A stretch of DNA of 64,000 nucleotides from a virus (lineage: Duplodnaviria; Heunggongvirae; Uroviricota; Caudoviricetes). Where the stretch lies: the IMG/VR virus record IMGVR_UViG_3300047445_000122. One strand, written 5' to 3'. The notes below the pieces were generated by a model that saw only the letters and a program-made list of their open reading frames with translations, did no database searches and was not told where the DNA came from. This document shows, in pieces, positions 1 through 64,000 of this stretch. Numbering within the stretch: the first letter of the stretch is position 1; each line of letters opens with the position of its first letter. Both the position numbers and the translations under genes were made by a program.

Positions 1-69
1 TGGTTGGTGTCTCTCCAGATGGGATGCCTTCAGCATCTTCATGGAGTTTCGCCCGGTATTCCTTGAAAC

Positions 70-402
70 TCATGGGTTGATTTCCTTGATCAGACGTTTG
101 TAGAGTTCGACATCATGATCTGGTAGTTGAGCTGCGCCTATGGCATTCAAGACAGAGCGGGCTTTAGAGCCATTCTCAGTCTCTGCCAGTAGGAGGTACA
201 GTTCAGTAGCCGCAGAGGGCAGGAAGGTGTTGAAGAACGTCACAGCACTGTTGATTGCTGCCCTGACGTTTCCTTCCTCCAGACTCTGTCCCAGCTGAGT
301 TGGCAACAGCAAGACTGAGGCCAGGTCATTGACCATGATCGGCCTCCGCTTGAGGTTGTCAATAGCAAAGGGCAGATAATTGTCCTTGCTAAGGGCTTCC
401 AT
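70..402 (-). CDS. hypothetical protein (110 aa)
   Basis: Complete ORF sharing 1 nt stop/start overlap with the upstream ORF 402..731 in the same orientation. No recognisable motif. Confidence 0.45.
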   Translation of the reverse strand: MEALSKDNYLPFAIDNLKRRPIMVNDLASVLLLPTQLGQSLEEGNVRAAINSAVTFFNTFLPSAATELYLLLAETENGSKARSVLNAIGAAQLPDHDVELYKRLIKEINP

Positions 403-731
403 TACTCAGCAGATTCAGTCTTCACTTCTTCAACTGGCTTTGGTTTTGGACCTGGTTTCGGGCCTGGCTTCTTCGGGGCAACAGGAGCCGGGGCGGCTTC
501 CTTCTCTGGCTCAGCAACAGCCACTTCTGGAGCCTTGCGGGCTTCTTCAGTGTACAGGGCGAAGGCTTCAGGGAACAGTTGGTCAATGGCTGGATAGCTG
601 ACAAGCAGCTCCTCGAAGCCGTTGGCCAGGCGTTGAGCAACGCCTTGGGGCACCAGATAGGCTTTCTCATCAACCAGATGAGAGGCCACTACGGTTGGGA
701 AATGTTCAAATGGGTTCTTGGTAGCAGACAT
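402..731 (-). CDS. hypothetical protein with a Pro/Lys-rich C-terminal tail (109 aa)
   Basis: Complete ORF. The conserved promoter motif lies about 40 nt upstream (around 770..830 on the minus strand). Low-complexity PKPGPKPKP tail. Confidence 0.45.
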   Translation of the reverse strand: MSATKNPFEHFPTVVASHLVDEKAYLVPQGVAQRLANGFEELLVSYPAIDQLFPEAFALYTEEARKAPEVAVAEPEKEAAPAPVAPKKPGPKPGPKPKPVEEVKTESAE

Positions 732-783
732 GTTAGTTCCTTGTGGAATGGTTGTTCGATGAAGTATTTAGGCGGTTGTGAGC

Positions 784-831
784 AAAATATTTCTCGGAAC
801 CACTTTACTTCCTCAAGAAATGGTCTATAAT
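784..831 (+). promoter_or_regulatory. conserved phage promoter (AAATATTT upstream element, CACTTTACTT at about -35, GGTCTATAAT at -10)
   Basis: Motif 29 nt upstream of ATG 860. The same roughly 50-bp architecture recurs at least 9 times in the window. Confidence 0.6.
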
Positions 832-859
832 CCTGAATATCAACTCAACGGAGCCTAAC

Positions 860-1135
860 ATGACCAAGCTGAATGAACACCAGAAGCGCACTCTCATCCG
901 CCTGACCAACCGCATCCACACTTTCTATGGTTGCGGCGACAGAGGTTTCCGCAACGGTGTCGCCTTCCACGTTGAGCACCATCCAAGCGGCAGCATCATG
1001 TTGGTATTCAACAACTCTGACGGTCTGCCTTGGTACGAGACCTTTTACATGGGTTGTATCAACATCGGCGTCCGGGGAGGTATCCACCACTACAATGGCG
1101 AAGGCGTCAAGTGGAAATACATCATCGGGAATTGA
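860..1135 (+). CDS. hypothetical protein (91 aa)
   Basis: Plus-strand ORF immediately downstream of the conserved promoter (AAATATTT / CACTTTACTT / GGTCTATAAT at 784..831). ATG with upstream GGAG. Confidence 0.5.
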   Translation: MTKLNEHQKRTLIRLTNRIHTFYGCGDRGFRNGVAFHVEHHPSGSIMLVFNNSDGLPWYETFYMGCINIGVRGGIHHYNGEGVKWKYIIGN

Positions 1136-1138
1136 ACC

Positions 1139-1188
1139 AAAAATATTTCTCGAAACAGCTTTACTTTCTCAATATCCAGGCGTATGAT
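1139..1188 (+). promoter_or_regulatory. conserved phage promoter (variant with a TATGAT -10)
   Basis: AAATATTTCTCG...GCTTTACTTT...GCGTATGAT upstream of ATG 1231. Confidence 0.55.
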
Positions 1189-1230
1189 TCTCTTCATTGG
1201 TAGCGAAACTCAACTGAAAGGAACTACACC

Positions 1231-1545
1231 ATGACCAACATCGCCAAAATCGTCCCAGGCACCTTCAAGACCGAACAGGACATGACCAACCTCAACTATC
1301 GTGAAGAAGTTGAGGGCGTCGTGACGGTTGAGTTCGAGGGCAAGACCTTCGAGACCAAAGCAACCTTCACTGCCGGCGTCGATATCATCATCGCCCACGG
1401 TTTCGTTGGACAAGCCAAGACCGGCAAGGTTGTGTGGGAGGCGCGTGTATCCTACCGTGTGAAGAGCGATGAACACGACTGCCGACTGGGCGGTGCAATC
1501 GCCCTGGACAAGATGTGGTACGATCCTGAAGCAAAAATCGGCTGA
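1231..1545 (+). CDS. hypothetical protein (104 aa)
   Basis: Plus-strand ORF downstream of a second copy of the promoter motif (1139..1188), followed by a bidirectional terminator at 1560..1595. SD-like AAAGGAAC upstream. Confidence 0.55.
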   Translation: MTNIAKIVPGTFKTEQDMTNLNYREEVEGVVTVEFEGKTFETKATFTAGVDIIIAHGFVGQAKTGKVVWEARVSYRVKSDEHDCRLGGAIALDKMWYDPEAKIG

Positions 1546-1559
1546 TCAAGGACAGACAA

Positions 1560-1595
1560 AGAAAAAGCCCCTGGTCTCCCAGGGGCTTTTGTTTT
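1560..1595. terminator. bidirectional rho-independent terminator
   Basis: AAAAAGCCCCTGG-tctc-CCAGGGGCTTTTGTTTT, located between convergent genes. Confidence 0.7.
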
Positions 1596-1800
1596 AGGCC
1601 ATATTCAAGACGGTCAGACCACGAGAAACCATTGCCTGGCCCAGCTTGATCAACTCGCCCGGAGGCATGTTGATGACACTGGCAATTTGGTCACCTTGAG
1701 TACGAACAGACAGGATGGTGGAACCATTGTCCTGACCACTCAAGTTCACGTATTCAGGATACGAGGCAAATGGGGCTGTGTAGGCGTAGATGTTGTCCAT
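1594..1800 (-). CDS. hypothetical protein (about 68 aa; ATG at 1800 preferred over the TTG at 1824)
   Basis: The internal ATG at 1800 is preceded by AAGGAA. The track start at 1824 would be a TTG. Confidence 0.4.
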   Translation of the reverse strand: MDNIYAYTAPFASYPEYVNLSGQDNGSTILSVRTQGDQIASVINMPPGELIKLGQAMVSRGLTVLNMA

Positions 1801-1820
1801 GTGTTCCTTGTGTAAGTTGA

Positions 1821-2603
1821 TCAACCAAGCAGAGCAGCGACTGGCTTGGACTTGTTATCCTTCTCGGAGTACAGAGCTGTCAGGAACTTCTTCACGAAGT
1901 CGGAACGCACGATATCATCAAGACCGAACTTCACAACCGGGATGCCAATGTCATTGCGGCGTGCGAACTTCTCCAACCAGCTGATGCCAGGCTCACCCTG
2001 GAGGTCATGCTGGAACGGATCGCCCATCAGAACAGTCCGGCCTGACTCGAAGCGGGTGCACACGGCGACCACATCATCAGGCTTCAGGTTTTGGGCTTCA
2101 TCAACGATCACGAAGGTGTCTTTGAAGCTCAAGCCCCGGACGTACTCAAAGGGCAACATCTCAATTTTCTTCTTGCGCAGACAGTACTCATATACAGCAT
2201 CCCCCAGCTGACGCCGCAGGACGTTGAGAATTGGGAGGAGCAGTGGGGTCATCTTCTCCTCCAGGGTACCAGGAAGCATACCAATGGACTTGCCTACAGT
2301 CTCATTGGCGCGAGTCAGAATGATCTTGTCAATCTGGTGATCGCAAATCATTTGGGCAGCGAGTGAGGCGACAGTGTATGTCTTACCAACTCCTGCTGGA
2401 CCGATGGCCACGGTCACTTCGTTCGAGCGTACAGAGGTTGCCAACGTCTTCTGATTGTCCGTCTTTGGATGGAATTCGATCCGCTTGTGGAACTTTACAT
2501 TCTCCATGCGGTATTCATCAGCAGCTTGTTGGTTACGCTGTTCAGCTTGAGCTTCAGCAACAGCGGAATGTCGTTTTTGACGCTTGGTCAATTGTTTGGC
2601 CAT
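1821..2603 (-). CDS. phoH: PhoH-like phosphate-starvation-inducible ATPase
   Basis: Walker A motif GPAGVGKTY, a DEAQN-type Walker B motif, and overall PhoH-family length and order. A strong SD (AGGAG) precedes the ATG at 2603. Confidence 0.85.
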   Translation of the reverse strand: MAKQLTKRQKRHSAVAEAQAEQRNQQAADEYRMENVKFHKRIEFHPKTDNQKTLATSVRSNEVTVAIGPAGVGKTYTVASLAAQMICDHQIDKIILTRANETVGKSIGMLPGTLEEKMTPLLLPILNVLRRQLGDAVYEYCLRKKKIEMLPFEYVRGLSFKDTFVIVDEAQNLKPDDVVAVCTRFESGRTVLMGDPFQHDLQGEPGISWLEKFARRNDIGIPVVKFGLDDIVRSDFVKKFLTALYSEKDNKSKPVAALLG

Positions 2604-2760
2604 GAACTACTCCTGGTGGATTGGGGCAATTAAGGGCTTGCTGCACCCTTCTGAGTAGTTAGCGCTTAGAATCTGCCCTTCACGTTGATGTTGATGGTGA
2701 TCGTCTTGAGCTGCTTCAACAGCCGCCCGATCAAGTCACCAAGCTTGTCCCAGAACTTCT

Positions 2761-3306
2761 TCATTGGTTGAACTCCAACTTGGTTTCATGTTCCAGGCAA
2801 TCATGGATGTTGGTCTCAGTGCACTTGGGCATGAGCTTGCTTTGTTCCAGCCTGAAGAAGCGCTCCAGGCGGCGGTCATAGCGGTAGACCTTCACACCAT
2901 GATCAAGCAGGTACTTGATGCCATCCCGGTCGCGGTAGTCATTCTCATACACGAAGCCAACCACGCCAGACAGTACCATGTCGGTTGCACATGGATAGCA
3001 AGCTGCGTGGGTACAGAACATGACGGAGCCTTCGGAAGACTCTGAGGACTTGCGCAGCTTGTTCAGGGCGTTGATCTCAGCATGGCGAACATCAGAGCGG
3101 GTCTTCAACCCACCATGACCATCGCACTCTTCGCAGACATTCGGTTCGCCGGGGAGGCGTCCATTCCAACCTTGGGCAACCGGAATGTCTCCGGTCTCGC
3201 CCTTGACGAGCAAAGCGCCCACACGCAGACGTTGAGCATGGGAGTTGGCAGCGTAGCAGGCCGCAGCGTTCAGGTGGGCAATTGCGTGGCGGGTCTTGAT
3301 GTTCAT
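2761..3306 (-). CDS. dCMP deaminase (cytidine/deoxycytidylate deaminase zinc-binding family)
   Basis: HAEINAL followed by CTHAACYPCA (HxE ... PCxxC zinc motif). Start reassigned to ATG 3306 (MNIKTRH), which has a perfect AAGGAAA SD; this creates an ATGA overlap with ORF 3303..3608. Confidence 0.8.
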   Translation of the reverse strand: MNIKTRHAIAHLNAAACYAANSHAQRLRVGALLVKGETGDIPVAQGWNGRLPGEPNVCEECDGHGGLKTRSDVRHAEINALNKLRKSSESSEGSVMFCTHAACYPCATDMVLSGVVGFVYENDYRDRDGIKYLLDHGVKVYRYDRRLERFFRLEQSKLMPKCTETNIHDCLEHETKLEFNQ

Positions 3307-3608
3307 GCGTTTCCTTTGTTGTCGTACCAGAAGGCATCGCCCTTCTTCAGTGGGTTGGGCGTGAGGAACCTGTCTTGGTGCCACTTCTGTCCATCATAGG
3401 TCCAGAAGATAGCAATCAGGGTACGGATACCGGGGATGACGATGTTGTATTGACCAGGTTCAGCAGGAGGGTCTTCAGCGCAGTCGCGTGGGCCGTTGCT
3501 TGGTGGGGCGGGTTCTTTCTTGCCAAAGATGGCATCCCAACCCTTTTGGTACATGGGAGTTGATGTGCGGGTGGCGATGCGGTCGCCAGTGATGTCGTTG
3601 TGACTCAT
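3303..3608 (-). CDS. hypothetical protein (101 aa)
   Basis: Complete ORF translationally coupled to the dCMP deaminase gene. A -10-like TATAAT (minus strand, 3641..3646) lies upstream. Confidence 0.45.
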   Translation of the reverse strand: MSHNDITGDRIATRTSTPMYQKGWDAIFGKKEPAPPSNGPRDCAEDPPAEPGQYNIVIPGIRTLIAIFWTYDGQKWHQDRFLTPNPLKKGDAFWYDNKGNA

Positions 3609-3654
3609 GATTCCTTTCGAGAGGGGTTGCTATGGTCAGGATTATACCGTCAAC

Positions 3655-3775
3655 CCATGGCCGTTGACCCCTGGTGTGGGGACTGGAATATTCCAGTTCT
3701 AAGTGGTTGATATTACAAGCTTGAAATCTTGACTTCAGGCGTTTTGCTGTTGTGAATTCGGAGTCGCCCGTACAT
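3655..3775. repeat. intergenic repeat element, copy A (degenerate)
   Basis: Shares TGACCCCTGGTGTG, TAAGTGGTTGAT, TTGACTT and TGCTGTTGTGAATTC with copies B-D. Confidence 0.5.
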
Positions 3776-4144
3776 TGCCTCAAACTTCCACAACAAGCCA
3801 TAGGCAACGGCCTCCGCTTCCTCCTCATAATGGTCAGTGTGCTTGACGTGATGAGAGTGATCGACGGCGTGGGAGAGTTGTTGTACATGAGCCAGTTCGT
3901 GGAACAGCGTATGGACAATTTCACGAAGGTCAGAGCAGGAGCCAGCATAGACGATGACTGACAGGTTCGTGGGGGTAGAGTTGGTGAGACCGCGATGCGT
4001 TGAACTGCGGCTCGATACGACACGCAGGTTCAGGTTTTTAGACAGGGTCTGTTCGCTGATGGACAGCTCTTGGAGACCGAAGGCAACGGCAGCACTCACC
4101 AGCCTCTCCTCCGGGACAGAGGGATAGACTTTGGTGGTGATCAT
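3713..4144 (-). CDS. putative Zn-metallopeptidase-like protein (HExxH motif; SprT-like?)
   Basis: HELAHV motif followed by additional His residues. Family assignment from memory only. Confidence 0.35.
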   Translation of the reverse strand: MITTKVYPSVPEERLVSAAVAFGLQELSISEQTLSKNLNLRVVSSRSSTHRGLTNSTPTNLSVIVYAGSCSDLREIVHTLFHELAHVQQLSHAVDHSHHVKHTDHYEEEAEAVAYGLLWKFEAMYGRLRIHNSKTPEVKISSL

Positions 4145-4248
4145 TAGGTGGGGATTGAGAAGTACAGACGAAAAAAGACCCGCCAGGGGAGGGGCGGGTC
4201 AAAGCCTTTGGAGAGGCTGGTTGATCTGATAGGATCGGAGACTGGGGA

Positions 4249-4890
4249 TTACTTGAAGACGATGTTGATGTTGTCCGGCTTACTCAGCTTGTACACGCGA
4301 TCCTTACCGGCCTTTGCTTCAGACAGAAGCTCGCAGCCGTATTGTTTCGGGTAGTAGTACAGGTACGAGGTCACGCCGGTCTCGGACACATCCATCGCCT
4401 TCATCAGCTTCGGCACGGTGGAGCCGTCCTTCAGCATCAGTTGGCTCATGAGCTTGCCGATCTTGCTTGCTTTCTTGATCGTGACCGTGGTGATGCCGTT
4501 TTCGGTCACTGGAGAACCAGCAGTTGGAACACCAGACGCTGCCTGAGCTGCGTCTTGCTTCGCTGCGGGCTTCACAGCCGGTGCCGCGCCGCCTTTAGCT
4601 TGATTCGCCGCCTTCGTTGCCGGAGCCTTAGCGGCTGGGGCAGCACCGACAGCACCCAGGTTCTGGAGGGTCATCGCTGCCATTACGCCGGGGTGGATAC
4701 CTGCGGCGGTCAGCTTCGAGACATCCATGAACGGAATCACCGGTTTCGGCAGCACTTCAACTTCCATCATGATCTGTACGCTCTTTACCGTACCGAACTG
4801 ACCGGTGGAGGCGTCCAGGATGCTTAGGGCTTCAGCGCCTTCAACGGAGCCGGTGGACAGTTTCAGGTTGATGGTTTTGGTGTTCGACAT
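4249..4890 (-). CDS. hypothetical protein with an Ala/Lys-rich low-complexity centre (213 aa)
   Basis: Start reassigned to ATG 4890 (MSNTKT) with GGAG 8 nt upstream. AAKAPATKAANQAKGGAAPAVKPAAK repeat-like segment. Confidence 0.45.
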   Translation of the reverse strand: MSNTKTINLKLSTGSVEGAEALSILDASTGQFGTVKSVQIMMEVEVLPKPVIPFMDVSKLTAAGIHPGVMAAMTLQNLGAVGAAPAAKAPATKAANQAKGGAAPAVKPAAKQDAAQAASGVPTAGSPVTENGITTVTIKKASKIGKLMSQLMLKDGSTVPKLMKAMDVSETGVTSYLYYYPKQYGCELLSEAKAGKDRVYKLSKPDNINIVFK

Positions 4891-5034
4891 TTTGATTCTC
4901 CATTTCAAAGTAAGTTTGTATTTGTTGATGAGACTTGTTTCACTTCAAGGCCACTTGGGTCTTTTCGCTACTCCGGTTTTTCTCAACCGATGAATAGAAT
5001 CATAGTCTTGGTCTTTTGAAAAGTAAAGAGATTT

Positions 5035-5511
5035 TTAGAAAATTTTCTCGACCTCAATATTTTCCCGGCTACGTTGTTGAATGCCGTACAACTCCAAGAC
5101 ACCTTGAGTTCCACCGTATGCCTCGATTTCCCAGGGCAGAGCAATGAATTGCTCAGCATTCTCAGGCGGGCGGTAAAGAGTCCCATCCCAGAGGAAACCC
5201 CACTTAATACCGGCGTCAGTGCGCATCAAGGTATATTGCAAACGACCCTCGGAGAGCTGACGAGCGTGAATCGATTCGTGGGCCAACACCTCACGGATTT
5301 TGTCCAAGCTGTCGTTATCATTGCGGTTGTAGTACACCAGCAAGTTGCCCTTTTCCTCTTGAACGAACGCCTTACACAGCCCGGAGTCATCAAACTGCTG
5401 GAAGCGGATGATGACGTCATTGTATCGGGTTTGTGAGAACGCGAACAGACCGAAGTGTTCAATGTCCTTCACGGCGGATTGCGTCAAACCTACAGATTCT
5501 ACATATAGCAT
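5035..5511 (-). CDS. hypothetical protein with an HExxH motif (possible metallopeptidase)
   Basis: AHESIHARQ motif. A promoter -10 (TATAAT on the minus strand at 5585..5590) and a terminator at 5645..5680 lie upstream. Confidence 0.35.
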   Translation of the reverse strand: MLYVESVGLTQSAVKDIEHFGLFAFSQTRYNDVIIRFQQFDDSGLCKAFVQEEKGNLLVYYNRNDNDSLDKIREVLAHESIHARQLSEGRLQYTLMRTDAGIKWGFLWDGTLYRPPENAEQFIALPWEIEAYGGTQGVLELYGIQQRSRENIEVEKIF

Positions 5512-5644
5512 ACAGCTTAATCCCCTTTCTCCGAGGTACGCGGTTATTCATGTCTTGTTGTGTCTATGCTGCTTGACCGGGGGAATTATAGGCGCGTTAA
5601 TCGTTATTCTCCTAGAGAAATATTTCTATTGAGCGGCTTGACAA

Positions 5645-5680
5645 GAAAAATGCCGGGCCAAGAATCACCCGGCATTTCAT
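5645..5680 (-). terminator. rho-independent terminator
   Basis: GCCGGG..CCCGGC hairpin flanked by A and T runs. Confidence 0.5.
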
Positions 5681-5699
5681 AGAGCGAGAGGAAGGAAAA

Positions 5700-6710
5700 T
5701 CAACCGCGCAGCATCATCGTTTCTGCGGTGTCCAACCACTCATCGCCGTCCGTCTTCATATAGCTCGCCAGCTTCAGCACGGAGCGGATCGACAACTCAC
5801 GCATACGCTCGGCATGAGTAGACAGCCATTCGATCAGCATCTCACCCTCTTCTTCATTCAGGCCTTGCTCCGAGATCAGGTCAGAGGTGGCGATGACTTG
5901 CTTGATGCGGATCAAGATTTCACGGTTGGTGTGAACTTTCAAGTCCAGGTAGTTCGAGCGGGAGATCAGCGCCTTGAAGTGCTCCGACATCGTGCCGCCC
6001 TTCTCGATCACGCGGTCAAAGTCCTTGTTGGTGATGAAGGCGATGGTGCCTTCAAAATCAAACTCTTGAGGGATGCCGTTTTCCTCGAACCAGGAGGAGG
6101 CGGAAGGGTAGGACAGGTTGCGAGAGCCGGTGTCCAGCGCTGCCTTCAGGAAGTTCAGGCAATCCTCGTCAGCGAACACGGAGTCAATATCATCGAACAC
6201 CAGAACTTGACCCGGATTCGAGTGTTGGAACAGTTGGGTGTACAGGCCCAGTGGGGTGATCTTGCCGCGCAGGTGGGTGAACTTCTCAATCTCACGACCG
6301 CGCAGGGCTTTGTGAAGGCGCTTCTCCAGGGTGTAGGTCTTACCCACGCCTGGGGCTGCGGAAATGATCAGGGCTTTCACGGAGCCGGTCACCAGGCCTT
6401 CCACCATACGATCCATCACGCGGAAGCGCTTGGCGATGATCTCACCCAGTTCTTCGTCAGTCAACTCAATCGAAGCAGCGTGAGGCTGGACCATCGGGCT
6501 GTTAGCGCCGGTCATCTCAGCAGGTACGCCGTCAATCGTCATGTCCTTACGCCAAGCCTGAACGCCGATCTTCTTGCCGTCGCGGATGATGTACACGTAC
6601 ACATCGCGCTTGTTCTCCTTGTCGCCGCTGATGATTTCCACCAGAGGGAAGGTGCCGGTCAGTTCACGGCCATAGTAGGTTGCGGAGGTCAGGGTGATGG
6701 TTTTGAACAT
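5700..6710 (-). CDS. AAA+ family ATPase
   Basis: Walker A motif AAPGVGKTYT and Walker B motif VLVFDDIDS. Start reassigned to ATG 6710 (AAGGAAA SD), because the conserved promoter -10 at 6751..6756 lies inside the longer track ORF. Confidence 0.6.
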   Translation of the reverse strand: MFKTITLTSATYYGRELTGTFPLVEIISGDKENKRDVYVYIIRDGKKIGVQAWRKDMTIDGVPAEMTGANSPMVQPHAASIELTDEELGEIIAKRFRVMDRMVEGLVTGSVKALIISAAPGVGKTYTLEKRLHKALRGREIEKFTHLRGKITPLGLYTQLFQHSNPGQVLVFDDIDSVFADEDCLNFLKAALDTGSRNLSYPSASSWFEENGIPQEFDFEGTIAFITNKDFDRVIEKGGTMSEHFKALISRSNYLDLKVHTNREILIRIKQVIATSDLISEQGLNEEEGEMLIEWLSTHAERMRELSIRSVLKLASYMKTDGDEWLDTAETMMLRG

Positions 6711-6750
6711 GATGTAGTTTCCTTCAGTTGATATTGTTTCGATGAGGTCT

Positions 6751-6798
6751 ATTATACGCCAATTATTGAGCAAGTAAAGTGGTTTCGTAAAAATATTT
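6751..6798 (-). promoter_or_regulatory. conserved phage promoter for the AAA+ ATPase gene
   Basis: Minus strand reads AAATATTTT..CCACTTTACTT..GGCGTATAAT. -10 lies 35 nt upstream of ATG 6710. Confidence 0.55.
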
Positions 6799-6838
6799 TC
6801 GACCCACCGAAGCAGCGCCCCGGAGGGCGCTTTTCATC

Positions 6839-7306
6839 TTACATCAACCAGAGGAGAGGTTGAGCCTTGCCCATCAACTTCTCGTTGAAATCCTCATCCC
6901 AAGGGAACTTGCCCTTGTCGTCAGTCAGAACCATTTGAAGGTAGACAGGAGCCGATTCACCCTTGTTGTAGTAGTATTCCAGACCCTGAACAGCCCAGTC
7001 ATCGACTTGCTTGGTGGTCAGCTTCTTGAACACCACCGGGAACCTTCCAACGTTCAGGGAGGAGGAACCGTCAGTGAACTTGCGACCGGACTTGATCTCA
7101 TCCACAGCTTTGTGAATCAGGTAGTGACCGATTTCCTGACGGACACCCATGACGATGATTTCTGGGTGGTCAAGGGTATCTTTCAGACCGACAGTGTAGC
7201 AGAACGGTGGAGTCATGGCGTCAGGATCAGCGAAGACGCCCATCACAGCAAAGCCATAGTCTGGGTTCTTGATGTCACTCTTGATCTTTTGTTGGATGAT
7301 GTCCAT
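6839..7306 (-). CDS. DUF4262-like protein (155 aa)
   Basis: Size and the CYTVGL / HPEIIV pattern are reminiscent of the DUF4262 family. Start reassigned to ATG 7306 (AAAGGA SD). Low certainty. Confidence 0.3.
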   Translation of the reverse strand: MDIIQQKIKSDIKNPDYGFAVMGVFADPDAMTPPFCYTVGLKDTLDHPEIIVMGVRQEIGHYLIHKAVDEIKSGRKFTDGSSSLNVGRFPVVFKKLTTKQVDDWAVQGLEYYYNKGESAPVYLQMVLTDDKGKFPWDEDFNEKLMGKAQPLLWLM

Positions 7307-7375
7307 TCTGTAGTTCCTTTCAGTTTGATCTCGCGGTATTGCTCGACCTGAAAAGATTATACTTGGTAACTTGAT

Positions 7376-7424
7376 AAAAGAAAAGCCCCTGAGACGAATC
7401 TCAGGGGCTTTTTCGTTACTTCGT
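7376..7424. terminator. bidirectional rho-independent terminator
   Basis: AAAAGCCCCTGAGA-cgaa-TCTCAGGGGCTTTTT. Confidence 0.7.
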
Positions 7425-7712
7425 GGCTCTGTTGTACGTATCCCACGATTCCTTGTGGCGTTCATACTCACGCACTACGTCCCGGAACCAGGCGGTCATC
7501 TCATTCACAGGGAAGCGACTGGCTTGACCCTCGTTGTACTGGATCCCCGTTCCCGGCGATTCCCAGACCCGCTTGTGGTACTTGAACTTGAAGCCAAAAA
7601 TCTTGACTTCCTTCTGAACATACAAGCGGACAACAGCCTTGGAGTATTCAGCAACCGTCCAGCGACATTGATAGTCACCCAGACGGCCTTTGATCAACAT
7701 GGAGTTGCGCAT
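7416..7712 (-). CDS. hypothetical protein (98 aa)
   Basis: Complete ORF, coupled to the upstream ACP-fusion gene, followed by the terminator at 7376..7424. Confidence 0.4.
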   Translation of the reverse strand: MRNSMLIKGRLGDYQCRWTVAEYSKAVVRLYVQKEVKIFGFKFKYHKRVWESPGTGIQYNEGQASRFPVNEMTAWFRDVVREYERHKESWDTYNRATK

Positions 7713-9070
7713 TACTTGGTGTTGTACAGTTCGCGGCCATAGGCCTGGCTGACATCACCCAGCACGATGTACTTACAGCAACGGCACTTGTCGAAGTTGT
7801 AGTCAGTCGGTACGGACACGATGTCGCGTGGATCGACCTTGACTTCAACCAGGCGGTCGCCGCCGCTGGAGCTGGAGAAGTGACGGACATAGCCCGGAGC
7901 ACAGATGTGCAGACCGTGGGAGCAAGTCACGTTGTCGCGGTCATCGACCTTGGAACGTGGCATCTCGACAGTCAGGCCTGGGTTGTTCTTCATCGTACCA
8001 GTGTACTTGTCCAGGTAGTTGTTGCGTACAACCTTCAGGGCGATGATGTCGCCGTCGCCGTCGATGCGGAGGCCAGTCTTGGTCACGAAGTTGAACAGGT
8101 TCTTGTTGACGCGGAAGGAATGGGATTCTTCCAGCTTCTCGAAGAAGCGGCTGAACTTCTCCAGACCCTTTTCATCGGAGTCTTCCAGGCAGCGCATCAT
8201 CACGCCAGCCAGTTCGGAGTCGATGCGCTTGCCATCGAACGTCACACCCTGGGCGGTCACGACCATCTTGCCACTGGACCAGCGCGACAGAGCACCAACC
8301 ATGTCGATCAGATCGTACAGCAGTTGCAGGTCTTTCTTGTAAATCTGGTTGTTCTGGACGTTGGCCACAATCGCGCTGATCTTGTCATAGTTCTTGTGGG
8401 TCTTGTCAATCTGCAGTGGAGTGCTGTCGCGCACCACAGTCAGAACTTGAGGCAGGACGATGGCCTGGAACGGCACCAGAACATCAGGCTCGGTGTCATC
8501 CGCAGCCAGGGAGTTGGTAGGCAGTTCATCGACCGCCTTCATGATGAACAGAACAGCATCCTTGACGGTCTTGATCTTCTCAACATCTTCATCTGGAATC
8601 TCGATGTCGAACTCATCTTCCAGAGCCATAGCCAGCTCAACGGTGTCCAGGGAATCAGCGCCCAGGTCATCGATGAAGTGGGATTCTGGGGATACATCAC
8701 CGGCATCAACGCCCAGTTGATCAATGATGACTTCGATGGTCTTGTTCAGGATGGTGGTGTTCAGCTCAGGCTCCGGGGCCGGAACGATCTTGGCTTCAGC
8801 CGGGATCGCCTTGGACTTGCGTGGCTTGGCTTCCTTCTTCGCCTTCGGTTTGCGCACACGCTTCGGCGCGGCTGCTTTCTTGGCCTTCTTGGTGGTCTTG
8901 GCCTCAACCTGTTCTTCGGTTGGCTTCGGTGCGTTCTCTGCTACAGCCCAGCGAGCCAGGGTGGAGCGGGAGATACCAACCTTGTCAGCCGCTTCCGACT
9001 TGCTCAGACCATTGGCCTGGTAGTTCTGGAAGCTGATAACTGCTTGGATTTGTTGACTCGTCAGAATCAT
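7712..9070 (-). CDS. multidomain protein: N-terminal HTH, Lys-rich linker, acyl-carrier-protein (ACP) domain, and a C-terminal 250-aa domain of unknown function
   Basis: Residues about 115..185 ([59 protein letters not shown]) match bacterial AcpP almost motif-for-motif, including the DSL phosphopantetheine-attachment serine. N-terminal [20 protein letters not shown] helix-turn-helix. Strong SD before ATG 9070. Confidence 0.7.
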
Positions 9071-9145
9071 GTAGTTATTCCTTTCAGTGGATAATACAGG
9101 GAATTATAGCGTCAAGTGGGTTCAACCAAGAACCCACTTACTTGA

Positions 9146-12058
9146 TCAAGGCATCAAGATTGACTTGGCTTTCTCAAGCGCCGCTTCAAACTCCAGGGTG
9201 TCCCGGTCAAAGAAGCTGCCAAACAACACGGCCTTGTACTGTTCCTTGATGTATTGCTCACGGAACTTCTTGAAGTTGCCCTTGGCATGCTCATACAACT
9301 CATTGTGGTAGAAGCGGCCTGGTTTGGATGGCTCGAAGCCGGGAGCGAAGGTGGTGCGCTTCGCAAAGTCCATCGCCAGACGACTTGCCTCAACCAGAGA
9401 CAGCTTCACGCCGTAGTGTTGGGCGTATCGATAGCCGAAGGCGATCACAGGCGGAATGTCATATTGATCGTGATGATACAGAGCACCGCCATTCTTCAGC
9501 GAGTACAATGCCATCTTCAAGTGCTTGTTGATCCGGGACGGCGGGAGGTTCGTGGACTCCTGGAAATTCAGGAACTTGGACGACCACACTTTCGTGTAAT
9601 AATCCTTCTTCCGCAGGGCGATGTCTGTACCTGGGCTGTCCTTGTAGGCATTGGCCAAAGTGAACGCCTTGTAACGGCGCTGGAATTGACGGGAGCCCAC
9701 TTGGTTGTAACCAACGCTGTCAAGGAAGTCGGACAGAGGTGTGATATTCAACTCATCCTTGTACTTGTCAACGTTCTTGAAGTTCATCGGAGTGATGCGG
9801 TACAGGTTGAAGTTCTCTTCAGCCAGGGAGGCCACTGTGACCAACAATCCCATGTTCAGGCTCATTGGGAACTCGCGTGTCAACTCCATGTCCAGGTAGG
9901 ACTTCTCAGACTTGCCGTCATTGTACAACAAGAAGCCTGGTTCAACCTTGTCTGTCGAAGCCGGGATGGCTGAGAAGGAACTGCGCTGGTTGTTATTGAG
10001 ATTGGCCGGGGATTGCATACCATACTTCATGGAGCGTTTCTCAATCTCCAGGATGCGCATACCGCGCACAGAGACCTTCAGAGGATCGCGCTCAGCCTTC
10101 GGTACAGTCACAGTGCTCAGGCGGATGATCTTGGGTTTGTACTCCAGGCTCTGGCTCCAAGCCTCATAGAAGGCAAAGCCGTCTTCAGTGTCGGAACGCA
10201 CCAAAACCACACGGCAACGCAGCTCCCATGGATTGAGGGTCAAGCGGTCTTGAACATCAGCAATACCGCGTTGCTCACCCAGGGTGTTGCGCATGATCCA
10301 AGTGATGCGCCTTGACATCTCATTGTCGGTATCAACATACACAACAATGTCGTTGTGGCGGAAGTGTTGGTCATTCACCGGAACTTGAGACAGGTCGGTG
10401 TAGCTACCGTAACTTGGGCTGACAGTGCCATGGCTTGGAACCACAGAGTGGGTCGCCCGGAGGACAGGCAGGTATTGCTTGACATTGCGCTTGAAGAGAA
10501 CGCGCTGGGCAGTCATGTAGCCGCCCTGTTCCCAGTCACGAACTTGTTCAGGTTCCCCAGACAAGGCAGCGAAGTCAGGTTCCCAACCAGCAGCCACCAT
10601 AGCACCAATTTGGTCATTGCCACGAGCAGTGTACTCGATAGAGCGGTTGGTGGTGACGACTTGAGTGATGCCGTTGACAACCACATCCATGGTATCGGTC
10701 TCAACTGAAACATCAACAGCCACGTGTTTGGTTTCCTCAACCTCACGCTCCATGTGAGGGAATGTGATCTTGACGTCCTGGGTGAGGCGGCGCGGCTGGG
10801 ATGCGTTCAACTGCAGCTTGCCGTTGACTGGCAAGCCCTTGGAGTTGATCACAGGCGGGAGGTTGCAACCCATGTCCATTTCCCACTCGACCTCCTTCAT
10901 GGCAAAGATCATCTCACTGTTCACGCCATGGTTGGTCCAATCGCAGTAGTTCAACACACGTAACAGACTGGCGGACAGAGTCTGGATGCTGGTGTCGTCA
11001 GTGACCGCTCGAACGTGGTTCTGTAAGGTTGGGATGAACTCCTCAACCAACTTCTCCAGGCGCAGGAGGATGTTGTAACAAGTCTGAGCGTCATACTCCA
11101 GCGCTTCCCGGCTCGGCGGAATCTCAAGGTCACCGATCCCGAAGAACAGAGCAAACACTGAGTCCTTGGCGGATGGGGAGAACTTCTCAACTTGGCGGAT
11201 GACCTCACCAATGCGACCGGACAGACCTTCCACATACACGCCGCTTTCCTTCAGGGTGTTGATGTAGTCATCTTCCAAGTCGATGTTGATCAACTGGTTC
11301 ATGTCCAGAGGGTAGGACACGCCGCCCATGTTGGCCAGGAATTGACCATAATAGCGAGACAGACCCTGGGAGTGTACATACTTCCAGTCGGTGCCTTCAA
11401 ACTTGATGTCGCCGTAGTTCTCCCAGATGTCAGCGGAGTTTTGACCCACAACGATTGGGCGCGGCTCGAAGAAGAACAGCTGCGCCGCGACAGAGCGCGC
11501 ATAGGTCTCGTAACGCCCAACGCTGGACGGAACCTTGTACGTGATGCCGTTTGGCTCCTCCGTTGGCTTAGAGCCAATGTGAACCAGCTTCGGGATGCTA
11601 CCCTTGGCACGGAAGAATGAGAAGCTGTGTAGCTGGCCCTCGAACCGGCTCTCAATGATGTAGGAGTCAGTGACGGCGAACGGCGACTTGGAACCCAGAC
11701 CATAGGCACCAATGGACATGTTCTCGTTCTCTTTCGTGGACTCAAACAGGTTGCCCAGATAGCGCTTGACGTTCTCGATGGACAGGCCGGTGCCGTTGTC
11801 GCTGATGATCAGCTCGTGAGTCATGTGGCTCGGCAGATGGATGTGCCATTGACCAGGGGCCGTACCAGTGAGGCGTGCGAGGTCATGCATTGCGTCGCGG
11901 GCATTCGCGCCTAGCTCACGCACCACCGCATCTTCCTTCTTGGTATACAGTTTGTCAATCATCAGGGAGAACGACTTGCCGTTCATCTTGGCGCCCATGT
12001 CACTGACGCCCCCGATGTTGCTAACTGTTACGACTGATTCTTGTTCATGTGTGATCAT
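9146..12058 (-). CDS. large GHKL/Bergerat-fold ATPase-domain protein (970 aa), function unknown
   Basis: N-terminal N-box ELGANARDAMHD, G1 box ISDNGTGL and G2 box GAYGLGSKSPFAV (Hsp90/GyrB/MutL-like). No toprim or topoisomerase active-site motifs were found in the remaining 800 aa. Confidence 0.5.
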   Translation of the reverse strand: MITHEQESVVTVSNIGGVSDMGAKMNGKSFSLMIDKLYTKKEDAVVRELGANARDAMHDLARLTGTAPGQWHIHLPSHMTHELIISDNGTGLSIENVKRYLGNLFESTKENENMSIGAYGLGSKSPFAVTDSYIIESRFEGQLHSFSFFRAKGSIPKLVHIGSKPTEEPNGITYKVPSSVGRYETYARSVAAQLFFFEPRPIVVGQNSADIWENYGDIKFEGTDWKYVHSQGLSRYYGQFLANMGGVSYPLDMNQLINIDLEDDYINTLKESGVYVEGLSGRIGEVIRQVEKFSPSAKDSVFALFFGIGDLEIPPSREALEYDAQTCYNILLRLEKLVEEFIPTLQNHVRAVTDDTSIQTLSASLLRVLNYCDWTNHGVNSEMIFAMKEVEWEMDMGCNLPPVINSKGLPVNGKLQLNASQPRRLTQDVKITFPHMEREVEETKHVAVDVSVETDTMDVVVNGITQVVTTNRSIEYTARGNDQIGAMVAAGWEPDFAALSGEPEQVRDWEQGGYMTAQRVLFKRNVKQYLPVLRATHSVVPSHGTVSPSYGSYTDLSQVPVNDQHFRHNDIVVYVDTDNEMSRRITWIMRNTLGEQRGIADVQDRLTLNPWELRCRVVLVRSDTEDGFAFYEAWSQSLEYKPKIIRLSTVTVPKAERDPLKVSVRGMRILEIEKRSMKYGMQSPANLNNNQRSSFSAIPASTDKVEPGFLLYNDGKSEKSYLDMELTREFPMSLNMGLLVTVASLAEENFNLYRITPMNFKNVDKYKDELNITPLSDFLDSVGYNQVGSRQFQRRYKAFTLANAYKDSPGTDIALRKKDYYTKVWSSKFLNFQESTNLPPSRINKHLKMALYSLKNGGALYHHDQYDIPPVIAFGYRYAQHYGVKLSLVEASRLAMDFAKRTTFAPGFEPSKPGRFYHNELYEHAKGNFKKFREQYIKEQYKAVLFGSFFDRDTLEFEAALEKAKSILMP

Positions 12059-12074
12059 TCTTGATTATTGTTCC

Positions 12075-12353
12075 TTATTGGTTAATGACCAGGATCGCCA
12101 GATTGACGCAGCCCGGATACTTCAACTCAGATTGTTTGGTGGGATGGTAGATCCAATTATCCACCCGCCCTTCAGTTTTCTCTACCTGGGACAGCTCGAA
12201 GGTCACACAAGCCCCGGTAAGCTGCGAGGTGAGGCTAATTTTGGTGTCCTGCGGGTCTTCCTTCGTGAAGTCGGTCATCTCAGACGCCTCAACAACATAA
12301 CGGCCAGTGGTCTTGCTAAAGTGAAACAGTTCGGAGGCAAAGATGAGATTCAT
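12075..12353 (-). CDS. hypothetical protein (92 aa)
   Basis: Complete ORF. Minus-strand -10 TATAAT at 12394..12399 upstream. Confidence 0.4.
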   Translation of the reverse strand: MNLIFASELFHFSKTTGRYVVEASEMTDFTKEDPQDTKISLTSQLTGACVTFELSQVEKTEGRVDNWIYHPTKQSELKYPGCVNLAILVINQ

Positions 12354-12429
12354 GAGACCAGTATTCCCTAAGTGGTGCGGTTACGATAGGGAAATTATAC
12401 CGGCCAGAGGAGGCGTTGAGTTAGCCATT

Positions 12430-12580
12430 GATATTGGGTCGCCACACAGTGGGTCAACCCAATCAATATTCCAACCGTAAGTGCTTGATTCTACAGGTTG
12501 AGAAAATTGACTTTATTGGAATTGCTGTTGTGAATTCCGAGACAAGAAAAAGCCCCTGGTGGGAACCAGGGGCATGTTGT
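12430..12580. repeat. intergenic repeat element, copy B
   Basis: CCGTAAGTGCTTGATTCTACAGG ... TTGACTT ... GGAATT-GCTGTTGTG-AATTCC hairpin ... AAAAAGCCCCTGG..CCAGGGGC terminator ... ATGTTGTTA. Confidence 0.65.
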
Positions 12581-12858
12581 TACTTGAGAATCGCCAGACA
12601 GCTTTCTCGGTCTTTGTTCAGAGAGTCAGTCCACTGAACCACTGCCATGTCGCGGATCGAAGTGACCAGGGCTTCGACATCCCAATTGGTCAGATCGGCT
12701 TCGATGAACATGACCTTGCCATCATCCAGACGCCAGTTACACACCAGGTCAACCTTCAGTGTCTTCGGGCCGTTGTCTACATCGACACGCATCCAAGACA
12801 CGAACCAACCGGCGTTGATGGTGGCCAGGAGCTCATCAACAGTATACAGACGGCGCAT
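12580..12858 (-). CDS. hypothetical protein (92 aa)
   Basis: Complete ORF with an ATGA overlap to the TAXI gene. Followed by repeat-element copy B with its terminator. Confidence 0.4.
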   Translation of the reverse strand: MRRLYTVDELLATINAGWFVSWMRVDVDNGPKTLKVDLVCNWRLDDGKVMFIEADLTNWDVEALVTSIRDMAVVQWTDSLNKDRESCLAILK

Positions 12859-13841
12859 TACTTCTTGGCCTTAGCTGCTGGGCCGTTGAAGCGCGGCAGA
12901 TCGGATACCGTGGCGTCAACGTTCTTGATCTCATTCCAGCCCGGTTCATAGCGGCCTTCCTTCAGTTCCTCCAGGTTGGAGGCGATGAGTTGCTTCAGGC
13001 GGGCAACTTCTTGAGCCTTCTGGCCAGTGAACGGGCGGGTTACCAGGACGTTTTGGATGGCCAGGGCTGGGATGTTGTAGGCGCCAATGTTCTTGTAGTT
13101 GAACGGCTTGACGTTGTATGGACTACCAATCGGAGCATCGAACGGGATCAGGGTCAGACCGCTGTTCGCATCCAGAGCCTTGATCGAGGCAACCGGCCAA
13201 CCGGCGACAGTGAAGGCAGCTGCGACTTTGCCGGTGCGCACCAGTTCAAATGCAGCTTCATCAGTCTTCACCGAAGTGAAGCGCATGCCGTAGCCCAGTT
13301 GCTTGTTCAGAACAGCGCCCAGGAGCTCAGCACTGCCCACGGCGGCGACGTTCTGGCCGCGCAGGGAGCTGAAGGAGGTCATGCGGACGTTCTTCAGGTC
13401 GCCGTCCATGAAGCCATACTTCTTCTCGCCACGAACGTTGTAGCCGTTGGCCAGGGCCACAATGTGCAGGTAGTTGTTGTTCAGCGGCATGACCACTTGC
13501 AGGGAGGCGATGTTGTCGTCACCTTGACCCATGGTCTTCAGGGTATCGACTTGAGCCAGGCCCAGATCAGCTTGCTTCTCGCTCAGATCAGTCAGGTTGT
13601 CAAGACCGCCCTTGGTGGTCTTTTCGCAGATCGCCATGTTGTTGCCGACAACCTTCTTGATGTCGCGGTACATGGCTGCGTAGCCTTTGTTGGAAGCGCC
13701 GGTGGCGATGGTCAGACCGTCGCAATCAGCTGCTGGAGCGCCGTCCATCTTGGCTGCGTGAGCCGGGAGGGACATAGTTACAGCAGCCAAGATGCCGAGA
13801 GCGCTGATGCTGGACAGGGCGATGAGTTTGGACAGTTTCAC
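12858..13841 (-). CDS. TAXI-family TRAP-transporter periplasmic solute-binding protein (secreted)
   Basis: Signal peptide MKLSKLIALSSISALGILAAVTMSLPAHA. Segments GLTIATGASNKGYAAMY, KGGLDNLTDLSEKQADLGLAQVD, YLHIVALANGY and GKVAAAFTVAGWP align to the TAXI consensus remembered from bacterial proteins. Likely GTG start with AAGGAG SD. Confidence 0.7.
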   Translation of the reverse strand: MKLSKLIALSSISALGILAAVTMSLPAHAAKMDGAPAADCDGLTIATGASNKGYAAMYRDIKKVVGNNMAICEKTTKGGLDNLTDLSEKQADLGLAQVDTLKTMGQGDDNIASLQVVMPLNNNYLHIVALANGYNVRGEKKYGFMDGDLKNVRMTSFSSLRGQNVAAVGSAELLGAVLNKQLGYGMRFTSVKTDEAAFELVRTGKVAAAFTVAGWPVASIKALDANSGLTLIPFDAPIGSPYNVKPFNYKNIGAYNIPALAIQNVLVTRPFTGQKAQEVARLKQLIASNLEELKEGRYEPGWNEIKNVDATVSDLPRFNGPAAKAKK

Positions 13842-13853
13842 GGTATAGCTCCT

Positions 13854-14002
13854 TACAGGTTGAAGTTGGTTGCAGGCGGATGATCCTGCGGAGTTGTTAC
13901 AACAGGGGTCTCGCCTTCCGGCGTTGCTGGCTTGGAGGTGAACACATAGAGCGCACCCAGGACAGCCAGCATCAACACGATACCAATGACGGTGAGTTTC
14001 AT
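13854..14002 (-). CDS. small single-pass membrane protein (49 aa), not in the ORF track
   Basis: ATG 14002 with AAGGA 7 nt upstream. Sequence MKLTVIGIVLMLAVLGALYVFTSK followed by a Pro/Thr-rich tail. Sits 12 nt upstream of the TAXI gene. Confidence 0.35.
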
Positions 14003-14011
14003 GATGATTCC

Positions 14012-14782
14012 TTATGCGACAGAGAGGGCCGGAGCCTTCAGCTTGTTGATGTCCAGGATGCTACCCAGGACAGGGGCGCCAGCAGCGTCATATTGGACTT
14101 GACGGGTCTGCTCGGTCTGGGTGATGTTCTTCTTCACGAAGTCATCATCCACCAGTGCCATACGCAGGTTGGCCAGGGCTGTGGAGTTGGCCTTGTCGAT
14201 AGCATCGAAGGCTGTTTTCTCACGGTAGATCGCCATGAAGTCCTTGCCCTTGTTGAACGACTTGCCCAGTTCAGCATCAGCCACAGCCATCTCATAGATC
14301 GCTTCTGCCTTCTCCACGACGGCCATGAAGTTCTGGGTTTCCGCCTTGGCTTGCTTGAACATGTCGGTACGATACACAAACAACTGTTCATAACCAGCCA
14401 GCTGTTCGTTGATCTCAGCGCTGTCTTCAGGGTAGCGCTTGTTGAAGTTCATGGCCTTGCGCTTGAACTCTGCCAGAGCTGCAGCTTGCTGGTGCAGGAT
14501 ATCGCGCTGCTCAGCCAGATCGTCTGAACGCTCCTTCGCACGTTGGTGAAGGGTCTCGACCGGGGCGCGGCTGATCACAACCTTCATGGCCTGGAACTTC
14601 AGCTGCGCCATCTTCTCGGTGAAGGCTGGCGTCAGTGCCATCACCAGACCGCCAATCACAGCCGCCGCAACCAGACCCACGAGACCGGTGATGGCCAGGA
14701 AGATGATTGGCGCTACGAACAGACCCGCAGCTAGCATCACGCCAACGCCCAGGTACTTCTTGAACTTCTCACGTTTGTCCAC
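14012..14782 (-). CDS. membrane-anchored coiled-coil protein (2 N-terminal TM helices; PspA/TelA-like?)
   Basis: Hydrophobic stretch at residues 10..55, then a long predicted coiled coil. The conserved promoter lies upstream (14822..14873). Confidence 0.45.
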   Translation of the reverse strand: MDKREKFKKYLGVGVMLAAGLFVAPIIFLAITGLVGLVAAAVIGGLVMALTPAFTEKMAQLKFQAMKVVISRAPVETLHQRAKERSDDLAEQRDILHQQAAALAEFKRKAMNFNKRYPEDSAEINEQLAGYEQLFVYRTDMFKQAKAETQNFMAVVEKAEAIYEMAVADAELGKSFNKGKDFMAIYREKTAFDAIDKANSTALANLRMALVDDDFVKKNITQTEQTRQVQYDAAGAPVLGSILDINKLKAPALSVA

Positions 14783-14821
14783 TTACCGCTCCTTTGTTTG
14801 ATTGGATGTAACTGGAGAGCT

Positions 14822-14873
14822 ATTATAGACCAGTTGATTTCGCAAAGTAAAGTGATATTGAGAAAATAAAAAT
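14822..14873 (-). promoter_or_regulatory. conserved phage promoter
   Basis: Minus strand reads TTTTTATTTTC..TCACTTTACTTT..CTGGTCTATAAT, 40 nt upstream of ATG 14782. Confidence 0.5.
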
Positions 14874-14899
14874 GCCCCGGATTTCTCCGGGGCTTTTCT
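14870..14899. terminator. rho-independent terminator
   Basis: AAAAATGCCCCGGA-tttc-TCCGGGGCTTTTCTT. Confidence 0.65.
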
Positions 14900-15072
14900 T
14901 AGCTGACTTTGATGCGGTAGTCGTTATCTGGCCATCCAGCCTGGTACCACTTCAAGCCGCGCTCCGCATCGGCCATTGTTGGGAATGACCACTCTGACTT
15001 GTCCCCGTTGAAGCGGGATGGATTCCGACAGATGACCTCTCCACCTTCCCTATTCAGGACGATCTGGATCAT
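14900..15072 (-). CDS. small hypothetical protein (57 aa), not in the ORF track
   Basis: ATG..TAA ORF located just before the terminator at 14874..14899. Weak. Confidence 0.25.
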
Positions 15073-15126
15073 GCGAACATCATGTGTTTGAAGGCTTGGC
15101 TTACGATGCGTGTTGCTGAGTCTGGC

Positions 15127-15321
15127 TCAGGTTCGCATAGTGCCCACTGCGCGAAGTCGGCAGGACATGTTGGGATTCAACAGACCCAATGCCTTGTCTG
15201 TGTACTGGCCACGCATCGACATACGCAGACACACCAGCTTCAGGAACTGGGGATTCACCAGCCGCTCCTCGGAGGTCATCGCCTTCAGATGGTCCTCCAA
15301 CATTACCAGAGGCGTCTTCAT
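15127..15321 (-). CDS. small hypothetical protein (64 aa)
   Basis: ATGA overlap with the upstream ORF 15321..15707 suggests a genuine coupled gene. Confidence 0.3.
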   Translation of the reverse strand: MKTPLVMLEDHLKAMTSEERLVNPQFLKLVCLRMSMRGQYTDKALGLLNPNMSCRLRAVGTMRT

Positions 15322-15707
15322 TAGGCTTGACCAGTGGCTTCATTGATCGCTGCCTGGATGACATCTTCTGGAGCATCCAGGACGACAGTGGCGCCGCCCA
15401 GAGCAACAGCCTTGTTGACGTTGGGGTTGTTGATCGCCACGTACAGGGCTTCCAGGTTCTCAACCTCATCGGTCAGCTTCTGGACGCCGCCCTCGTTGAT
15501 CACATTAGCCAGCTTGCGCAGGGTGTTGTTCGGCAGCTTGGTGGCTTCCGCCAGTTCCTTGAAGATCGCAGTCTGGAGGTCGCGCTCAGCGGCGGCGCGC
15601 ACTTTCGATTCCTCCACCTTGTTCAGGTCGGTACGGATGCGAGCCAACAGCAGTGGGTCTTTTGGGATGTCGAATGCTTGGGTTTCTTCTGCGGTTACGA
15701 TGGTCAT
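15321..15707 (-). CDS. hypothetical protein (128 aa)
   Basis: Complete ORF directly downstream of the helicase gene. Confidence 0.45.
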   Translation of the reverse strand: MTIVTAEETQAFDIPKDPLLLARIRTDLNKVEESKVRAAAERDLQTAIFKELAEATKLPNNTLRKLANVINEGGVQKLTDEVENLEALYVAINNPNVNKAVALGGATVVLDAPEDVIQAAINEATGQA

Positions 15708-15722
15708 GTGGTTTCCTTTCTG

Positions 15723-17111
15723 TTAGGTCGATGCGAATGTCCAATCTGCGGCCTTCTTCGAGACCGGAGTTGGTGTTTGTACGGAGGCGTGGGCTGCGTA
15801 TTCGGAGTCATCCATCACAGCCCGTTGATCGTCATCGCTGACGTCATAATACTTTTGCTTGTCATTGTTAAGTCCTATCATGAACTTACCAATGGTCTGC
15901 TTGTTAGCAAACCTGTTCTTGAGAACCTTGCCGAGCGCCTTACCCAGCTTTGCGATATCATCAGGAGCCATGAAGGCCACCATGAAGTCTGCTACAGCCG
16001 CGATACCAATGGCCGCACCGATGTCGGACATGGACACGTTATCACTGTCTTGACCAGTCCTGTTGAACTGAGCAGCAGTCCATCCGATCACATCAAACTC
16101 GATCATCAGGCCGCGCAATTCTTCAGCGACAGAGGTGAAGTAGGTGTTGGTGTTGGATTTAGCGGAGGAAGGCAGGAGGGAGGACAACATCAGGGTCAGG
16201 TAATCGACAATGATGACGTCGATCTTGATGTTTTCCTTGGTCTTGATCTCATTCAGCGCATGGCGGAAGTGACCAACGTGAACGGAGGAGGAGGGGAACT
16301 CACGGATGATGAACTCACCCTTGGTCTTGTCGCGCAGCTTCTTGACTCGGTTGAGGTATGGAACCTTCTCCATCGCCCGGAGCTCATCAAACGTCAAATC
16401 ATTGAAGCAGACGTCAGAGCGCTCACGGATCACTTCCTCAGCCACCTCTAGCGTGAAATACGCCACGTTCAGGCCTTGTTCCAGGTAGTTCTCTGCCATG
16501 TTGATGAGCCATGTGGTTTTACCCACGTTAATACCGGCTTGAACGATGGACAGCGTCTTCCTGGTGCAACCGCCCTTTGTCACTCGATTCATGATGTCCA
16601 GGTTGAAGGGCACCTTGTTGAGTACGTTGTGGTAGTATTCCCACTGCAGTTCCGCGTCACGGAAGTAGTTGTGACCAACCCGGCTATCGAAGCAGACTCC
16701 CAGGGCGTCCTGGAGAATCTTTGGGATGGCGTGTTTATCATGCTTCTTGTCGTTCCCTTCGAGGATCGAAATGGATTGCATGATGCTGTTGTAAATTGCT
16801 CTTTCTTGACACCACTTCTCGGTCGTGTCCAACAACCATTGATCATCAGAAGGCTCATGAATAGCGAACTGGATGATCTGGGAGGCTTCCTTGTGGATGC
16901 CATCGCCCATTTGCTTCTCGTTCAGTTCGATCAACAGGGCTTCTTTGGGGGGGATGGTGTTGTACTTGCCGACGAATGCTTTGACCAGCTTGAAGACTTC
17001 TTGGTATGCACCAGATGAGAAATACTCATTGGTGATGAATGGGAGGACTTTTCGGGTGTAACGCTCGTTGTGGATCAAGTTGTTAATGACTGTTTGTTCG
17101 AGGTCGGCCAT
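15723..17111 (-). CDS. replicative DNA helicase (DnaB family; T4 gp41-like)
   Basis: Walker A motif GINVGKTTWLINMA, plus the RecA-like core and an arginine finger region. AAGGAG SD before ATG 17111. Gene order helicase then UvsX matches T4. Confidence 0.8.
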   Translation of the reverse strand: MADLEQTVINNLIHNERYTRKVLPFITNEYFSSGAYQEVFKLVKAFVGKYNTIPPKEALLIELNEKQMGDGIHKEASQIIQFAIHEPSDDQWLLDTTEKWCQERAIYNSIMQSISILEGNDKKHDKHAIPKILQDALGVCFDSRVGHNYFRDAELQWEYYHNVLNKVPFNLDIMNRVTKGGCTRKTLSIVQAGINVGKTTWLINMAENYLEQGLNVAYFTLEVAEEVIRERSDVCFNDLTFDELRAMEKVPYLNRVKKLRDKTKGEFIIREFPSSSVHVGHFRHALNEIKTKENIKIDVIIVDYLTLMLSSLLPSSAKSNTNTYFTSVAEELRGLMIEFDVIGWTAAQFNRTGQDSDNVSMSDIGAAIGIAAVADFMVAFMAPDDIAKLGKALGKVLKNRFANKQTIGKFMIGLNNDKQKYYDVSDDDQRAVMDDSEYAAHASVQTPTPVSKKAADWTFAST

Positions 17112-17150
17112 GTAACTCCTTGTTGTTGCTAGGCGGTTATTATACCCTGT

Positions 17151-17438
17151 TTAGGTACCAGAAGGGGACAGGCAGAATGTATTGACAAGGAGTTCATCAA
17201 GGATCGTATTGATCAGCTCCTTGAAGTTGCGGTCGTTGTCCAGGTCCAGGTTGTTCGGGTTCTTCAACACCTCAAACATGTAACGCACAACTGGTTCCCC
17301 ACGGACAGTCTCGAATTTGAGATTGCCATAGGCGTACACAACGCCTTCATACGGGGTCTTCATCAGCTCAACATGAGACTGGTTGGTAGGACCAGTGTCG
17401 ATCAACTTGTAGTGCTCGGTCAACTTCTCTTGGGTCAT
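17151..17438 (-). CDS. hypothetical protein (about 95 aa)
   Basis: Start reassigned to ATG 17438 (MTQEKL), which has an AAGGAG SD. Confidence 0.4.
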   Translation of the reverse strand: MTQEKLTEHYKLIDTGPTNQSHVELMKTPYEGVVYAYGNLKFETVRGEPVVRYMFEVLKNPNNLDLDNDRNFKELINTILDELLVNTFCLSPSGT

Positions 17439-17501
17439 GGGTTTCTCCTTGGTAATCTGAATCAAGCCACCTCCGGGGAGGAGGCTTTGTTCAAACAACT
17501 G

Positions 17502-17759
17502 TTAGGTTGTCTTGACTTGGTGTTGCAGTACGCCCATCGGGATAGCCTCACGACGCAGTTGCGCCTGGCTGTCGAAGAAGATGGTGTGTACGCTATCACC
17601 CACAACGTGATCGACGGTCATCAGAGGCCAGCAGTTGCCCTTCAGATGGACTACATCGCCAGTCTTGTACTCCGGGGTTGGGATGATCCGGCGTTCCCCG
17701 ATAGGGCCGTAGCCCGTATCAACTTGTTTGTCCCATGCTTTATCAGCAGAGCTACCCAT
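17502..17759 (-). CDS. small protein, DUF2158-like (85 aa)
   Basis: KTGDVVHLKGNCWPLMTV resembles the DUF2158 KxGDxVxLKSGGPxMTV motif. Confidence 0.35.
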   Translation of the reverse strand: MGSSADKAWDKQVDTGYGPIGERRIIPTPEYKTGDVVHLKGNCWPLMTVDHVVGDSVHTIFFDSQAQLRREAIPMGVLQHQVKTT

Positions 17760-18844
17760 TACTTCACCTCGCCGGTGTCAGGATCAACAGTCTCATCACC
17801 CTGGACGCCCAGCTTCTGGGAGGTCAGAGCATACTCATCGCGCACAAAGTCGCGGAACCCTTGGTTGACGATGATCGGCTCCCAGAAGGCATCATCAGCC
17901 ATCAGTTCCTTCAGGCGATACTTCTTGTCGTCCTTGACGCCGCACAGAGGCGTGCGCTGGTAGTAGCCAGAGGTTGGCATGATGATGTAGCCTGCCTTCT
18001 TGGCCAGCTCGAACATGGAGCTGCGCTTGTCGATACCGCCGTCATACGTGACGTGGATCGTGAACTTGGCTTTCTCCTTGACAAAGCGCGACTTCATGAT
18101 GCTGTAGTTGAAGTTCCAGCCCAGCAGTTCCTTGGTGGTGTCGTCCTTGTCTTGGGAACGAGTCACGAACCAGATAGCATCAGAGCTCAGGAAGTTCTGC
18201 TTGCCACCCTTAATGATCGGCTCGGCGTATGGGCTGGACGTGTCATCGTAGTAGGAGTTGATGAAAAAGAAGGGTTGGCCCTTCAGATTCAGTTGTGGAG
18301 TGATGATGCGGAAGAAGGAGTTGATGGACTTCGCACGAGTCATGTCAGTTACAGACTTTTGATCCTCAGCGTCTTCCGCTTCCTTCTTGGAGGCCACCTG
18401 ACTGATGGAGTCCACGAACCACAGGACTTTCTCACCAATCTTCGCCTCACCCAGCATACCCACGACTTGGAAGGTCAGTTCCTCAACGTTGGTGAACGGT
18501 ACGTGGATGATGCGGGTCATATCACAGCCGCGAGTTTCAAACGCAGCCATACCGCCGAATTCACAGTCACCGAAGATGACGATGGCCTCAGGATCGTGTT
18601 GGAGCCATGCGTAGATGATTTCCACACAGAGGTTGGTCTTGAAGGTACGGGAATCACCAACAATCTGGGTGATACCGGCAGTGATACCGCCGTCCATGTG
18701 ACCGGAGCACATGACGTTCAGGATATCAACCATTGTTTTACAGATCACGCGTTTGTCGCCAAACGCGGAGGCATCCAGGGTAGTTGCCAGGGTTTTCGGG
18801 CCTGCTGCCTTGATGAGGCGCGAGGCCAGACTTGAAATTGCCAT
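17759..18844 (-). CDS. uvsX: UvsX recombinase (RecA-like)
   Basis: Close collinear similarity to T4 UvsX as remembered: SRLIKA at the N-terminus; DSISQVASKKEAEDAEDQKSVTDMTRAKSINSFFRIITP versus T4 DSLGNLASKKETEDALNEKVVSDMTRAKTMKSLFRIVTP. Start reassigned to ATG 18844 with AAGGAA SD. Confidence 0.9.
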   Translation of the reverse strand: MAISSLASRLIKAAGPKTLATTLDASAFGDKRVICKTMVDILNVMCSGHMDGGITAGITQIVGDSRTFKTNLCVEIIYAWLQHDPEAIVIFGDCEFGGMAAFETRGCDMTRIIHVPFTNVEELTFQVVGMLGEAKIGEKVLWFVDSISQVASKKEAEDAEDQKSVTDMTRAKSINSFFRIITPQLNLKGQPFFFINSYYDDTSSPYAEPIIKGGKQNFLSSDAIWFVTRSQDKDDTTKELLGWNFNYSIMKSRFVKEKAKFTIHVTYDGGIDKRSSMFELAKKAGYIIMPTSGYYQRTPLCGVKDDKKYRLKELMADDAFWEPIIVNQGFRDFVRDEYALTSQKLGVQGDETVDPDTGEVK

Positions 18845-18854
18845 GCGGGATTCC

Positions 18855-19460
18855 TTATTGGATTGTGACGAACGATTGTTCAATGAAGTCATCGTCCTCC
18901 ATGCCCAACTTATCTGCCATGCGACGCAGGAGATTCATGAGGCTGTTGGTATGGACGATTTGTGAGTTGTAAACCTTGAGACCTGCCAGCTGCTCTTGGA
19001 ATTTAGCAACTTGGTTCTTCAGACTCACGACCTCGGAGAGAGCCGAAATTATAGTGGATTTGGTCTCGAAAGTAAAGGAGCTGAGCTTGTTGAACAAGGC
19101 CTGTTCCTCAACTGTGATCGTGCCATAGATGTGGGCTCCCACAAAGCAAACCTCATCATACTCAAACCCCAGTTCCTCCAGCTTGCTGCTGTTCATGCTC
19201 ATCAGCTCGAAAGCCGCGTCCATGGTCAGCGGCCACAGAGTCCGGTCCAGGACGTTCACTTGGGCAACAACGATGTGTGTCCCGATGACGTCTTTCTGGT
19301 CGTTAGGCAAGATTCCGGCGGCTGGTGACCCGAATTGGTTGAGGTGGTGAGAAAGCTCAACGTACAAGCGTTTAGCCACCTCCTCGGTCAAGCACACGAA
19401 GCGCATGCTCAGAGTCTTCGCGGTCGGGTTCTCCTTGAAGTTCTTCACGTCGTCAAGCAC
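18855..19460 (-). CDS. hypothetical protein (201 aa)
   Basis: Complete ORF between the MazG-like gene and uvsX. Confidence 0.4.
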   Translation of the reverse strand: MLDDVKNFKENPTAKTLSMRFVCLTEEVAKRLYVELSHHLNQFGSPAAGILPNDQKDVIGTHIVVAQVNVLDRTLWPLTMDAAFELMSMNSSKLEELGFEYDEVCFVGAHIYGTITVEEQALFNKLSSFTFETKSTIISALSEVVSLKNQVAKFQEQLAGLKVYNSQIVHTNSLMNLLRRMADKLGMEDDDFIEQSFVTIQ

Positions 19461-20065
19461 AGAGCCTCCTCATTGGCTTTCACATCGACTCCCTTCATCA
19501 CGCCCTTCGCCACGCGCTCATGGTTGCGCTTGTTCTTGAGCATGTAGGCTTCATACAACTCATCGTTGTTGTAGCCCAGGAAGGCGATGCCATGTTGGAT
19601 GAAGTCGATCAAGTACGACATCGTGAACTTGGCTTGGGACATTGCCAACTTGTATGTGTTGGAGCGTGCCGGGCTGATGTCATTCCAGAAATGACGGTAG
19701 GCATCAGACAACTTCGAGTAGAAGTTGGGCTGGTCTGGGGTGACCACATAGCCGGTCGGGAGCGCTTCAATGTCGTCAATCTCGATCATTGGGTAGTGCT
19801 TGACGTATCCGGCGAGCATGAAGTGGATCACATCTACCAGCTCGAACAGGGCTGCTTCACGGTTGAAGACAGGCTTGCGTTCATACCACTTCCACTTCTC
19901 CGTGACTTCCTCCAGGAATTCAGCCAGTTCAGTGTCTGCGGCGGCGTTGAAACGCCAAGCGAATGTTGGGTCAGTTCTCCAGCCGTCGCCATTGTAAGCC
20001 GTGTTGAGGGCTTCTTGAGAACGGCACATGGAACGAATTTGATGGAGGGTCACGATATGGGACAT
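19445..20065 (-). CDS. MazG-like NTP pyrophosphatase (T4 gp56 dCTPase/dUTPase-like)
   Basis: KWKWYERK...ALFELVDVIHFMLAGYV parallels T4 gp56 KWKARYIEAQEK...EIKFELVDIFHFVLNMFVG. Confidence 0.65.
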   Translation of the reverse strand: MSHIVTLHQIRSMCRSQEALNTAYNGDGWRTDPTFAWRFNAAADTELAEFLEEVTEKWKWYERKPVFNREAALFELVDVIHFMLAGYVKHYPMIEIDDIEALPTGYVVTPDQPNFYSKLSDAYRHFWNDISPARSNTYKLAMSQAKFTMSYLIDFIQHGIAFLGYNNDELYEAYMLKNKRNHERVAKGVMKGVDVKANEEALCLTT

Positions 20066-20646
20066 TAGTAGGTCACGCCTTTCTGTTCAGCGAAGTGTTT
20101 GAAGAAGTCAAGGAACGGACCAGTGCCATCCAGACAGTTGTTGAAGGTCGCATGGAAGTCGTTGAAACCACGGATGTACTCCTCGAAGGGGTGTGGAGCG
20201 AGACCTGATTTGCGTTCAACCTTGATGATGGGAACGTCCAGAGGCTTCAACAGCTCCTCATACTCATCCTCAGTGCGGAAGTCAGTGATCACGTACAGGC
20301 GTTCTGGATTTGCGATCACAGCCGGCATCTGATTCTTGATGAAGGCACGGACGAAATACTTGGAGTCCACTTCACGTACCTTGCCGGCCACCAGGATGAT
20401 GTCCCGGCCTGTCGCGCCTGTGGTATTGTTCGGGTGTTCATACACCTTGTCTTTCTGTTCATCGGGCATGTATGCGTTGAACCAAGGGAACATAACCTGT
20501 GCCAGGTTCCGTACTTCATCACTGAAGGACAGACGGACAGCATTATGTTCCTTGACGAGGATGGAGGCAAGGTAATCCTTGCCCACCCTACGTTCACCAC
20601 ACAAACACACCAGATTCTTTCGAGCTGGGCGTGCGATGGTATTCAT
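20065..20646 (-). CDS. deoxynucleoside monophosphate kinase (T4 gp1-like)
   Basis: P-loop CGERRVGKD (T4 gp1 has GVKRSGKD) and the YVITDFRTEDE region (T4 has YIVPDTRQDHE). Translationally coupled to the neighbouring genes. Confidence 0.65.
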   Translation of the reverse strand: MNTIARPARKNLVCLCGERRVGKDYLASILVKEHNAVRLSFSDEVRNLAQVMFPWFNAYMPDEQKDKVYEHPNNTTGATGRDIILVAGKVREVDSKYFVRAFIKNQMPAVIANPERLYVITDFRTEDEYEELLKPLDVPIIKVERKSGLAPHPFEEYIRGFNDFHATFNNCLDGTGPFLDFFKHFAEQKGVTY

Positions 20647-20647
20647 G

Positions 20648-21724
20648 TTACTCCATAATGTTGAATTTGCGGAACGGCGACCAGGTCACGGCGCTCAGGA
20701 GGTCGCCTTGGAGGCGGCGCGTTACGCGGTGTTGGTAGATCACACCCTTCTTCGACAGGATATATCCATACACCAGAGCAGCGTATTCATACATCAGGTC
20801 GCCGTAACCGACAGCATAGCGATCAAAGATGTCTTCGATCTGGTTCCAGTGTTTGCCCCTCTCAGCTTCCAGGATTTCAGTGGTCTGGGTGATCATGGAA
20901 CCGTATTGAGCAATCAGCTCGCTGAAGAAGTGTTCCCACACCAGGTGACCGCCAACTGGACCAACCAGAGCAACATCATTCTCATGGAAGTTCTGTTTCT
21001 CCTCCAGGACAGCATCGAACTGGTCAATGAAGTCGCTGTAGACGTGGGCATTGGTGACGTGCCAGCGGTAGGAACCCAGCTTCACAGTCGGGTGGATCTT
21101 CTTCACCTCATTGTACATCAGCTCGTGGATGAAACTGAACTCGAATGGGTTGATCGAGCCAGTACCAAACAACAGGTCGCCAGAGCGTTGGATACACTTG
21201 GTGTGGAACTCACCATTCTCCACATAGAAGTGGAGCTCACGATTGCATGGGATGTCTTTTGGTACATGACCTTCACCATACACAGCTTCGATGGCTTCCA
21301 GGTTGTCGATGGTTGGGTCAGCAATCGTGACGAAGGAGCGGCGGGTGTTGATACCGTCATTGCGGAATTGATCAACAGCAGTCTGGAACTGGCTGTAACG
21401 ATGGAGGCGAGGGCCGTATGCGCCGTGCCAGGTAACTCCATCATCGCTGTAGTTCTTTGCGCGGGGCAGGAAGAAGTCCAGGTATGGGGTCACTGCGTTG
21501 GCTCCAGCCATGACCCAGAAGGTCTCAGCGATCAGCTGGAAGATGTTGGATTTGCGTCCGTGGAGGTGTAGGTGGCGGGAGCGGGGATTTTTGAACTCCA
21601 GCGTCGTGTCGTACATCGCCAGAGCGTACCCATTGCGGGTGTCTTGTTTGATACCTTCCTTTTGAAGGGCTTGGAAGGCTCGGTGGATTGTGTGTGAGAC
21701 GGTGTTGCCTCGGATAGTTCTCAT
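20648..21724 (-). CDS. ThyA-superfamily enzyme (thymidylate synthase or dUMP/dCMP hydroxymethylase) with about 90-aa C-terminal extension
   Basis: ThyA landmarks in order: RNGYA, ETFWVM, YGP, NTRRSFVT, catalytic PCN, QRSGDLLFG...N, AHVYS. The sequence continues a further 90 aa beyond the canonical fold. Confidence 0.75.
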   Translation of the reverse strand: MRTIRGNTVSHTIHRAFQALQKEGIKQDTRNGYALAMYDTTLEFKNPRSRHLHLHGRKSNIFQLIAETFWVMAGANAVTPYLDFFLPRAKNYSDDGVTWHGAYGPRLHRYSQFQTAVDQFRNDGINTRRSFVTIADPTIDNLEAIEAVYGEGHVPKDIPCNRELHFYVENGEFHTKCIQRSGDLLFGTGSINPFEFSFIHELMYNEVKKIHPTVKLGSYRWHVTNAHVYSDFIDQFDAVLEEKQNFHENDVALVGPVGGHLVWEHFFSELIAQYGSMITQTTEILEAERGKHWNQIEDIFDRYAVGYGDLMYEYAALVYGYILSKKGVIYQHRVTRRLQGDLLSAVTWSPFRKFNIME

Positions 21725-21802
21725 GAAACTCCTTCTTGTTGCTAGAGGTCGTATTATACCTCAGGCTGTTGGTAGTTGGAAACCCAGGGGTCAAGACCAA
21801 GA

Positions 21803-22003
21803 TCAATCGAATAGCGCTGTATATTGATGGCGCTTGTTGTCGTATTGAGGATGCTCTCTGTAGTTACACCCTTGGCGCATTGCCCACACTGTGAAATCGT
21901 TCTTCAGAGCCAGCAACCCACAGCCCGAACAAATGGGCCATGGCAGTCGCTTGGTCTGGACGAATGAGTGTGGATCAGGCTTATACGCTGGCTGTTTTGC
22001 CAT
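21803..22003 (-). CDS. small Cys-containing hypothetical protein (66 aa)
   Basis: Complete ORF in the same orientation as its neighbours. Confidence 0.3.
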   Translation of the reverse strand: MAKQPAYKPDPHSFVQTKRLPWPICSGCGLLALKNDFTVWAMRQGCNYREHPQYDNKRHQYTALFD

Positions 22004-22093
22004 TGGTTGCGGGAGCCGGGGGAGGAGGGGGAGGCGGGAACCAGAGACTGAAGATCATCATCCCCAGAATCTGGCTGACCGCTGATGCGCTGA

Positions 22094-23275
22094 TCATTTC
22101 TGTTTCTTCTCTTTGGCGAGCAGGTAGCTGTTGGAGATAACCTTGAAGGTGAACTCCGGGCGGGTCGTGGACTTGTACACATGGCCCTCACGCTTGACGT
22201 CCTTGTTCATGCCTGGGCCTTCAGCCAGTTCCAACAGCTTTGGAACAATCAAGTCGCCCTCGTTCATCAGTTCACTCAGTGGACCAATGAAGTCGATTGG
22301 GGTGTGCTTGACCTCGAATTCATCGGCCATCGCTTGGCGCTCGGCGGCAGTCCAGTACTTCTGCTTGTCAATGTCATACACATCAAACAGGCGGAACTCC
22401 AGGCCTTTGACCTTCTCGTGGTTGTCCTGGATGTTAGGTGCCAGGAGCTCACCTTGGAGGGCATGGGAGCCGTCCAGGCATTCCAGAACTTGGATCAGTT
22501 GTTGGTTATTCACAGCGGCCCAGAAGTTCGAGCCGTCATCGTCGCGCAGTTGCAGGTTGCGCGAGCAAACAGCAGTCACAGGCTCCTTGTACAGACCGAA
22601 CTTGAGCTTGAAGCCGTGTATCAGCTTCCGAATCAAGCCTGGATTCGAGGCTTTGAACTTGAGGTTGATCGCTTCATTGAAGTGTTTCGAGTCCGGGCGA
22701 ACCAGATACGCAGTCAGGGAGGAGCCATCCAGCTTGATCGTGCGCTCAAACACCTCACCCTTGTGGGTGGCAGAGCTCACGGTTTGAACCATGTTCTGGA
22801 CACGCGGTTGATCGGTCTTCGACACGAAGGAAGGAAACACGCGGATTGCGCCGCCGCCATTCGATGCGCCGCCGTTGTTGGTCTTGGCTTCCTCAACAGG
22901 CTCCCACTTCACAATCTTCAGATCGCTGGTGACGTCATCGCCTTCTTTCCAGTTGATCAGCTTCAGTTCCTTGAACTCCTGGATTGGCATCAACAGACCC
23001 TGGGACAGAGTACCACGCAGCTTGATGGTCTTGACACGCATACCGCGACGGCCATCCCAGTTGCTAAAGCGCTCCTCAAAGGAAGCATAGCGTGGATCAG
23101 AGGCATCAAGCCAGCTGTCCACTTCCATGTACACGGCCAGATCGCCTTCCATGTACAGTCCTTTCTGGACCACACATTGCCAGCCGTCGATCAGGGCCAG
23201 TTGAATCTTGTCAGCGCCTTCGATAGGCAGCAGTTGTGAGATGCGGCGAATTGTCGCCAGCTTACGTTCAGTCAT
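22094..23275 (-). CDS. ATP-dependent RNA/DNA ligase-family nucleotidyltransferase with a 180-aa N-terminal domain (Rnl5/DraRnl-like architecture)
   Basis: Motif I KLDGSS about 180 aa from the N-terminus. Start reassigned to ATG 23275 (MTERK) with GGAG SD. Confidence 0.45.
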   Translation of the reverse strand: MTERKLATIRRISQLLPIEGADKIQLALIDGWQCVVQKGLYMEGDLAVYMEVDSWLDASDPRYASFEERFSNWDGRRGMRVKTIKLRGTLSQGLLMPIQEFKELKLINWKEGDDVTSDLKIVKWEPVEEAKTNNGGASNGGGAIRVFPSFVSKTDQPRVQNMVQTVSSATHKGEVFERTIKLDGSSLTAYLVRPDSKHFNEAINLKFKASNPGLIRKLIHGFKLKFGLYKEPVTAVCSRNLQLRDDDGSNFWAAVNNQQLIQVLECLDGSHALQGELLAPNIQDNHEKVKGLEFRLFDVYDIDKQKYWTAAERQAMADEFEVKHTPIDFIGPLSELMNEGDLIVPKLLELAEGPGMNKDVKREGHVYKSTTRPEFTFKVISNSYLLAKEKKQK

Positions 23276-23399
23276 TGATACTCCGGGAATAGGATATGAA
23301 GATGCGTCCTGGACACGCGAGAGCATGGCTAGGAGCAGTGAGGAGGGGATGACCCAAGGATAGGGTCACAAAGCGGGAGGAGACAGCCCGGAACGGGCC

Positions 23400-23432
23400 T
23401 TAAAACGGAAAGCGCCCCGGAGGGCGCTTGAT
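23400..23432 (-). terminator. rho-independent terminator (minus strand)
   Basis: GCGCCCCGG-a-GGGCGC with a T-run on the minus strand. Confidence 0.55.
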
Positions 23433-23436
23433 GGAA

Positions 23437-23721
23437 CTACTGACGTATGATGCGGTGCGCGTAGACTTCAACCGCGACTTTGATCATTGAGGGTTGCCCA
23501 TCCACCACTTGGGCGATGTAGAGTAGACCTTGCGGCAATTGGAACTTGTCCAATTGCGACTTGATGCCCTCTTCTGTACTGTATAAAGCCGGATCAAGCT
23601 TCATACGAACTCCCATGAAGGTCGCGTGATCGCACTTGTCAATCAACTTTCGATCTTCTGCTGAGTACGTCAAAAGTTCAAGGATGGTCTTGGTGTGACC
23701 AACACTCTTGATTCGGTCCAT
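23437..23721 (-). CDS. hypothetical protein (94 aa)
   Basis: Complete ORF followed by a terminator. Confidence 0.4.
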   Translation of the reverse strand: MDRIKSVGHTKTILELLTYSAEDRKLIDKCDHATFMGVRMKLDPALYSTEEGIKSQLDKFQLPQGLLYIAQVVDGQPSMIKVAVEVYAHRIIRQ

Positions 23722-23722
23722 G

Positions 23723-23905
23723 TCAGGCGAAGAACCAGCTGAAGGTCTGCTTGATGACAGACAGGGTCAGTTTGTGAGTGATCAGCCAGTACGGCAGTGA
23801 GATCCACCAGAAGATCCAGTTCAGGATCGCGTAACCGATGCTGTGGTGGAGAGTCCATCCCACCATCGCGCTGAAGCAAGCCACCAGAACGTAGAGCACT
23901 TTCAT
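23723..23905 (-). CDS. small membrane protein (60 aa)
   Basis: Two hydrophobic helices; coupled to its neighbours. Confidence 0.3.
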   Translation of the reverse strand: MKVLYVLVACFSAMVGWTLHHSIGYAILNWIFWWISLPYWLITHKLTLSVIKQTFSWFFA

Positions 23906-24333
23906 TCGCAGCCTTTCAAGTGGTTGTCAACAACTTGAGCAGCCAGCTTGCCATCGTACATGCCGTTGAAGTTGTCCTTGAGGTACTTCATCAGCGCACC
24001 TTTGTTCATAGGCAGGGTCACGGCGCGGAGAGCAGCGGTCAGATCGGCCACGCCCATTTGTTTCGGCAGGTACGCTTCCAGGATCGAGCGCTCAGCCAAC
24101 AGTTCATTGACGCGGGTCTCGGCCTTCGTGAAGCTGTGCTCCTCGTCAACCGTCTTGATGGATTTGCGAACTGCGTCAACGGCGTCAGCGTCAGTCGCTT
24201 CGCGGTTGCCGTCTTTCTTGGCCACAGCTGCGATTGCGCCGATGAGGTTGGCCAGTTTCCCGGCCTTGAACTTGTCGCCAGCCTTCAGGGCGTCTTCACG
24301 GTCTTGCTTGATACGGTCAATCAGAGTCGTCAT
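23902..24333 (-). CDS. GatB/YqeY-domain protein
   Basis: Length and sequence pattern typical of the YqeY family. Confidence 0.45.
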   Translation of the reverse strand: MTTLIDRIKQDREDALKAGDKFKAGKLANLIGAIAAVAKKDGNREATDADAVDAVRKSIKTVDEEHSFTKAETRVNELLAERSILEAYLPKQMGVADLTAALRAVTLPMNKGALMKYLKDNFNGMYDGKLAAQVVDNHLKGCE

Positions 24334-24518
24334 CTGTTTCCTTTCATGATATTGTCGATCAGCGCCTCAGCCGACTGGATTTGTACCAGGGCCAGGCGCA
24401 GGGTTTCGTTGCCTTGGAGGGTCACCGGGCAGTCATACTGCAAGGCTTCCTTGATGCCACGCTTGTCCTTCCAGTACTCCCACATGTGGCGTTCGGTTGG
24501 TTCAACGAATTTGTTCAT
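24330..24518 (-). CDS. small hypothetical protein (62 aa)
   Basis: ATGA-coupled ORF. Confidence 0.3.
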   Translation of the reverse strand: MNKFVEPTERHMWEYWKDKRGIKEALQYDCPVTLQGNETLRLALVQIQSAEALIDNIMKGNR

Positions 24519-24753
24519 CTTTCTTCCTCCAAGGCCAGTAGGTTTCCAGGCAGTGAGCCAGGATGAGTGTGTTGAGGATCGGAACCAGGATGGCGATCAG
24601 AAGGAGGGTCAGAGCGGCCAGCTTGTCTTCCATAACGCGGGTTGGGCGTGTAGTCTTATTGACCATATCGTACCAACCGCTCAACATCCAGATGATCTGG
24701 ACGCCGACGCCGATTGCTGAGACCAGGTAGACGATGACCAGGAATTTGATCAT
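24502..24753 (-). CDS. small membrane protein (83 aa)
   Basis: Hydrophobic helices. Confidence 0.3.
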   Translation of the reverse strand: MIKFLVIVYLVSAIGVGVQIIWMLSGWYDMVNKTTRPTRVMEDKLAALTLLLIAILVPILNTLILAHCLETYWPWRKKDEQIR

Positions 24754-25028
24754 TTGTCTTCCTTCATGAACTTCTCCACGAACAGAGCCTCAGCTTTCGC
24801 CACGGTCTCGGATTCAACCCACTTCATCTGCGTCCACAGACGGCCATTGCCGTTCAGGAAGTCCGCAGCCACAGCGAAGGTCTTGTGCTCTTCCTTCGTG
24901 AGGGCGGTCTTGATTTTCATCGCGCCGATGATGTTGAAGGCTTGGGCCTTCTTGCCGGCATTGAAGCACTCAATCGCCTTGGCGATGTTGTTCATTGGAG
25001 GCAGGGATGGTTTGGTGGAGTTGTTCAT
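24750..25028 (-). CDS. hypothetical protein (about 92 aa)
   Basis: Start reassigned to ATG 25028, preceded by AAGGAAC and located 29 nt downstream of the promoter -10 at 25057..25062. Confidence 0.4.
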   Translation of the reverse strand: MNNSTKPSLPPMNNIAKAIECFNAGKKAQAFNIIGAMKIKTALTKEEHKTFAVAADFLNGNGRLWTQMKWVESETVAKAEALFVEKFMKEDK

Positions 25029-25056
25029 AATGTAGGTTCCTTTCACAGATGAGTCT

Positions 25057-25104
25057 ATTATACGGACAACATCTGTGAAAGTAAAGTGGTCTGAAGAAAT
25101 ATTT
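25057..25104 (-). promoter_or_regulatory. conserved phage promoter
   Basis: Minus strand reads AAATATTT..CCACTTTACTTT..GTCCGTATAAT. Lies upstream of ATG 25028. Confidence 0.55.
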
Positions 25105-25123
25105 TATTGACCTGCGCGCTTGA

Positions 25124-25324
25124 CTACCTTTTGAATGTGATCCAGTTGGTGAACATGAAGACTGCCAGGAGGGCAACTAACATCACCCAGAGAGCCCATT
25201 GGGTCTTGGAGGTTGGTTGGTCATTGATTGGCCAGAGACACCAGAGCGCCAGGAAGCCGGAACCGCCGAAGAAGAACATGGCCTTCATACAGCCTTCGAG
25301 GAATTTGAGGATTGAGATTTCCAT
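25124..25324 (-). CDS. small membrane protein (66 aa)
   Basis: Two TM helices. Terminator at 25336..25358 upstream. Confidence 0.3.
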   Translation of the reverse strand: MEISILKFLEGCMKAMFFFGGSGFLALWCLWPINDQPTSKTQWALWVMLVALLAVFMFTNWITFKR

Positions 25325-25329
25325 GATGT

Positions 25330-25358
25330 AAAGAAAAAGCGCCCCGGAGGGCGCTGGG
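25330..25358 (-). terminator. rho-independent terminator (minus strand)
   Basis: AAAGAAAAAGCGCCCCGGAGGGCGC. Confidence 0.55.
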
Positions 25359-25362
25359 TTAA

Positions 25363-25773
25363 TCAGAACAGCTTTTCAAAGCCGAAGGATTTGATCATCC
25401 AGAATTCATCACCCATCTGGATGATGTTGCCCACGCTCATGGAGGTGTGGCTGAGACCCTTGCTGATGATCAACTCGCGCGCTTGACCGTCTGGAGACCA
25501 GAAGTCACCCTGGAGAACGCCATAGATGTGTTCCAGATGCTCAAACACGGTCTCGCCTTCGTTGATGGCTGGACCGACAAAGCTGCCCAGCTCCACATAC
25601 TTCTCGGTCAGGGTTTCGCGGGTCGGCAGCAAGCCCTCTTCCTTCATGAAGTTGTAGCCCATCAGGGAGTCGCGCACGAAGGTGGAGTTGGCGTACCAGG
25701 CCTTGTACTTGTCGCCAACAGCGAGGATCGGTTGGTGTTGGGCTGCGTCGTTGAGGGTCTTGAACATTTCCAT
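25363..25773 (-). CDS. hypothetical protein (136 aa)
   Basis: Complete ORF; terminator downstream. Confidence 0.45.
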   Translation of the reverse strand: MEMFKTLNDAAQHQPILAVGDKYKAWYANSTFVRDSLMGYNFMKEEGLLPTRETLTEKYVELGSFVGPAINEGETVFEHLEHIYGVLQGDFWSPDGQARELIISKGLSHTSMSVGNIIQMGDEFWMIKSFGFEKLF

Positions 25774-25841
25774 GATGTAGTTTCCTGTAGTTGAGGTTGA
25801 CCGGATTGATCAACTTGAGAAGGATTATAAACCCATTCCAG

Positions 25842-25875
25842 GAAAAAGAAAAGCCCCTTTCGGGGCTTATTTTAA
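25842..25875. terminator. bidirectional rho-independent terminator
   Basis: AAAAGAAAAGCCCC-tttc-GGGGCTTATTTT. Confidence 0.6.
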
Positions 25876-26474
25876 ACTTGCTGAGACCACTCTTGGAGGG
25901 CTGTCTGGAACAAGTCATACATCTTGTCGCGCTTGTCGTTGTCGCTGAAGGGCATGGAGCCGCTGCGGGTGTCATCAGAACAACCCAGAAGCCAGATGCG
26001 GTCTGTTTGGATGTCCATCCGGCTGCGAGTGATGACCTCCACACCGTTGCTGGCCTTGAACACGATAGGCGTGTCGTCAGTCCCGCGATTGCGTGTGTAC
26101 TCATCCTGGTAGATGATGTCGAACGTGAGGCGGCGCTCGGTCTTGATAAGGCTGTAGCGCAGCAACACACGGTCGCGCTTGTCCAACAGGTCGTGGTACG
26201 AGGGGACAGGCGGGTTGTACATGTTGGTGATACGCCTGTGTTGTTCCTTCTGCCACTTCAGGAATTCATCCATCATGCCCATAGCCATACCGGCTTCGGA
26301 GTCCTCGTCATCAGGGTCGCCGCTGTAGAAGGAGCGGATGAACTCACGCGCCTTCATCTTGTCGGGCATGGGCACTTGTCCCAGTTGATGTTCAACACCG
26401 TCCTTGATGCCGATGCCTTCACACATCTCAGGCAGGTTGGTGCTCATGTCTTGTGGTTTGTACTTGGTTTCCAT
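25872..26474 (-). CDS. hypothetical protein (about 200 aa)
   Basis: The ATG at 26474 (METKYK) is preferred over the TTG at 26492. Confidence 0.45.
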   Translation of the reverse strand: METKYKPQDMSTNLPEMCEGIGIKDGVEHQLGQVPMPDKMKAREFIRSFYSGDPDDEDSEAGMAMGMMDEFLKWQKEQHRRITNMYNPPVPSYHDLLDKRDRVLLRYSLIKTERRLTFDIIYQDEYTRNRGTDDTPIVFKASNGVEVITRSRMDIQTDRIWLLGCSDDTRSGSMPFSDNDKRDKMYDLFQTALQEWSQQV

Positions 26475-26481
26475 TGTTCCC

Positions 26482-26844
26482 TCAGTGTACAACGATTGCG
26501 TTCATATAGCCTTCCCAGAACAGGTCTTGCTGCTCGCGGGTTGGTTCCGGTTCGGCACCAAACAGAATGTCCTGGGCCTTCTCAACTTCCATCTTCATCA
26601 CCTTGCAGTTGCGTCCCCAGAGGTAGAAGTCTGGGTTGAGAGTGTCGATGGACACGACTGGGGTGAGCTCAACAGCCGGCTGTTGGGTCTGCTCTTCCAG
26701 GTGGATCAAGCTCAAGGTCGGGGTGAAGCGCTCGGTCTCCTTGTCCTTCCAGAACATGTGTTGGGCCTTCTCGAACACACGGTGGCCGATGCGTACTTGA
26801 GTGCCCAAGAGATAGGCGTGCAGCTTGGTCTGTTGTGGTGCCAT
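26482..26844 (-). CDS. hypothetical protein (120 aa)
   Basis: Complete ORF. Confidence 0.4.
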   Translation of the reverse strand: MAPQQTKLHAYLLGTQVRIGHRVFEKAQHMFWKDKETERFTPTLSLIHLEEQTQQPAVELTPVVSIDTLNPDFYLWGRNCKVMKMEVEKAQDILFGAEPEPTREQQDLFWEGYMNAIVVH

Positions 26845-26859
26845 GATATAGTCCCTTCG

Positions 26860-27246
26860 TTAGCTGAGGAGGTCGGTCAGGTGTTCATCCATCTGATCAA
26901 AGAATCCATCTGGCGGCCAGCAGATGGTTCCATACTTGCTGATTGGGACTTCCACCGCGCCGCCTGGACGGTGGAACATGAACACCACTTCGTCCAGGAT
27001 ATGGCTGCGCTCGCCCCTGTCCATATCCTGGAACTTCTGGCGGATCGCAACGCGGAGGCCGTTGAAGACCACGTCAATGTTGCTGAAAACAACTTGTTCG
27101 ATGTGCTCTGCATCAGCCAGCAGTTGTTTACCAATGTCCGACATATGCTTGCCAGTCTGCCAGACTTGACTGATGACGCGGAGGCTGGCTTGCGTCTTCG
27201 GGTCGATTTGACTCCAGTCACCACAATGGAATGTGAGTTTCTTCAT
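26860..27246 (-). CDS. hypothetical protein (128 aa)
   Basis: GGAG SD. The conserved promoter lies 33 nt upstream of the ATG. Confidence 0.45.
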   Translation of the reverse strand: MKKLTFHCGDWSQIDPKTQASLRVISQVWQTGKHMSDIGKQLLADAEHIEQVVFSNIDVVFNGLRVAIRQKFQDMDRGERSHILDEVVFMFHRPGGAVEVPISKYGTICWPPDGFFDQMDEHLTDLLS

Positions 27247-27278
27247 GTTTTCTCCAGTTTGCTACCAACATTGAAGCG

Positions 27279-27326
27279 ATTATAGACCACTTTATTGAGA
27301 AAGTAAAGTGGTCTCAGGAAATATTT
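27279..27326 (-). promoter_or_regulatory. conserved phage promoter
   Basis: Minus strand reads AAATATTTCC..CCACTTTACTT..GTGGTCTATAAT, 33 nt upstream of ATG 27246. Confidence 0.6.
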
Positions 27327-28030
27327 TCTGACACGCCTCGTGGACCAAAGTTGTCCAACTTGAAGTCCAACATGTCTGTGATCTTGATAGGACGCACCCC
27401 AGTCAGCTTCAGGTCAGCAGGGATGATATAGGGGCGCTCCTTCAGGATTTTCACTGTAGCGCGTCCATCAACAATTGGACCAACTTCAATAATCGGCGCT
27501 TCCTGGTCAATCTGTCTCTCGACATACTTGGCGTTTTCGATTGGGACGCAATGCTCCATCCCATCCTCGAAGTTGAGAGCCGAAGTGACGTTGACAGACT
27601 TGTAGTTGGCGTGATGGCTATACTCGATCACGCCAACGCACTCAGGGCGCTTGATATCCGCCATCCCCTTGCACCATTCCTCATGACGCTTGAAATGGAT
27701 CTCAATGTCCTTGACGATGTTGCGTACAGTATCGCCGGAAGCCACGAAGTCATCCAGGATCAGGTAGCGGGTCACATCAACGTTCCGCGTGCCTTCAATC
27801 TTCTCTCCGTGGCTCGATTCACCATCCTTGCGAACAACAATCAACGGGAAGTCGATCAACATCAGGGTGGCGAAGGCGAACGACAGACCGCTTTTGCCGG
27901 TCACTGCAATCGCCTGGGCGTCATACTTCTTCAGGAGGAATGGGATGACCTTGGACAGCCTCTGGGCGTGATGACGCAGAGAGACTGGATCGAACTGGAT
28001 GTCTGAGTAACCGCTGGGGCGAAATTCCAT
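27314..28030 (-). CDS. phosphoribosyltransferase (type I PRTase) domain protein with a C-terminal extension
   Basis: Canonical PRPP-binding motif RYLILDDFVASGDTV. Confidence 0.55.
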   Translation of the reverse strand: MEFRPSGYSDIQFDPVSLRHHAQRLSKVIPFLLKKYDAQAIAVTGKSGLSFAFATLMLIDFPLIVVRKDGESSHGEKIEGTRNVDVTRYLILDDFVASGDTVRNIVKDIEIHFKRHEEWCKGMADIKRPECVGVIEYSHHANYKSVNVTSALNFEDGMEHCVPIENAKYVERQIDQEAPIIEVGPIVDGRATVKILKERPYIIPADLKLTGVRPIKITDMLDFKLDNFGPRGVSENIS

Positions 28031-28109
28031 GAGTGGCTCAATGAGTGGTTGAAGTTACCGGAAGTATAATGTCAACCACTTCTCCCGGTCTAGAACTTTT
28101 TTACCAATA

Positions 28110-28262
28110 TCAACCACGCTCTGACCCCTGGTGTGTCCTGTGGGATTTACCACTCGTAAGTGCTTGATTTTAAAGAGCGTAAAACTTGACTTCTCCCGAA
28201 ATGCTGTTGTGAATTTCGGGCAATAAAAAGCCCCTGGAGGCCGAAGTCCAGGGGCAGATGTT
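28110..28262. repeat. intergenic repeat element, copy C
   Basis: TGACCCCTGGTGTG ... TCGTAAGTGCTTGATT ... GCGTAAAACTTGACTT ... CCCGAAAT-GCTGTTGTG-AATTTCGGG hairpin ... AAAAAGCCCCTGG..CCAGGGGC ... GATGTTGTTA. Confidence 0.65.
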
Positions 28263-28271
28263 GTTATCTTG

Positions 28272-28502
28272 TTAGCGTCTTAGTTGCTCTACAGCTTTGT
28301 TGAAGTCTTGAACCGGAATCTTGACCCCTTTCTTCCAGAGGTCACCGTGCATTTCTTCCCAACACTCAACTGACAGAGTCCAAGATAACGTCGTCTGGGG
28401 CAGGGTCAACTGAACAAACAGGACTTCTGGCACTCCTAACTTCCGTTTCAATACCCTCAAGTTAGCACTGTAGTCTTTGAACACAAATTCCAGACTCTCC
28501 AT
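28272..28502 (-). CDS. small hypothetical protein (about 76 aa)
   Basis: Start reassigned to ATG 28502 (AAAGGGGG SD) to remove the 108-nt overlap with ORF 28565..29611. Confidence 0.3.
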   Translation of the reverse strand: MESLEFVFKDYSANLRVLKRKLGVPEVLFVQLTLPQTTLSWTLSVECWEEMHGDLWKKGVKIPVQDFNKAVEQLRR

Positions 28503-28564
28503 AGCGCCCCCTTTGTTGAGGAAGGCATAGTATAACGTTAACGATTCACAACCGTAAAGGAAAA

Positions 28565-29611
28565 TTAAATCAGGCTGTGCGTTGTCGCTTTCGGCTGGGG
28601 AGCGCCTGCGCCGTTGTACTTCGAGCGTACTTGACCACCTTCCTTCAGCCGCAGATACTTGTCTGTTTCGCACAACAGGTTACTGCCGATGTTGTGGGCA
28701 TCTTCGAGGTGGAATTGTACAAGGGCTTCAACTTCAGCGCTGTAGCCATGCTGAATAGCAACTTGTGGCAATGCGACCTTCACCGCCTCCGACAGTTGAG
28801 CAAGCTCAAGGTAGTGTTGAGCTACCGGGATGGACTTGGTCAGTGGGCGACCATGAAGGCGATTCAAGAAGCGAACCGGGCCAGGGCCGATTGGCGCCCA
28901 GGTCTTCCAATCCGGGGCATCGCGCATGGTCATGTACTTCAAGTCTGCGATTTGCTGACCTGCCATGAAGTCACCGTTGGACTTGGCCTTGGTGAGGCGG
29001 CTGTGATAGCTCTGAAGGGTCTCCCCGGCTTCTGGCGGGCCAATTTCATAGATCGCCTTGAAGACGACATGAGCCAGGAAGTAGCGCTTGTCCTTGCACT
29101 TCTCGTACAACTCCAGGTCACCATCGACTTCAGCCGGGTTCCCGCAACCACGGATCATGTAGGCACCGGTGAACAGCTTGTCTTCCCTGCCGACAGCGCA
29201 GAAGCGGGTATACAGGTCATCAGCGTCATAGCCGTTCGTCAAGTCAGTCCAACCCAGCTTCAGGACGGTCGGAGACCAGTTGATCCAGCGCGCTACAGCG
29301 ACGTTGAACCACATGTCCTTGGAGTGATGATGTGGAGTGTAGAACTCCTTGAACAAAATCTCAGTCTCCTTGTCGTGCATGCGGTTGACGTTACAAAAAC
29401 GATGGTCGCGGATGAAGGTGTCTTCGGTCCACGGCTTGGGTTGACCTTCAGCTTTCTTGATGCGGACGGTCTCCCGCTCCAGTGCCCACTCACAGGCAGC
29501 GATCACATGGTTATGATAGTTGGCGGCGAACTCACCGTTGGCCTTGATCTGGTCTTCCAGGGTCTGGGACAGTTCAACAGCCTTGTCAAGTTTTTCAATC
29601 AGTGTGTTCAT
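28565..29611 (-). CDS. hypothetical protein (348 aa); candidate DNA-modification enzyme
   Basis: Conserved-looking globular protein with no motif I can name. Coupled by an ATGA overlap to the downstream P-loop kinase gene. Confidence 0.45.
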   Translation of the reverse strand: MNTLIEKLDKAVELSQTLEDQIKANGEFAANYHNHVIAACEWALERETVRIKKAEGQPKPWTEDTFIRDHRFCNVNRMHDKETEILFKEFYTPHHHSKDMWFNVAVARWINWSPTVLKLGWTDLTNGYDADDLYTRFCAVGREDKLFTGAYMIRGCGNPAEVDGDLELYEKCKDKRYFLAHVVFKAIYEIGPPEAGETLQSYHSRLTKAKSNGDFMAGQQIADLKYMTMRDAPDWKTWAPIGPGPVRFLNRLHGRPLTKSIPVAQHYLELAQLSEAVKVALPQVAIQHGYSAEVEALVQFHLEDAHNIGSNLLCETDKYLRLKEGGQVRSKYNGAGAPQPKATTHSLI

Positions 29612-30396
29612 ACAAAGAACCCTCCCAGGGCATTGGATGTTGGTTTCGGCTCCTCCTTCGGAGCAGGAGCATATTGGGCGATCATTTCTGGGGTCGGCGC
29701 CACTTGACCCATATCAGTCCAGCGCTTGAGCTCAGCGTTGCGCTTGTTGATGTCGAACTTGCGAATGAGGCGATAATCCACATCAGACAAACCGTCAGTA
29801 GCAAGCAAATTCAACATCTGTAAGACATCATTCCGGTCGCCATAGTGCGTCCAGATACCATAGTCAACCGCCTTGTTATGGGAGGTCATGACTGGGCGAT
29901 ACTTGGCACAGACCTTGTCAGTATCCAGAGGATCAATGTTGCCCTTCGAGACCCGGCGCTTCAGGATCGAGTTGAACACCACTTCAGGGTCAATATCAAT
30001 GGTGAACCAGAAGTATGGCACGTTGGCTGTCTTGAGGTCATCATAGATCACTTGAGAACCCTTGAAGGTTGTAGACGACAGCACACCCTCTGCCAGAGTG
30101 GTCTTGATCTTGGCCAGGTGCATGATAGCACGCTGTCCGGCCTCAAACGACTTCATGCCTTGGTCAGTCTTCTTGTCGTGGGTGCCCTTTACAGCGTCCA
30201 GACCACCACAGTCAGTCTCATACTTGCCAACGATGTGATGGGTACCACAGTCATAGTAGTGACAGCCGAACTCCGGGAGGTGTTTCAGCTCAGCATTGGG
30301 CGGCAGGAAGTTGCGGATGATGGTGCTCTTGCCAGTACCATTGGTGCCACGGATATTGATGTATCCAGGATCACCCCATTTCCAGTTTGGGTTCAT
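29608..30396 (-). CDS. P-loop kinase-family protein (polynucleotide / nucleotide kinase-like)
   Basis: Walker A GTNGTGKST within the first 30 residues. No HAD phosphatase DxDGT motif. Confidence 0.5.
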   Translation of the reverse strand: MNPNWKWGDPGYINIRGTNGTGKSTIIRNFLPPNAELKHLPEFGCHYYDCGTHHIVGKYETDCGGLDAVKGTHDKKTDQGMKSFEAGQRAIMHLAKIKTTLAEGVLSSTTFKGSQVIYDDLKTANVPYFWFTIDIDPEVVFNSILKRRVSKGNIDPLDTDKVCAKYRPVMTSHNKAVDYGIWTHYGDRNDVLQMLNLLATDGLSDVDYRLIRKFDINKRNAELKRWTDMGQVAPTPEMIAQYAPAPKEEPKPTSNALGGFFV

Positions 30397-30477
30397 GTTG
30401 CTCCTTTCATTGTTTGGGGGATTATACTACCAATCGAGAAAAATAAATAGCCCCCAGATTTCTCTGGAGGCCATTGT

Positions 30478-30663
30478 TCATTGAAGCAGAGAGGCGCGCA
30501 CGAAGCAGTCTTTGGCCTCCAGCAGCTTGCGCATACCAGCTTCCTTCTCAGGACTGGTTGGCAGCTCATCCATCTTCAGCATGAGCTCGAAGATCGGCTC
30601 ACTGACATCTTGAAGATGTGGAGGTAGGTGGGCGAAAGCGAAGAAGCGGCGATCAACTCTCAC
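30478..30663 (-). CDS. small hypothetical protein (61 aa)
   Basis: Complete ORF preceded by the terminator at 30445..30470. Confidence 0.3.
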   Translation of the reverse strand: MRVDRRFFAFAHLPPHLQDVSEPIFELMLKMDELPTSPEKEAGMRKLLEAKDCFVRASLLQ

Positions 30664-31010
30664 TTGCAGTCCTTGTTCTTCTGCTTGTCGCAGGTCGGTT
30701 GCGAGGCCACAGGAGTTACCGGGCGGGCCGGGAACATGAATGGCGTAGCAGCCGATTGACGAGCCGCCGTCACATGAGCAGGTTCAGTAACCACAGGAGC
30801 AGGACGCGGGGCCGGGGCCGGGGTTGCTGGACGGGCAGTCACCGTCGCAGGGCGAGCATACATCGTTGGATGGGATGCCACGCTCACGTGAGGCGAGACA
30901 TGAGCCACGCTAATGGCCCAGGCGCTGGAGGCGAACACGGAACCAACCAGAGCGGCGATCAGGGCCAGGTTACGCACTTGCCTTCTCCTTCTTCTGGGTC
31001 TTGATACCAC
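30660..31010 (-). CDS. secreted Pro/Ala-rich small protein
   Basis: An RRRRR stretch followed by a hydrophobic segment ending in AWA (signal-peptide-like), then PAPAPRPAP repeats and a C-terminal Cys pair. Confidence 0.35.
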   Translation of the reverse strand: MVSRPRRRRRQVRNLALIAALVGSVFASSAWAISVAHVSPHVSVASHPTMYARPATVTARPATPAPAPRPAPVVTEPAHVTAARQSAATPFMFPARPVTPVASQPTCDKQKNKDCK

Positions 31011-31179
31011 GAGCCTTCTTGCCGGCCTCAGTCAGACCGTCCTTGTCGTAGTACACACGGTCAGGCGATTTGCCGTGCTTGGCGGTAGTGGTTGCTGGAC
31101 CACGAGCGCCGTTCAGATGCATCTTGGTGATGGACTTTGCCAGTTCTTTGGTCTTGGCTGCTTTGGATTGGCGGGACAT
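30970..31179 (-). CDS. small basic protein (69 aa)
   Basis: Lys-rich; possible nucleic-acid binder. Weak. Confidence 0.3.
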   Translation of the reverse strand: MSRQSKAAKTKELAKSITKMHLNGARGPATTTAKHGKSPDRVYYDKDGLTEAGKKARGIKTQKKEKASA

Positions 31180-31210
31180 AGTGTTTCCTTTCAGTTGTTA
31201 CGTGTGTTGT

Positions 31211-31324
31211 TTATTTTGCTACCAGATAGCCGATGCCGATCCCTACAGCGAGGAGACCTACACCGACTACCAGAATGATCTTCACTACAAAGCCTGCAGC
31301 GGCGTCAGCGAGTTCAGTCAGCAT
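31211..31324 (-). CDS. tiny hydrophobic peptide (37 aa), not in the ORF track
   Basis: ATG..TAA. Sequence MLTELADAAAGFVVKIILVVGVGLLAVGIGIGYLVAK. Confidence 0.25.
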   Translation of the reverse strand: MLTELADAAAGFVVKIILVVGVGLLAVGIGIGYLVAK

Positions 31325-31326
31325 GG

Positions 31327-31449
31327 TTAGTGAGTCAGGAATTGTACCAGGGAGTATACACCCCAGATTGTTAGGCCCAGCATCGACAGGGCGCTGAAAA
31401 TGATGGCCGCGAAGGCCAACTTGAAGAAACCAGCAAAGCCATCAGCCAT
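31327..31449 (-). CDS. tiny hydrophobic peptide (40 aa), not in the ORF track
   Basis: ATG..TAA. Sequence MADGFAGFFKLAFAAIIFSALSMLGLTIWGVYSLVQFLTH. Confidence 0.25.
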   Translation of the reverse strand: MADGFAGFFKLAFAAIIFSALSMLGLTIWGVYSLVQFLTH

Positions 31450-31469
31450 GATTTTAACTCCGTCAGTGA

Positions 31470-32327
31470 TCATTGCGCCGACTTGAACATGGTAGGCATG
31501 GTACCCAGATACTGGATCTTGGTATCGCGCAGTGCTTCAGCCTGCATGCGAGCAATTTCCATCTGCATGACTTGCGGGTTGTTACGATAGGCTTGACCAC
31601 GCAGTTCGATGGCCTTGGCTTCAGCTTGAGCGACTTCCACTTGGGCTTGAGCGGTCACAACAACCTTCTCTTGCTCGGCCTTGGTGCGGCGCACTTCGTT
31701 CTCCACCTTCATGGCGTCCTGAGTCGCTTGAATCTTGGCATTGATCGAGGCCACAACGTTATCCGGGAAGTGCAGCTTGCCCAGGTAGCTGATGGATTCA
31801 ACCGTGATACCGATGGTGGCGGCGCGTTTGATTACAGCGTCATTGACTTCCTTCAGCAGCTTGGCCTTGCCGTCGCCTTGCAGGGACTCAACATCATACT
31901 TGGTGCCGGCTTCGTTGAACTCGTCACGAACGAACGTGCGCAGGAAACTGTCGCTGATGACGTCGATGGGCTGGCGGTACTTCTGGAACACCTTGATGGC
32001 GTTCGCCTTCTCCACATGGTAGGAGATTTGGATGTCCGTGGACACGCCGATACCACCGGCCACCTGGAACTGGATCGACTGATCCGGCTTCTTGCTCTCT
32101 TCACTGCGGGCTGTCCACATGTCGGCTTGGGTGAAGGTCGGCAGCAGTTCCACGCTGGTGTTCCAGCCAGCCATGTAGCGACCTGGATCCAGAACCTTGG
32201 AGTCAACGCCACGGTCATCACCGAACTTGTTGAACTGGACGCCAACAAAGCCGTTCGGGACGTTGTTACAGGCCGACAGGCCCAGAGCCAGGGCGGCGAT
32301 AGCTACGAAACGCATCAGACGGTTCAT
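31470..32327 (-). CDS. SPFH/band-7 (stomatin/HflC-like) domain lipoprotein
   Basis: SPFH core with a coiled-coil tail (EVRRTKAEQEK...). Start reassigned to ATG 32327, giving the lipobox MNRLMRFVAIAALALGLSAC. The stop of the upstream small membrane ORF overlaps this ATG. Confidence 0.65.
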   Translation of the reverse strand: MNRLMRFVAIAALALGLSACNNVPNGFVGVQFNKFGDDRGVDSKVLDPGRYMAGWNTSVELLPTFTQADMWTARSEESKKPDQSIQFQVAGGIGVSTDIQISYHVEKANAIKVFQKYRQPIDVISDSFLRTFVRDEFNEAGTKYDVESLQGDGKAKLLKEVNDAVIKRAATIGITVESISYLGKLHFPDNVVASINAKIQATQDAMKVENEVRRTKAEQEKVVVTAQAQVEVAQAEAKAIELRGQAYRNNPQVMQMEIARMQAEALRDTKIQYLGTMPTMFKSAQ

Positions 32328-32536
32328 TGACATACCACCTTGTTCTGGTTGTACAGATGGGTCAGGTACTTGATAGTGAAGTACGCCGCCAGGGCGGTTC
32401 CGACCAGAGCCAGGACCAGCAGAATGGAGGATGCGATTTTCAGGATCGCAGGCAGGACGAAGCCGGTGAAGACCAGCCACAGTACGATGACCAGCAGCAG
32501 TCGCACCACCAGGCCAAATTCTTTGGAATTAAACAT
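32324..32536 (-). CDS. small 2-TM membrane protein (NfeD-like partner of the SPFH protein?)
   Basis: Hydrophobic 70-aa ORF, translationally coupled (ATGA) to the SPFH gene. Confidence 0.4.
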   Translation of the reverse strand: MFNSKEFGLVVRLLLVIVLWLVFTGFVLPAILKIASSILLVLALVGTALAAYFTIKYLTHLYNQNKVVCQ

Positions 32537-32617
32537 GTTTCTCCTTGTTTGTTATCGGGGATTCGATAGGGAGAATTATATGGAACCCTCCCATGATCGT
32601 AAATCTTGATTGGTTGA

Positions 32618-33199
32618 TCAAGCCCACCAACGATCAAGCTCAATGTTGGAGTCGTACACTGTGGTCTCCAGCTTGACCTCAAGGACTTCGATCTGTGGGT
32701 TGTTGATCTTCAGCAGCTGCGCATAGGCGTTGCACCAGGTATCCACTCCATGAACCTTCCCATAGCGATACCGGGCGTTCAGGAAGACGGTCTTGTGGCT
32801 GTCAGTGACCTCCATAGGGTTCCTGGACTCCACAAAGTCCTTCAGTGGGTTATCCAAGACAAGATCAACAGGCATCCTGATCTTGATATGGCACTCCCTG
32901 TAGTTGTTGTCCGAAGGAGTCAGGGTTGGAAGGTTTTCATGCTCCAGCTTCTGGCGCGTCACCCTCCTGCGGTTCATGGTCAACGACAACCCAGCCCTGC
33001 GGATTTCAGCCATGATGTCGTTGATGTTATTGTAGCCGCCCTTGCCAAGGACAAAGTGGCGAGTGATCATGACATCAGTTTGCTCGCGCTCCTCGCCCTT
33101 CAAGAGGATGATGGTGGGCTTCCAACCGGGGATATGGTACTGATCCCCGGTGTAGGTGACGTGGGCATGGAAATGCCCCTTCAGCTCGGAGACCTTCAT
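32618..33199 (-). CDS. hypothetical protein (193 aa)
   Basis: Complete ORF coupled to the helicase gene. Confidence 0.45.
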   Translation of the reverse strand: MKVSELKGHFHAHVTYTGDQYHIPGWKPTIILLKGEEREQTDVMITRHFVLGKGGYNNINDIMAEIRRAGLSLTMNRRRVTRQKLEHENLPTLTPSDNNYRECHIKIRMPVDLVLDNPLKDFVESRNPMEVTDSHKTVFLNARYRYGKVHGVDTWCNAYAQLLKINNPQIEVLEVKLETTVYDSNIELDRWWA

Positions 33200-34833
33200 T
33201 CTGGGATCACCAGAGACTCAAGGTACCAGTCAGGGAACATGTCCATGTTCTCCCGCAGCAGGCGCGTGAAGTTCGAGTCAAGGATGTATGTCTTCGCGTG
33301 GTCATTCACACCCCGGATGGAACGACCGGAGGCCTGGACAATGCGGAGGATGGCTTTGCGTGCGTACCAGCGCGGTCGGCGCTCTACGTTGAGTTTCACC
33401 AGAGGGTCACCCAGGTACAGGAACGGCACCTTGGCGATGATCTGGAACCTTGACATGTCGTCCTTGAAGTCATATCCCTTCTCGATGGAAGCCGACAGGA
33501 TCACACGCCCGGAGTTGTGTTGCTTCAACTCGTTCATGATCTCATGGCGCTCCTTGGAGACCAGCATCTGCTTGCGCTTCGTGGAGTTGAGGTAGATTTG
33601 GTTGGCCAAGGCATAGGACACAGTGTGAATGATACCGTTCGCCGGGGCATGCAGTTGGATCAGCTTGTCGACGTGGTTCGCCAACTTCTTGATGTCGAAG
33701 GCTCCGCTGATCCTTTGTTGGCCCAAGACATACACCTTGCGGTTCGCAACCGGGATTGGGTTGGGAATGTCAAAGAACTCATACTCACCCTCAACGATAC
33801 CCAGGGAGCCAGCATACTCCTCAACCCCACAGATGGTGGCTGACAGATGTAGGAAATGTTGGGCCTTGCGGAACAGAGCATAGTTGGATACTTGCCATGC
33901 GTACACTGGCTTGATGCTGACATAGCCGGTATCATACTCATCAATCATCCACTCGCCACCGTTCACAGAGTCGAAAATCTCTGTCTTGTCCCCGATTTGT
34001 TGGAGCTGTTCCAGAGCTTCGCCCACCTGGTCGTGATCGCGGCGGTTGGTATCCTTCATCATGTCCTCGAAGGTGTCGATCAGTTCCTCAACCTTGTCGT
34101 GCATGATGGCCATGCCTTCCATCATCTCACGAGTCACAGAGAACGGCTCACCAATCCGCACGCTCTTGAAGCTATTGATGTAATTCTCCATGTCCTTCAC
34201 GAATCCGCCATAGCCGAACTTGGTCAGCATCTGATACTCGTTGGCGCGGAGGCGGATGGTGGTGTGATCCACGATAGCATCATCCAACTCATGGCACTCA
34301 TCCGCGATGATGAGGGTTGCCTTGTTCTCATCCTTCATACACAGAGAGGTACATGCCTCAATCTGGAAGGAGTTGTTGGTCATGCGCAGATCGGCCTTGT
34401 TGCACCATTGAATCCGGCGCTGGACGTATGGACACTCATACTTCGGGGAGCAAGCCTTGCGACCCACATGAGCACGACAAGCACCAGAGTTGTACGGGCC
34501 TTTGTCGTGTGGGCAGCTGTAGTTGGTCTTGCCCTTCAAGTCAAACACATCCTTGAACTCGTTGAGGATTTGATCCTGGAGACCCTTGGACGCAGTGATG
34601 ATAGTCGTGCGATGCTTGTCGAACAACTCCTTCATCATCTTGTGAACAGTGTAAGAAATGGCCGATTTGCCGATTCCTGTTGGGGCTTGGGCGATGACAT
34701 GTTTCCGCCCCAAGCGGAACATTCGGACAGCTTCTACACACACTTCCAGCTGTCCTGGGTTCGGGGTGGGATAAGGAAACCATTTGCGAGCCAGCGCCAG
34801 GAGCATTTCACGTTCTTGATCAATAGTTGTCAT
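33196..34833 (-). CDS. DinG/Rad3 (XPD)-family Fe-S DNA helicase
   Basis: Motif I AQAPTGIGKS, DEAH box IADECHELDD, and a 4-Cys cluster between them (YSCPHD...ACRAH...CSPKYECPY). Start reassigned to ATG 34833 with AAGGAAAG SD. Confidence 0.7.
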   Translation of the reverse strand: MTTIDQEREMLLALARKWFPYPTPNPGQLEVCVEAVRMFRLGRKHVIAQAPTGIGKSAISYTVHKMMKELFDKHRTTIITASKGLQDQILNEFKDVFDLKGKTNYSCPHDKGPYNSGACRAHVGRKACSPKYECPYVQRRIQWCNKADLRMTNNSFQIEACTSLCMKDENKATLIIADECHELDDAIVDHTTIRLRANEYQMLTKFGYGGFVKDMENYINSFKSVRIGEPFSVTREMMEGMAIMHDKVEELIDTFEDMMKDTNRRDHDQVGEALEQLQQIGDKTEIFDSVNGGEWMIDEYDTGYVSIKPVYAWQVSNYALFRKAQHFLHLSATICGVEEYAGSLGIVEGEYEFFDIPNPIPVANRKVYVLGQQRISGAFDIKKLANHVDKLIQLHAPANGIIHTVSYALANQIYLNSTKRKQMLVSKERHEIMNELKQHNSGRVILSASIEKGYDFKDDMSRFQIIAKVPFLYLGDPLVKLNVERRPRWYARKAILRIVQASGRSIRGVNDHAKTYILDSNFTRLLRENMDMFPDWYLESLVIPE

Positions 34834-34854
34834 TGACTTTCCTTTGTTCGTAAA

Positions 34855-34892
34855 GAAAAAGCCCCTGGACGGACCAGGGGCTTTTTGTATTT
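34855..34892 (-). terminator. terminator at the end of the tRNA array
   Basis: AAAGAAAAAGCCCCTGGAC-g-GACCAGGGGCTTTTTG, immediately 3' of the last tRNA (minus sense). Confidence 0.7.
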
Positions 34893-34970
34893 TGGTGCCC
34901 GTTGCACGGATTTGAACCTGCGACCCCACCCTTACAGGGGGCGTGCTCTACCAGACTGAGCTAAACGGGC
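34893..34970 (-). tRNA. tRNA, probably Thr (anticodon TGT)
   Basis: Perfect acceptor stem GCCCGTT/AACGGGC plus encoded CCA, and a D-arm TAGCTCAGTCTGGTAGAGC. Anticodon loop reads CCTGTAA. T-stem is imperfect by eye. Confidence 0.5.
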
Positions 34971-34971
34971 T

Positions 34972-35046
34972 TGGCATACCGGGATGGGATCGAACCACCG
35001 ACACCAGGTTTTGGAGACCTGTGTTCTACCACTGAACTACCGATAC
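34972..35046 (-). tRNA. tRNA-Trp (CCA)
   Basis: Manual cloverleaf: anticodon loop CTCCAAA, T-loop TTCGATC, encoded CCA end. Confidence 0.7.
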
Positions 35047-35228
35047 ATTGTGTTGTTACTTATACTGCTTGGCCAGAGCCATCAGACCCTTCGCAGCTTC
35101 ATCGCCATAGGTCTTGAAGAATGCTTCAGTGGTCTTGTCATAGATGCTCTTGGCCAGAGCTGGATTCTTGTCGTCCAGAGCCTTAGCCAGCTGACTACCT
35201 TTGGCGGCGTGCGTATCCTTGTAGCGGA

Positions 35229-35516
35229 TCACTTGATCACAACCAGGATGTCTTCGTTGGACAGGATCAGATATTCCACGCCGTCAACCTTCACACCCTG
35301 ACCGGCGCCACGCTTGTGGACGATCTTGTCGCCCTTGTGGAAGGGTTCTGATTCACGCAGAGCGCCGGTGCTGACGTGGGAGACTTCAACCACAATGCCT
35401 TCAGAGACAGAAGCAGCAGGAGCCGGGGCGACGATGATACCGCCAGCTGAGGTTTCAGGGGCGGATTCACGCGTGATCACGCAGTAGCCTGGAGTTGGCT
35501 TGATTTGTTTGGACAT
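35229..35516 (-). CDS. GroES-like co-chaperonin (Hsp10; T4 gp31 analogue)
   Basis: IVHKRGAGQGVKVDGVEYLILSNEDILVVI matches the GroES C-terminus. Start set to ATG 35516 (MSKQIKPT) with AAGGAAA SD, because the longer track ORF would run into tRNA genes. Confidence 0.7.
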   Translation of the reverse strand: MSKQIKPTPGYCVITRESAPETSAGGIIVAPAPAASVSEGIVVEVSHVSTGALRESEPFHKGDKIVHKRGAGQGVKVDGVEYLILSNEDILVVIK

Positions 35517-35534
35517 GGTTTCCTTTTGATTGAA

Positions 35535-35608
35535 TGGAGGCGTGTGGGTGAATCGAACACCCGTCTTAGGCTTTGCAGGCCCAGACCTAACCACTCAGAC
35601 AACACGCC
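35535..35608 (-). tRNA. tRNA-Cys (GCA)
   Basis: Perfect acceptor stem, anticodon loop CTGCAAA, T-arm GGGTG TTCGATT CACCC. D-arm is unusual. Confidence 0.6.
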
Positions 35609-35614
35609 ATTGAT

Positions 35615-35697
35615 TGGTGGGGATACAGGGACTCGAACCCAGACGCCGAAGCCGGAGCGTTTGAAACTCCTGTGTCTACCAATTTCACCATATCCCC
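35615..35697 (-). tRNA. tRNA-Leu (CAA), class II
   Basis: Anticodon stem GGAGT/GCTCC with loop TTCAAAC, and a long variable arm. Confidence 0.6.
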
Positions 35698-35818
35698 AAA
35701 TTTCAACACCATCCTTACGCCCTCGCCCATCTATCGTGACAAGTTAGCAGAACTTCGGTGCACCTCACTTCAAGCAGTGCTGGCTACGCTGCACGGACTG
35801 CCGAATGATGTTGAAATT

Positions 35819-35894
35819 TGGAGCGGGTGACAGGTCTCGAACCTGCGCATGCCGGCTTGGAAGGCCAGTGCTTTACCAACTTAGCTACACCCGC
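35819..35894 (-). tRNA. tRNA-Gly (TCC)
   Basis: Perfect acceptor stem GCGGGTG/CACCCGC, anticodon loop CTTCCAA, encoded CCA. Confidence 0.8.
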
Positions 35895-35896
35895 AA

Positions 35897-35972
35897 TGGC
35901 GCCCAGGGCCGGAATCGAACCAGCGACACGTGGATTTTCAGTCCACTGCTCTACCAACTGAGCTACCTGGGC
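35897..35972 (-). tRNA. tRNA-Phe (GAA)
   Basis: Acceptor stem GCCCAGG/CCTGGGC, anticodon loop CTGAAAA, T-loop TTCGATT. Confidence 0.8.
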
Positions 35973-36107
35973 ATTGAAGCGTTTTGCATGGAAGTAGACT
36001 TCAATGCTATTCATGGACAATATACGCTGACTAGAACTGTAGAGACAGGGATGAGAACGTACAATGCTGCTTCACCACATATCAGGGAGCGACCCAGAAC
36101 ATTCAAT

Positions 36108-36193
36108 TTGGTGCGAACGGAGGGACTCGAACCCATCACGCCTAGTGGCACATCCCCCTCAAGGATGCGTGTCTGCCAATTTCACCACGTTCG
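36108..36193 (-). tRNA. tRNA-Leu (GAG), class II
   Basis: Anticodon stem CATCC/GGATG with loop TTGAGGG, and a long variable arm. Confidence 0.65.
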
Positions 36194-36269
36194 CATTGCC
36201 CCGGAGCCTGAAGAAACCATCCGGGCAGACCTGCTTCAGATCAAGTCTGGGGAGCAACCCCGCTAGAAC

Positions 36270-36524
36270 TCAATTCAACAAGCGACTCAACAACCGCTGG
36301 CTCTTGTTTCCATGTTTGGGTGAGTTGATGGTGACGTCCGGGAAGTCTGACTTGTTGAGCTGACGCCCAATCCGAGTCTCAAGACAACCCACGCACAACA
36401 TACCAACTATCGACCCAACAACCTTCATCCACAAATCAGTGTTGATGAAGTAGTGCTCGTTGGCCTTGCCGGTGTCTACACAGCAATCCAAACACAGCCA
36501 CTTTCGTCTTGATTTACACGCCAT
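36270..36524 (-). CDS. small Cys-rich protein (84 aa) embedded in the tRNA array
   Basis: The CLDCC...CVGC pattern suggests a zinc-ribbon-like fold. No tRNA overlaps it. Confidence 0.35.
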   Translation of the reverse strand: MACKSRRKWLCLDCCVDTGKANEHYFINTDLWMKVVGSIVGMLCVGCLETRIGRQLNKSDFPDVTINSPKHGNKSQRLLSRLLN

Positions 36525-36541
36525 GTGACTCCCATATCAAT

Positions 36542-36618
36542 TGGCGCGCCGAAGTGGACTTGAACCACTGACCCTGGGATTAGAAGGCCCATGCTCTATC
36601 CAGCTGAGCTACCGGCGC
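36542..36618 (-). tRNA. tRNA-Arg (TCT)
   Basis: Acceptor stem GCGCCGG/TCGGCGC, anticodon loop CTTCTAA (one mismatched closing pair), T-loop TTCAAGT. Confidence 0.55.
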
Positions 36619-36629
36619 GGCGCTGTTCG

Positions 36630-37151
36630 TTATGGAAGAATTATAAGTGAGGAGGTCAGAGGAGCAGAAACTTGTACTTGCTTCTCAACCACAACGTAGA
36701 AGCGGGAGAATGCCGCTGCCTTCTTGGACACTGGATACGGTCGCCTCATCAACTGACACTTAACCTTAGTCCAGAATCCCACCTTGATATCCACCAATTC
36801 AGTGATGTCAGCGGCGAAGCGGAACAGACCTCCAGTGGTATCAGCATCCAACATCTTACGCAGTTGTTCGCCGCCAGGAGTGTTGAAGACTGAGATCAGC
36901 ATGGTCTTGTCATGATCCATCTTGGTGACCAGGAAGTCGGCATATTCACTCGACTTGTCCAGACTGCCATAGATCACATCCACGAGGCCGTATTGAGCCT
37001 TGGTAGGGCGCTTACCCTCTCCCAGCCATTCCACGTTTTGAGCTTCCTGGGCTTTGTTCAGGGCATCGATGGCGTCAGTGTAGTCCAAGTCTGCCAGTGC
37101 GCCACGAGGCTCGAACTGGACTTGGTACTCACCAATGATTTCTTGTAGCAT
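36630..37151 (-). CDS. hypothetical protein (173 aa) within the tRNA array
   Basis: Complete ORF flanked by tRNA genes. Confidence 0.45.
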   Translation of the reverse strand: MLQEIIGEYQVQFEPRGALADLDYTDAIDALNKAQEAQNVEWLGEGKRPTKAQYGLVDVIYGSLDKSSEYADFLVTKMDHDKTMLISVFNTPGGEQLRKMLDADTTGGLFRFAADITELVDIKVGFWTKVKCQLMRRPYPVSKKAAAFSRFYVVVEKQVQVSAPLTSSLIILP

Positions 37152-37231
37152 ACACGCCCTCTTGATGTTCGGAGCAGCCTTCCACTGAAGGAGGTCAAGG
37201 AAAGGAGGAAAACTTGACGGCTGCGGTTGAT

Positions 37232-37309
37232 TGGTCTCCGCGACAGGATTTGAACCTGCGACCCCTCGCTCCCAAAGCGAGTGCTCTACACGGGCTGAGC
37301 TACACAGAG
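37232..37309 (-). tRNA. tRNA-Pro (TGG)
   Basis: C1-G72 acceptor stem (typical of tRNA-Pro), anticodon stem CTCGC/GCGAG with loop TTTGGGA. Confidence 0.7.
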
Positions 37310-37506
37310 AATGTTAGGTGTCAATGCTGGATTGTTGTGGAAGGATTTCAAGTGTTATGCCCTTGTTCTCCAACATTGACGGGGATGGTCGGCAGACTAC
37401 CCTTATGTAGTGTGACATTCCTCCAACCGGACATATTCTAACGCATGTTGGCGTCTAGTCTATCCGGCGGAATGCCGTTTTGGTTTTAAACTACTGCCGT
37501 TTGATC

Positions 37507-37582
37507 TTGGTGGTAGGGGCAGGGATCGAACCTGCGACCTGTGGATTATCGGTCCACTGCTCTGCCAACTGAGCTACCCCAC
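37507..37582 (-). tRNA. tRNA-Ile (GAT)
   Basis: Perfect anticodon stem GTGGA/TCCAC with loop CCGATAA. Note C at position 33. Confidence 0.6.
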
Positions 37583-37597
37583 CGGGTTGGTACTTAG

Positions 37598-37685
37598 ACC
37601 ATACATAACAACACTCGCGCCTTCTCTGAACATGTAGGCACTGTAGTGGGTTTCTGTTCCTCAGGAGGAGTGTTGTTATGTATGG
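37598..37685. repeat. 18-bp perfect inverted repeat (CCATACATAACAACACTC / GAGTGTTGTTATGTATGG) with a 52-nt loop
   Basis: Seen directly in the sequence. The right arm overlaps the 3' end of tRNA-Ser(TGA) by 3 nt. Confidence 0.6.
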
Positions 37686-37775
37686 CGGAAATGGTGAGAC
37701 TCGAACTCACACAGCGGTTGCCCGCCCTTCAGTTTTCAAGACTGCTGCCGCTAGGCCAACTCGGCTAACATTTCC
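37683..37775 (-). tRNA. tRNA-Ser (TGA), class II
   Basis: Acceptor stem GGAAATG/CATTTCC, anticodon loop CTTGAAA, long variable arm. Confidence 0.65.
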
Positions 37776-37776
37776 G

Positions 37777-37868
37777 TGGCGGAGACTGTTGGATTTGAAC
37801 CAACGGAGCCACTTGCGTGACTCGGTGCCTTAGCAGGGCACTGCAATAGACCGCTCTGCCAAGTCTCC
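37777..37868 (-). tRNA. tRNA-Ser (GCT), class II
   Basis: Acceptor stem GGAGACT/AGTCTCC, anticodon stem GTGCC/GGCAC with loop CTGCTAA, long variable arm. Confidence 0.7.
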
Positions 37869-38221
37869 AGTGTTTGGTGTGATCTCCTTGATACCGCCTC
37901 AGACCCTGTCTATGCATTCGGGCGTCACACTCTTCAGGTTTCAATCCCGGTTACAGCGTCCGGGGAACTAACGCCAGGCCCACTAGACGGAGGCTGGTGC
38001 TCTGTTGTACTGACTCTCTCAAATTGCACTTGAGGGCGTGTGCGCGGGAGTCTGCTTTTGCCCTGAATTCTGTCCACCCGAAAATCAAGTACATCCACTG
38101 TCCGCTGACTGGAAGCGGGGTTCGTATCAATCTTGATGTTGGGAAAGGGTGTCTCCATCTGATTCCAACGTTGCCTCCAACCCCTCTCGACCAGTCAGCC
38201 CGATACTCATTGGATATTCTG

Positions 38222-38296
38222 TGGCCGGAAGGACAGGAATCGAACCTGTGTACCAAGGCTATCCCGCCCCTGCTCTACCAACTGAGCTACCTCCCG
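38222..38296 (-). tRNA. tRNA-like gene with unresolved anticodon (possibly degenerate)
   Basis: Good acceptor, D and T arms (ACAGG TTCGATT CCTGT) and an encoded CCA. The anticodon arm does not fold canonically by eye. Confidence 0.4.
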
Positions 38297-38369
38297 GAAG
38301 CACAACCCATATTCCTGCAATCAGCATGCGTTCCCAATGGATTGTGGCCGTTCTATCACGACTGTCAAC

Positions 38370-38447
38370 TGGTTGCGACGGGCTGGATTTGAACCAGCGA
38401 CCTGAGGATTATGAGTCCTCTGCTCTACCTGACTGAGCTACCTCGCC
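38370..38447 (-). tRNA. tRNA-Met-like (CAT) with an imperfect acceptor stem
   Basis: Anticodon stem GAGGA/TCCTC with loop CTCATAA. The 3' end GCAACCA resembles an initiator tRNA. Two acceptor-stem mismatches including 1-72. Confidence 0.5.
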
Positions 38448-38454
38448 TTTGATC

Positions 38455-38530
38455 TGGCGCCGTGAGCTGGATTTGAACCAACGTGACACCCGCAACATGG
38501 GTGCATCCTAAGCCTCTAGATGATCACGGC
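38455..38530 (-). tRNA. tRNA with a GTT anticodon (Asn-like) and an atypical anticodon loop
   Basis: Perfect acceptor stem GCCGTGA/TCACGGC. Anticodon stem CACCC/GGGTG with loop ATGTTGC. Confidence 0.4.
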
Positions 38531-38618
38531 AAAACTACTGAAGTGAGAATCCTCTACATCGCGGCGGCAAGGACGCATCAGGCGTCCAATGTAGTTGACT
38601 CTCGCTTCAGGAGTCTGA

Positions 38619-38694
38619 TGGCGTCTCCAACGAGATTTGAACTCGTGTACCCACCTTGAAAGGGTGGTGTCCTAGACCGCTAGACGATGGAGAC
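38619..38694 (-). tRNA. tRNA-Glu (TTC)
   Basis: Near-identical architecture to E. coli tRNA-Glu: TCGTCTAGCGGTCTAGGACACC..CTTTCAA. Confidence 0.8.
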
Positions 38695-38696
38695 AG

Positions 38697-38778
38697 TGGA
38701 AGGGGCGACAGGATTTGAACCTGTGACGTATGCTGGGATCAAAACCCAGTGCCTTGAACCGAACTTGGCGACACCCCT
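38697..38778 (-). tRNA. tRNA-Gln (TTG)
   Basis: Anticodon stem CTGGG/CCCAG with loop TTTTGAT. A1-U72 acceptor stem. Long D-loop. Confidence 0.55.
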
Positions 38779-38786
38779 ATTGTTTT

Positions 38787-38863
38787 TGGCTCCCCAGGCT
38801 GGACTCGAACCAGCGACCAACACATTAACAGTGTGCTGCTCTACCAAACTGAGCTACTGAGGA
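38787..38863 (-). tRNA. tRNA-Asn (GTT)
   Basis: Anticodon loop CTGTTAA, D-arm TAGCTCAGTTTGGTAGAGC, T-loop TTCGAGT. Confidence 0.75.
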
Positions 38864-38920
38864 TTTGTTACTACAGCAGGGTATCAGTTCGCCGGAGCGG
38901 AATTGCTCGACGTGAAGAGA

Positions 38921-38953
38921 ATTATAGACCACTTCTGCTAAGAAGTAAAGCTC
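38921..38953 (-). promoter_or_regulatory. promoter of the tRNA array
   Basis: Minus strand reads GCTTTACTT..GTGGTCTATAAT, about 55 nt upstream of the first (highest-coordinate) tRNA. The 24-nt leader is identical to the one at 43684..43711. Confidence 0.55.
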
Positions 38954-38972
38954 AACTTACTTGACAACCGAA

Positions 38973-39890
38973 TTACATGTTGTTGTCGTACATCCACTGC
39001 ATCTGCGCCTTCACGTTTGCGAGGGAACCCACGATCACGTAGTTGACGAAGATGTAAACGCCGTCTGGGACGATGTTAGGGATGCGGAACACAGCATTCC
39101 ACTTCACAACCGGGTTGATGCCAGTCGCCTGATAGTTCCAGCGACCGAAACCCGCACCAGGGTAAGTCGATTGTGGCAGGGAACGGTTGTAGATACCCAT
39201 TGCATGAGTACCATTGCTGTTAGCGAAGATCAGCGGAAGACCTTGTTCAGGGCTGCAAGTCGCATAGGGCGGCGTGCAGTAGCTGATCGAGGCCAGTTGA
39301 CGACTGCCCTTCACATCCAGGGTGTAGAAGTTGTTGAACTCAACAGGCATGTAGCCGGTCAGGGTCTCGAACTTACCACGCACCCAGGATGGTTCGCCGG
39401 TGCTCTTGGGTGCTGCGTATTGAACTTCATAGCGCATGTAGGTCGCATAGGAACCTTCATACAGCTGGATGTTCTTGGTCAGCAACCAGTTGGACCGGGC
39501 CACACCGTTCACAGGGCGCCAGTACGACATCATGTTCACGCCCTTGACGGTCGGAGGAGTCGCCAGGGTGCTGTAGTTCACAGCGATACTCGTGGAGGCA
39601 GAAGGATTGACGCCGTTGTAGGGCACTTCCGCCCCGGCTTCGTTGGGGTTGTAGTTCTCTTCCAGGTCGCCAGACGCATTGCTGACAGTCATGGAGGATT
39701 GGAGTTGACGGCCATGGTCATAGTCGTCAATGAACTCCTTGCCGCTCCACTTCACGGAGCAAACTGCTTCAGCATCCCAGGAGCAGGTCTTAACAGTCAC
39801 ACCACGCGACGGCGAGGTGATAGTGTAGTCTGCCCAAGCCGGGGAGGAGATACCAACGATCATTGCCATTGCTGCGATAATACGCTTCAT
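38973..39890 (-). CDS. secreted protein of unknown function (306 aa)
   Basis: Start reassigned to ATG 39890 (AAGGAAA SD), giving the signal peptide MKRIIAAMAMIVGISSPAWA. Several Cys pairs. Confidence 0.5.
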   Translation of the reverse strand: MKRIIAAMAMIVGISSPAWADYTITSPSRGVTVKTCSWDAEAVCSVKWSGKEFIDDYDHGRQLQSSMTVSNASGDLEENYNPNEAGAEVPYNGVNPSASTSIAVNYSTLATPPTVKGVNMMSYWRPVNGVARSNWLLTKNIQLYEGSYATYMRYEVQYAAPKSTGEPSWVRGKFETLTGYMPVEFNNFYTLDVKGSRQLASISYCTPPYATCSPEQGLPLIFANSNGTHAMGIYNRSLPQSTYPGAGFGRWNYQATGINPVVKWNAVFRIPNIVPDGVYIFVNYVIVGSLANVKAQMQWMYDNNM

Positions 39891-39989
39891 GCCATTTCCT
39901 TTATGGTTGTTTTCTTTCGCGCCGCCCCGAATGAGGCGACGGAAAGAATTATAAACCACAATATCAACGGCGTAAAGATCAATATTTTA

Positions 39990-40511
39990 TCAACCCATCT
40001 TCTTCCCCGCTTGGATCAGGCGTTTCCGCTTGATCTTGAAGCTGTCGGATGAAGTCCCGCCGAACATCTCAGCATTCGCATACAGTTCGGCCCAGGCAGT
40101 GAGGTACAACATGTGAGAGAGTGGATGTTTCCACAACTCCACTACGTCATCCCCGCGCCGGGTGTGGAACTCCATGTCCATCCTCATGAGTTCAGCAACG
40201 GTATTGTCCTCAGGATAGAGGGCCAGCCATTGAGCAGCGCTCGCTTGGGCATGATCCGGGAACCTACCAGACCCGTCAGCAACAAGTGGCTTCCCGCAGT
40301 CGTGATAGATTTGATAGGTCTCCAGGATCAAGTCATCGTGGACATCGATCTTGCTTTTCAAGAAGGAGTAGTGAGGGCAGGTATCATCAGTCAGCTTCAG
40401 ATACGCCTCCCGCACCCTATAACCATGCTCTAAGACATTCAAGCTGGTTGTTTGGGACGTTTCCTGCATCAGCTGCTCTAAAGCGCCTATAGTGGCCGCT
40501 AGATGTCTCAT
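39990..40511 (-). CDS. HD-domain phosphohydrolase
   Basis: H...HD motif (HYSF...IYHDCGK). Start ATG 40511 overlaps the stop of the PTH2-like gene (ATGA). Confidence 0.5.
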   Translation of the reverse strand: MRHLAATIGALEQLMQETSQTTSLNVLEHGYRVREAYLKLTDDTCPHYSFLKSKIDVHDDLILETYQIYHDCGKPLVADGSGRFPDHAQASAAQWLALYPEDNTVAELMRMDMEFHTRRGDDVVELWKHPLSHMLYLTAWAELYANAEMFGGTSSDSFKIKRKRLIQAGKKMG

Positions 40512-40813
40512 TTCGTACCTCCCTTGAACAGGCGGTACTTCTTGAAGGCAGGGCGCTGATGTTGATACACAGGCTCCGACGCGAATGAGGTGAACCCATA
40601 GTCCCAATCGGGCTCATGGAACCTCACGAACTTTATCCCGCTGTCTTGAAGTTTGGCATACGCCTTCTCCAGTTCATCCTTGTTCTTGACTTGGATGACA
40701 ATCAGCGAGTTGGGTTCAGCTGTCGGATTCGGGAAGGCCAGGCCGCTCTCTTGGGCAGCGTGGCAAGACTGAACCAGTATTTGCTCAATAGGCAAGTCCA
40801 TGCGAATGAACAC
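40508..40813 (-). CDS. peptidyl-tRNA hydrolase, PTH2 family-like
   Basis: VQSCHAAQ (PTH2 motif is QCxHAA) and LIVIQVKNKDELEKAYAKL...GIKF parallel the PTRH2 family core. Probable GTG start. Confidence 0.5.
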   Translation of the reverse strand: MFIRMDLPIEQILVQSCHAAQESGLAFPNPTAEPNSLIVIQVKNKDELEKAYAKLQDSGIKFVRFHEPDWDYGFTSFASEPVYQHQRPAFKKYRLFKGGTK

Positions 40814-40874
40814 ATAGATCCATGCCTTGTCAGTGCACCTACTGGTTGATGATTGTTTCTTGGGATTTCATGGA

Positions 40875-41222
40875 TTACTCCTGAGGTTTGGTTGAGAAAA
40901 TACTGCGATATGTGTAGCTCTGATGGCGTCCACTTCCGTGGGTCTTGCGAATCATGAGGTTCCACTTGTTGAAAGCGAAGCACTCATCATTGACCGTCTT
41001 GCCCCACACAAACATACTGATCAGGAAGCCAACCAGATTCTGGGCAATCACCAGAGGCGAGAGGAACGCTGCGACAGTGAGGTGGACGATCATGACGCCG
41101 ATAGTTTGGGCGACATTGTGAGTCTTGGCCTCCATAGTGAACGGAGTCCAGGTTGCCATCGTCTCAGAGAACACTGTCAGAACGACGCCGACGCAATAAG
41201 CCAAGAAAATCAAGCTAGACAT
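40875..41222 (-). CDS. small 3-TM membrane protein (115 aa)
   Basis: Start reassigned to ATG 41222 (MSSLIFL) with GGAG SD. Three hydrophobic helices. Confidence 0.4.
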   Translation of the reverse strand: MSSLIFLAYCVGVVLTVFSETMATWTPFTMEAKTHNVAQTIGVMIVHLTVAAFLSPLVIAQNLVGFLISMFVWGKTVNDECFAFNKWNLMIRKTHGSGRHQSYTYRSIFSTKPQE

Positions 41223-41350
41223 AAAATCTCCATTTGTTGACCACATTGGAACACCCTCAACTCCCATCAACCGCGCACTTGCGGTCTATGAAGATCGACC
41301 TCTGTCAAGGCCATTTCTGAGTGACAGCTCATCTCAAGGACGTTCTAATG

Positions 41351-41428
41351 TGGTGCGTCGTACAGGAATCGAACCCGTGACCTGTCTGGTTAGGCGCCAG
41401 ACTGCTCTGCCAACTGAGCTAACAACGC
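41351..41428 (-). tRNA. tRNA-Arg (CCT)
   Basis: Acceptor stem GCGTTGT/ACGACGC, anticodon stem TCTGG/CCAGA with loop CGCCTAA, T-loop TTCGATT. Confidence 0.5.
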
Positions 41429-41432
41429 ATTA

Positions 41433-41519
41433 TGGTGGGCGTGGTTGGATTTGAACCAACGAAGTACAGAGACACCGGATTTACAGTCCAGCGCAGATTA
41501 CCGCATCTGCAACACACCC
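41433..41519 (-). tRNA. tRNA-Tyr (GTA), class II
   Basis: Anticodon loop CTGTAAA, long variable arm, acceptor stem GGGTGTG/CACGCCC. Confidence 0.65.
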
Positions 41520-41557
41520 ATTACTGCTGGCTACAGTGTATATAGCCAGCAGGTTTC

Positions 41558-41761
41558 TTACATTTCCGACAACGCCGATTCGATCTGGCGCTTGCTATGC
41601 TTGTCCCGCTTTGGGACTACATGAGCCCCGCCCTTGCGAAGGATATTGCTATCCTCACTTGGCTTGTGACGGGGCTTCATAGCCTGTTGACGCTGTTCAC
41701 GGCTGCTCTTCGTCATGACCGCGTCTTGCACGAAGCCATTGCGATACTGGTTGGTACGCAT
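41558..41761 (-). CDS. small basic protein (67 aa)
   Basis: Lys/Arg-rich and probably disordered; coupled to the upstream gene. Confidence 0.3.
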   Translation of the reverse strand: MRTNQYRNGFVQDAVMTKSSREQRQQAMKPRHKPSEDSNILRKGGAHVVPKRDKHSKRQIESALSEM

Positions 41762-42186
41762 TACTGAGCCTTCACCAGTTCGTAAGTGGCAACCACATCG
41801 CGGTCTTTCCAGTTGAACTCTGGGTACAACCGGTTGATGTCAGCCATGCGACCGGAACTGATATCCAGAATCACCAGACCAGGATGCAAGCTCTTGCTCT
41901 GGTCATAGATGTCCTTGGCTTCCTTCAGACCACTGTTGGTGATCGTGCGGATCATCTTGATCGTTGGCACTGCCCACTCATTGTTAGTGGTGTAGGCAGG
42001 GTAGTTGATCGTGACGCGATAGCGCTCACCGAAGGCTTCTGGCTTTTCCAGTCGCTTTTGGAGCGAGTTCAAGTCCACGGTGTTAACGTACATGGGTTCA
42101 TCATCGCCAGCACGATGACGGTGGCGATTCACCTCAGGGAGGATCATCGCAGCCAGTACCTTGGCTTCATTATCAGTCAGGTTCAC
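41761..42186 (-). CDS. protein with a ribosomal L7/L12 C-terminal-domain-like segment
   Basis: TIKMIRTITNSGLKEAKDIYDQSK versus E. coli L7/L12 [25 protein letters not shown]. Confidence 0.45.
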   Translation of the reverse strand: MNLTDNEAKVLAAMILPEVNRHRHRAGDDEPMYVNTVDLNSLQKRLEKPEAFGERYRVTINYPAYTTNNEWAVPTIKMIRTITNSGLKEAKDIYDQSKSLHPGLVILDISSGRMADINRLYPEFNWKDRDVVATYELVKAQ

Positions 42187-42236
42187 AGTTCTCTTTCAAG
42201 AAAGAGGCTCCAGGCCTTCCCGGAGCCGGTAGTTGA

Positions 42237-42896
42237 TTACAGAGCCAGCTTGATGTGGGTAGTGGCGTTCACAGCCGACAGGGCGTAGTCGATTTCATCG
42301 GTCACGGCTGCGATCTCATCTTCCAGAGTCTTGATCAGGGTCTTGACGTCCAGTGGGTCGATCATGTTCAGCTCGTGCATGTCCATGATCGCATCCTTGG
42401 TGGAAGTGATCAGAGCCTGGTTCTGCTCGACTGCGGACTTGTTCTTCACATCAGTGCCCAGCAGGCGGTCGATGGAGCCTTGAACATTGGTCTCGATCTC
42501 CAGGCGGGAGCGTTCCATGTTGTTGGCGGCTTGTGCCAGCTGCAGCTTCAGAACGGCGACCAGGGATTGCTTGTAGGCAACAACATTCTTCATGTCGATT
42601 GCTTCCACGATGGACATTTCCTTGCCATTGATGGTGACCTTGGTTTTGACGTTCGCTTCAGCGATGGCGAACTTGATCGCACTGCGGCGCTTGATCAGAT
42701 CGTCCAGGGACTGATGATTGGACTTGATCGCGGCGGCGACTTCGGCGGCGTCCTTGAACTGGGCCAGAATCGGCTTCGGTTCCTTGCGACCCTTGGTCAG
42801 GGACACGAACAGGGTGGTTGGCTTGGTAGCCGCCAGGATACGTGCATCCAGGGTCTTCAGCTCGACCAGAGCGCGGTTCAGCAGAATTTCAGACAT
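42237..42896 (-). CDS. coiled-coil hypothetical protein (219 aa)
   Basis: Complete ORF downstream of a roughly 800-nt untranslated leader. Confidence 0.45.
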   Translation of the reverse strand: MSEILLNRALVELKTLDARILAATKPTTLFVSLTKGRKEPKPILAQFKDAAEVAAAIKSNHQSLDDLIKRRSAIKFAIAEANVKTKVTINGKEMSIVEAIDMKNVVAYKQSLVAVLKLQLAQAANNMERSRLEIETNVQGSIDRLLGTDVKNKSAVEQNQALITSTKDAIMDMHELNMIDPLDVKTLIKTLEDEIAAVTDEIDYALSAVNATTHIKLAL

Positions 42897-42911
42897 TATG
42901 TAGCTCCTTTA

Positions 42912-43105
42912 GGGTTGATCTTTACGTGTATCCATTGAGATGTTCACCACATTACAGCCTGGCGTACACTCATGGGCCTATTATTGGTCACCACTCAAAC
43001 GATAGCCCAGGATTTCATGAACTGTCAGCTTTGTCGTTTGCGAGAAGCATCTTTACCAATAGTCATCTTTGCGGGTTGATCTTTGCCCATTAATCTTTGA
43101 CCTTT
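42912..43105. repeat. cluster of short direct repeats (T/C)ATCTTT(A/G)C(C/G), at least 5 copies (iteron-like)
   Basis: TTGATCTTTACG 42915, GCATCTTTACC 43047, GTCATCTTTGCG 43063, TTGATCTTTGCCC 43076, TAATCTTTGACC 43091. Confidence 0.45.
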
Positions 43106-43325
43106 GACTGGTCGTCCCATAGAATAGGACAAGAAATGGTTGACATTTAGTTCATCGCTCTACCACTGAGCTACCTATCGGGCAGGAGTCGAACCTGCGA
43201 CATATGAATTGGATTAGTCGTTATCACGCCGGATAATTTTTGGTTGCCACTTTTTATACGGGGTGGCTTACCCCGCCAATAAGTTCTGAGTGTTCGTAAC
43301 TGATGAACATCTCAATGGATACATC
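42927..43325. repeat. 20-bp perfect inverted repeat pair (TGTATCCATTGAGATGTTCA at 42927..42946; reverse complement at 43306..43325) flanking about 360 bp
   Basis: Seen directly in the sequence. The enclosed segment contains ATCTTT(G/A)C direct repeats and tRNA-half-like fragments. Confidence 0.6.
43155..43200 (-). other. tRNA-derived fragments in a permuted order: T-arm plus 3' acceptor-like segment immediately followed by a D-arm-like segment
   Basis: Minus-strand RNA reads ..GCAGG TTCGACT CCTGC CCGATAG | G TAGCTCAGTGGTAGAGC G... No anticodon arm is present, so it cannot fold into a cloverleaf. Confidence 0.4.
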
Positions 43326-43706
43326 ATTAAAGACCCTCATGGGAAGGTATTTAATGATGCGGTCTGACGACTACAGTGGTTGGTCACCGTAGCGGTTCCG
43401 ACAGACCTGATGAAGTTGGGATGGCCGTCCCATTCACGCGTCTGGTCAGCTGAAAGCACGACCTCGGCGGGAACTTCACTTAACATCACCTGGGAGCCCA
43501 AAGCTCTTCGCAGTATCTCCCAGTATCGGGTGGTTGAGCACTAAGCCACCCTAGGTCATTCTCTCCGACAGGCTATGCGGAGTCAGCCTCACCGTGGGAC
43601 TACGGCGACTTGTTTGAGGCTGTACCAGATTCCACGACCCTTGCTCAAGGGTGTCGTTTAGTCCCTCTTGTTATTCGGTAACTTCATTTGCTCGACGTGA
43701 AGAGAA

Positions 43707-43740
43707 TTATACTGTATCCATCCAACCACGTAAAGGGGAC
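43707..43740 (-). promoter_or_regulatory. promoter driving the roughly 800-nt untranslated leader upstream of gene 42237..42896
   Basis: Minus strand reads CCCCTTTACGTG..ACAGTATAAT, followed by the same 24-nt leader (TCTCTTCACGTCGAGCAA) as the tRNA-array promoter. Confidence 0.45.
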
Positions 43741-43765
43741 CAAACTTGACAAGTGGTTGGTATTG

Positions 43766-44092
43766 TCAACCGAAGAACACAGTTTGCATCCTGAGCATGC
43801 GCGGATATACATCTTCCATGTAGGTCTGGAATGTTGGGTCGATGGCATAGCCGGTGAAAGCCTTATATTCCTTCACTTCAGGAGCAGCATCTGGTTGGCG
43901 CTTCAGGGAGATACTTAGCCCGCCTTTATCCCATATGGCTACAGAGCCGTTGTTGTCGAAGTAGTCGATGAAGCCCCGCAGGTTTTGATCGATGTGTAGA
44001 CCGAAGTGGCGGGAGGTAGAGACCTCCACGATAACACCGGGGATCGGCAGTTGGCGTTTTTGGACTTTGATTTCCATTTGTTGGTTGTTCAT
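43766..44092 (-). CDS. hypothetical protein (about 108 aa)
   Basis: Start reassigned to ATG 44092 (AAAGGA SD). Confidence 0.4.
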   Translation of the reverse strand: MNNQQMEIKVQKRQLPIPGVIVEVSTSRHFGLHIDQNLRGFIDYFDNNGSVAIWDKGGLSISLKRQPDAAPEVKEYKAFTGYAIDPTFQTYMEDVYPRMLRMQTVFFG

Positions 44093-44529
44093 GTCATTCC
44101 TTTCACAATATAACACATTAGGGCGAAGCCCGTTTAATTCAGGGTAGGTGAGGAGAAAGGCAAAACAGTCCCACAGAATCTCCCCAGTTAGGTTCTGATT
44201 CTGTCGGAGTTCTGCCTGTTTCAGTGCCGGAGCCGGATCAGGAAGCGCCATTCAATATCGTCTGGGCGCTCTAGTTCCCACATTGACTCGCGAACGTGTG
44301 AGCCGTAACACCCCTGGGAACGTCCAGACCAGATAGCCTGGGAACAGTGGGGCGGAGATTCGTTACACCCTGGTATCTCCGAGAACAACAAGTCATAGCC
44401 ACGTACAACAAAGAACCGCCTATGACGAACGCAGGATTATATAGACAAGTGGACTACCAAGTAAAGACACACTGGTTGACAACCCAATCCTGCCTAAGTA
44501 AAGGGATTCATACACTATAAGGTGACGAT

Positions 44530-46326
44530 ATGTCTAATACCAGATTCACCACCAGTTTCGACTACGCCGACATCATCAATGCTCTGCAGACATTCATGCG
44601 AGCCTCAGATGACTTCCGCGATGTGAACTGGGACGGCAGCATGGCCAAGACTCTGTTGAGAGTGCTGTCCTACAATACCCAGCTTCAACAAGTAGCCAAC
44701 GGCTTCCTGTTCAATGAGCTCAGCATCGACAGCGCGACGATCCAGAACAACGTCAACTCCATCGCTTCCGGCGCTCTGGGCTACATGCCACAGGGTATCC
44801 GCGCTGCTGTGTACTACGCCGATGTGACTGTGTCCGTCCCGGTAGGCACCAACAACCCTCCTCCATACATCAACATCGACCGCAGCTCCAAGTTCTTCGC
44901 AGCCAAGGACGGTGTGGCCCTGAACTTCGTGGCAGATACCAGCTACACAGCCCCTCTGTCAGAAGACGGACTGACCTATCAATTCAAGGGCGTGAAGCTG
45001 ATCCAAGGCAATTGGGTCTCCAATTCCTTCGTTTGTCAGGTATCCAACAACGTTGAATCATACGTCCTGCCGAATAAGGACATCGACGTTGACTATTTGA
45101 GCGTGGCTGTGACCGTACCCACAGCACTCCAATCTCTGGCTGCGTATAAGCGCGTTAGAGGTGTCTTTGATCTGGGTGCAACCAACAAGTCCTACTTCCT
45201 GAGTTTGAACAAGGCCGGGAACTACGCACTTGAGTTTGGTGATGACAAGCTCGCACGCCGCATCCAGTATGGCGAGGTGGTGTTGGTTGACAGTCTCCAG
45301 ACCCTGGGTTCACTTGGCAATAACGCATCGAACGTGTCTGCTGTCGGTTCCATCGGCGGCTTCTTCGACATCAAGGTTGTAGGCAACCAAGAGTTCTCCT
45401 ATGGCGGTGACGAAGCAGAGGACATCGAGACCACACGTAAAATCGCCCCTATGGCGTTTTCAGCACAGGGGTCAGCCGTATCCAGTGGCGACTATGTTGC
45501 GCTGACGAAAGAGCTGTTCTCAGAGGCCGATAGTGTGTCTTCATGGGGTGGTGAGTATGATGAGCCTCCGAAGTTCGGCTATCAGATCGTTGCGGTCAAG
45601 CCAAAGAACAGCAAGACCCTGAACGACAGCCAGAAACAAGTTCTTGCTGGGATTCTCCAAGAGCGTTGCGTGGGCTCCATCAGTCCTATCATCAAAGACC
45701 CGGACTACACCTACATCAACCTTGAATCCAACGTTGTGTATGCCAAGAACTCAACCCTGCTGAGTGAACAATCCCTGCGGGTGAAGATTGATCAATCCCT
45801 GAAGACCTATTCCAAGAATGTGTTGGAGTTCTTCGGCGGCGACTATCTGCACTCCAACCTCACGACCTTCATCACTGCGGTCGATCCATCCTTCACTGGC
45901 AACGTGACGACTGTGAAGTTCACGAAGAAGTTTCTGCCTGTCCTCAAGGCCACCGGCACATACACCTTCAACTTCGGCGTCCCAATCCGCCCGAACAGCG
46001 TTGATGTTGTCAACTTCAAGATTCTGGATGCGACGTACAGCACCTGGGACTTCCACTTGATTGATGACGGCAACGGGAGTGTCTTCTGCCAGCGCGTGAA
46101 CCCTGTACTGTCCTCGGACACTTACACGTACCCAACGGCTGTAGGAACAGTGGATTACGCTGGCGGGATCGTGGTGCTCAACAAGTTCGCGCCTATCTCT
46201 GTGTTGGGGATTGAAGGAATGGTGGCCTTGACCATCACCCCGGATGCCCAAGACCCATCGTTGCTGTCCACTCGCTCCTCGATCAACGTGATCGACAAGA
46301 CTGTGATCAGCTTCACTGCCCGTTGA
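44530..46326 (+). CDS. baseplate wedge protein (T4 gp6 / P2 gpJ family)
   Basis: The N-terminal region (DYADIINALQTF...AKTLLRVLSYNTQL) parallels T4 gp6 (LNVLCDLLAYNTLY). Size 598 aa. First gene of the plus-strand virion module. Confidence 0.5.
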   Translation: MSNTRFTTSFDYADIINALQTFMRASDDFRDVNWDGSMAKTLLRVLSYNTQLQQVANGFLFNELSIDSATIQNNVNSIASGALGYMPQGIRAAVYYADVTVSVPVGTNNPPPYINIDRSSKFFAAKDGVALNFVADTSYTAPLSEDGLTYQFKGVKLIQGNWVSNSFVCQVSNNVESYVLPNKDIDVDYLSVAVTVPTALQSLAAYKRVRGVFDLGATNKSYFLSLNKAGNYALEFGDDKLARRIQYGEVVLVDSLQTLGSLGNNASNVSAVGSIGGFFDIKVVGNQEFSYGGDEAEDIETTRKIAPMAFSAQGSAVSSGDYVALTKELFSEADSVSSWGGEYDEPPKFGYQIVAVKPKNSKTLNDSQKQVLAGILQERCVGSISPIIKDPDYTYINLESNVVYAKNSTLLSEQSLRVKIDQSLKTYSKNVLEFFGGDYLHSNLTTFITAVDPSFTGNVTTVKFTKKFLPVLKATGTYTFNFGVPIRPNSVDVVNFKILDATYSTWDFHLIDDGNGSVFCQRVNPVLSSDTYTYPTAVGTVDYAGGIVVLNKFAPISVLGIEGMVALTITPDAQDPSLLSTRSSINVIDKTVISFTAR

Positions 46327-46334
46327 GGTGACCA

Positions 46335-47129
46335 ATGAAGTATGAACTCGGACAATTCGTCCAGACCCAATTGCCGCGACACTTCTTGGATGAGAATCCA
46401 AGGTTTGTCCGGCTCATGGAGTTGTACTACCAGTGGTTGTATCGCAAGGATGGACCCGCTGAGGATGAGATTGACTTCGTGCGGGCTGACATCAGCAAGT
46501 GGTCCAAGGTAGACATCGACCGCTTTGTTCAAACCAACTCTCCGCGCTTCAACTCCTTCCGGGGTTCAGATGAAGCTGTGGTTGCTGAGGTCTTGAGTTG
46601 GCGCGCTCCGGGCGCTATCTCTGAGCGCTTCCAAGCCCAATACTTCCTGGAGCGTGAGTTTGACAGCTTCGTGACGGCTGATGGTGACTACTTTCTTGAT
46701 GGATCAGGTGTCCCGCTTGAGACCTCATTCGTGATTGAGGATGTGATTCAGAACTGGGCCAACAAGTTCAACATGGAACGCCTTGTGGACTCCGTGAGCT
46801 TGAACCCGCACGATGAGATTCTGCTCTTGAAGAGCATGAAGATGATGTACGCGGCGAAGGGCACTCAGAAGTGTATTGAGTTGTTCTTCAAGGTGTACTT
46901 CAACGAGGACATCACTGTCTACATTCCAAAGCATGATATCCTGGCGATTGATGGTGCGCCCTCGATTGACATGCCGATATTCGTGAGGGACGACTGGCGC
47001 TTCCAAGAATTCTGCTACGTGATCCAGACCACCAATGATCCAGCTCCATACCGCGATGTGTTTGAACGCATCTACCTCAAACAATTCCATCCAGGTGGCT
47101 TCAATGTCATCATGGAACAGAAACCATAA
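46335..47129 (+). CDS. baseplate protein (P2 gpI / Mu gp48-like?)
   Basis: Assignment by position (directly after the gpJ/gp6-like gene) and size only. Confidence 0.3.
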   Translation: MKYELGQFVQTQLPRHFLDENPRFVRLMELYYQWLYRKDGPAEDEIDFVRADISKWSKVDIDRFVQTNSPRFNSFRGSDEAVVAEVLSWRAPGAISERFQAQYFLEREFDSFVTADGDYFLDGSGVPLETSFVIEDVIQNWANKFNMERLVDSVSLNPHDEILLLKSMKMMYAAKGTQKCIELFFKVYFNEDITVYIPKHDILAIDGAPSIDMPIFVRDDWRFQEFCYVIQTTNDPAPYRDVFERIYLKQFHPGGFNVIMEQKP

Positions 47130-47137
47130 GGGACATC

Positions 47138-48010
47138 ATGTCAGATAACAGCCAAACAACTCAATTCCCACAAGGGATCAACACCCCTTCGTTGAGTGGT
47201 GTATCAACTATCTCATTCAATGATGGGTTGGTGATCAACTCCACTCCGACTCCTGTGTCTCTGGCCTTGGGTGGCGCGAATGTAGGAACGTTCACCCATG
47301 CCATCGTCACAGGTAACGCCATCAACGGCACATATCAAATCAAGGCGTCTATGGGCGGCGCTCTGAGTCTGGTGAACTTGGAGATTGCTGTCCAATCCTT
47401 CGTGGGTGCAACCTCTGTGACCAACCAAGTGACGGTCACCAGTGTATCCGACAGCGACAAGAGTGTGTTGTGTTTCAAATACGCTTCAGTCCAAAAGAAC
47501 ACCATCAACAATGAGATGGCCGTCCTGTTGTCCTACACATGTAACTCTCCGGGATCAACGAACATGAGTGTGAATGTGGACTCGATTGGCAACCCGGCGA
47601 CGATGAACGTCACCACGACCATCGCTCCATGGAACACTTCGGTCAGCTACCGCTATGTGGATTCCCGCGACATGATGCTGGCCCTGTCGCAACGCGTGAA
47701 TGGTTCCGTGATCTCTCTGAACTCCATCACGGTTCCAAGTACAGTGTCTTGCAACCCTGCTGACGTACCTTCCCGCCCAACCGGCTCGAACGGCTATGGC
47801 TCTTGTATCACGATCAGCGGCGGCGACACCAAGTTGCAACTGTCTCAGATTTTCCATGACACCCAAACCGGACGTATGTGGTCACGCTTCATGACTGGTG
47901 ATGGAGTTACCTGGAGTGCATGGAACAACATGATCACCCAGGCCGATATCTCAGACACTCTGGCGAAGTCAGCCCAAGCAACAATCATGGATTCCATTAT
48001 CTTCGGGTAA
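47138..48010 (+). CDS. tail fibre / baseplate structural protein (290 aa)
   Basis: Ser/Thr/Asn-rich beta-type sequence within the structural module. Confidence 0.35.
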   Translation: MSDNSQTTQFPQGINTPSLSGVSTISFNDGLVINSTPTPVSLALGGANVGTFTHAIVTGNAINGTYQIKASMGGALSLVNLEIAVQSFVGATSVTNQVTVTSVSDSDKSVLCFKYASVQKNTINNEMAVLLSYTCNSPGSTNMSVNVDSIGNPATMNVTTTIAPWNTSVSYRYVDSRDMMLALSQRVNGSVISLNSITVPSTVSCNPADVPSRPTGSNGYGSCITISGGDTKLQLSQIFHDTQTGRMWSRFMTGDGVTWSAWNNMITQADISDTLAKSAQATIMDSIIFG

Positions 48011-48090
48011 TGGCTCAATAAGTACACAATGTGGCCAGGAGGGTGTTCCTCCTGGCCTTTATTACCATATAATCCACAAGGATCAAGAGA

Positions 48091-48423
48091 ATGAGCACTT
48101 TGAATTCCTACGCCAGCGCCGATCTTGGAACGTCCCAGATTGCTGTCTATACTTGTCCCGGTAGTAAGGTGGCTGTGATTGTCGGCTCCAACATCGCCAA
48201 CAAGCTGGACGTGTCCATCACTGTCGACATCAAGATTCGCAAGGGCGGCACCGACTACTGGTTGCTGCGCCAAGTCCTGATTCCACCATTTACTGCCTAT
48301 GTGTCTTCTGGCGACGAACAGAAGACTGTTCTGAACGCAGGCGACAGCATCCAAATGAAATCCAGCGCTGTTGCATCCGCTGATATTCTGATGTCTGTTT
48401 CTGAATTCGCTGACACTGTTTAA
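48091..48423 (+). CDS. hypothetical structural-module protein (110 aa)
   Basis: Complete ORF with its own SD (AAGGA..GAGA). Confidence 0.3.
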   Translation: MSTLNSYASADLGTSQIAVYTCPGSKVAVIVGSNIANKLDVSITVDIKIRKGGTDYWLLRQVLIPPFTAYVSSGDEQKTVLNAGDSIQMKSSAVASADILMSVSEFADTV

Positions 48424-48436
48424 TTGGAGGTGACAT

Positions 48437-50545
48437 ATGTCTCTCGCAGGTTTTCCATCTGGCGGTCAGCCGCCACTGTTTGCGTATCCTGATGGGTACA
48501 ATGCCACATCGACCACCTCTTTGGCGGTTGGTACTGGCTCGAAGACTTTGACTGTCCAGCCCAATAAGGCATACGCCATTGGCAACAACATCAAGGTCTT
48601 GAAGGACGTCAACAACTGGATGTTTGGTGACGTCACTGCCTACAACTCCTTGACAGGGGTTTTGACGTTCAACTGTGTAACCATTGCTGGATCTGGGACT
48701 TACACGAGCTGGAACATCACCATGTCGGGTCCACAAGGTATCCAAGGCAATCCTGGTGTGAACGCCCCAGGTCTTGGAGGCACCACCACGACCGGCGACA
48801 TTGTGATCAGCGCGTCTGTCTCTGCGATCTTCGCAACACCACCAAACCCAGGTTATTTCGCCACTCTGCCTGACGCCACAACCCTCTCCGGTAAGGGTAC
48901 AGCCGCCATCAGCATCTACAATGATGGTGACTTTGACTATGGTATCCGCGACTCGACCGGGAAGAAGTTGGGTTGGGTTCGTGCCCACACTGGTGCGGTT
49001 CTGGGTTGTGCAGACAATTCGACTGCCGGCGGCATCTGGACGATGTATGGTGTTGAGAAGACCGGTCTGACCGCCTCTCTGTATCACTCCACGTTCAACA
49101 ACAACAGCTCTGTCCGATTCCAGCGACTCACGTATGATGCGACCCGTGATGTGATCTTGTATGCGAATCCGTCTGGTGGCGATTTGTATGGTATGGTATA
49201 TGACAAGACCACTAAGTTGATCGGCAATCCCACGTTGATTATTGCGGCAACCAACTGTTGGGCGGCTTGTAAGACATCTGTGGCTGGTCAGTTGGCATTG
49301 TTCGCAGCCACCAACCCAACAGCTTGTTATGCTCGCATCCTTACAATCTCCTCTGGCGTCGTTGCCTCAATTGGTGCCGCCTCCTGGACGGCTACGACAA
49401 CCCAATCCAACGCAGTTGCTATCAGCAACTCATCTGGTGGCAGCGGTAATGCCACAGCATCCGGGACGATATCAGTAGCAGCTATCACCCAAGTTGGGAC
49501 GAGCAATCAATTTGTGGTGGCGTTCAGCGACACATCGCCACAAACATTCACATACGCATTCACCACTTCCAATGGCGGCACCACTCTAACTGTGGGGAGT
49601 GAGAAGTTCATCAATAACTCAAGTTCCAGTTACTATAAAAGGTTGTATTCCATTGACAACACGACAGTTGTCCTTGCTTACATGTATTCCGGTTCGGCGT
49701 TTTTCGTTCCAATTCGATTGGCCGGTAACGTTCAAACTCTTGGGGGCACAATTGCTAACATGAACGTAGGTGGATCGTATGAGAGTTATTGCAAGTTTTA
49801 CGACATTCTTTCTGACGGTCGCATTCCTTGTCACTCATACCAAGGCGCCAGCGGCAATTTCTTCGCCTTGATCAATGTCAACTCAGGCGCATTGACGACT
49901 ACTACATATCAATCTTCCTCAACGACTATGGCCGATGTCGGGTCCCTCCCAACTGTCAGCGATTACATTGCTATGAGCGGTACGTCAACTTTCGCAACGT
50001 TCTCAGCATCAACTTCCAATAGCGGAGGAGGGTCTGTTGCAATTTGTACAACCAGCGGAACGACTTTGACCACCAACTCAGTGTTGGTATTGCCCACGTT
50101 CGTACCTCAATGGCAAACTAGCGCAGGAGCGATTCTGTCCTATTCAGCAACCACTAACAAGCTGAGGGTGGTGTTCAGAGGCGCGTTGTACGTGATCGAC
50201 ACGACTAACATCAACGCGCCATTCATTGTTGATGTCACTATGCCGGCAGTCACTAGCACATCAGGTTATACGACGATTCTTAGCCCAAGCGGTATGTCGC
50301 CATATGGTGAGCGTGATTTCCGCTTCCTCTGGGCTCCTGACAACAAGAACGTGATCGGCATCAACGCAGGTAACACTGGTGCTGGTTATCCTTGGACCGC
50401 GTGGTATGGCACCAACCGCATCAAATTGATCACTCCGATTGGCAACATGTTGGATCAATACAGCGGTGTGACCGGCGATCCTGGGGCTGGTGAATCGTGG
50501 GCCATGAGCAAATATGTCCTCCAAAAATTCGAGAGTGCAGCATGA
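48437..50545 (+). CDS. tail fibre protein (702 aa)
   Basis: Gly/Ser/Thr/Asn-rich and repetitive; directly followed by a chaperone-like ORF with an ATGA overlap. Confidence 0.45.
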   Translation: MSLAGFPSGGQPPLFAYPDGYNATSTTSLAVGTGSKTLTVQPNKAYAIGNNIKVLKDVNNWMFGDVTAYNSLTGVLTFNCVTIAGSGTYTSWNITMSGPQGIQGNPGVNAPGLGGTTTTGDIVISASVSAIFATPPNPGYFATLPDATTLSGKGTAAISIYNDGDFDYGIRDSTGKKLGWVRAHTGAVLGCADNSTAGGIWTMYGVEKTGLTASLYHSTFNNNSSVRFQRLTYDATRDVILYANPSGGDLYGMVYDKTTKLIGNPTLIIAATNCWAACKTSVAGQLALFAATNPTACYARILTISSGVVASIGAASWTATTTQSNAVAISNSSGGSGNATASGTISVAAITQVGTSNQFVVAFSDTSPQTFTYAFTTSNGGTTLTVGSEKFINNSSSSYYKRLYSIDNTTVVLAYMYSGSAFFVPIRLAGNVQTLGGTIANMNVGGSYESYCKFYDILSDGRIPCHSYQGASGNFFALINVNSGALTTTTYQSSSTTMADVGSLPTVSDYIAMSGTSTFATFSASTSNSGGGSVAICTTSGTTLTTNSVLVLPTFVPQWQTSAGAILSYSATTNKLRVVFRGALYVIDTTNINAPFIVDVTMPAVTSTSGYTTILSPSGMSPYGERDFRFLWAPDNKNVIGINAGNTGAGYPWTAWYGTNRIKLITPIGNMLDQYSGVTGDPGAGESWAMSKYVLQKFESAA

Positions 50546-51132
50546 TTAAACTTTTGGTATCTGATAAATCCATCCTCTATGTCGGGGCTTCCTACACACT
50601 GGAAGGCAAGAACTATGTGTGTAAGAACCCAGACATGGTCATCAACATTGAGTCGTTCCCCAACATCTATGAAGCATCCGCTGAGTCTCTCCCGGCTGAC
50701 TTCAATGTTGGTAAGTATGGCTTCGACAACAACGCCTTCTTCTTGAAGTCTGTACCACCGGAGTTGTTGAAGACTATGCGTGCCCAGAAGATGCTTGACA
50801 TCTACAACTGGCGCGACCGCATGAACACCTCCACCTTCCCACACATTGGTCATCGCATCAAGTGCGACCGCTTGGCGCGCTCTGACATTGAGGCAACTGA
50901 AGGCTACATTGCTCTGTATGATGAATACCATCCTATGTTTCCGAGGGCTTGGGAAACTGCGGATGGAGTCATCATCCCGATGCCTGATCCGGCTGACTTC
51001 AAGGCCATGTACGGCTCTATGGTAACACAAGGGTTGATCTTGTACGGCATGTCCCGTCAATTCGAGGCTCTGGCTGCTATTGCACAGAACCAAGCTGAGC
51101 TGGATGCCATCATCCTCCCTGATCAGGTGTAA
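50542..51132 (+). CDS. putative tail-fibre assembly protein (196 aa)
   Basis: Start reassigned to ATG 50542 (MIKLLV), which overlaps the stop of the fibre gene. Size and position typical of Tfa proteins. Confidence 0.3.
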   Translation: MIKLLVSDKSILYVGASYTLEGKNYVCKNPDMVINIESFPNIYEASAESLPADFNVGKYGFDNNAFFLKSVPPELLKTMRAQKMLDIYNWRDRMNTSTFPHIGHRIKCDRLARSDIEATEGYIALYDEYHPMFPRAWETADGVIIPMPDPADFKAMYGSMVTQGLILYGMSRQFEALAAIAQNQAELDAIILPDQV

Positions 51133-51134
51133 CC

Positions 51135-51383
51135 ATGTCGGTAGCGAAAGTGGAACGCTACTTTTGGAACATCTTCCTGTGGTTGGACCAGGGTCTCAAT
51201 ACTCTCTTGGGCGGTGACCCAAGAGAGACCCTGTCCAGTCGCATGGGTAAGTATCTGAGAGACAAACGAAAATGTGTCCTATGTAAGGTCTTGTGTACCC
51301 TCTTGAACGTGATTGACAAAAATCACTGTGCTGAGAACATCGAAGACTCACTGGGATCAAAATCACTTACAGGGAGATACTGA
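51135..51383 (+). CDS. small hypothetical protein (82 aa)
   Basis: Complete ORF. Confidence 0.3.
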   Translation: MSVAKVERYFWNIFLWLDQGLNTLLGGDPRETLSSRMGKYLRDKRKCVLCKVLCTLLNVIDKNHCAENIEDSLGSKSLTGRY

Positions 51384-51967
51384 TGACATACGCTGGATGG
51401 GATCCAGCGTTTCGCACTTTCCAAACGTCACAATTCGTGGCGGTTGGCGGTGAAACTACGATCCCGAACAAGGGAGTGCCTGAATCGGTACTCTTCAAGA
51501 ATGGCGCCCTGTTGGACCCCAGAACTGACTACTCTCTCGACTACAACACAGGCGTCATCACGCTGACTGTAGCGGCGACGGCTGGTCAGAGGTTCCAACT
51601 GGTCAATTTTTCAACCTATCACATTTCTGATACCTACACCAAGGCACAGATCGACGCGATCACACTTTTTAGCACGTTTGTGACCGCAACCAATGCTTCC
51701 CCTGTCGCGTTGACGACAGCTGCTACGGTAGTGGATATGGACTGTTCTGCGGGCAACGCTTATGCGACTCTGCCGGCAGTTCCGAAGTCTGGTGTTGTGT
51801 ACCGCTTCCGCGATAAGTTGGCTACTGTATCTACAGTCAATCGCTTCACAGTGAAGCGCAATGGCGGAACTGGTACCATTATGGGCATTGCTGAAGACAT
51901 GGAAGTGACTCAACCGCGAGCCAGCTTTGGTATGATGTGGAATGGTTCCGATTGGAGGGTTTTCTAA
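51383..51967 (+). CDS. structural protein (194 aa)
   Basis: Thr/Ala/Val-rich; in the structural module. Confidence 0.35.
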   Translation: MTYAGWDPAFRTFQTSQFVAVGGETTIPNKGVPESVLFKNGALLDPRTDYSLDYNTGVITLTVAATAGQRFQLVNFSTYHISDTYTKAQIDAITLFSTFVTATNASPVALTTAATVVDMDCSAGNAYATLPAVPKSGVVYRFRDKLATVSTVNRFTVKRNGGTGTIMGIAEDMEVTQPRASFGMMWNGSDWRVF

Positions 51968-53838
51968 TGAGTAATCTTGCCCAATTTCTGGGTCAATATA
52001 GCAACGCAGGTGGATTTGAACTGTTGAATAACGGTTCGATTGAGATGGCCGGTTCAAGTATCAATCGTGCTGTCGTTATCAACCCAGTGACTCTGGCGTC
52101 TTTGAACACCACACCCGCCACCATCGGTGCGTATCTGAACATTGAAGGGTTCGCGCCTGTTCGGTTCAGCACTGCGTTCCCGCCTAGTGCAACGTCTGGT
52201 GTACAAATGACCGTCCCCAATTCTGTTCCGCAACAGCTGATTGACAACACCGTCCCGCAGGGTATTTGGCAACCACTTGTCGCCACTCCATCTACCGCCC
52301 CGGATACTCAACGCATCACTTATGGTCGTGCAACTCAGTTGTCCGGCAAGTCCTACAAGGCGTCAGTTGTAGTCAACGCGAATTGTACTTTGATTGTGAC
52401 GGCTGACGCCCTGAACTTCTATGTGTACGCCTACAATCCAACCACAAGGGTGCTCAGCGCCCCGTTTACGTACAGCGCTTTGAGTTTGCACACCAACTGG
52501 GGTTCCGGTAATGGCGTCCACTTGATGGGTTGTGTGGTTAGGTTGTTCCCAATCGACTCATCAAACGTGATGATGACTGTGAACACCAGCAACCAGTACT
52601 TCTATCAAGGCACTCCGGCAGGCTGGGGAGCAGTTGTTTTGTCAGTCAACGGATCGAACGTTGTTAGTGCTGGAGCGACCACGCAACAATCGAAGGTTCC
52701 TGTGGCGCCTTCATACAGCTATGCGCATTATGTTGAATTCGTCCAATTGACTTCTACAACGTTCGCCTATGTCCTTCAAGCAGCAACGACCAATGTTGAT
52801 GTCGGGGTCATCACAACCAGCGGCACGACAACCACTTTCAACACAGCTTTGAACTGGAACGTTGGGAACAGCAGCGACATTTGCGATTTGATTGTTGTTT
52901 CGCCCACGCTGCTTCTGCTCAGCGGCCACAAAGGCTCCTATATATCATTCGTGACCACATTTAGCATTTCCGGCACCACGGTCACTCTAGGAAACACAGT
53001 AAGTCCGTTTATTACGGGCGATTCCTCAGGATCATTCGCAACAATTTCGTTGTTCAAGATTGATGCAAGCAACTACGTCCAAGTGGCACAGGACAATGTC
53101 GGTGCCTATACATTCCGCTCACGTCCTTTCAGTTTGACTGGGTCCACTATCAACCCAGGCACTGCACAAACTTGGGCTGTTACTGGTATCAATGGTGCGA
53201 ATCAAAACCCATCACGCGACTACATCGTGACGAGGACTGATGCTTATAAAATCAGACACATCATCGGCATCGGCGGTGGCGGCGGGAATCCAATATTTAC
53301 AAACGGCACTTTGGTTATTCCTCGTGTTGTTTATGGACCGCTTGTGTTCTCTGTCAGCGGTACTGGCGTGCTCACTAGTGCCAATGGATCGAATCTCACT
53401 GAATACACAGGAATGACTTGGGGTGGCAACGCAACGCGCCAATGGTGGACGACTGATGGTAAGTTGTATCTCAGTCCCTATGACGGCTCGGCCATTAAAC
53501 TAGCCACCATCGGGAGCGGCACCATCACTCTGGGTGCTGACTACTTTGTGCCTCCGAGCACCATTGGAGCTGGGTCTGATTTTCCGCGATCTTCCGAAGG
53601 GTTCATTGTCACAGACACTTTTGGATTCGGTACACTCAAGACTTCATCTGGTAATAGAACCTATCCGTTGACTGTCTCGAATAGATTCAACGTCAACGTT
53701 ACCTTGACAGTACCTGCATACAGCGCCGAAGCTGCTCTGACAGCCAACGGTTCTGCTTTGGTTGTTTCTGATCAAACCAGATGTTGGGCTGGCGGTATCG
53801 CTAACAACTCAGTCTATCTGCTGGATGGTTGTGTATAA
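51937..53838 (+). CDS. tail fibre-like protein (633 aa)
   Basis: Ser/Thr/Gly/Asn-rich. Followed by a plus-strand terminator at 53851..53882. Confidence 0.4.
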   Translation: MEWFRLEGFLMSNLAQFLGQYSNAGGFELLNNGSIEMAGSSINRAVVINPVTLASLNTTPATIGAYLNIEGFAPVRFSTAFPPSATSGVQMTVPNSVPQQLIDNTVPQGIWQPLVATPSTAPDTQRITYGRATQLSGKSYKASVVVNANCTLIVTADALNFYVYAYNPTTRVLSAPFTYSALSLHTNWGSGNGVHLMGCVVRLFPIDSSNVMMTVNTSNQYFYQGTPAGWGAVVLSVNGSNVVSAGATTQQSKVPVAPSYSYAHYVEFVQLTSTTFAYVLQAATTNVDVGVITTSGTTTTFNTALNWNVGNSSDICDLIVVSPTLLLLSGHKGSYISFVTTFSISGTTVTLGNTVSPFITGDSSGSFATISLFKIDASNYVQVAQDNVGAYTFRSRPFSLTGSTINPGTAQTWAVTGINGANQNPSRDYIVTRTDAYKIRHIIGIGGGGGNPIFTNGTLVIPRVVYGPLVFSVSGTGVLTSANGSNLTEYTGMTWGGNATRQWWTTDGKLYLSPYDGSAIKLATIGSGTITLGADYFVPPSTIGAGSDFPRSSEGFIVTDTFGFGTLKTSSGNRTYPLTVSNRFNVNVTLTVPAYSAEAALTANGSALVVSDQTRCWAGGIANNSVYLLDGCV

Positions 53839-53850
53839 GGTATAATACCT

Positions 53851-53882
53851 GAGCCCCTGGATTCGTCCAGGGGCTTTTCTTT
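53851..53882 (+). terminator. rho-independent terminator (plus strand)
   Basis: GCCCCTGGA-ttcg-TCCAGGGGCTTTTCTTTT, after fibre gene 51937..53838. Confidence 0.7.
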
Positions 53883-53934
53883 TGTCTTCCACTAAATACA
53901 CTATAAATTCAACCATGTTCCGATAGGGGAATTC

Positions 53935-56900
53935 ATGTCACTTCAAAAAACCGACCTCAATGTCGCCCCGTTCTATGATGATTACGATGAGTCCAAAGGA
54001 TTCCATCGTGTGCTGTTCCGCCCAACCAAGTCCGTTCAGGCCCGTGAACTGACTCAGGCTCAAACCATCCTCCAAGAGCAAATCAACCGCTTCGGTCGTC
54101 ACTTCTTCCAAGAAGGCTCTGTTGTCGTTCCTGGTGGCATCAACGCCATCCCTGCCAAGGACACCATCGCAGTATCCCTGGGTGGCAACATTGATCCAAA
54201 CGTCCTGACCCTCAACAAAGACAAGCTGTACATTGTGTCCACCTCCTCTGGTGTGGAAGCCCACATGGTCAAGTTTGTTCCTGCTGCTAATGGCGACCCA
54301 ACTGCCTTCGCACTCGACTACCGCAAGACCGCAACTGACGGCGTGACTCGCACATTCCAAGCTGGAGAGACCTGCAACTTGGTGATCCGCGACGACAGCG
54401 GCGATACCATCGTCATCAACATGGTGGTGAACTCTGTCCAGAAGGGCACGTATGTTGCTGTTCTGCCTGGTGTGTACTTCGTGCGTGGCCATATGGTGCG
54501 TTGCGAGTCCCAAGACATCGTCGCCACACCATTCCGCAACGATCAGAACGTGCATGTGGGCTTCAAGATCAATGAGTCCATCATCAGCGAGACCCAAGAC
54601 GCCTCCCTGTTGTCGAACGCCCTGGGCGCTCCCAACTACAAGGCTCCGGGCGCTGCTCGCCTGAAGATCGAACTGACCCTGGCGTCCTACATTGGCGACT
54701 ACAACGACAACTCCTTCGTGGAGATTGTGACGTTTGCCAACGGTGAGCTGCAAAACAAGGTTGTCTCGACTGACTACAGCTACCTGATGAACAACATCGC
54801 GCAGCGTCAGTATGAGACCAACGGCAACTTCACTGTCGCGCCGATCCCGCTGAACATCTATGACCACATGCGGAATGAAGACTTCAAAGACGGTCTGTAC
54901 ACCCCTGCTCTGGGCGGCGACGCAACCAAGCTGGTGTATCGTCTGGGTCGTGGTATTGCCTACACCAACGGCTTCCGTTCTGAAATCCAGAACTACTACG
55001 ACATTGTAGCAGACAAGGCCATCGATACCAACACCCTGCGCAACGCAGTGTTGCCAACCTCCTTCGGCTCCTACTTCCTGTGTACGACTGCGACGGCTGT
55101 ATCTCTGCCACCACTCGACCTGAAGAAGCGTGTGAACCTGTTGGACGGCTCCAACGCTGTGATCGGTACTTGCCTGGTGCGTTCCGTGAAGTACAATGGC
55201 TATGACGCCATCATCGCCGGTAACACCATCCGCCTGTATGTGATGGACGTGCGGTTCAACACTGGCAAGAGCCTGGCTGACTTGGCTTCTGTGAAGTATC
55301 AAGACTCATCCAACAACTTCTCCGCTCCTGTGTATGGCAAGCGTGTGTACGACAGCACTGTGGACTCCATGCTCTTCAAGCTGCCGTATGATGCTGTGAA
55401 GTCTCTCTCGACCCAATCAGGCATCAACACCTCATACAGCGTCGTGCGTTCCTACGACATCACCCTGAACGGCTCTGGTGTTGGCTCTGTGTCTCTCCCA
55501 GCGAATGAGTATTTCGTGGCTCTGAACGGCTTCGATTATGCTGCTGCTCTGACCGGTTCCGGGACTCCAGGCACTGCGTTCGGTACAGACAAGCTCGCCC
55601 TCGGCGGTACGGGTGGGAATAAGACACTGACAGTGAATGTTGGTGCGTCGTACAGCGGTCAGGTCGTTCGCGTCATCGCGCCAGTCTATAAGGCCGTTAC
55701 GGGTCACAAGACGAAGACCCTCACCAGCCGTACCCAAACCATCGCCTTCGCAAACCAGAGCTCAGCAATCCTCGACCGTTGTGATGTGTACAAGCTCGAC
55801 AGCGTGATCTTGGTGAACCCTGATCTGACTGAAGTTGACGTGTCCAATCAATTCGGTATCAACTCAGGCAGCAAGCCGAACTGGTATGAGAACGGGAGCC
55901 TGTACAAGCTCGACAGCACGAAGGTGACTGGCAACTACCGTGTGACCTATGAGTATTTCAACCACTCCAGCGGCGACTACTTCACTGTGGACTCGTATGG
56001 TGGTATGCTGCGTGAAGACATCCCGCTGACGTCTGACACATTTGACAAGACCGTCGTGAGCTTGGCCGACTGTCTGGACTTCCGCCCTCTGCGCGATGCC
56101 TCGACAGCTACTGGCTCTGTGATTGGTGACTTCACCTCCGCTTCTTGGCTGGGTGACCTCATTGACCCGAACGACAGCGTCAACTATGACGTCACGTACT
56201 ACACCAACCGCATGGACTTGGTGTTTGCGGCTCCTGATGGCAGCTTCAGTGCTATGCGTGGTATCCCTGGCGACAACCCAAGCCCACCTCCTGTTCCGAA
56301 CGATTGTATGGCTTTGTACCAAGTGTACATTCCGGCCTACACTGTGGACGTGTCTAAGGTGCGTCTGTTCTCCTTCGACAACAAGCGCTACACGATGCGC
56401 GACATTGGCAAGCTGGAAGGTCGCATCGGCAACCTGGAATACTACACCTCTCTGAACCTCTTGGAGAACAAGGTGGAGCGTACCCAGGTGTTGGATCAGA
56501 ACGGTCTGAACCGTTTCAAGAACGGCTTCAGCGCCGACAACTTCCTGAGCACGACTCTGGGCGATGTGACTGATCCTCTGTGGGCTGCGTCCTATGACTT
56601 GAAGAACGGTCTGTTGCTGGGTTCCTACAAGGAAAGCCCTGCCGACATGATCTACAAGTCCGGTACCAATCACAAAATCGGCCGTTCTGCTGTGATGGAC
56701 TTCACGACCTCCGTTGCGATCAAACAGCCTCTGGCCACGCAAACTATCAACGTCAACCCATATGCTGTGTATACCTGGTCTGGCTCTGTGGAACTGTTCC
56801 CGGCGTCTGACTTCTGGAAAGACACTGTGTACTTGCCACCGATCACCCGCTCAGCTAATGGCCGTGTGACTTCCTCTGGCAATTCGTCTGGTCCAAGCGC

Positions 56901-59097
56901 TTCTGCGATCCAGGACTACAACGATCAGTATCTGTACCTCAAGGCGACTCCTGAGACTATGCAGAAAATCTGGGGCAGCGACTCCTCGATTCAAACCCCT
57001 GGCGCTCTGTTGACTTGGCAAACGCAATCTGGTACAGTGGTGACGATTCCTAACACCACCATCCCTGGTTCAAGTGTTGGCGGTCTCCCGGTTCCGACCT
57101 GGGCCATCACACCATACACCTTGGCAGACGTACCTGGCTTCACTCCCGGCACCACACTGGCTGGCTTCCCGCTGCCTCCTGCTGGTATCCCGATCTGGTC
57201 TCCATCCGCACCTACACAGGGCAACTCTGTACGTTGGGGCGTGACTGGTAGCCATGTGGAAACGACTGTCACCAATCAGTACTTCGATGACTTGATCGCA
57301 ACCGCAGTGATCCCATGGATGCGTAGTATCCAAATCACAGCCCGCCTCAAAGGCTTCCGCCCATTCACCAAGTTGTTTGCATTCTTCAACGGTATCAGTG
57401 TTGACGCTTACATCCAGCAGACGAAACCGGCGTTGGGAACCCTGGGTGCGAACATTGTGGTTGATGATACTGGTGCAGCTGAAGCAGTCTTCACGATCCC
57501 AAGCGATGTCAACATGCGCTTCCCTGTAGGCGATGCGACTCTGCGGTTCACTGATGACCCTGTGAACGGCGCGACCAACGCTCAATCCTTCACCTCTGGC
57601 GAGACTGTGTTCAAGTCCGGTGGTACTCTGGAAACCCGCCAGCAGACAACCGTGACCACTGTCACTCAAACCGTTGTGGAAGACTGGGGCTGGGTATCTC
57701 CTCCGCGAGACCCTGTTGCTCAAACCTTCTATGTGTCTGACTCTGGTGGTATCTGGGTTCCGAAGATTGACGTTGCATTCTCCACGAAGGCCAAGAAGCT
57801 GCCGATCACTCTGCAAGTGCGTTCTGTGACGGCTGGTCTCCCAACCAACGTTGTCGCTGCTGGCGGTCAAGTTATTCTGGACCCGTCCCAAGTGAATGTG
57901 TCTGCTGACGGCTCCGTGATGACCTCGTTCGTGTTTGATGACCCGATCTACCTGGCTGGCAAGACTGAATACGCCATCGTGCTCCTGGCCGACACCCAAG
58001 AGTACAACGTGTTCATCGCTACCATGGGTCAACGTGTGATTGGCAAGAACTTGAATGTGGCGGAGCAGCCTAACATCGGCGTGTTCCTGACCTCATCCAA
58101 CGCTTCAACCTGGTCTCCCGATCAACTGAGCGATCTGACCTTTGCTGTTCACAAGTGCGTGTTCGACACCAACACGACGACTCAAGTTGTCTGGGAGTGC
58201 TTCCGCCCTATGGCCCAGATCACAACTCTGCATCCGATCACTACCACTTCCGGTAGCAACATTGTGAAGTTGAATGTGCGTTCCCACTCTCTGAAGGCGG
58301 GTGACACGTTCCCGATCTACGTTGCTGAGGACGGTGCTGGTATCCCATCTACAGAGTTCATCGGCACGAAAACAGTTTTGTCCTCCGGTCTTGACTGGGT
58401 GACTTTCGCTGTAACAACCAATGCCAATGCATCAACTAACGTTGGTGGTGTGGTCAGCTTGACGGCGAACTATCCTGTGACTGAGTTCCGTCCTGATATC
58501 ATCCAGAACACTCTGCCAGGTACCACAGTTGCTTGGGAATATCAATATGTGTCTCAAGCCAGCCGCGCAACCTCTGCTTGGACGTTGTTCACGAACACAA
58601 ACGAAACCAATGGTCTTCCTTCTGAAGGCGTCATCCGCCAAGATGGTGACTTTAAGATTCGCGCCACGTTCAAGACGACTGATCCAAACCTGACCCCTCA
58701 GGTGAAGTTGAACGGTATGGGTGTCCAGCTGATTGGTCGCCGTCTCACAAACGACGCAACCAACCCAGCATTCAACTATGTGACGAAGGCTGTGAAGTTT
58801 GATAATGCCAACACCTCCATGCGCGCCTACATCGGTGTGAACCTCCCTGGTTCTACCAACATGAAAGCGTACTACAAGCTGTTGGCAACCGGCTCCGATG
58901 ATCTGAGCAAGGTAGCATGGACTGAGGTTCTTCCTCAGACCTCAATCATCAACCAACAGAAGGGCTTCGTTGAGTATGAGTACCGTGTGAACTCAACCAC
59001 CCCGTTCGTTGGCTACAAGATGATGATTTGCTTCTTTGGTCCAGACCCTGTCGATTGCCCAATCGTTCAGGACTTCCGCTCGATAGCGTTGGCATGA
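53935..59097 (+). CDS. very large virion structural protein (1720 aa)
   Basis: Uninterrupted 5.2-kb ORF in the tail/baseplate module immediately upstream of the gp13-like gene. Confidence 0.5.
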   Translation: MSLQKTDLNVAPFYDDYDESKGFHRVLFRPTKSVQARELTQAQTILQEQINRFGRHFFQEGSVVVPGGINAIPAKDTIAVSLGGNIDPNVLTLNKDKLYIVSTSSGVEAHMVKFVPAANGDPTAFALDYRKTATDGVTRTFQAGETCNLVIRDDSGDTIVINMVVNSVQKGTYVAVLPGVYFVRGHMVRCESQDIVATPFRNDQNVHVGFKINESIISETQDASLLSNALGAPNYKAPGAARLKIELTLASYIGDYNDNSFVEIVTFANGELQNKVVSTDYSYLMNNIAQRQYETNGNFTVAPIPLNIYDHMRNEDFKDGLYTPALGGDATKLVYRLGRGIAYTNGFRSEIQNYYDIVADKAIDTNTLRNAVLPTSFGSYFLCTTATAVSLPPLDLKKRVNLLDGSNAVIGTCLVRSVKYNGYDAIIAGNTIRLYVMDVRFNTGKSLADLASVKYQDSSNNFSAPVYGKRVYDSTVDSMLFKLPYDAVKSLSTQSGINTSYSVVRSYDITLNGSGVGSVSLPANEYFVALNGFDYAAALTGSGTPGTAFGTDKLALGGTGGNKTLTVNVGASYSGQVVRVIAPVYKAVTGHKTKTLTSRTQTIAFANQSSAILDRCDVYKLDSVILVNPDLTEVDVSNQFGINSGSKPNWYENGSLYKLDSTKVTGNYRVTYEYFNHSSGDYFTVDSYGGMLREDIPLTSDTFDKTVVSLADCLDFRPLRDASTATGSVIGDFTSASWLGDLIDPNDSVNYDVTYYTNRMDLVFAAPDGSFSAMRGIPGDNPSPPPVPNDCMALYQVYIPAYTVDVSKVRLFSFDNKRYTMRDIGKLEGRIGNLEYYTSLNLLENKVERTQVLDQNGLNRFKNGFSADNFLSTTLGDVTDPLWAASYDLKNGLLLGSYKESPADMIYKSGTNHKIGRSAVMDFTTSVAIKQPLATQTINVNPYAVYTWSGSVELFPASDFWKDTVYLPPITRSANGRVTSSGNSSGPSASAIQDYNDQYLYLKATPETMQKIWGSDSSIQTPGALLTWQTQSGTVVTIPNTTIPGSSVGGLPVPTWAITPYTLADVPGFTPGTTLAGFPLPPAGIPIWSPSAPTQGNSVRWGVTGSHVETTVTNQYFDDLIATAVIPWMRSIQITARLKGFRPFTKLFAFFNGISVDAYIQQTKPALGTLGANIVVDDTGAAEAVFTIPSDVNMRFPVGDATLRFTDDPVNGATNAQSFTSGETVFKSGGTLETRQQTTVTTVTQTVVEDWGWVSPPRDPVAQTFYVSDSGGIWVPKIDVAFSTKAKKLPITLQVRSVTAGLPTNVVAAGGQVILDPSQVNVSADGSVMTSFVFDDPIYLAGKTEYAIVLLADTQEYNVFIATMGQRVIGKNLNVAEQPNIGVFLTSSNASTWSPDQLSDLTFAVHKCVFDTNTTTQVVWECFRPMAQITTLHPITTTSGSNIVKLNVRSHSLKAGDTFPIYVAEDGAGIPSTEFIGTKTVLSSGLDWVTFAVTTNANASTNVGGVVSLTANYPVTEFRPDIIQNTLPGTTVAWEYQYVSQASRATSAWTLFTNTNETNGLPSEGVIRQDGDFKIRATFKTTDPNLTPQVKLNGMGVQLIGRRLTNDATNPAFNYVTKAVKFDNANTSMRAYIGVNLPGSTNMKAYYKLLATGSDDLSKVAWTEVLPQTSIINQQKGFVEYEYRVNSTTPFVGYKMMICFFGPDPVDCPIVQDFRSIALA

Positions 59098-59162
59098 CCT
59101 AAGCAGGTAACACAATGGAGGGGCTTCGGCTCCTCCATTGTTCTTGTACAGGAGTGACATGA

Positions 59163-59363
59163 ATGGACGAAATGAAAGTGAAAGACCATCCCCACCTGGT
59201 GCGCCGGAATGGGGTGATTGTAAACAAAGACCGGGAAGGCTTTGAGAGGTACGTGGCGACCCGCGAGGCACAAGAGACCAAGGATCAACAGATCAAGTCT
59301 CTGGGTGAGCGTGTGGATCAACTGACTGATCTAGTGAACCGGCTCCTGGAGGAACGAAAATGA
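59163..59363 (+). CDS. small coiled-coil protein (66 aa)
   Basis: ATGA-coupled to the gp13-like gene. Confidence 0.3.
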   Translation: MDEMKVKDHPHLVRRNGVIVNKDREGFERYVATREAQETKDQQIKSLGERVDQLTDLVNRLLEERK

Positions 59364-60118
59364 ATCGCAATAGCACACGTGCCGATCTCAAGAAGGAGAT
59401 TTTCACTGCCCTGGGTGCTCCTCTGATCAAGGTCAACTTGACTGACGAACAGATGGACTACATCATCAACTACTCAATCAAGAAGTACTGGCGTTGGCAC
59501 TATGAAGGCTCCTTTGAGACCTACTACTATGTGGATGTCACCCAAGCCGATGTCGATGCCGGGTATCTGACTGTCCCGCAACACTTCGACAGCGTGACCC
59601 AGATCATCCCCACGAACAGCCTCTCTTCCCAGCTTAATTGGGCCACTACGCAGTGGCAAATGACCGCCTCCAATATCCTCGCACAGAACCGCTTCATGCC
59701 CCTGAGTCTGGTTGACTATGTGGCAACCCAACAACTGGTGACTAACACTCGTGTGATCATGGGTGAGGACTACAAGCTGTTTGAGTTCGTGAAGCACCAG
59801 CGCCGGGTGAATCCTCACTTCCGCTGGGCGGCTGGCGATAGGCTGGTGTTGAAAGTGTTTGAGGTGATCGACCCTGACCGCACCGATCCGGCCGCAGTAA
59901 ACAGCTCCCTGCTGTTTGACGATGACGTTTTGCGCGACCTCTGCGTGGCCAAGGCGAAACAACAATGGGGTTCGATCCTTGAGCGCTTCTCCGGGGCGGT
60001 ACTTCCGGGCGGCGTCACCATCAGCGGCTCCCGCTTGATTGAGGAGGGCAAGGCTGAGGAAGAGGCTTGGCAACAACTCGTGCGTGACCAAACGGTTGAC
60101 TTTATGGTGGTGGGCTGA
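59360..60118 (+). CDS. neck protein (T4 gp13-like)
   Basis: IFTALGAPLIKVNLTDEQMDYIINYSIKKY versus T4 gp13 [30 protein letters not shown]. C-terminus AVLPGGVTISGSRLIEEGKAEEEAW versus T4 [25 protein letters not shown]. Confidence 0.8.
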   Translation: MNRNSTRADLKKEIFTALGAPLIKVNLTDEQMDYIINYSIKKYWRWHYEGSFETYYYVDVTQADVDAGYLTVPQHFDSVTQIIPTNSLSSQLNWATTQWQMTASNILAQNRFMPLSLVDYVATQQLVTNTRVIMGEDYKLFEFVKHQRRVNPHFRWAAGDRLVLKVFEVIDPDRTDPAAVNSSLLFDDDVLRDLCVAKAKQQWGSILERFSGAVLPGGVTISGSRLIEEGKAEEEAWQQLVRDQTVDFMVVG

Positions 60119-60250
60119 CCCCTGGTACAGCCCCATGGATTTATGGCCCGTAAGTGGTTGATTCTACAGGGCGTAAAATCCCACTTAACTGGATTTGTTG
60201 TTGTGAAATCCAGACAATAAAAATGCCCTGGGACTTCCTCCCAGGGCATT
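60110..60250. repeat. intergenic repeat element, copy D
   Basis: TGACCCCTGGTACAG ... CCGTAAGTGGTTGATTCTACAGGGCGTAAAAT ... CTGGATTT-GTTGTTGTG-AAATCCAG hairpin ... AAAAATGCCCTGGG..CCCAGGGCA ... CTTGTTATTA. Confidence 0.65.
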
Positions 60251-60257
60251 CTTGTTA

Positions 60258-60560
60258 TTACAACATCATGACACTGATGCCGTTCTTTCTCAGGGTCTCG
60301 ATCAGGCAGGGGAATGTGTAAGTTTCAATCGCATCGCTGATCGACTCAACCGGGATATGAGCCCGGTCTAGCGCCGTCCGTAAGTCTGACGCGTGATCCC
60401 AAAACGCCTCCTTCAGCTGACGCCTTGTGATCACGCCGTTCAGTGACTTCTCTCGACAGTCTTGGACAAATACGGCGGTCGCATAGTCCTCAACCTTGTC
60501 CATGATCATGCCGCTAACGCCACCTTGTCTATCCGGGTCACTACTGGGCGGGTGCCACAT
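60258..60560 (-). CDS. hypothetical protein (100 aa), minus-strand insert in the structural module
   Basis: Complete ORF convergent with gp13. Confidence 0.35.
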   Translation of the reverse strand: MWHPPSSDPDRQGGVSGMIMDKVEDYATAVFVQDCREKSLNGVITRRQLKEAFWDHASDLRTALDRAHIPVESISDAIETYTFPCLIETLRKNGISVMML

Positions 60561-60997
60561 GCGACCGTATTCACGAGAGACAGAAATTGCTCATTGCCGG
60601 TGGCCAGACTGATCCCCCGCGATTCCGCGAGATACTTGGCGGCGTTATTGGCCACCATGTGTCGAATCGTCGCCATTCGGCCCTCAGCCTCAATGTACTG
60701 GTTGACGAGGCCCATCAGATGAGTGTCGATTGCGCGCATATTGTTCCCTTCAGGTTGGTCAAACATACGATTATCAGGTATCACTCCATTAAAGGCATCT
60801 AAAGCAGCCAACACGGCATTGTACTTGTCTGAACCCGGAGCGAGGTCACAGGCCGGTACGATCTGGTACACCGATCTGGGGCTCATACCCATTGAGCGAA
60901 CAATGAAGGCTTCCCCAGTGTCGAAATTGATATATTGCTCACTGTCCCAAAGACCGGGAAGGCTTGAGGCAACTACGTGTAGTGCTTTCATATCCAT
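60506..60997 (-). CDS. hypothetical protein (about 160 aa), minus-strand insert in the structural module
   Basis: Start probably at ATG 60997/60991 (MDMKALHV). Promoter motif upstream at 61026..61057. Confidence 0.35.
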   Translation of the reverse strand: MDMKALHVVASSLPGLWDSEQYINFDTGEAFIVRSMGMSPRSVYQIVPACDLAPGSDKYNAVLAALDAFNGVIPDNRMFDQPEGNNMRAIDTHLMGLVNQYIEAEGRMATIRHMVANNAAKYLAESRGISLATGNEQFLSLVNTVACGTRPVVTRIDKVALAA

Positions 60998-61025
60998 CCT
61001 AGTTGAGAAGTGACAGGTTAATACA

Positions 61026-61057
61026 ATTATACCTGAATTTTCCGAAAAGTAAAGCTC
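61026..61057 (-). promoter_or_regulatory. promoter for the minus-strand insert genes in the structural module
   Basis: Minus strand reads GAGCTTTACTTTTCGG..TCAGGTATAAT, upstream of ATG 60997. Confidence 0.45.
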
Positions 61058-61110
61058 TAAAGGGGAGTGGGACACTAAGTACAGGATAGAACTCAATAAG
61101 GAATGCTGAA

Positions 61111-61779
61111 ATGACGACAATCAGCCTATTGAACAATCAAGATAACTGGCTCACTAATGAGATGGATGTGGTCCAGGACTTGATTGACGAAAACATTCAA
61201 GCGACAGGCTCTGACTTGCGCTACTTCCCGAAGGAACAACTGAACCTCAATGAGATGTTCGGTGAATCCACAGTGTCCAAGTTCAAGAGCGGCTTTGACA
61301 TTGAAATGTACCTCGCTCGCGTGACCCACCATAACGGCGAGGATGACATCTTCAGCAAGTTCGGCATGGTACGCAATGACGAAGCAACCTTGCTCGTGTC
61401 CGTGCGGCGCTTCTCTATCGTGGGGCAAGACCATGGGTTGAAGCAACCTCTCGAAGATGACGTGATCTACATGCCATTCTCCAATACCCTGTGGAAGATC
61501 AGGAAGGTGAAGCATGACGAAGAGTATTTCCAATTCGGACAGAACCGCGTGTGGCGTCTTGAAGTGGGCTTGTTCGATCCGTCCCACGAGACCTTTGAGA
61601 ATGACGACATCACACCTGAAGACCTCCAACAAGTGGCGCGCCAGGTTGATGATCTTGGGTTGACTTCCCTCTTGGGTATCTCGGAGGAGTTGAAGCAAGA
61701 TGAAGGTGAGGTCTTCAAGGAGGTGATTGAACAATCGCTCCCAACGACCTTTGACTCAGACAATCCATTCGGAGAGTAA
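61111..61779 (+). CDS. neck protein (T4 gp14-like, by position)
   Basis: Sits between the gp13-like and gp15-like genes. Acidic 222-aa protein. Confidence 0.45.
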   Translation: MTTISLLNNQDNWLTNEMDVVQDLIDENIQATGSDLRYFPKEQLNLNEMFGESTVSKFKSGFDIEMYLARVTHHNGEDDIFSKFGMVRNDEATLLVSVRRFSIVGQDHGLKQPLEDDVIYMPFSNTLWKIRKVKHDEEYFQFGQNRVWRLEVGLFDPSHETFENDDITPEDLQQVARQVDDLGLTSLLGISEELKQDEGEVFKEVIEQSLPTTFDSDNPFGE

Positions 61780-61781
61780 CC

Positions 61782-62543
61782 ATGGGACTGTTCGGTAAAG
61801 AGAAAGCATTCTATCAAGGACAAGTCAAGAAATACTCTGCCCTGTTCGGCAATCTGTTCTCCGACCTCTACATTGTGAGGAAGACAGACACGAAGACAGA
61901 GTATGTCCATGTACCAATCAAGTATGGACCAGGCAACCTCCGCAACAAGGCCAACACTGACTTTGGTTTGGTGCGTACTGGAATTCACCTCCCGGCGATG
62001 TCGTTTGAGTTGCGAGGGATCGAGAAAGACCCAGGACGGCTGATCAACCAGAATCTAGGCTATCGCCGGGGATCGCCTGAGGTGGGTACGTTGAACGAAT
62101 TGACGACACGTGTGCCCGTACCCCATGACATCAACTATCGTCTCACTATCGCCACTAAGACCATTGAGGAAATGCTCATGATCATCGAGCAGGTAGTGGA
62201 CGTGTTCAACCCCCAAGTCACAATCCGGCTTCTCGACAACAACCCAATCGGGATTGAGCGCGACATCACTGTGAAGATGACCAGTGATGGCTATGAGATT
62301 GACGATAACTATGAACGTTCACAGGAAGAGAACCGCCGCCTGGAAGTCTTCATTGACTTCACAGTGAAGGGCTATCTGTATCACAACAGCGTTGAAAAGC
62401 CTGTGACCCTGGAAATGGTGTTGGGTTCCGACGCATTCCAGTTCAACAGCGCAGCCTCATCCACTGAGGTCAAAGACTACATCCACTCAGCCACACCAAA
62501 CAATATCGGAGATAAGATGGCTGAGGTAACCAAAGGAATCTAA
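61782..62543 (+). CDS. tail sheath stabiliser / tail completion protein (T4 gp15-like)
   Basis: N-terminus MGLFGKEKAFYQGQVKKYSALFGNLFSDLYIVRK...HVPIKYG versus T4 gp15 MFGYFYNSSFRRYATLMGDLFSNIQIKRQ...RVPITYA. Confidence 0.75.
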   Translation: MGLFGKEKAFYQGQVKKYSALFGNLFSDLYIVRKTDTKTEYVHVPIKYGPGNLRNKANTDFGLVRTGIHLPAMSFELRGIEKDPGRLINQNLGYRRGSPEVGTLNELTTRVPVPHDINYRLTIATKTIEEMLMIIEQVVDVFNPQVTIRLLDNNPIGIERDITVKMTSDGYEIDDNYERSQEENRRLEVFIDFTVKGYLYHNSVEKPVTLEMVLGSDAFQFNSAASSTEVKDYIHSATPNNIGDKMAEVTKGI

Positions 62544-62545
62544 TC

Positions 62546-63154
62546 ATGAGTGGAACTCAAATGAGCGACGGCCTGGCGGCTCTGCTTGGAATAACTCCAT
62601 CTGGAGAGGACATTGTGGACCGCATGGACTCCTCCGGGGAGTTCGATGAGTTCAAGGATGAGCCACGGCCTGAAGTGAAGTTTGAGCTTCAGGTCAAGGA
62701 GACCTCTGTACCAGACCTGCAGTTGTCAGACGCGAAGGTGGACTATGCCTATGCGCGCTCCATGAACTACACGCTCTTGGAAATGACGACCCAGGCTCTG
62801 GCTCGTGCTCTGGCCGTGGCGAATGAAACTGAACACCCACGCGCATTTGAGTCGTTCAACTCACTGGCAACCACTGCCCGTGGACTCACCCAAGACTTGT
62901 TGGCCCTCCAGAAGGTGTTCAAGGAAGTCACGAAGGGACGTACAGAGCTGGATCCACCGCCTGTTGCCCAAACCAACATCCAAATCAACGGTGATGTCAA
63001 TACAGGCGGCGCCAAGGGCGGATCGTCAGTGGACATCATGAACTTGCTCCGCGACTCCATCGCCAGAGGCGAGATCAGCCCATTGGGCGTTGGTCACGTC
63101 AGCGATGTTGAGGACGTGGAAGTGAAGGAGGTCAAAGATGGCGAAGCAAGCTGA
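62546..63154 (+). CDS. terminase small subunit (T4 gp16-like)
   Basis: Central region VDYAYARSMNYTLLEMTTQALARALAVANETEHPRAFESFNSLATTARG parallels T4 gp16 [49 protein letters not shown]. Overlaps the TerL start. Confidence 0.65.
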   Translation: MSGTQMSDGLAALLGITPSGEDIVDRMDSSGEFDEFKDEPRPEVKFELQVKETSVPDLQLSDAKVDYAYARSMNYTLLEMTTQALARALAVANETEHPRAFESFNSLATTARGLTQDLLALQKVFKEVTKGRTELDPPPVAQTNIQINGDVNTGGAKGGSSVDIMNLLRDSIARGEISPLGVGHVSDVEDVEVKEVKDGEAS

Positions 63155-64000
63155 ATTTGCCCCAATCAAGGACGGTGGTGACTTCAAGTGGCCAGTTGCT
63201 GACGTCCAGATGCGCCTTGACCAGGTTCTGGTTGACAACAAGGCAGTGAAGCGTGCTGGGTCTACAGTCCGGTTCGAGACCCTGACGCCAGAACAACAGC
63301 TGGAGTACATGAAGTGTAAGCTGGATCCAATCTACTTCATTGAGACCTACTGCCGCATCATGTCTCTGGACCATGGTTTGATCCCGTTCAAGATGTACAA
63401 GTTCCAGAAGAAGATGGTGTTGGCTCTGGCGAACAACCGCTTCAACATCATTGCGACGGCCCGTCAGATGGGTAAGACCACGACTGTCGCCGCCTTCATC
63501 CTCTGGTATACCATCTTCAGCGACAAGCCGAAGCAATGCGCAGTTCTGGCCAACAAGGCTGACCAAGCCATGGAGATCATGGATCGTTGGCGTATGATGT
63601 ACGAGGAGCTGCCTTACTTCCTCCAACAGGGCGCTGACACCTTCAACCTGGGTGAGATTGAGCTTGAGAACAAGTCCAAAGTCTTCTCCGGTTCCTCCAA
63701 CCCCGACACTGTCCGTGGTAAGTCCATCAACTTTGTTATGTGGGATGAGGCAGCATTTACGGCGCGTGATGAAGAATTCTGGACATCCACGTTCCCTGTA
63801 CTGTCGTCCGGTAAAACCACCAAGATTGCTCTGGTGTCAACTCCCAAGGGCGCTCGTGGAGTGTTCCACAAGGTCTGGAAAGAGTCGCATTTGGATCAAG
63901 ACCATCCGATGTTCAATGGCTTCCATCACATCGAGATTCCATGGCACCACCACCCTGATCGCGATGAGAAGTGGAAGGCTGATACCATTTCCAAGACCAG
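63138..64000 (+). CDS. terminase large subunit (T4 gp17-like), 5' partial (runs off the window)
   Basis: AAGGAGG SD then ATG 63138. ETYCRIMS...ARQMGKTTTVAAFILWY (Walker A)...RGKSINFVMWDEAAF (Walker B) is collinear with T4 gp17. Confidence 0.9.
   Translation, partial: MAKQAEFAPIKDGGDFKWPVADVQMRLDQVLVDNKAVKRAGSTVRFETLTPEQQLEYMKCKLDPIYFIETYCRIMSLDHGLIPFKMYKFQKKMVLALANNRFNIIATARQMGKTTTVAAFILWYTIFSDKPKQCAVLANKADQAMEIMDRWRMMYEELPYFLQQGADTFNLGEIELENKSKVFSGSSNPDTVRGKSINFVMWDEAAFTARDEEFWTSTFPVLSSGKTTKIALVSTPKGARGVFHKVWKESHLDQDHPMFNGFHHIEIPWHHHPDRDEKWKADTISKT

Follow-up and report, generated by a model that had tools for sequence, protein, structure and literature searches.

Repeated upstream blocks in an uncultured relative of phage PhiW-14 as probable UP-element-driven early promoters of T4-like build

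Promoter-like blocks and their upstream arrangements

The block at 784-831 (+), AAAATATTTCTCGGAACCACTTTACTTCCTCAAGAAATGGTCTATAAT, lies upstream of a short ORF and is one of a series of similar blocks found on both strands of the window, i.e., of the whole stretch of 64,000 nt under study. The window is part of a 165-kb contig and was analysed together with its flanks (84 kb of the contig). The source phage is uncultured and is a distant relative of Delftia phage PhiW-14 and of ViI-like phages. PhiW-14 was the closest relative at the protein level, with homologues for 20 of the 84 window proteins and 45% identity in the gp6 baseplate protein; the source phage is not a member of Straboviridae, the family of T4. 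Megablast of 20 kb of its sequence against phages gave no match, and protein-seeded scans of viral and metagenome contigs for close relatives returned only relatives with 33-42% identity. Contigs carrying the same genes were 99.98-100% identical and all others reached at most 45% amino-acid identity, so that no phylogenetic footprinting was possible.

The core TTTACN-N16-18-TAnnAT was observed 14 times in the window, while 0.13 matches were expected from 200 Markov simulations. The architecture which an earlier note had described as reused across the window is therefore real, and the coordinates and sequences listed there held. TTTAC was present at all 14 sites, as the hexamer TTTACT or TTTACG, preceded by C at 13 of them and followed by a spacer of 16, 17 or 18 nt. 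Non-coding sequence makes up 13% of the window, yet it holds 13 of the 14 sites (P ~4e-11). All sites share the orientation of the next gene downstream, and the only two on the plus strand precede the only plus-strand early genes. The single elements were enriched in the window as well: AAATATTT with 6 occurrences against 0.32 expected, TATAAT with 25 against 6.2, and CACTTTACTT, at one mismatch or less, with 8 against 2.7. An unbiased repeat search returned the promoter blocks as families D8, D10, D11, I1, I2, I4, I7, and I8, the longest match (773-831 against 6751-6809) covering 59 nt at 73% identity. The match inside an ORF at 19048 (Table 1) could be an internal promoter, or it could have arisen by chance.

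Three classes of sites were distinguished, and the single promoter class of the earlier note had merged at least these three upstream architectures. In class A1 an A/T block precedes the -35 and -10, in class A2 the same -35 and -10 follow another upstream module, and class B consists of TATAAT without a -35. Class A1 comprised seven sites in the window, fewer than the nine or more that had been claimed, and two in the adjacent 10 kb. Its layout is an A/T block, 11 nt, cTTTACTT, a spacer of 16-18 nt, and TATAAT (five of the seven window sites) or TATGAT (the other two). The gap after AAATATTT was exactly 11 nt at four sites and 12 nt at one, and the A/T block was degenerate at 5027 and 14851. 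Four minus-strand examples of the note, 6751-6798, 14822-14873, 25057-25104, and 27279-27326, showed the full layout; two further full sites, 1139-1188 (+) and 4999-5047 (-), were missing from its examples. At 38921 and 61026, also named as examples, the -35 and -10 were present but the AAATATTT block was absent, and 32575, given as a site with TATAAT alone, does possess a -35, TTTACG, at a spacing of 17 nt. Conservation in class A1 went beyond the hexamers and included CCAC 5' of the -35, the spacer TCTCAATA, and TGGTC 5' of the -10. TGGTC was found at four window sites, the longer GTGGTC of the note being exact at only two. The start codon, proposed to lie about 30-40 nt past the -10, was 28-42 nt away at six of the seven full sites but ~109 nt away at one. 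The UP block was kept even where it runs into the final codons of the gene before it (27312-27328 and 5031-5047). Genes downstream of A1 promoters are mostly small ORFs to which no function was assigned.

Class A2 consisted of four to five sites between 32 and 45 kb, with GGTTGTCAAG in place of the A/T block and TATAAT as the -10 at every site. The 18-nt leader at 43706 (-) is identical to that at 38921; this site belongs to repeat family D12, and the next ~810 nt contain no ORF. The site at 44436 (-) is located where plus-strand structural genes diverge. A divergent promoter starting from the opposite-strand TTGACA of the A2 element was rejected, as no -10 could be read by eye at a suitable spacing.

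Class B comprised ~11 TATAAT sites in the window. They have no -35, often stand directly after a terminator, and precede rIIA, rIIB, helicase, and nucleotide-metabolism genes. In PhiW-14, TATAAT occurred 59 times against 2.7 expected, and 47 of these sites had G two bases upstream of the hexamer (RGnTATAAT). Class B resembles these candidate sites in its TATAAT and G-rich 5' flank, while the flanks themselves differ, being TTGACGG or GG in class B and tTTCAGGc in PhiW-14. The PhiW-14 genome paper makes no mention of promoters. A -35/-10 core joined to different upstream modules in A1 and A2, together with the -10-only class B, points to promoters assembled from modules and probably staged in time.

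Table 1. Promoter-like sites in the window, with their elements and adjacent features.
Class	Position	Strand	Elements	UP score	Downstream gene or context
A1 (P801)	784..831	+	UP-like block 784-800; -35 TTTACT 804-809; 16-nt spacer; -10 TATAAT 826-831	11/14	91-aa ORF 860-1135
A1 (P1160)	1139..1188	+	UP 1139-1155; -35 1160-1165; 17-nt spacer; -10 TATGAT 1183-1188	13/14	ORF 1231-1545
A1 (P5027)	4999..5047	-	UP-like block 5031-5047; -35 5022-5027; 17-nt spacer; -10 TATGAT 4999-5004	11/14	ORF 4249-4890; UP-like block overlaps stop codon of ORF 5035-5511
A1 (P6778)	6751..6799	-	UP 6783-6799; -35 6773-6778; 16-nt spacer; -10 6751-6756	13/14	336-aa P-loop ORF 5700-6710; terminator hairpin 6814-6831 precedes promoter
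A1 (P14851)	14822..14873	-	A/T block 14857-14873; -35 14846-14851; 18-nt spacer; -10 14822-14827	11/14	ORF 14012-14782; A/T block is T-run of terminator 14874-14893
A1 (P25085)	25057..25105	-	A/T block 25097-25105; -35 25080-25085; 17-nt spacer; -10 25057-25062	11/14	Series of small ORFs, 25028 to 23437
A1 (P27307)	27279..27328	-	UP block 27312-27328; -35 27302-27307; 17-nt spacer; -10 27279-27284	11/14	ORFs 27246 to 25872; UP block within last codons of ORF 27314-28030
A2	38921..38968	-	GGTTGTCAAG 38959-38968; 10 nt; -35 TTTACT 38944-38949; 17-nt spacer; -10 38921-38926; leader TCTCTTCACGTCGAGCAA	8/14	tRNA cluster 38863 to 34893
A2	39948..39994	-	GGGTTGATAA; 10 nt; -35 TTTACG 39971-39976; 17-nt spacer; -10 39948-39953		ORF 38973-39890
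A2	43706..43752	-	CTTGTCAAG; 10 nt; -35 TTTACG 43729-43734; 17-nt spacer; -10 43706-43711		
A2	44436..44483	-	GGGTTGTCAACC; 9 nt; -35 TTTACT 44460-44465; 18-nt spacer; -10 44436-44441		
A2-like	32575..32622	-	GCTTGATCAACC; 9 nt; -35 TTTACG 32598-32603; 17-nt spacer; -10 32575-32580		ORFs 32324-32536 and 31470-32327
-35/-10 match	19048..19076	-	TTTACT; 17 nt; TATAAT		Inside ORF 18855-19460, 155 nt upstream of UvsX-like gene
-35/-10 only	61026..61053	-	TTTACT; 16-nt spacer; TATAAT; no UP block		Minus-strand ORF starting near 60991
B (promoter-like)	3641..3653	-	TTGACGG-TATAAT		ORF 3303-3608 and dCMP deaminase gene
B	5585..5590	-	AAATATTT block 5618-5625 upstream; no TTTAC		ORF 5035-5511
B	7356..7361	-			ORF 6839-7306; right after terminator 7381-7412
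B	9103..9115	-	TTGACGC-TATAAT; CTTGATCAAG at about -50		rIIB
B	12394..12399	-	GGCCGG-TATAAT		ORF 12075-12353 and rIIA
B	17139..17144	-	ACAGGG-TATAAT		DnaB-like helicase gene
B	21753..21758	-	CTGAGG-TATAAT		dUMP-hydroxymethylase-like gene 20648-21724
B	25824..25829	-			ORF 25363-25773; right after terminator
B	30421..30426	-			5-hmdU DNA kinase-like (29608-30396) and aG/PT-PPlase-like (28565-29611) genes
B	36640..36645	-			22 nt upstream of tRNA-Arg (36542-36618)
TATAAT only	48068..48073	+			Structural genes 48091-48423 and 48437-50545; after hairpin

Recognition of class A1 and likeness to T4-type early promoters

The upstream blocks were scored against the 17-bp E. coli UP consensus AAAWWTWTTTTNNNAAA with its 14 specified positions (PMC2412878). 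On this scale the A1 blocks matched at 11-14 of the 14 positions at the seven window sites, and at 14 and 9 positions at the two sites outside the window. The other TTTAC sites (A2 and core only) scored 5-9 of 14, short of an UP element. All six 17-mers with a score of at least 12 were located at A1 promoters, against 0.075 expected. The gap between the UP block and the -35 was constant at 4-5 nt, with sub-sites near -52 and -42. In sequence and position the A1 upstream block is similar to that of E. coli UP-element promoters of the rrnB P1 type (PMC2412878, PMC2613000), from which A1 differs in being phage-encoded; the alpha C-terminal domain would be its putative binding partner. The degree of match and the constant register favour one of the alternatives offered by the earlier note, that the blocks are promoters of an UP-element-driven early class. 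Its view that TTTACT is too poor for sigma70 was not upheld. TTTACT matches TTGACA at four of six positions (TTTACG at three), a generic sigma70 scan placed the promoter sites first (10 of 12 positions matching, the best score listed), and the hexamer is near both TTTACA, the -35 of lac (PMC2613000), and the GTTTAC of T4 early promoters.

T4 early promoters have the -35 GTTTAC (-36 to -31), in which T replaces G as the third base of TTGACA. They also have UP elements and are rich in G and T just 5' of -12, and the unmodified host RNA polymerase uses them at once upon infection (PMC1524935, PMC2988021). The T4-type design (the "uber" UP/-35/TGn/-10 of Tevenvirinae) shares with A1 an UP element at -40 to -60, a TTTAC-type -35, and a TATAAT-like -10. 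T4-type and source-phage promoters also share the conserved spacer CTCAATAAA and GT-rich sequence ahead of the -10, and both precede tRNA genes and small ORFs, which in the source phage are putatively early. TTTAC, however, is preceded by C in the source phage and by G in T4. The TGn extended -10, usual in T4 early promoters, was not seen, as no TGnTATAAT occurred in the window; the flank of the -10 reads TGGTC, TGGCG or similar, with TG at -17/-16.

When the A1 consensus was compared by blastn with 50,697 phage records, the best matches were unannotated intergenic sites of T4-like coliphages and of the Ackermannviridae phage phiMAM1. Similarity to the coliphage sites was 84% over 38 nt. In Mosigvirus G53 the match was AAAAAATATTTTCATAAAACAGTTTACATCCTCAATAAATGTGTTAAGAT, and the source-phage spacer TCTCAATAA with TGG(T/C)(C/G) before the -10 is collinear with CCTCAATAAATGTG of that phage. 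Six collinear sites were present in 50 kb of phiMAM1, three of them with an UP score of 13/14 and a gap of 4. One, AAAAATATTTATTGAAAAAGTTTTACTTCTTCAATAAATGGCGTATAGT, agrees with the window site at 6751-6799 in UP block, gap, CTTTACT, and spacer and in the GGCG that precedes the -10, whereas the -10 hexamers of phiMAM1 (TATAGT, TATTAT, and TATATT) are less canonical than those of the source phage. A scan of viral contigs for AAATATTT-N10-12-CACTTTACTT gave 18 isolated matches attributable to chance; almost all came from AT-rich genomes, and no match had a -10 in register. T4-like early promoters were reported before from the ViI-like phage LIMEstone1 (PMC3296691), while the TTGACA-based search in the CBA120 paper could not find such promoters (PMC3184105). 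The hosts of phiMAM1 and LIMEstone1 are Enterobacterales. PhiW-14 has one TTTACG-18-TATAAT in 150 kb and lacks the A1 class, so that A1 cannot be regarded as a trait conserved in the lineage.

In our judgement the A1 blocks are probably strong UP-element-driven early promoters of T4-like build, served by the host sigma70-type RNA polymerase with no phage factor required. The missing TGn extended -10, the C before TTTAC, and the lack of the class in PhiW-14 weigh against this reading. The contacts and start site proposed below are modelled on canonical RNA polymerase-promoter contacts, the early timing is a prediction, and the sigma and alpha preferences of the host are assumed to be E. coli-like. 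The UP element, AAAATATTT-CTC-GAAA, is full-length and near the consensus, and two alpha C-terminal domains would contact it through the minor groove, at about -56 to -40. At the -35, cTTTACTT would be bound by sigma region 4, and sigma region 2 would bind and melt TATAAT or TATGAT 16-18 bp downstream. Transcription may then start ~7 nt past the -10 and yield a leader of 20-35 nt with the conserved phage ribosome-binding site ACTGAAAGGAACTACA. The position of A1 sites before small-gene cassettes, some right after terminators, would fit the layout of immediate-early, host-takeover transcription units.

Alternative readings of the repeated blocks

The blocks could also be mobile regulatory cassettes (a promoter, or a terminator plus promoter), acting as recombination points at which small early genes are swapped, in the manner of the promoter-early stem-loops (PeSLs) of T4-type phages (PMC2839356, PMC4122927). 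We regard this addition as possible but doubtful. Over 99 nt, P1160 shows ~80% identity to a copy located 10 kb beyond the window; the shared stretch comprises the UP element, 5' UTR, and ribosome-binding site up to ATGACC, and unrelated genes follow downstream. A terminator hairpin stands directly before A1 at two of the seven window sites (6778 and 14851) and at one of the two outside, and at none of the other six. RNAalifold, run on the 100-nt repeat family, did not return hairpins visible by eye, because the stems of different copies are out of line by one column. Most of the flanked genes are ORFans, in keeping with the small share of PhiW-14 homologues (20/84). The likeness to PeSLs lies in early-promoter blocks that recur beside ORFan cassettes, in some cases joined to a terminator hairpin (PMC4122927); most A1 copies, however, have no stem-loop. 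Nor could an indel or replacement bounded by repeats be demonstrated, since the copies available are 100% identical and all other contigs are at or below 45% amino-acid identity.

It is unlikely that a dedicated phage factor or a phage-modified polymerase is needed, be it an activator that binds the flanks or an enzyme that ADP-ribosylates alpha in the manner of Alt. Such a factor could account for conservation in excess of the hexamers (CCAC, the spacer, and TGGTC) and could be encoded in the ~81 kb of the 165-kb genome beyond the analysed sequence, as could an enzyme whose polymerase modification stimulates the promoters without being needed; Alt-modified polymerase of T4 boosts some early promoters ~2-fold, an effect linked to T at -33 (PMC2988021, PMC1524935). 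Each conserved block is nevertheless an element read by unmodified RNA polymerase, namely the UP element in register, the -35, and the -10, and the same extra conservation is present in T4-type early promoters, which are active with the unmodified host polymerase (PMC2988021). The inference of a dedicated factor from a weak -35, made in the earlier note, was not supported, GTTTAC being served by that same unmodified polymerase in T4 (PMC1524935, PMC2988021). Among the proteins of the window and flanks there was no sigma, MotA, AsiA or ADP-ribosyltransferase family. The MotA box is (a/t)(a/t)(a/t)TGCTTtA, centred at -30 and 11-13 nt from the -10. This box was not found in the window. The T4 middle promoter (MotA/AsiA) was rejected, as the window had no TGCTTnA-N11-13-TAnnnT and there was no MotA or AsiA family match. 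The T4 late promoter (gp55; TATAAATA at -13 to -6, no -35) was rejected as well, no TATAAATA being found in the window. One TATAAAT is present in the window, at 53902, and a candidate late motif, ATACACTATAA, at 44512 and 53898.

We consider it very improbable that the palindromes (AAATATTT; GACCACTTTA...TAAAGTGGTC) are operators at which a dimeric repressor or regulator switches early transcription. Indeed, AAATATTT is its own reverse complement, the -35/-10 flanks at 27279-27311 form a perfect 10-bp inverted repeat (GACCACTTTA/TAAAGTGGTC), and ACCAC and TGGTC occur together at three of nine A1 sites. At most sites, however, the inverted repeat is imperfect or missing. Its arms keep to the -35 and -10 at spacers of 16 nt (801), 17 nt (27307), and 18 nt (14851), so that the distance between them changes from site to site, whereas a dimer site would need it constant; this rules out a fixed-distance dyad operator. 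The UP consensus AAAWWTWTTTT is close to a palindrome in its own right, and that of AAATATTT therefore needs no separate explanation.

That the similarity is one of chance or composition and the blocks are functionless has nothing for it beyond the shortness of each element and is rejected as next to impossible by the 4-fold to >100-fold enrichment over shuffles, the intergenic and strand-concordant placement, and the recovery of the blocks by an unbiased repeat finder.

Probable hypermodification of the DNA and a possible temporal programme

The source phage encodes homologues of the PhiW-14 5-hmdU DNA kinase, aG/PT-pyrophosphorylase, and dUMP hydroxymethylase, and judged from these genes it probably hypermodifies thymidine. 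The injected DNA would therefore probably bear major-groove modifications at many of its T residues. The promoter elements are T-rich and stand on this probably hypermodified DNA, which counts against the reading of A1 as factor-free early promoters.

The three upstream architectures might together form a temporal programme suited to hypermodified-thymine DNA, with A1 factor-free and A2 and B dependent on a phage factor, though we hold this to be improbable. In such a programme A1 would lean on the consensus UP element, read by alpha via the minor groove. This reading would be blind to the modification, and the unmodified host polymerase could therefore fire at once. A2, with GGTTGTCAAG at about -50, and B, with its G-rich or TTGACGG flank and TATAAT in the style of PhiW-14, would rely on the phage factor.

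The A1 promoters belong to a known promoter class, of which they are an ordinary example, and reveal no new mechanism. They provide a statistically well-founded set of candidate early promoters for an uncultured phage, usable for annotation of operons and timing and as strong promoter parts, and their design suggests a host polymerase behaving like the enterobacterial one. They carry the T4-type early design of UP element, TTTAC, conserved spacer, and TATAAT, with nearly every base kept, into the ViI-like and PhiW-14-like phages. Only A2, B, and the reading of T-rich promoters on hypermodified DNA could lead somewhere new. The temporal programme, if true, would fill the "missing middle-mode" gap of ViI-like and PhiW-14-like phages, without MotA and AsiA.

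Repeated promoter architecture

Matches to CACTTTACTT with at most one mismatch were found eight times in the window against 2.7 expected, AAATATTT six times against 0.32, TATAAT 25 times against 6.2, and the composite TTTACN-N16-18-TAnnAT 14 times against 0.13. Thirteen of the 14 composite sites are non-coding, in a window of which 13% is non-coding (P of about 4e-11). All 14 are directed toward the next gene, and the only two on the plus strand precede the only plus-strand early genes. An unprimed repeat finder recovered the same promoter blocks, the longest being 59 nt (73% identity, 773-831 vs 6751-6809). The motif excess, placement, orientation and independent recovery therefore indicate that the repeated architecture is real.

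The sequence at 784-831 and at the minus-strand examples of the earlier note is as described there, but its single promoter class gives way to three upstream architectures: A1, with an A/T-rich UP-like block and TTTACT; A2, with another upstream element; and B, with the -10 only. Instead of at least nine full sites, seven in the window carry the A/T block at fixed spacing (see the table); two of these, 1160+ and 5027-, had been overlooked, 38921 and 61026 had been taken as full sites and lack the block, and 32575 is not TATAAT only.

The A1 consensus from alignment A1 is gAAAATATTTCTCGAAACCACTTTACTTTCTCAAtAAnnTGGnCTATAAT; the 10 kb next to the window, past its start, contain two further copies. 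A 17-bp UP-element consensus has been published, AAAWWTWTTTTNNNAAA (PMC2412878), which is that of E. coli and may not be the host's. Of its 14 specified positions the seven window sites matched 11-14, the two outside copies 14 and 9, and other TTTAC sites 5-9. Six 17-mers scored at least 12, all at A1 promoters, against 0.075 expected. The gap between the UP 17-mer and the -35 hexamer is always 4-5 nt, so the UP sub-sites fall, like those of E. coli, near -52 and -42. TTTACT matches TTGACA at four of six positions; the lac -35 is TTTACA (PMC2613000). The UP block is kept even within the last codons of upstream genes (27312-27328, 5031-5047), and CCAC stays with the -35 and TGGTC with the -10 despite a spacer range of 16-18 nt, which argues for selection on the DNA itself. 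A strongly conserved translation-initiation region, ACTGAAAGGAACTACA-N2-3-ATG, precedes many early genes, and phage phiMAM1 has a similar one, GAAGGAACTTTACAATG.

Features of the window and their coordinates
Feature	Position	Strand	Remark
A1 promoters	801, 1160	+	A/T block at fixed spacing
A1 promoters	5027, 6778, 14851, 25085, 27307	-	A/T block at fixed spacing
A2 promoters	38967, 39993, 43752, 44482		upstream element and core
A2 variant	32603
Class B sites	3646, 5590, 7361, 9108, 12399, 17144, 21758, 25829, 30426, 36645, 48068
Initiation region (example)	1209-1230	+	ACTGAAAGGAACTACA type
Initiation regions (examples)	6711-6735, 7307-7330, 9071-9092, 25029-25050	-	ACTGAAAGGAACTACA type
Repeats of about 100 nt	3665-3758, 12442-12558, 28121-28237, 60115-60231	-	minus-strand reading
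5-hmdU DNA kinase homologue	29608-30396	-	PhiW-14 gp37, 52% identity
aG/PT-pyrophosphorylase homologue	28565-29611	-	PhiW-14 gp72, 54% identity
dUMP hydroxymethylase homologue	20648-21724	-	PhiW-14, 50% identity

Recognition of the A1 sites

The best-supported reading is that the A1 sites are strong early promoters for which no factor is needed. The alpha C-terminal domains would touch the UP element, sigma region 4 cTTTACTT and sigma region 2 TATAAT; transcription would start about 7 nt downstream of the -10, giving a short leader that carries a conserved ribosome-binding site.

A role of the A1 blocks in recombination, like that of the promoter-early stem-loop (PeSL) cassettes of T4-type phages, is compatible with promoter function and partly supported. 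A 99-nt stretch that runs from the UP element of the 1160+ promoter to the ATG recurs outside the window at about 80% identity, the genes behind the two copies being unrelated, and a terminator hairpin is fused to three of the nine A1 sites; the viral and metagenome contigs scanned contained no close relatives for a test. Alt-like stimulation of the polymerase is possible, with 84 kb of genome examined. The earlier note had offered either a dedicated factor or an UP-element-driven early class; the UP scores favour the latter, while nothing seen requires a dedicated activator or modified polymerase, and no MotA box, MotA, AsiA, sigma or ADP-ribosyltransferase was found in those 84 kb. A perfect inverted repeat at 27279-27311 would suit a fixed-distance dimeric operator, but across the sites CCAC and TGGTC follow the -35 and -10 as the spacer varies, which argues against it.

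Classes A2 and B and other non-coding elements

The A2 core, TTTAC(T/G)-N17-18-TATAAT, has (G)GTTG(T/A)(C/T)AA(G) in place of the A/T block, 9-10 nt upstream of the -35. Element and core occur together four times against 0.03 expected; A2 sites are confined to 32-45 kb, and one is predicted to drive the tRNA cluster. The TATAAT of two A2 promoters (38903-38926 and 43688-43711, minus strand; repeat family D12) is followed by the same initial transcribed sequence of 18 nt, TCTCTTCACGTCGAGCAA, which may be a conserved 5' leader or act as a downstream promoter element. The related CTTTTCAGGTCGAGCAA, less close than these two copies, follows a class B site (7337-7361, minus). Class B sites have TATAAT without a -35, in a flank that is G-rich or TTGAC(G/A)(G/C), and precede, among other genes, rIIA, rIIB, the dUMP-hydroxymethylase-like gene and the helicase gene. 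Speculatively, both classes may need some phage factor.

A non-coding repeat of about 100 nt occurs four times (61-72% identity), every copy beginning directly after a terminator; class B promoter-like sites lie downstream of three copies. Their core is AATTCACAACAGCA...AAGTCAA..TTT....CTGTAgAATCAAsCACTTAC...CACCAGGGGTCA. By eye they form two hairpins whose stems vary among copies with pairing preserved, the first GGAATT/AATTCC, CCCGAAAT/ATTTCGGG or CTGGATTT/AAATCCAG with loop CACAACAGC, the second CTGG/CCAG, GTGG/CCAC or CCAT/ATGG; RNAalifold on the repeats did not recover these hairpins. The repeats may represent a small RNA or a site of protein binding. In the ORF-free stretch 42897-43765, within about 810 nt of non-coding sequence downstream of the A2 promoter 43706-43752 and predicted to be transcribed from it, Rfam YrlA (Y RNA-like, tRNA-like domain) matched 43123-43221 (minus) at 41.6 bits, short of the gathering threshold of 69 (E = 2e-7 over the 1.7 kb searched). 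A tRNA T-arm-like repeat (family D2) lies at 43180-43210, and ARAGORN called no tRNA at 43123-43221. On the plus strand, ATACACTATAA at 44512-44520 precedes the gp6 baseplate gene by 10 nt, and at 53898-53906 it precedes a 1720-aa structural gene by 29 nt; it is a candidate late (gp55-type) promoter, unlike T4's TATAAATA; CTAAATAC is also found at 53892 (plus) and 771 (minus).

Genome setting and relation to other phages

The 64-kb window lies on a JGI metagenome contig of 165,148 bp and belongs to a large myovirus related to T4. Encoded here are rIIA and rIIB, a DnaB-like helicase, UvsX-like recombinase, RNA ligase, PhoH and dCMP deaminase, together with neck and sheath-stabiliser proteins and the baseplate wedge gp6; there are also 20 tRNAs. 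The minus strand from about 1.6 to 44 kb carries tRNAs, many small ORFs and the genes of replication and nucleotide metabolism, and structural genes take up the plus strand from 44.5 kb. The tRNA region includes a GroES/Cpn10-family gene (Pfam PF00166; 35229-35516, minus), and an insertion at about residues 108-182 of the rIIB homologue (7712-9070, minus) is an acyl-carrier-protein (PP-binding) domain. The phage collection searched contained no nucleotide-level relative; the top protein match was Delftia phage PhiW-14 (gp6, 45% identity), followed by ViI-like phages, and only 20 of the 84 predicted proteins have PhiW-14 homologues. Three of its hypermodification genes (PMC5889632) have counterparts here (see the table), which makes it very probable that the phage hypermodifies thymidine and, more speculatively, suggests that the T-rich promoters are probably read on hypermodified DNA; dependence on a minor-groove-read UP element would make sense there.

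PhiW-14 itself is without the A1 design, with one TTTACG-18-TATAAT in 150 kb. The first 150 kb of NC_013697 hold 59 TATAAT sites against 2.7 expected, mostly without a -35, usually directly 3' of terminators, with the flank consensus tTTtcaGGc-TATAAT; 47 of the 59 have G as the second base 5' of the hexamer, and class B of the window resembles these sites. This consensus is unannotated in the NC_013697 record, and the 2018 genome paper does not mention promoters.

When the 68-nt A1 consensus was compared by blastn with 50,697 phage records, the best matches were unannotated intergenic sites, among them those of T4-like coliphages (84% identity across the UP and -35 half) and of the Ackermannviridae phage phiMAM1. 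The Mosigvirus G53 site, AAAAAATATTTTCATAAAACAGTTTACATCCTCAATAAATGTGTTAAGAT, has a terminator before it and small ORFs after it; phiMAM1 has six sites collinear with A1 in 50 kb, e.g., AAAAATATTTATTGAAAAAGTTTTACTTCTTCAATAAATGGCGTATAGT, three of which score 13/14 for the UP element with a gap of 4. Both match the window sites column for column (alignment A4). T4 early promoters combine UP elements and the -35 consensus GTTTAC (-36 to -31) with a GT-rich region 5' of -12 and additional conserved positions, and are used by unmodified host polymerase right after infection (PMC1524935, PMC2988021). T4-like early promoters were previously reported in the ViI-like phage LIMEstone1 (PMC3296691), and the TTGACA-based search of the CBA120 paper found no such promoters (PMC3184105). 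Judged by its sequence, the A1 design is a T4-type early promoter in a new, distant phage lineage. What this adds is modest: the design is conserved nearly base for base in T4-like and ViI-like phages and in this PhiW-14-like one, and the upstream architectures split cleanly into three.

What the first reader, a model, noticed from the sequence alone, without database searches (positions are those of the whole stretch)
7712..9070. Phage protein fusing an HTH, a bona fide acyl-carrier-protein domain and an unknown Cys-containing C-terminal domain
- The internal segment [55 protein letters not shown] is almost residue-by-residue AcpP, including the DSL serine that carries phosphopantetheine.
- It is embedded between an N-terminal helix-turn-helix with a poly-Lys linker and a 250-aa C-terminal domain ending in a CxHGxHxC ... 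CRCC cluster.

I know of no described family with this ACP fusion. It could carry an acyl or other thioester-linked group, or act as an ACP decoy.
Basis: seen in the sequence. Interest (0 to 1): 0.8.

Follow-up and report, generated by a model that had tools for sequence, protein, structure and literature searches.

The report
rIIB protein with built-in ACP
This is the phage's rIIB gene, partner of rIIA in the classic T4 rII locus, and it carries a complete bacterial-type acyl carrier protein domain inside it; the fusion recurs in uncultured phages, appears undescribed, and gives a testable lead to the still-unknown biochemistry of rIIB.

Summary
The ORF at 7712-9070 (minus strand, 452 aa) is real and uninterrupted. 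The identical protein occurs on 10 contigs, including one of 165 kb. The ACP call is correct: an AcpP-type carrier domain (residues ~100-182) scores above curated thresholds and keeps the DSL serine (S140). The "unknown Cys-containing C-terminal domain" is the conserved core of phage rIIB (37% identical to T4 rIIB). The N-terminal HTH is a usual rIIB feature, and rIIA lies directly upstream. So this is an rIIB with an ACP inserted between its HTH and its core.

The fusion recurs. At least 13 proteins have the ACP before the core and about 19 have it after the core, all from unnamed metagenome assemblies. It was found in no GenBank phage and in none of 80 IMG/VR rIIB loci. ACP-free relatives are syntenic, which indicates repeated gain or loss.

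All 13 ACPs placed before the core keep the serine. Seven placed after it have Glu, Asp or Gly there but keep the acidic helix II. My best reading (about 0.4) is that the ACP is a tethered copy of host AcpP used for docking. The main rival is a true in-cis acyl carrier. This is a new variant of known kinds, of moderate-to-high interest.

The parts
9146..12058 (-). rIIA gene (970 aa) with an N-terminal GHKL-type ATPase; immediately upstream partner of the finding
   Evidence: PHROG 612 'RIIA lysis inhibitor' E 8.6e-70; Pfam HATPase_c_3 25.4 bits; the same rIIA-then-rIIB order in related loci L002, L004, L085, L086, L087
7712..9070 (-). rIIB gene with inserted ACP (452 aa plus stop codon)
   Evidence: exact protein on 10 contigs with precomputed Pfam HTH_3 + PP-binding + Phage_T4_rIIB
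8885..9070 (-). N-terminal helix-turn-helix module, residues 1-62
   Evidence: HTH_3 25.5 bits; AlphaFold helices 5-19, 24-31, 35-42, 52-62 at pLDDT 93-97; T4 rIIB gives marginal HTH matches at residues 7-50
8774..8884 (-). Lys/Ala/Pro-rich basic linker, residues 63-99, predicted disordered
   Evidence: pLDDT below 50 for residues 63-95; pI 11.3, 14 K/R in 37 residues
8525..8773 (-). AcpP-type acyl carrier protein domain, residues 100-182 (pI 4.05)
   Evidence: predicted helices 105-119, 140-154, 160-163, 169-179 at pLDDT 93-98
8651..8653 (-). Codon of Ser140, the predicted phosphopantetheine attachment serine in GADSLD
   Evidence: conserved in 13 of 13 fusions with the ACP before the core
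7715..8494 (-). rIIB core, residues 193-452. The conserved polar residues cluster in the C-terminal beta-rich part, ~340-445 (window 7736-8053)
   Evidence: PHROG 609/3803; 37% identity to T4 rIIB, E 9e-35; core-only AlphaFold model pLDDT 90.4; Foldseek probability 1.0 to many phage RIIB models; conservation table
7416..7712 (-). 98-aa ORF whose ATG overlaps the rIIB stop codon (TAATG); probably co-translated; function unknown
   Evidence: also called by the public gene callers on independent contigs; no homologue found in the related loci
7381..7412 (-). Terminator-like hairpin (14-bp stem, 7 G-C pairs, T tail) that would end the rIIA-rIIB-orf98 unit
   Evidence: a consensus scan only, not proof of function

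Best explanation
Shown: the gene is the rIIB of a ~165-kb T4-like myovirus distantly related to Delftia phage PhiW-14. It sits in an rIIA-rIIB(-orf98) unit. A complete housekeeping-type (AcpP-like) acyl carrier protein domain is inserted between the family's N-terminal HTH and its conserved core. Related phages carry an ACP either at this position or after the core, and close syntenic relatives lack it. The link between rIIB and ACP is therefore recurrent and selected, but accessory.

Inferred, most likely mechanism: the domain keeps the DSL serine and the acidic helix II that host AcpS recognises, so it is probably converted to the holo form by the host enzyme. It then acts as a tethered copy of host AcpP, that is, a docking or adapter (or decoy) module. 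It would bring rIIB, and with it rIIA, to a partner that recognises ACP, or saturate such a partner. The fused forms would do in cis what ordinary rIIB may do with free host AcpP in trans. On this reading the essential property is recognition of the ACP surface, with the prosthetic group or acyl state modulating it at most. The partner is unknown.
For: Identity as rIIB. Bona fide ACP. Recurrence in two positions: ACP before the core in the window, P0001-4, P0006, P0106, P0008-12 and P0120; ACP after the core in P0023-25, P0135, P0136, P0138, P0143-145, P0147, P0161, P0171, P0180, P0199, P0200, P0202, P0209, P0230, P0231 and P0241. Fusions are interleaved with ACP-free proteins in the leaf order of a rough core tree. 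Syntenic pairs with and without ACP: window vs L086, L085 vs L087. The sister lineage P0119/P0121 has an acidic insert that matches only part of the ACP profile in place of the ACP. Recognition rather than chemistry: seven fusions with the ACP after the core replace the serine by Glu (P0138, P0180, P0230), Asp (P0202, P0209, P0241) or Gly (P0135). Those tested by Pfam still pass PP-binding (32-45 bits against a cutoff of 20.8). Helix II (DxVELVMAxEDEF) is the best-conserved segment in both fusion types, and 'DLDADELD' recurs in four cluster members. No phage PPTase or acyl-handling enzyme was found among ~50 window ORFs, so any modification would depend on the host. Established knowledge, from memory: ACPs serve as non-catalytic subunits elsewhere, for example AcpP with MukB, SpoT and IscS, and mitochondrial ACP with LYRM proteins and complex I.
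Against: There is no direct evidence that any rIIB binds ACP. AlphaFold gives no sign of a fixed ACP-core arrangement: pTM is 0.56 for the full length against 0.78 for the core alone, and no PAE was available. The serine is kept in 13 of 13 fusions with the ACP before the core and in most with it after, which also fits a true carrier role. Serine, Asp and Glu could instead be kept as the helix II N-cap, so Ser-to-Asp/Glu changes are not decisive either way. Most rIIBs have no ACP: 0 of 80 IMG/VR loci, and none of the ~2,800-2,900 GenBank records with an rIIB match aligned over at least 80% of any of the three fusion queries. The module has been lost repeatedly, so it cannot be central to rIIB function. 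The sample used for the census is enriched for fusions because the query contained an ACP.
Confidence: 0.4

Rival explanations
1. True carrier in cis. The holo-ACP carries an acyl or other thioester-linked group that is the substrate, or acyl donor, for the rIIB core. The core would then be an enzyme built around the conserved polar residues, and ACP-free rIIBs would use host acyl-AcpP in trans.
For: S140 and the AcpS-recognition helix are conserved in all 13 fusions with the ACP before the core and in most with it after. The core has an enzyme-like conservation pattern concentrated in one subdomain: H388, K428, R430, Y394 and G386 at 100%; C383 and R372 at 99%; C432 at 93%. ACP fusions at either end of a catalytic domain are typical of carrier-dependent enzymes (general knowledge). 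RIIB alone is toxic to E. coli (PMC10312443), which is compatible with enzymatic activity.
Confidence: 0.25
2. Host-takeover decoy unrelated to rIIB biochemistry. The ACP is a passenger that titrates host ACP-dependent enzymes (AcpS, fatty-acid synthesis, lipid A or phospholipid synthesis), and it merely happens to be expressed early from the rII operon.
For: Free-standing phage ACP genes exist and are classed as auxiliary or host-takeover genes (PHROG 5934 and 4154; annotated phage acpP genes H90, H95, H99). The window's ACP is 61-66% identical to bacterial AcpPs, closer than to most other fused ACPs.
Against: A passenger would not be expected to fuse to the same partner repeatedly, at two different positions and in many lineages. 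No free ACP gene lies within 8 kb of rIIB in 80 IMG/VR loci, so there is no general neighbourhood from which accidental fusions could arise.
Confidence: 0.12
3. Intramolecular acidic module. The very acidic ACP (pI 4.05) masks or regulates the basic HTH and Lys-rich linker (pI 11.3), acting as a DNA mimic or autoinhibitor with no link to ACP biology.
For: The charge contrast between the modules. Ser-to-Asp/Glu substitutions keep or increase acidity. The sister lineage P0119/P0121 has a different acidic insert at the same place.
Against: Fusions with the ACP after the core lack the HTH and basic linker in front of it (the rIIB core starts at residue ~3-10) yet still carry ACPs. The strict conservation of the full AcpP helix II motif is more than acidity alone would require.
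Confidence: 0.08
4. Artefact: a frameshift, a read-through of adjacent genes, or a chimeric assembly.
For: None found.
Against: The frame is uninterrupted. The ACP is internal, flanked on both sides by segments that align with ACP-free rIIB relatives. The identical protein occurs on 10 contigs from several samples and two assembly sources. More than 30 diverged fusion proteins exist.
Confidence: 0.01

Closest known systems
Bacteriophage T4 RIIB (Pfam PF26926 Phage_T4_rIIB; PHROG 609/3803)
   Same: The core is homologous (37% identity over residues 212-444, E 9e-35). All family-wide conserved residues are present. Both have an N-terminal HTH. The gene lies directly downstream of rIIA.
   Different: T4 RIIB (312 aa) and all GenBank phage rIIBs examined have no ACP. 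Here an 83-residue AcpP-type domain and a Lys-rich linker are inserted between the HTH and the core.
Bacterial housekeeping acyl carrier protein AcpP (TIGR00517, PF00550)
   Same: The match spans the full ACP length and scores above the curated equivalog cutoff. The DSL serine, the acidic helix II and a predicted four-helix bundle are all present.
   Different: It is an internal domain of a phage counter-defence protein, not a free 78-aa protein in a fab cluster. Fused ACPs evolve faster: mean pairwise identity is 50% (ACP before the core) and 38% (after the core), against 64% among the bacterial ACPs sampled.
RIIA-RIIB single-chain fusion of phage RB43 (UniProt Q56C47, 1049 aa)
   Same: It shows that the rII system tolerates and uses domain fusions; its C-terminal part matches this core (Foldseek E 9e-22).
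   Different: That fusion joins the two known partners. Here the fused partner is a host-type carrier protein that has never been linked to rII.
ACP as a non-catalytic subunit or regulator (E. coli AcpP with MukB, SpoT, IscS; mitochondrial ACP with LYRM proteins and complex I) - from memory, not tested here
   Same: It is a precedent for ACP acting through surface recognition, with the acyl-phosphopantetheine arm as a modulator. That is what the Ser-less but helix-II-conserved variants suggest.
   Different: Those are non-covalent complexes of free ACP. No such partner is known for rIIB or rIIA.
Free-standing phage ACP genes (PHROG 5934/4154; e.g. Brevundimonas phage Bajun, Burkholderia phage BCSR5, Acinetobacter phage MD-2021a)
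   Same: They are phage-encoded AcpP-like proteins.
   Different: They are separate small genes, not fused to or adjacent to rIIB. No ACP gene lies within 8 kb of rIIB in 80 IMG/VR loci.

Membership tests
Phage rIIB (PF26926 Phage_T4_rIIB / PHROG 609) | Significant profile or sequence match to the conserved rIIB core | tested here: met
   PHROG 609 E 5.6e-65, PHROG 3803 E 4.7e-54; tblastn to T4 rIIB 37% identity, E 9e-35; precomputed PF26926 for this exact protein; Foldseek probability 1.0 to many RIIB models
Phage rIIB (PF26926 Phage_T4_rIIB / PHROG 609) | Family-wide conserved residues present (G340, K346, R372, C383, S384, G386, H388, Y394, D416, D423, Y424, K428, R430, C432, Y434) | tested here: met
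   All are present in the window protein; frequencies of 93-100% across 189 cores
Phage rIIB (PF26926 Phage_T4_rIIB / PHROG 609) | Encoded directly downstream of an rIIA gene (GHKL ATPase) on the same strand | tested here: met
   rIIA at 9146-12058 (-), with a 75-bp gap
Phage rIIB (PF26926 Phage_T4_rIIB / PHROG 609) | N-terminal helix-turn-helix | tested here: met
   HTH_3 above cutoff in the window protein; T4 rIIB gives marginal HTH_7/HTH_28 hits at residues 7-50
Phage rIIB (PF26926 Phage_T4_rIIB / PHROG 609) | Function: allows growth on RexAB-type hosts / rapid-lysis phenotype when mutated | not testable with these tools
   Requires genetics; the host of this phage is unknown
AcpP-type acyl carrier protein (PF00550 / TIGR00517) | Profile match above the curated threshold over the full ACP length | tested here: met
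   TIGR00517 91.3 bits against 70.45; NF002148 104 bits against 71; PF00550 52.4 bits against 20.8
AcpP-type acyl carrier protein (PF00550 / TIGR00517) | Asp-Ser-Leu motif with the phosphopantetheine serine at the start of helix II | tested here: met
   GADSLD, S140; predicted helix II spans 140-154
AcpP-type acyl carrier protein (PF00550 / TIGR00517) | Four-helix-bundle fold | tested here: met
   AlphaFold helices 105-119, 140-154, 160-163, 169-179 at pLDDT 93-98. This is a prediction, not a solved structure.
AcpP-type acyl carrier protein (PF00550 / TIGR00517) | Actually phosphopantetheinylated and acylated in vivo | not testable with these tools
   Needs mass spectrometry. No phage PPTase was found in the window, so modification would rely on host AcpS.
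AcpP-type acyl carrier protein (PF00550 / TIGR00517) | Free-standing small protein of the fatty-acid synthesis system | tested here: not met
   It is an internal domain of a 452-aa phage protein, and there are no fab genes nearby. It is an ACP domain, not an AcpP orthologue in function.
ADP-ribosyltransferase-fold enzymes (considered for the rIIB core) | H-Y-E or R-S-E catalytic motif in the right structural positions | tested here: inconclusive
   Conserved H388, Y394, R372 and S384 exist, but there is no invariant Glu.

The most novel reading that the evidence does not exclude
The repeated ACP-rIIB fusions are a Rosetta stone: host AcpP, or its acyl-phosphopantetheine arm, would be the long-sought biochemical partner or substrate of rIIB in general, T4 included. 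On this reading the conserved Cys/His/Lys/Arg/Tyr pocket of the rIIB core binds or chemically acts on (acyl-)ACP. That would tie the rII system's membrane-related phenotypes, its toxicity, and its recognition by RexAB and CARD-NLR gasdermin systems to lipid metabolism.
Probability: 0.2. Interest if true: 0.9.

Novelty: new variant of a known kind. Interest (0 to 1): 0.62.

Why it matters
rIIA and rIIB are among the most famous genes in molecular biology, yet their biochemical activity is still unknown. The 2021-2026 literature I could read still calls the mechanism unclear or poorly understood. rIIB is now also known to trigger bacterial CARD/NLR-gasdermin immunity and to be toxic on its own. 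A domain fusion that recurs independently at both ends of the rIIB core is classical evidence of a functional link. It names one specific, abundant and easily assayed host protein, ACP, as a candidate partner. That turns an open question into a few direct experiments: mass shift at S140, an AcpP pull-down with T4 RIIB, and ACP-deletion or S140A complementation. If the link proves to be lineage-specific, the finding is still a new phage protein architecture that uses a host carrier-protein fold.

Tried and rejected
- Megablast of 7000-12100 against GenBank phages found no match. The phage has no close cultured relative; the nearest by gp6 is Delftia phage PhiW-14 at 45% aa identity.
- tblastn of the full protein, of the N-terminal half, of the ACP alone, and of two fusions with the ACP after the core (P0136, P0024) against GenBank phages found no record with an ACP joined to rIIB. 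The one promising hit, Vibrio phage P018-4, is an ACP at the N-terminus of an unrelated 186-aa protein.
- An IMG/VR scan returned 80 rIIB loci. None had an ACP domain fused or within 8 kb.
- I searched ~50 window ORFs for a phage PPTase, acyl-ACP synthetase or fab/lpx genes and found none. The other ~100 kb of the genome was not available.
- An ACP-domain tree meant to count independent captures was unresolved because the domain is short and conserved.
- The 98-aa ORF coupled to rIIB has no homologue in the related loci.
- Literature searches for rIIB with ACP or phosphopantetheine, and for phage ACP with anti-defence, found nothing relevant. In the Vi01-like phage paper that mentions both, they are unrelated genes.
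- A frameshift or chimera was rejected.
Full report

Yes. Window 7712-9070 on the minus strand is one uninterrupted ORF of 452 aa. It starts with ATG and has an AAGGA Shine-Dalgarno-like sequence 8 nt upstream.

- **ACP segment.** Residues ~100-182 match Pfam PP-binding (E 6e-14, 52 bits against a cutoff of 20.8). They also pass the NCBIfam equivalog model for housekeeping ACP (TIGR00517, 91.3 bits against 70.45). The best solved relatives are type II FAS ACPs: 2l0q at E 4e-22 and E. coli AcpP 1acp at 72.6 bits. The GADSLD serine is S140, codon 8651-8653.
- **HTH.** An N-terminal HTH is detected (HTH_3, 25.5 bits).
- **Model.** AlphaFold2 with a 46-sequence alignment gives mean pLDDT 86.6. It shows three well-folded modules (HTH 1-62, four-helix ACP 100-182, a larger domain 193-447) joined by disordered segments 63-95 and 185-192.
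- **Charge.** The first linker is strongly basic (pI 11.3) and the ACP strongly acidic (pI 4.05).
- **Not an artefact.** The identical 452-aa protein is encoded on 10 public contigs from several samples and two assembly sources, including a 165,148-bp JGI contig.

**2. What the gene really is**

The C-terminal domain is not unknown. It matches PHROG families annotated "RIIB lysis inhibitor" (phrog_609 E 5.6e-65, phrog_3803 E 4.7e-54). It is 37% identical to T4 rIIB over residues 212-444 (E 9e-35). The precomputed Pfam annotation for this exact protein is PF26926 Phage_T4_rIIB. A core-only AlphaFold model (pLDDT 90.4, pTM 0.78) matches predicted structures of many phage RIIB proteins at probability 1.0, including RIIB of Delftia phage PhiW-14.

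The 970-aa gene immediately upstream (9146-12058, minus strand) is rIIA (phrog_612 E 8.6e-70; GHKL-type HATPase_c_3).

T4 rIIB itself gives marginal HTH matches at residues 7-50, and Iyer et al. 2021 (PMC7824862) treat rIIB as an HTH factor. So the HTH belongs to the family. The finding is therefore the rIIB gene of an rIIA-rIIB operon, with an ACP and a basic linker inserted between the HTH and the core.

A 98-aa ORF overlaps the rIIB stop codon (TAATG) and is followed at once by a strong terminator-like hairpin at 7412-7381.

The window belongs to a large T4-like myovirus. It carries gp6-like baseplate wedge, neck, gp15 and small-terminase genes, UvsX, DnaB, RNA ligase, thymidylate-synthase-like and dCMP-deaminase genes, and 20 tRNA genes. 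Its nearest cultured relative by gp6 is PhiW-14 at 45% identity. Megablast of the rII region finds no match in GenBank phages.

**3. The fusion is a recurrent family, not a one-off**

Searches of about 5.8 billion clustered proteins and of 1.84 billion 50%-identity representatives recovered many rIIB proteins with a PP-binding domain. A local HMM census of all fetched proteins found 32 of 192 rIIB-containing proteins with an ACP. This sample is enriched for fusions because the query itself contained an ACP.

There are three architectures:

| Type | Architecture | Members |
|---|---|---|
| A | HTH, basic linker, ACP, core | window, P0001-4, P0006, P0106 |
| B | A different N-terminal region, ACP, core | P0008-12, P0120, on T4-like contigs |
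| C | Core, linker, ACP after the core | P0023-25 and 16 further 50%-identity clusters |

Close relatives lack the ACP and are syntenic. P0005 and P0007 are 60% identical in the core, and locus L086 has the same DnaB...rIIA-rIIB order as the window. P0017 (L087) is collinear with the fusion P0008 (L085). The sister lineage P0119/P0121 keeps the HTH and Lys-rich linker but has an acidic insert that matches only part of the ACP profile where the ACP would be. In a rough neighbour-joining tree of 189 cores, fusions are interleaved with ACP-free proteins in the leaf order. That indicates repeated gain and/or loss.

All fusion clusters I looked up come from Logan or ENA metagenome assemblies and carry no name.

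No GenBank phage aligns over at least 80% of any of the three fusion queries, among roughly 2,800-2,900 records with an rIIB match. None of the 80 best IMG/VR rIIB loci has an ACP fused or within 8 kb. I found no paper linking rIIB with ACP or phosphopantetheine.

**4. What the ACP domains tell us**

All 13 fusions with the ACP before the core keep the DSL serine. Among those with the ACP after the core, most keep it, but seven clusters have replaced it:

- Glu in P0138, P0180 and P0230
- Asp in P0202, P0209 and P0241
- Gly in P0135

These variants still keep the acidic helix II (DxVELVMAxEDEF), and those tested still pass Pfam PP-binding (32-45 bits). The Ser-to-Glu form "DLDADELD" recurs in four members of one cluster, so it is not a sequencing error. 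Helix II is the most conserved segment in both fusion types.

Fused ACPs evolve faster than the bacterial ACPs sampled. Mean pairwise identity is 50% (ACP before the core) and 38% (after the core), against 64% for bacterial ACPs. The window's own ACP is still 61-66% identical to bacterial AcpPs.

No PPTase, acyl-ACP synthetase or lipid-synthesis gene was found among about 50 window ORFs scanned. Any phosphopantetheinylation would therefore depend on the host AcpS. That is plausible, because the residues AcpS recognises on helix II are intact. This last point rests on established knowledge of AcpS-AcpP recognition and was not tested here.

**5. The rIIB core**

There is no solved structure detectable by sequence. 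Across 189 diverse cores:

- Invariant: G340, G386, H388, Y394, K428, R430.
- Conserved at 93-99%: C383, R372, K346, S384, D423, N362, D416, Y424, C432, Y434.

The conserved residues all lie in the C-terminal beta-rich subdomain (~340-445), a pattern typical of an active or ligand-binding site.

**6. How it most likely works**

Shown: rIIB identity, a bona fide ACP fold, recurrent fusion at two positions, repeated loss, Ser-less variants with a conserved helix II, and the absence of phage-encoded carrier-loading enzymes in the window.

Inferred: repeated fusion at either side of the core is classical evidence that the two modules work together. The module also survives without its serine in several lineages, with the recognition helix the best-conserved part. 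For these reasons I favour, at about 0.4, a model in which the ACP is a tethered copy of host AcpP used for recognition. It would be an adapter that docks rIIB/rIIA onto an ACP-recognising partner, or a decoy that occupies such a partner. The holo or acyl state, likely present in the window protein, would act as a modulator.

The main rival, at about 0.25, is a true in-cis carrier feeding the conserved pocket of the core. Serine conservation in all 13 fusions with the ACP before the core and the enzyme-like core favour it. The Ser-less variants and the lack of any recognisable enzyme family count against it.

Lesser rivals are a host-takeover passenger domain (0.12), a purely electrostatic autoinhibitory module (0.08) and an artefact (0.01).

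Against all of the ACP-centred models: most rIIBs have no ACP and the module is easily lost, so it is accessory. There is also no direct evidence that any rIIB binds ACP.

**7. Comparison with what is known**

The protein is a member of the rIIB family. The core match, the conserved residues, the rIIA neighbour and the HTH were all tested and met. It contains a genuine AcpP-type ACP domain. It is not an AcpP orthologue in the functional sense, because it is an internal domain with no fab context.

Precedents for ACP acting as a non-catalytic subunit are cited from memory: AcpP with MukB, SpoT and IscS, and mitochondrial ACP with LYRM proteins. Phage RB43 shows a different rII fusion, a single-chain RIIA-RIIB. 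Free-standing phage ACPs exist but are not linked to rII.

**8. Novelty and significance**

Both parts are known; the architecture and the implied link are not described in any source I could search. I rate it a new variant of a known kind.

It matters because the biochemical function of rII is still called "unclear" or "poorly understood" (PMC10312443, PMC7824862, PMC13434031). Meanwhile rIIB has gained importance as a counter-defence factor against RexAB and as the trigger of CARD/NLR-gasdermin systems. The fusion nominates ACP as a candidate partner and makes this testable with simple experiments.

Interest is 0.62. The most novel reading not excluded is that ACP is the general partner or substrate of rIIB, T4 included (probability about 0.2, interest 0.9 if true).

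**9. Caveats**

- The census is biased towards fusions, and the true frequency among rIIBs is unknown and probably low.
- The neighbour-joining trees are rough.
- Some "ACP-free" proteins in the tree may be truncated ORFs. The ACP-free relatives cited by name in section 3 are full length.
- Only 64 kb of a ~165-kb genome was scanned for accessory enzymes.

Noticed in passing
window 34893-41519 (minus strand): A cluster of 20 tRNA genes (Thr, Trp, Cys, Leu x2, Gly, Phe, Arg x2, Pro, Ile, Ser x3, Met, Asn x2, Glu, Gln, Tyr), interspersed with small ORFs. A GroES/Cpn10-like gene lies inside it at 35229-35594 (Pfam Cpn10 E 7e-15).
   Followed up: no
window 7416-7712 (minus strand) and 7381-7412: A 98-aa ORF whose ATG overlaps the rIIB stop codon (TAATG), followed at once by a 14-bp-stem terminator-like hairpin. 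It is probably a third gene of the rII unit. It is also called on independent contigs but has no homologue in the related loci.
   Followed up: partly
window 6839-7471 (minus strand): The mechanically listed GTG start of the DUF4262 ORF (210 aa) runs through the terminator-like hairpin. Public gene calls give 155 aa starting at an internal Met, and the Pfam and PHROG matches begin at residue ~56-71. The longer ORF is probably an over-extension.
   Followed up: partly
window 19445-21724 and 2761-3384 (minus strand): A nucleotide-metabolism block: thymidylate-synthase-like (phrog_3676), dNMP-kinase-like, dUTPase_2 and a dCMP deaminase. The nearest cultured relative is Delftia phage PhiW-14, known (from memory) for hypermodified thymine. 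The phage might also modify its DNA; this was not examined.
   Followed up: no
proteins P0119 and P0121 (sister lineage of the window's rIIB): They have the same HTH and Lys/Ala/Pro-rich linker, but the ACP position holds an acidic insert that matches only part of the ACP profile and lacks the serine motif. It could be a decaying ACP.
   Followed up: partly
L088:4995-5555 (Vibrio phage P018-4, PP934186.1): A cultured-phage 'hypothetical protein' of 186 aa with an AcpP-like domain at its N-terminus and an unknown ~100-aa extension, unrelated to rIIB. This is another unannotated phage ACP fusion.
   Followed up: no
L002:3936-5984: In the relative that carries fusion P0003, vWA-TerF-like and TerC-family genes and a NAMPT gene lie just upstream of rIIA, with a GIY-YIG homing-endonuclease-like gene between them and rIIA.
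   Followed up: no
L085:2125-5661 vs L087:2985-4465: Two otherwise collinear T4-like contigs, one with and one without the ACP in rIIB, differ upstream of rIIA. One has a PIG-L, PglD-like acetyltransferase, DegT aminotransferase and epimerase cassette; the other has PIG-L and TAGT. These look like different sugar or DNA-modification modules.
   Followed up: no
protein P0201 (153 aa): A tandem di-ACP protein, two AcpP-like domains back to back, appeared among the representative hits. Its origin is unknown.
   Followed up: no
window 5700-6773 (minus strand): A conserved phage protein of unknown function (phrog_1250, E 2e-106) with weak AAA-ATPase P-loop matches, two genes downstream of the rII unit.
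   Followed up: no

Follow-up and report, generated by a model that had tools for sequence, protein, structure and literature searches.

T4-like phages carry, besides the topoisomerase gp39, a second GHKL protein, rIIA, known from the older literature as a peripheral membrane protein in T4, where the gene for its partner rIIB lies directly downstream. T4 requires the pair to grow on hosts with exclusion of the RexAB type. An earlier note on the DNA studied here, a window of 64,000 nucleotides from a Caudoviricetes virus, overlooked rIIA and proposed that a 970-residue protein with an N-terminal GHKL (Bergerat) ATPase module could be a highly diverged topoisomerase, an Hsp90-like chaperone or the ATPase of a novel system. 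Judged by sequence comparison the protein is none of these, but an orthologue of T4 rIIA with an rIIB partner downstream. The explanation as a whole, comprising the rIIA orthologue and its rIIB, the GHKL module, a diverged C-terminus and a proposed anti-exclusion mechanism, is given a probability of about 0.93.

Identity of the gene and layout of the locus

The locus comprises, in the direction of transcription:

12552..12573, minus strand: intrinsic-terminator-like hairpin (9-bp stem, 7 GC pairs), then TTTTTCTTGT
12075..12353, minus strand: 92-aa ORF upstream of rIIA, without a family match (ORF list; PHROG and Pfam scans)
9146..12058, minus strand: rIIA gene, 970 aa plus stop (ORF list, translation, PHROG rIIA and T4 rIIA BLASTP matches)
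7712..9070, minus strand: rIIB partner gene, 452 aa, consisting of HTH, linker, ACP and rIIB domain (PHROG, Pfam, BLASTP)

Translation of 9146-12058 on the minus strand gives 970 residues followed by a stop, and a plus-strand reading of the same interval was rejected as its translation is riddled with stops. The open reading frame is real. Its M1-I2 start (MITH…) is invariant in all 10 homologues of full length, which makes 970 aa the correct length of this rIIA; the public JGI annotation (P0001, 950 aa) misses the first 20 codons.

Several independent searches agree on what the gene encodes. PHROG rIIA family 612 matches aa 1-363 with E=8.6e-70, and five further rIIA PHROGs, among them 3661, 30832, 2979 and 24904, match as well. 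BLASTP aligns T4 rIIA over aa 1-340 (E=1e-22), and hhalign of the profile of the protein's metagenomic clade against a profile of T4 and diverse rIIA proteins gives a probability of 100% and E=7e-79 over aa 1-363 (326 columns). tblastn leads to 2855 phage records, the best of which fall under genes annotated rIIA, and a megablast search of positions 7000-14000 against 50,697 phage records returned no near-identical known phage. Since the similarity to rIIA reaches past the generic GHKL core, through the second domain and a PSRE motif, a merely generic GHKL similarity is excluded. The adjoining gene is matched by PHROG rIIB families 609 (5.6e-65) and 3803, and T4 rIIB aligns by BLASTP to its aa 212-444 with 37% identity (E=7e-44). 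The T4 gene order is thus kept, with rIIB directly downstream of rIIA on the same strand, and with such strong rIIA matches and an rIIB beside them the suggestion of a novel system falls away. Two homologous contigs and Vibrio phage EniLVp02 (loci L002, L003 and L005) likewise have rIIA followed by rIIB, downstream of DnaB.

The stop of rIIA is separated from the start of rIIB by 75 nt without an intervening T-run terminator, in keeping with the earlier note's placement of the protein in one operon with the ACP-fusion protein, which is the rIIB described here. The 92-residue ORF ends 17 nt ahead of the rIIA start and is probably the first gene in the transcription unit of rIIA and rIIB, while the terminator-like hairpin at 12552..12573, upstream of all three genes, would close the preceding unit. 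A sigma-70 promoter scan gave nothing above shuffled sequences. The sequence TATAATTYCCCT, picked out by eye ahead of the small ORF and similar to one in front of rIIB, was rejected as a shared promoter motif: it has only 2 matches in the window, and the copy before rIIB requires 2 mismatches.

The N-terminal ATPase module

The conserved part of the protein contains the following elements:

10970..12058, minus strand: conserved rIIA N-terminal module, aa 1-363 (hhalign; Foldseek)
11882..11917, minus strand: Bergerat motif I (N-box) ELGANARDAMHD, aa 48-59, with E48, N52 and D55 (sequence; invariant in both alignments)
11783..11806, minus strand: motif II (G1 box) ISDNGTGL, aa 85-92, with D87, G89 and G91 (sequence; alignments)
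11672..11710, minus strand: motif III (G2 box) GAYGLGSKSPFAV, aa 117-129 (sequence; alignments)
11540..11551, minus strand: candidate motif IV NGIT, aa 170-173 (conservation; inferred assignment)
11090..11119, minus strand: rIIA signature PPSREALEYD, aa 314-323 (conservation; aligns to 'APSREALSLD' of T4)

The module opens with a GHKL ATPase domain (~aa 1-200), continues with a transducer-like second domain and takes in the beginning of a helical linker. At 25.4 bits the Pfam HATPase_c_3 match is just above the cut-off of 25 (E=1.6e-5), and with invariant motif residues the GHKL ATPase assignment made earlier is right. All three of the boxes that had been called canonical are present: E48, N52, D55, D87, G89, G91, G117, G120 and G122 do not vary among 11 clade members, and the equivalents of the key Bergerat residues are likewise invariant across an alignment of 61 diverse rIIA proteins. 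Residues 107-131, spanning motif III, have low pLDDT values in the model, as expected of an ATP-lid. In the candidate motif IV the clade alignment shows no variation at N170 and G171 and at least 90% conservation of T173, and G172 (T4 numbering) is invariant across rIIA proteins. Within the signature P314, P315, S316, R317, E318, E321 and Y322 are all invariant in the clade alignment, and the arginine of the PSRE motif in T4, R278, is invariant in 61/61 diverse rIIA proteins. R317 is put forward as a candidate γ-phosphate sensor.

Foldseek matches the N-terminal module to the N and M domains of Hsp90/TRAP1, to MutL N40 and to ParE ATPase fragments, and each of these families has to be weighed. 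A type II topoisomerase ATPase subunit similar to gp39 or GyrB, even if highly diverged, would have the GHKL fold, the transducer-like second domain and the Foldseek likeness to ParE/GyrB ATPase fragments (E~1e-4) that we observe. This reading was rejected and is extremely improbable, as the GyrB/ParE likeness is confined to the ATPase part, Pfam detects no Toprim domain in the protein and tblastn with T4 gp39 finds nothing within the window. An ATP-driven chaperone of the Hsp90 kind could explain why GRP94, Hsp90 and TRAP1 head the PDB fold matches, with ~460-480 columns aligned, and why phmmer matches the HtpG N domain (E=7.7e-4), yet such an identity has next to no chance of being correct. 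The likeness is limited to the common GHKL plus middle/transducer architecture, matched by MutL and ParE too, the HtpG match covers the N domain only, TM-scores are about 0.2, and neither a Pfam HSP90 hit nor the Hsp90 C-terminal dimerization domain was found. As regards membership in the MutL family, a search for the DNA_mis_repair transducer domain and the MutL C-terminal domain found neither.

The C-terminal region and the rIIB partner

Two further elements bear on what distinguishes this locus:

9149..10969, minus strand: divergent rIIA C-terminal region, aa 364-970
8525..8761, minus strand: acyl-carrier-protein domain in rIIB, aa 104-182, DSL serine present (Pfam)

The models, moderate in confidence with mean pLDDT of 69-73, divide the C-terminal region into a β-rich part (aa ~390-560), α/β parts (aa ~570-830) and a helical tail (aa ~840-968). 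In the full-length hhalign comparison the C-terminal 600 residues do not align to other rIIA proteins, and an alignment of the C-terminal part alone to rIIA is weak (probability 59%, E=9e-5). In PHROG scans none of the 11 C-terminal segments had a match below E=0.026, a sequence search of the PDB matched only Hsp90 N domains, and a profile search of the region against 1.84 billion representative proteins returned 7 hits, all from the small metagenomic clade itself. Within the clade the region has invariant residues of its own, FPH 433-435, RG 665-666, YxD 721-723 and YRxxP 753-757. No enzyme fold was detected in the region, and rIIA contains no transmembrane candidates (best 19-residue Kyte-Doolittle window 1.0).

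When the C-terminal region is modeled alone its best viral (BFVD) matches, the top 7, are T4-like rIIA proteins, with E values of 6e-6 to 5e-4 and TM-scores of only 0.13-0.19. Because of these matches, and in agreement with PMC7824862, where rIIA is described as "GHKL + highly variable C-terminal domain", the modeling supports aa 364-970 as a strongly diverged, enlarged rIIA C-terminal region. The earlier claim that topoisomerase, MutL or Hsp90 motifs are lacking downstream is borne out over the remaining ~600 residues; no toprim, MutL-C or Hsp90-C domain turned up in this part, and the rIIA identity of its best fold matches has to be read with TM-scores below 0.2 in mind.

The unusual feature of the locus is the partner rIIB, with its N-terminal HTH and intact acyl-carrier-protein domain (Pfam HTH_3 1.4e-5 and PP-binding 6e-14); the latter shares 56% identity with AcpP of E. 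coli. Most rIIB partners in the long-rIIA clade bear an intact ACP. In Vibrio phage EniLVp02 the rIIB aligns across the ACP region, but an ACP-rIIB fusion was rejected for this phage as another residue stands in place of the serine ('ADPLDEL') and Pfam reports no PP-binding domain; the region appears to be a remnant at best.

These observations raise the question of whether the protein, although derived from rIIA, has acquired a new activity through an enlarged clade-specific C-terminus and, in place of a classical anti-Rex role, acts with the ACP-bearing rIIB on lipid/acyl metabolism or the membrane. The C-terminal region is traceable by sequence only inside the small clade, where it has its own invariant residues and mostly intact ACP partners, as such an activity would suggest. 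We nevertheless regard it as very unlikely. Two clade members, P0005 and P0003, are paired by contig with rIIB proteins without ACP (P0126 and P0128), and ACP-rIIB fusions also occur beside ordinary ~800-aa rIIAs (P0129/P0027 and P0132/P0064), so that the idea of the ACP fusion being coupled to a long rIIA C-terminus was rejected, each being found without the other. The C-terminal fold, moreover, still matches ordinary rIIA best and shows no sign of an enzyme.

Proposed mechanism and comparison with known systems

Our preferred reading remains that of an rIIA-rIIB pair with an anti-exclusion role. From T4 genetics and the behavior of GHKL proteins we infer that rIIA would bind and hydrolyze ATP, with nucleotide-dependent N-terminal dimerization probable, and that R317 in the PSRE loop may play the part of the transducer Lys/Arg, as in GyrB, MutL and Hsp90. 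The conformational change would be relayed to the fast-evolving C-terminal region, which may contact rIIB, a host target or both. As a pair, rIIA and rIIB would form a non-essential early module that blocks abortive-infection systems of the RexAB type, prophage- or host-encoded, from killing the infected cell; the fast evolution of the rIIA C-terminus fits an arms-race interface. It is also conceivable, if unlikely, that the rII module has been rebuilt in this metagenomic lineage, the enlarged rIIA C-terminus and an rIIB with phosphopantetheinylated ACP acting jointly, so that the acylated carrier would tether the complex to the membrane or intercept a host lipid/ACP-dependent defense or metabolic step. 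Such a module, if real, would offer the first biochemical handle on rII protein action.

For annotation, a 970-residue "hypothetical protein" becomes rIIA and its neighbor rIIB, and an apparent orphan GHKL ATPase is struck from the candidates for novel systems. With this locus rIIA gains a deep-branching clade of long-form proteins; the supposedly unalignable rIIA C-terminus is predicted by the models to keep a common fold over very distant phages, and the ACP-bearing rIIB provides a concrete lead on rII mechanism.

Hsp90/HtpG, MutL N40 and GyrB/ParE 43K share with the studied rIIA a Bergerat fold and a second domain, an architecture that makes nucleotide-driven dimerization reasonable as a working model; rIIA nonetheless stands outside their sequence families and is without a toprim, a MutL endonuclease/dimerization domain or an Hsp90 C domain. 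Full-length homology is found in the metagenomic long-rIIA clade (P0002-P0011, 945-1000 aa, 30-39% identity), which has the same C-terminal region and keeps the DnaB … rIIA-rIIB synteny, with some rIIB partners lacking ACP. The closest isolated phage is Ralstonia phage RSP15 (NC_030948), with an rIIA 37.9% identical over aa 1-338 and, directly downstream, an rIIB 43.7% identical to ours; its rIIA has no match past aa 338, and the ACP part found no match in its rIIB. T4 rIIA (NP_049616.1, 725 aa) is homologous over the N-terminal ~340 residues (26% identity), with all of the Bergerat motifs, the PSREAL motif and a similar N-terminus (MIITTEKE in T4, MITHEQE here). The studied phage belongs to a different myovirus lineage of ~165 kb and about 53% GC, its rIIA is 245 residues longer than that of T4, and its rIIB has HTH and ACP domains extra to T4 rIIB. 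The C-terminal 600 residues lie beyond ordinary sequence alignment to T4, and the modeled C-terminal folds of the two rIIA proteins appear to be distantly related.

Identity of the 970-residue protein

The minus strand of 9146-12058 is open for 970 codons plus a stop in both the ORF list and the translation; a plus-strand reading of the same interval was rejected for its many stops. All 10 of the aligned full-length homologues begin with Met-Ile, as does T4 rIIA ('MIITTEKE'), and AAGGAA lies 12 nt 5' of the start codon. The JGI public call of the identical protein, P0001, is 950 aa long and begins at Met21. Because M1-I2 is kept in T4 rIIA as well as in every homologue, the 970-aa form is strongly favored, so that the public call is probably too short, with the true start 20 codons upstream at window position 12058.

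An earlier note had recognized an N-terminal GHKL ATPase in this protein from three motifs, all of which are found in the translation of the minus-strand ORF:

aa 48-59, Bergerat motif I (N-box), ELGANARDAMHD
aa 85-92, G1 box, ISDNGTGL
aa 117-129, G2 box, GAYGLGSKSPFAV

That domain call is correct, with a narrow pass for Pfam HATPase_c_3 (25.4 bits for a curated cut-off of 25, E=1.6e-5) and with the conserved nucleotide-binding residues intact, both the invariant ones (E48, N52, D55, D87, G89, G91, G117, G120, G122) and NG(I)T at aa 170-173. In the model of the N-terminal module confidence is low for the ATP-lid segment at aa 107-131 and for the PSRE loop at aa 314-319, both of which are probably mobile.

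On the basis of sequence comparison the protein is rIIA. It matches phrog_612 'RIIA lysis inhibitor' over aa 1-363 (E=8.6e-70) and five further rIIA PHROGs, while a tblastn search of 50,697 phage genomes matched 2855 records, the best under genes annotated rIIA and the nearest isolated phage being Ralstonia phage RSP15 (37.9% identity, aa 1-338). T4 rIIA itself (NP_049616.1) is 26% identical over aa 1-340 by BLASTP (E=1e-22), and a profile of the ORF with ten full-length relatives aligns with one of T4 rIIA and 60 diverse rIIAs over aa 1-363 with a probability of 100% (E=7e-79). The rIIA match passes beyond the generic ATP-binding core, covers the second domain and ends at PPSREALEYD (aa 314-323), for which the T4 counterpart is 'APSREALSLD'; the Arg of the PSRE motif is invariant in 61/61 diverse rIIAs.

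The note had offered a diverged topoisomerase, an Hsp90-like chaperone or an ATPase of a novel system, and none of these holds. T4 gp39 as a tblastn query has no match in the window, where T4 rIIA finds the ORF (5e-21). Apart from the ATPase fold that they share, defining features of topoisomerase II, Hsp90 and MutL were looked for in the ORF and not found. Four features that define rIIA were found, namely similarity specific to the family, GHKL motifs that are intact, the PSRE signature and a neighboring rIIB gene. The gene is an ordinary rIIA, a kind of phage protein already described, rather than part of a novel system.

C-terminal region and clade

The note had left the remaining ~600 residues unassigned, and sequence searches give very little there: Pfam has nothing at E up to 1, PHROGs match none of the 11 C-terminal segments, and the full-length profile alignment stops at aa 363. 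An HMM of the C-terminal region retrieved only 7 matches among 1.84 billion representative proteins, all from the same clade. Predicted structures are of moderate confidence (mean pLDDT 69 full-length, 73 C-terminal region only). Foldseek hits of the full-length model to Hsp90/GRP94/TRAP1 (N and middle domains), MutL N40 and ParE/GyrB ATPase fragments (E 1e-6 to 1e-4) reflect, as modelled, the GHKL domain and a second transducer-like domain. Among predicted viral structures (BFVD) the C-terminal-only model has 7 matches at E < 1e-3, all rIIAs of T4-like or other large phages (among them those of Klebsiella phage Marfa, Pectobacterium phage Arno18, Shigella phage JK55, Vibrio phage KVP40) or unnamed proteins of rIIA length; their alignments span ~400-700 columns, with TM-scores below 0.2 and models of moderate confidence. 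A C-terminal-only profile comparison gives a weak co-linear match of aa ~630-790 to T4 rIIA aa ~453-583 (probability 59%, E=9e-5), a stretch that contains the clade-invariant 'LS..V.PK', 'PGF.VF' and 'YRLTP'. [quoted passage not shown]

The protein joins a known family as part of a small clade of long-form rIIAs, which branches deeply and whose members are to date metagenomic (~11 clusters, 945-1000 aa, 30-39% identity to the ORF). The phage genome is ~165-kb and myovirus-like, and encodes a UvsX-like recombinase, gp6-like baseplate wedge, DnaB, RNA ligase and thymidylate synthase; no close relative was found among sequenced isolates. Elsewhere, 53935-59097 (+) is a 1720-aa ORF matching PHROG 358/877 (function unassigned, E=0), a very large and conserved protein that is probably of virion or tail-fibre-like type.

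The rIIB partner and its surroundings

Adjacent features, all on the minus strand, are

12552-12573 (-), strong terminator-like hairpin, 5' of the 92-aa ORF, rIIA and rIIB
12075-12353 (-), small ORF, 92 aa, between the hairpin and rIIA
7712-9070 (-), rIIB partner, 452 aa, starting 75 nt 3' of rIIA
8525-8761 (-), acyl-carrier-protein (ACP) domain in rIIB, aa 104-182, Pfam PP-binding 6e-14

The product of the 452-aa gene matches rIIB PHROGs (5.6e-65), and its aa 212-444 align with T4 rIIB at 37% identity (E=7e-44). The order rIIA then rIIB is that of T4; it also follows DnaB helicase on the contigs with homologues P0007 and P0004, and rIIB lies directly 3' of rIIA in Vibrio phage EniLVp02 (Straboviridae). 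Since a strong hairpin precedes the unit and no T-run terminator was found between rIIA and rIIB, the 92-aa ORF, rIIA and rIIB are likely co-transcribed, in keeping with the operon shared with the ACP-fusion protein that the note had proposed. Right after the rIIA stop, 9118-9143 (-) holds a perfect 10-bp hairpin without a T-run (AAGTGGGTTC-TTGG-TTGAACCCACTT region), followed by a 'TTGACGCTATAAT'-like sequence before the rIIB start. The element could serve in RNA processing or stability, or act as an internal rIIB promoter.

This rIIB is unusual in its four parts, an N-terminal HTH (aa ~15-52), a Lys/Ala/Pro-rich linker, the complete ACP and, last, the rIIB domain. The 'DSL' serine of the ACP is intact, and the domain shares 56% identity with E. 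coli AcpP. About 14 metagenomic protein clusters carry ACP+rIIB fusions, with no strict coupling to the long rIIA form: 2 contigs pair a long rIIA with an ACP-less rIIB, and in some cases an ~800-aa rIIA accompanies ACP-rIIB. Among the 15 top-ranked tblastn records listed for isolated phages none has an intact ACP in rIIB; the sole one reaching the ACP region, EniLVp02, carries a degenerate remnant (Ser -> Pro). Of all that the locus shows, only this fusion might justify more work.

In phrog_609 'RIIB' (profile length 1055) the rIIA N-terminus aligns at positions 21-247 and rIIB at 758-1049, and some phages thus seem to encode rIIA-rIIB as a single fused polypeptide, which would be a separate line of support for rIIA and rIIB forming a physical complex. 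Neighbors at 12858-13841 (-) and 6839-7471 (-) include a 327-aa NMT1_3-like (periplasmic-binding-protein-like) protein and a DUF4262 protein; a TerD-domain protein lies nearby on homologous contigs, and in one of these, L002, rIIB is directly followed by a gene for a 1742-aa protein that has an ADP-ribosyltransferase toxin domain. These genes point to a variable neighborhood of accessory or counter-defence type around rIIAB.

Proposed mode of action

By analogy with other GHKL ATPases, ATP binding would shut the lid and favor N-terminal dimerization, a basic residue of the second domain, for which R317 of PSRE is the candidate, would complete the active site, and the conformational change would be passed on to the C-terminal region. 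In this role R317 would be analogous to GyrB Lys337, MutL Lys307 and Hsp90 Arg380. No transmembrane segment shows up in rIIA in a simple hydropathy scan, so that if the protein associates with a membrane it would do so peripherally. T4 rIIA and rIIB together allow growth on hosts with the prophage-encoded RexAB abortive-infection system (PMC10312443; PMC11077077). The present pair would do likewise, and from T4 biology it is plausible that the rapidly evolving C-terminal region forms the interface with rIIB and/or a host target.
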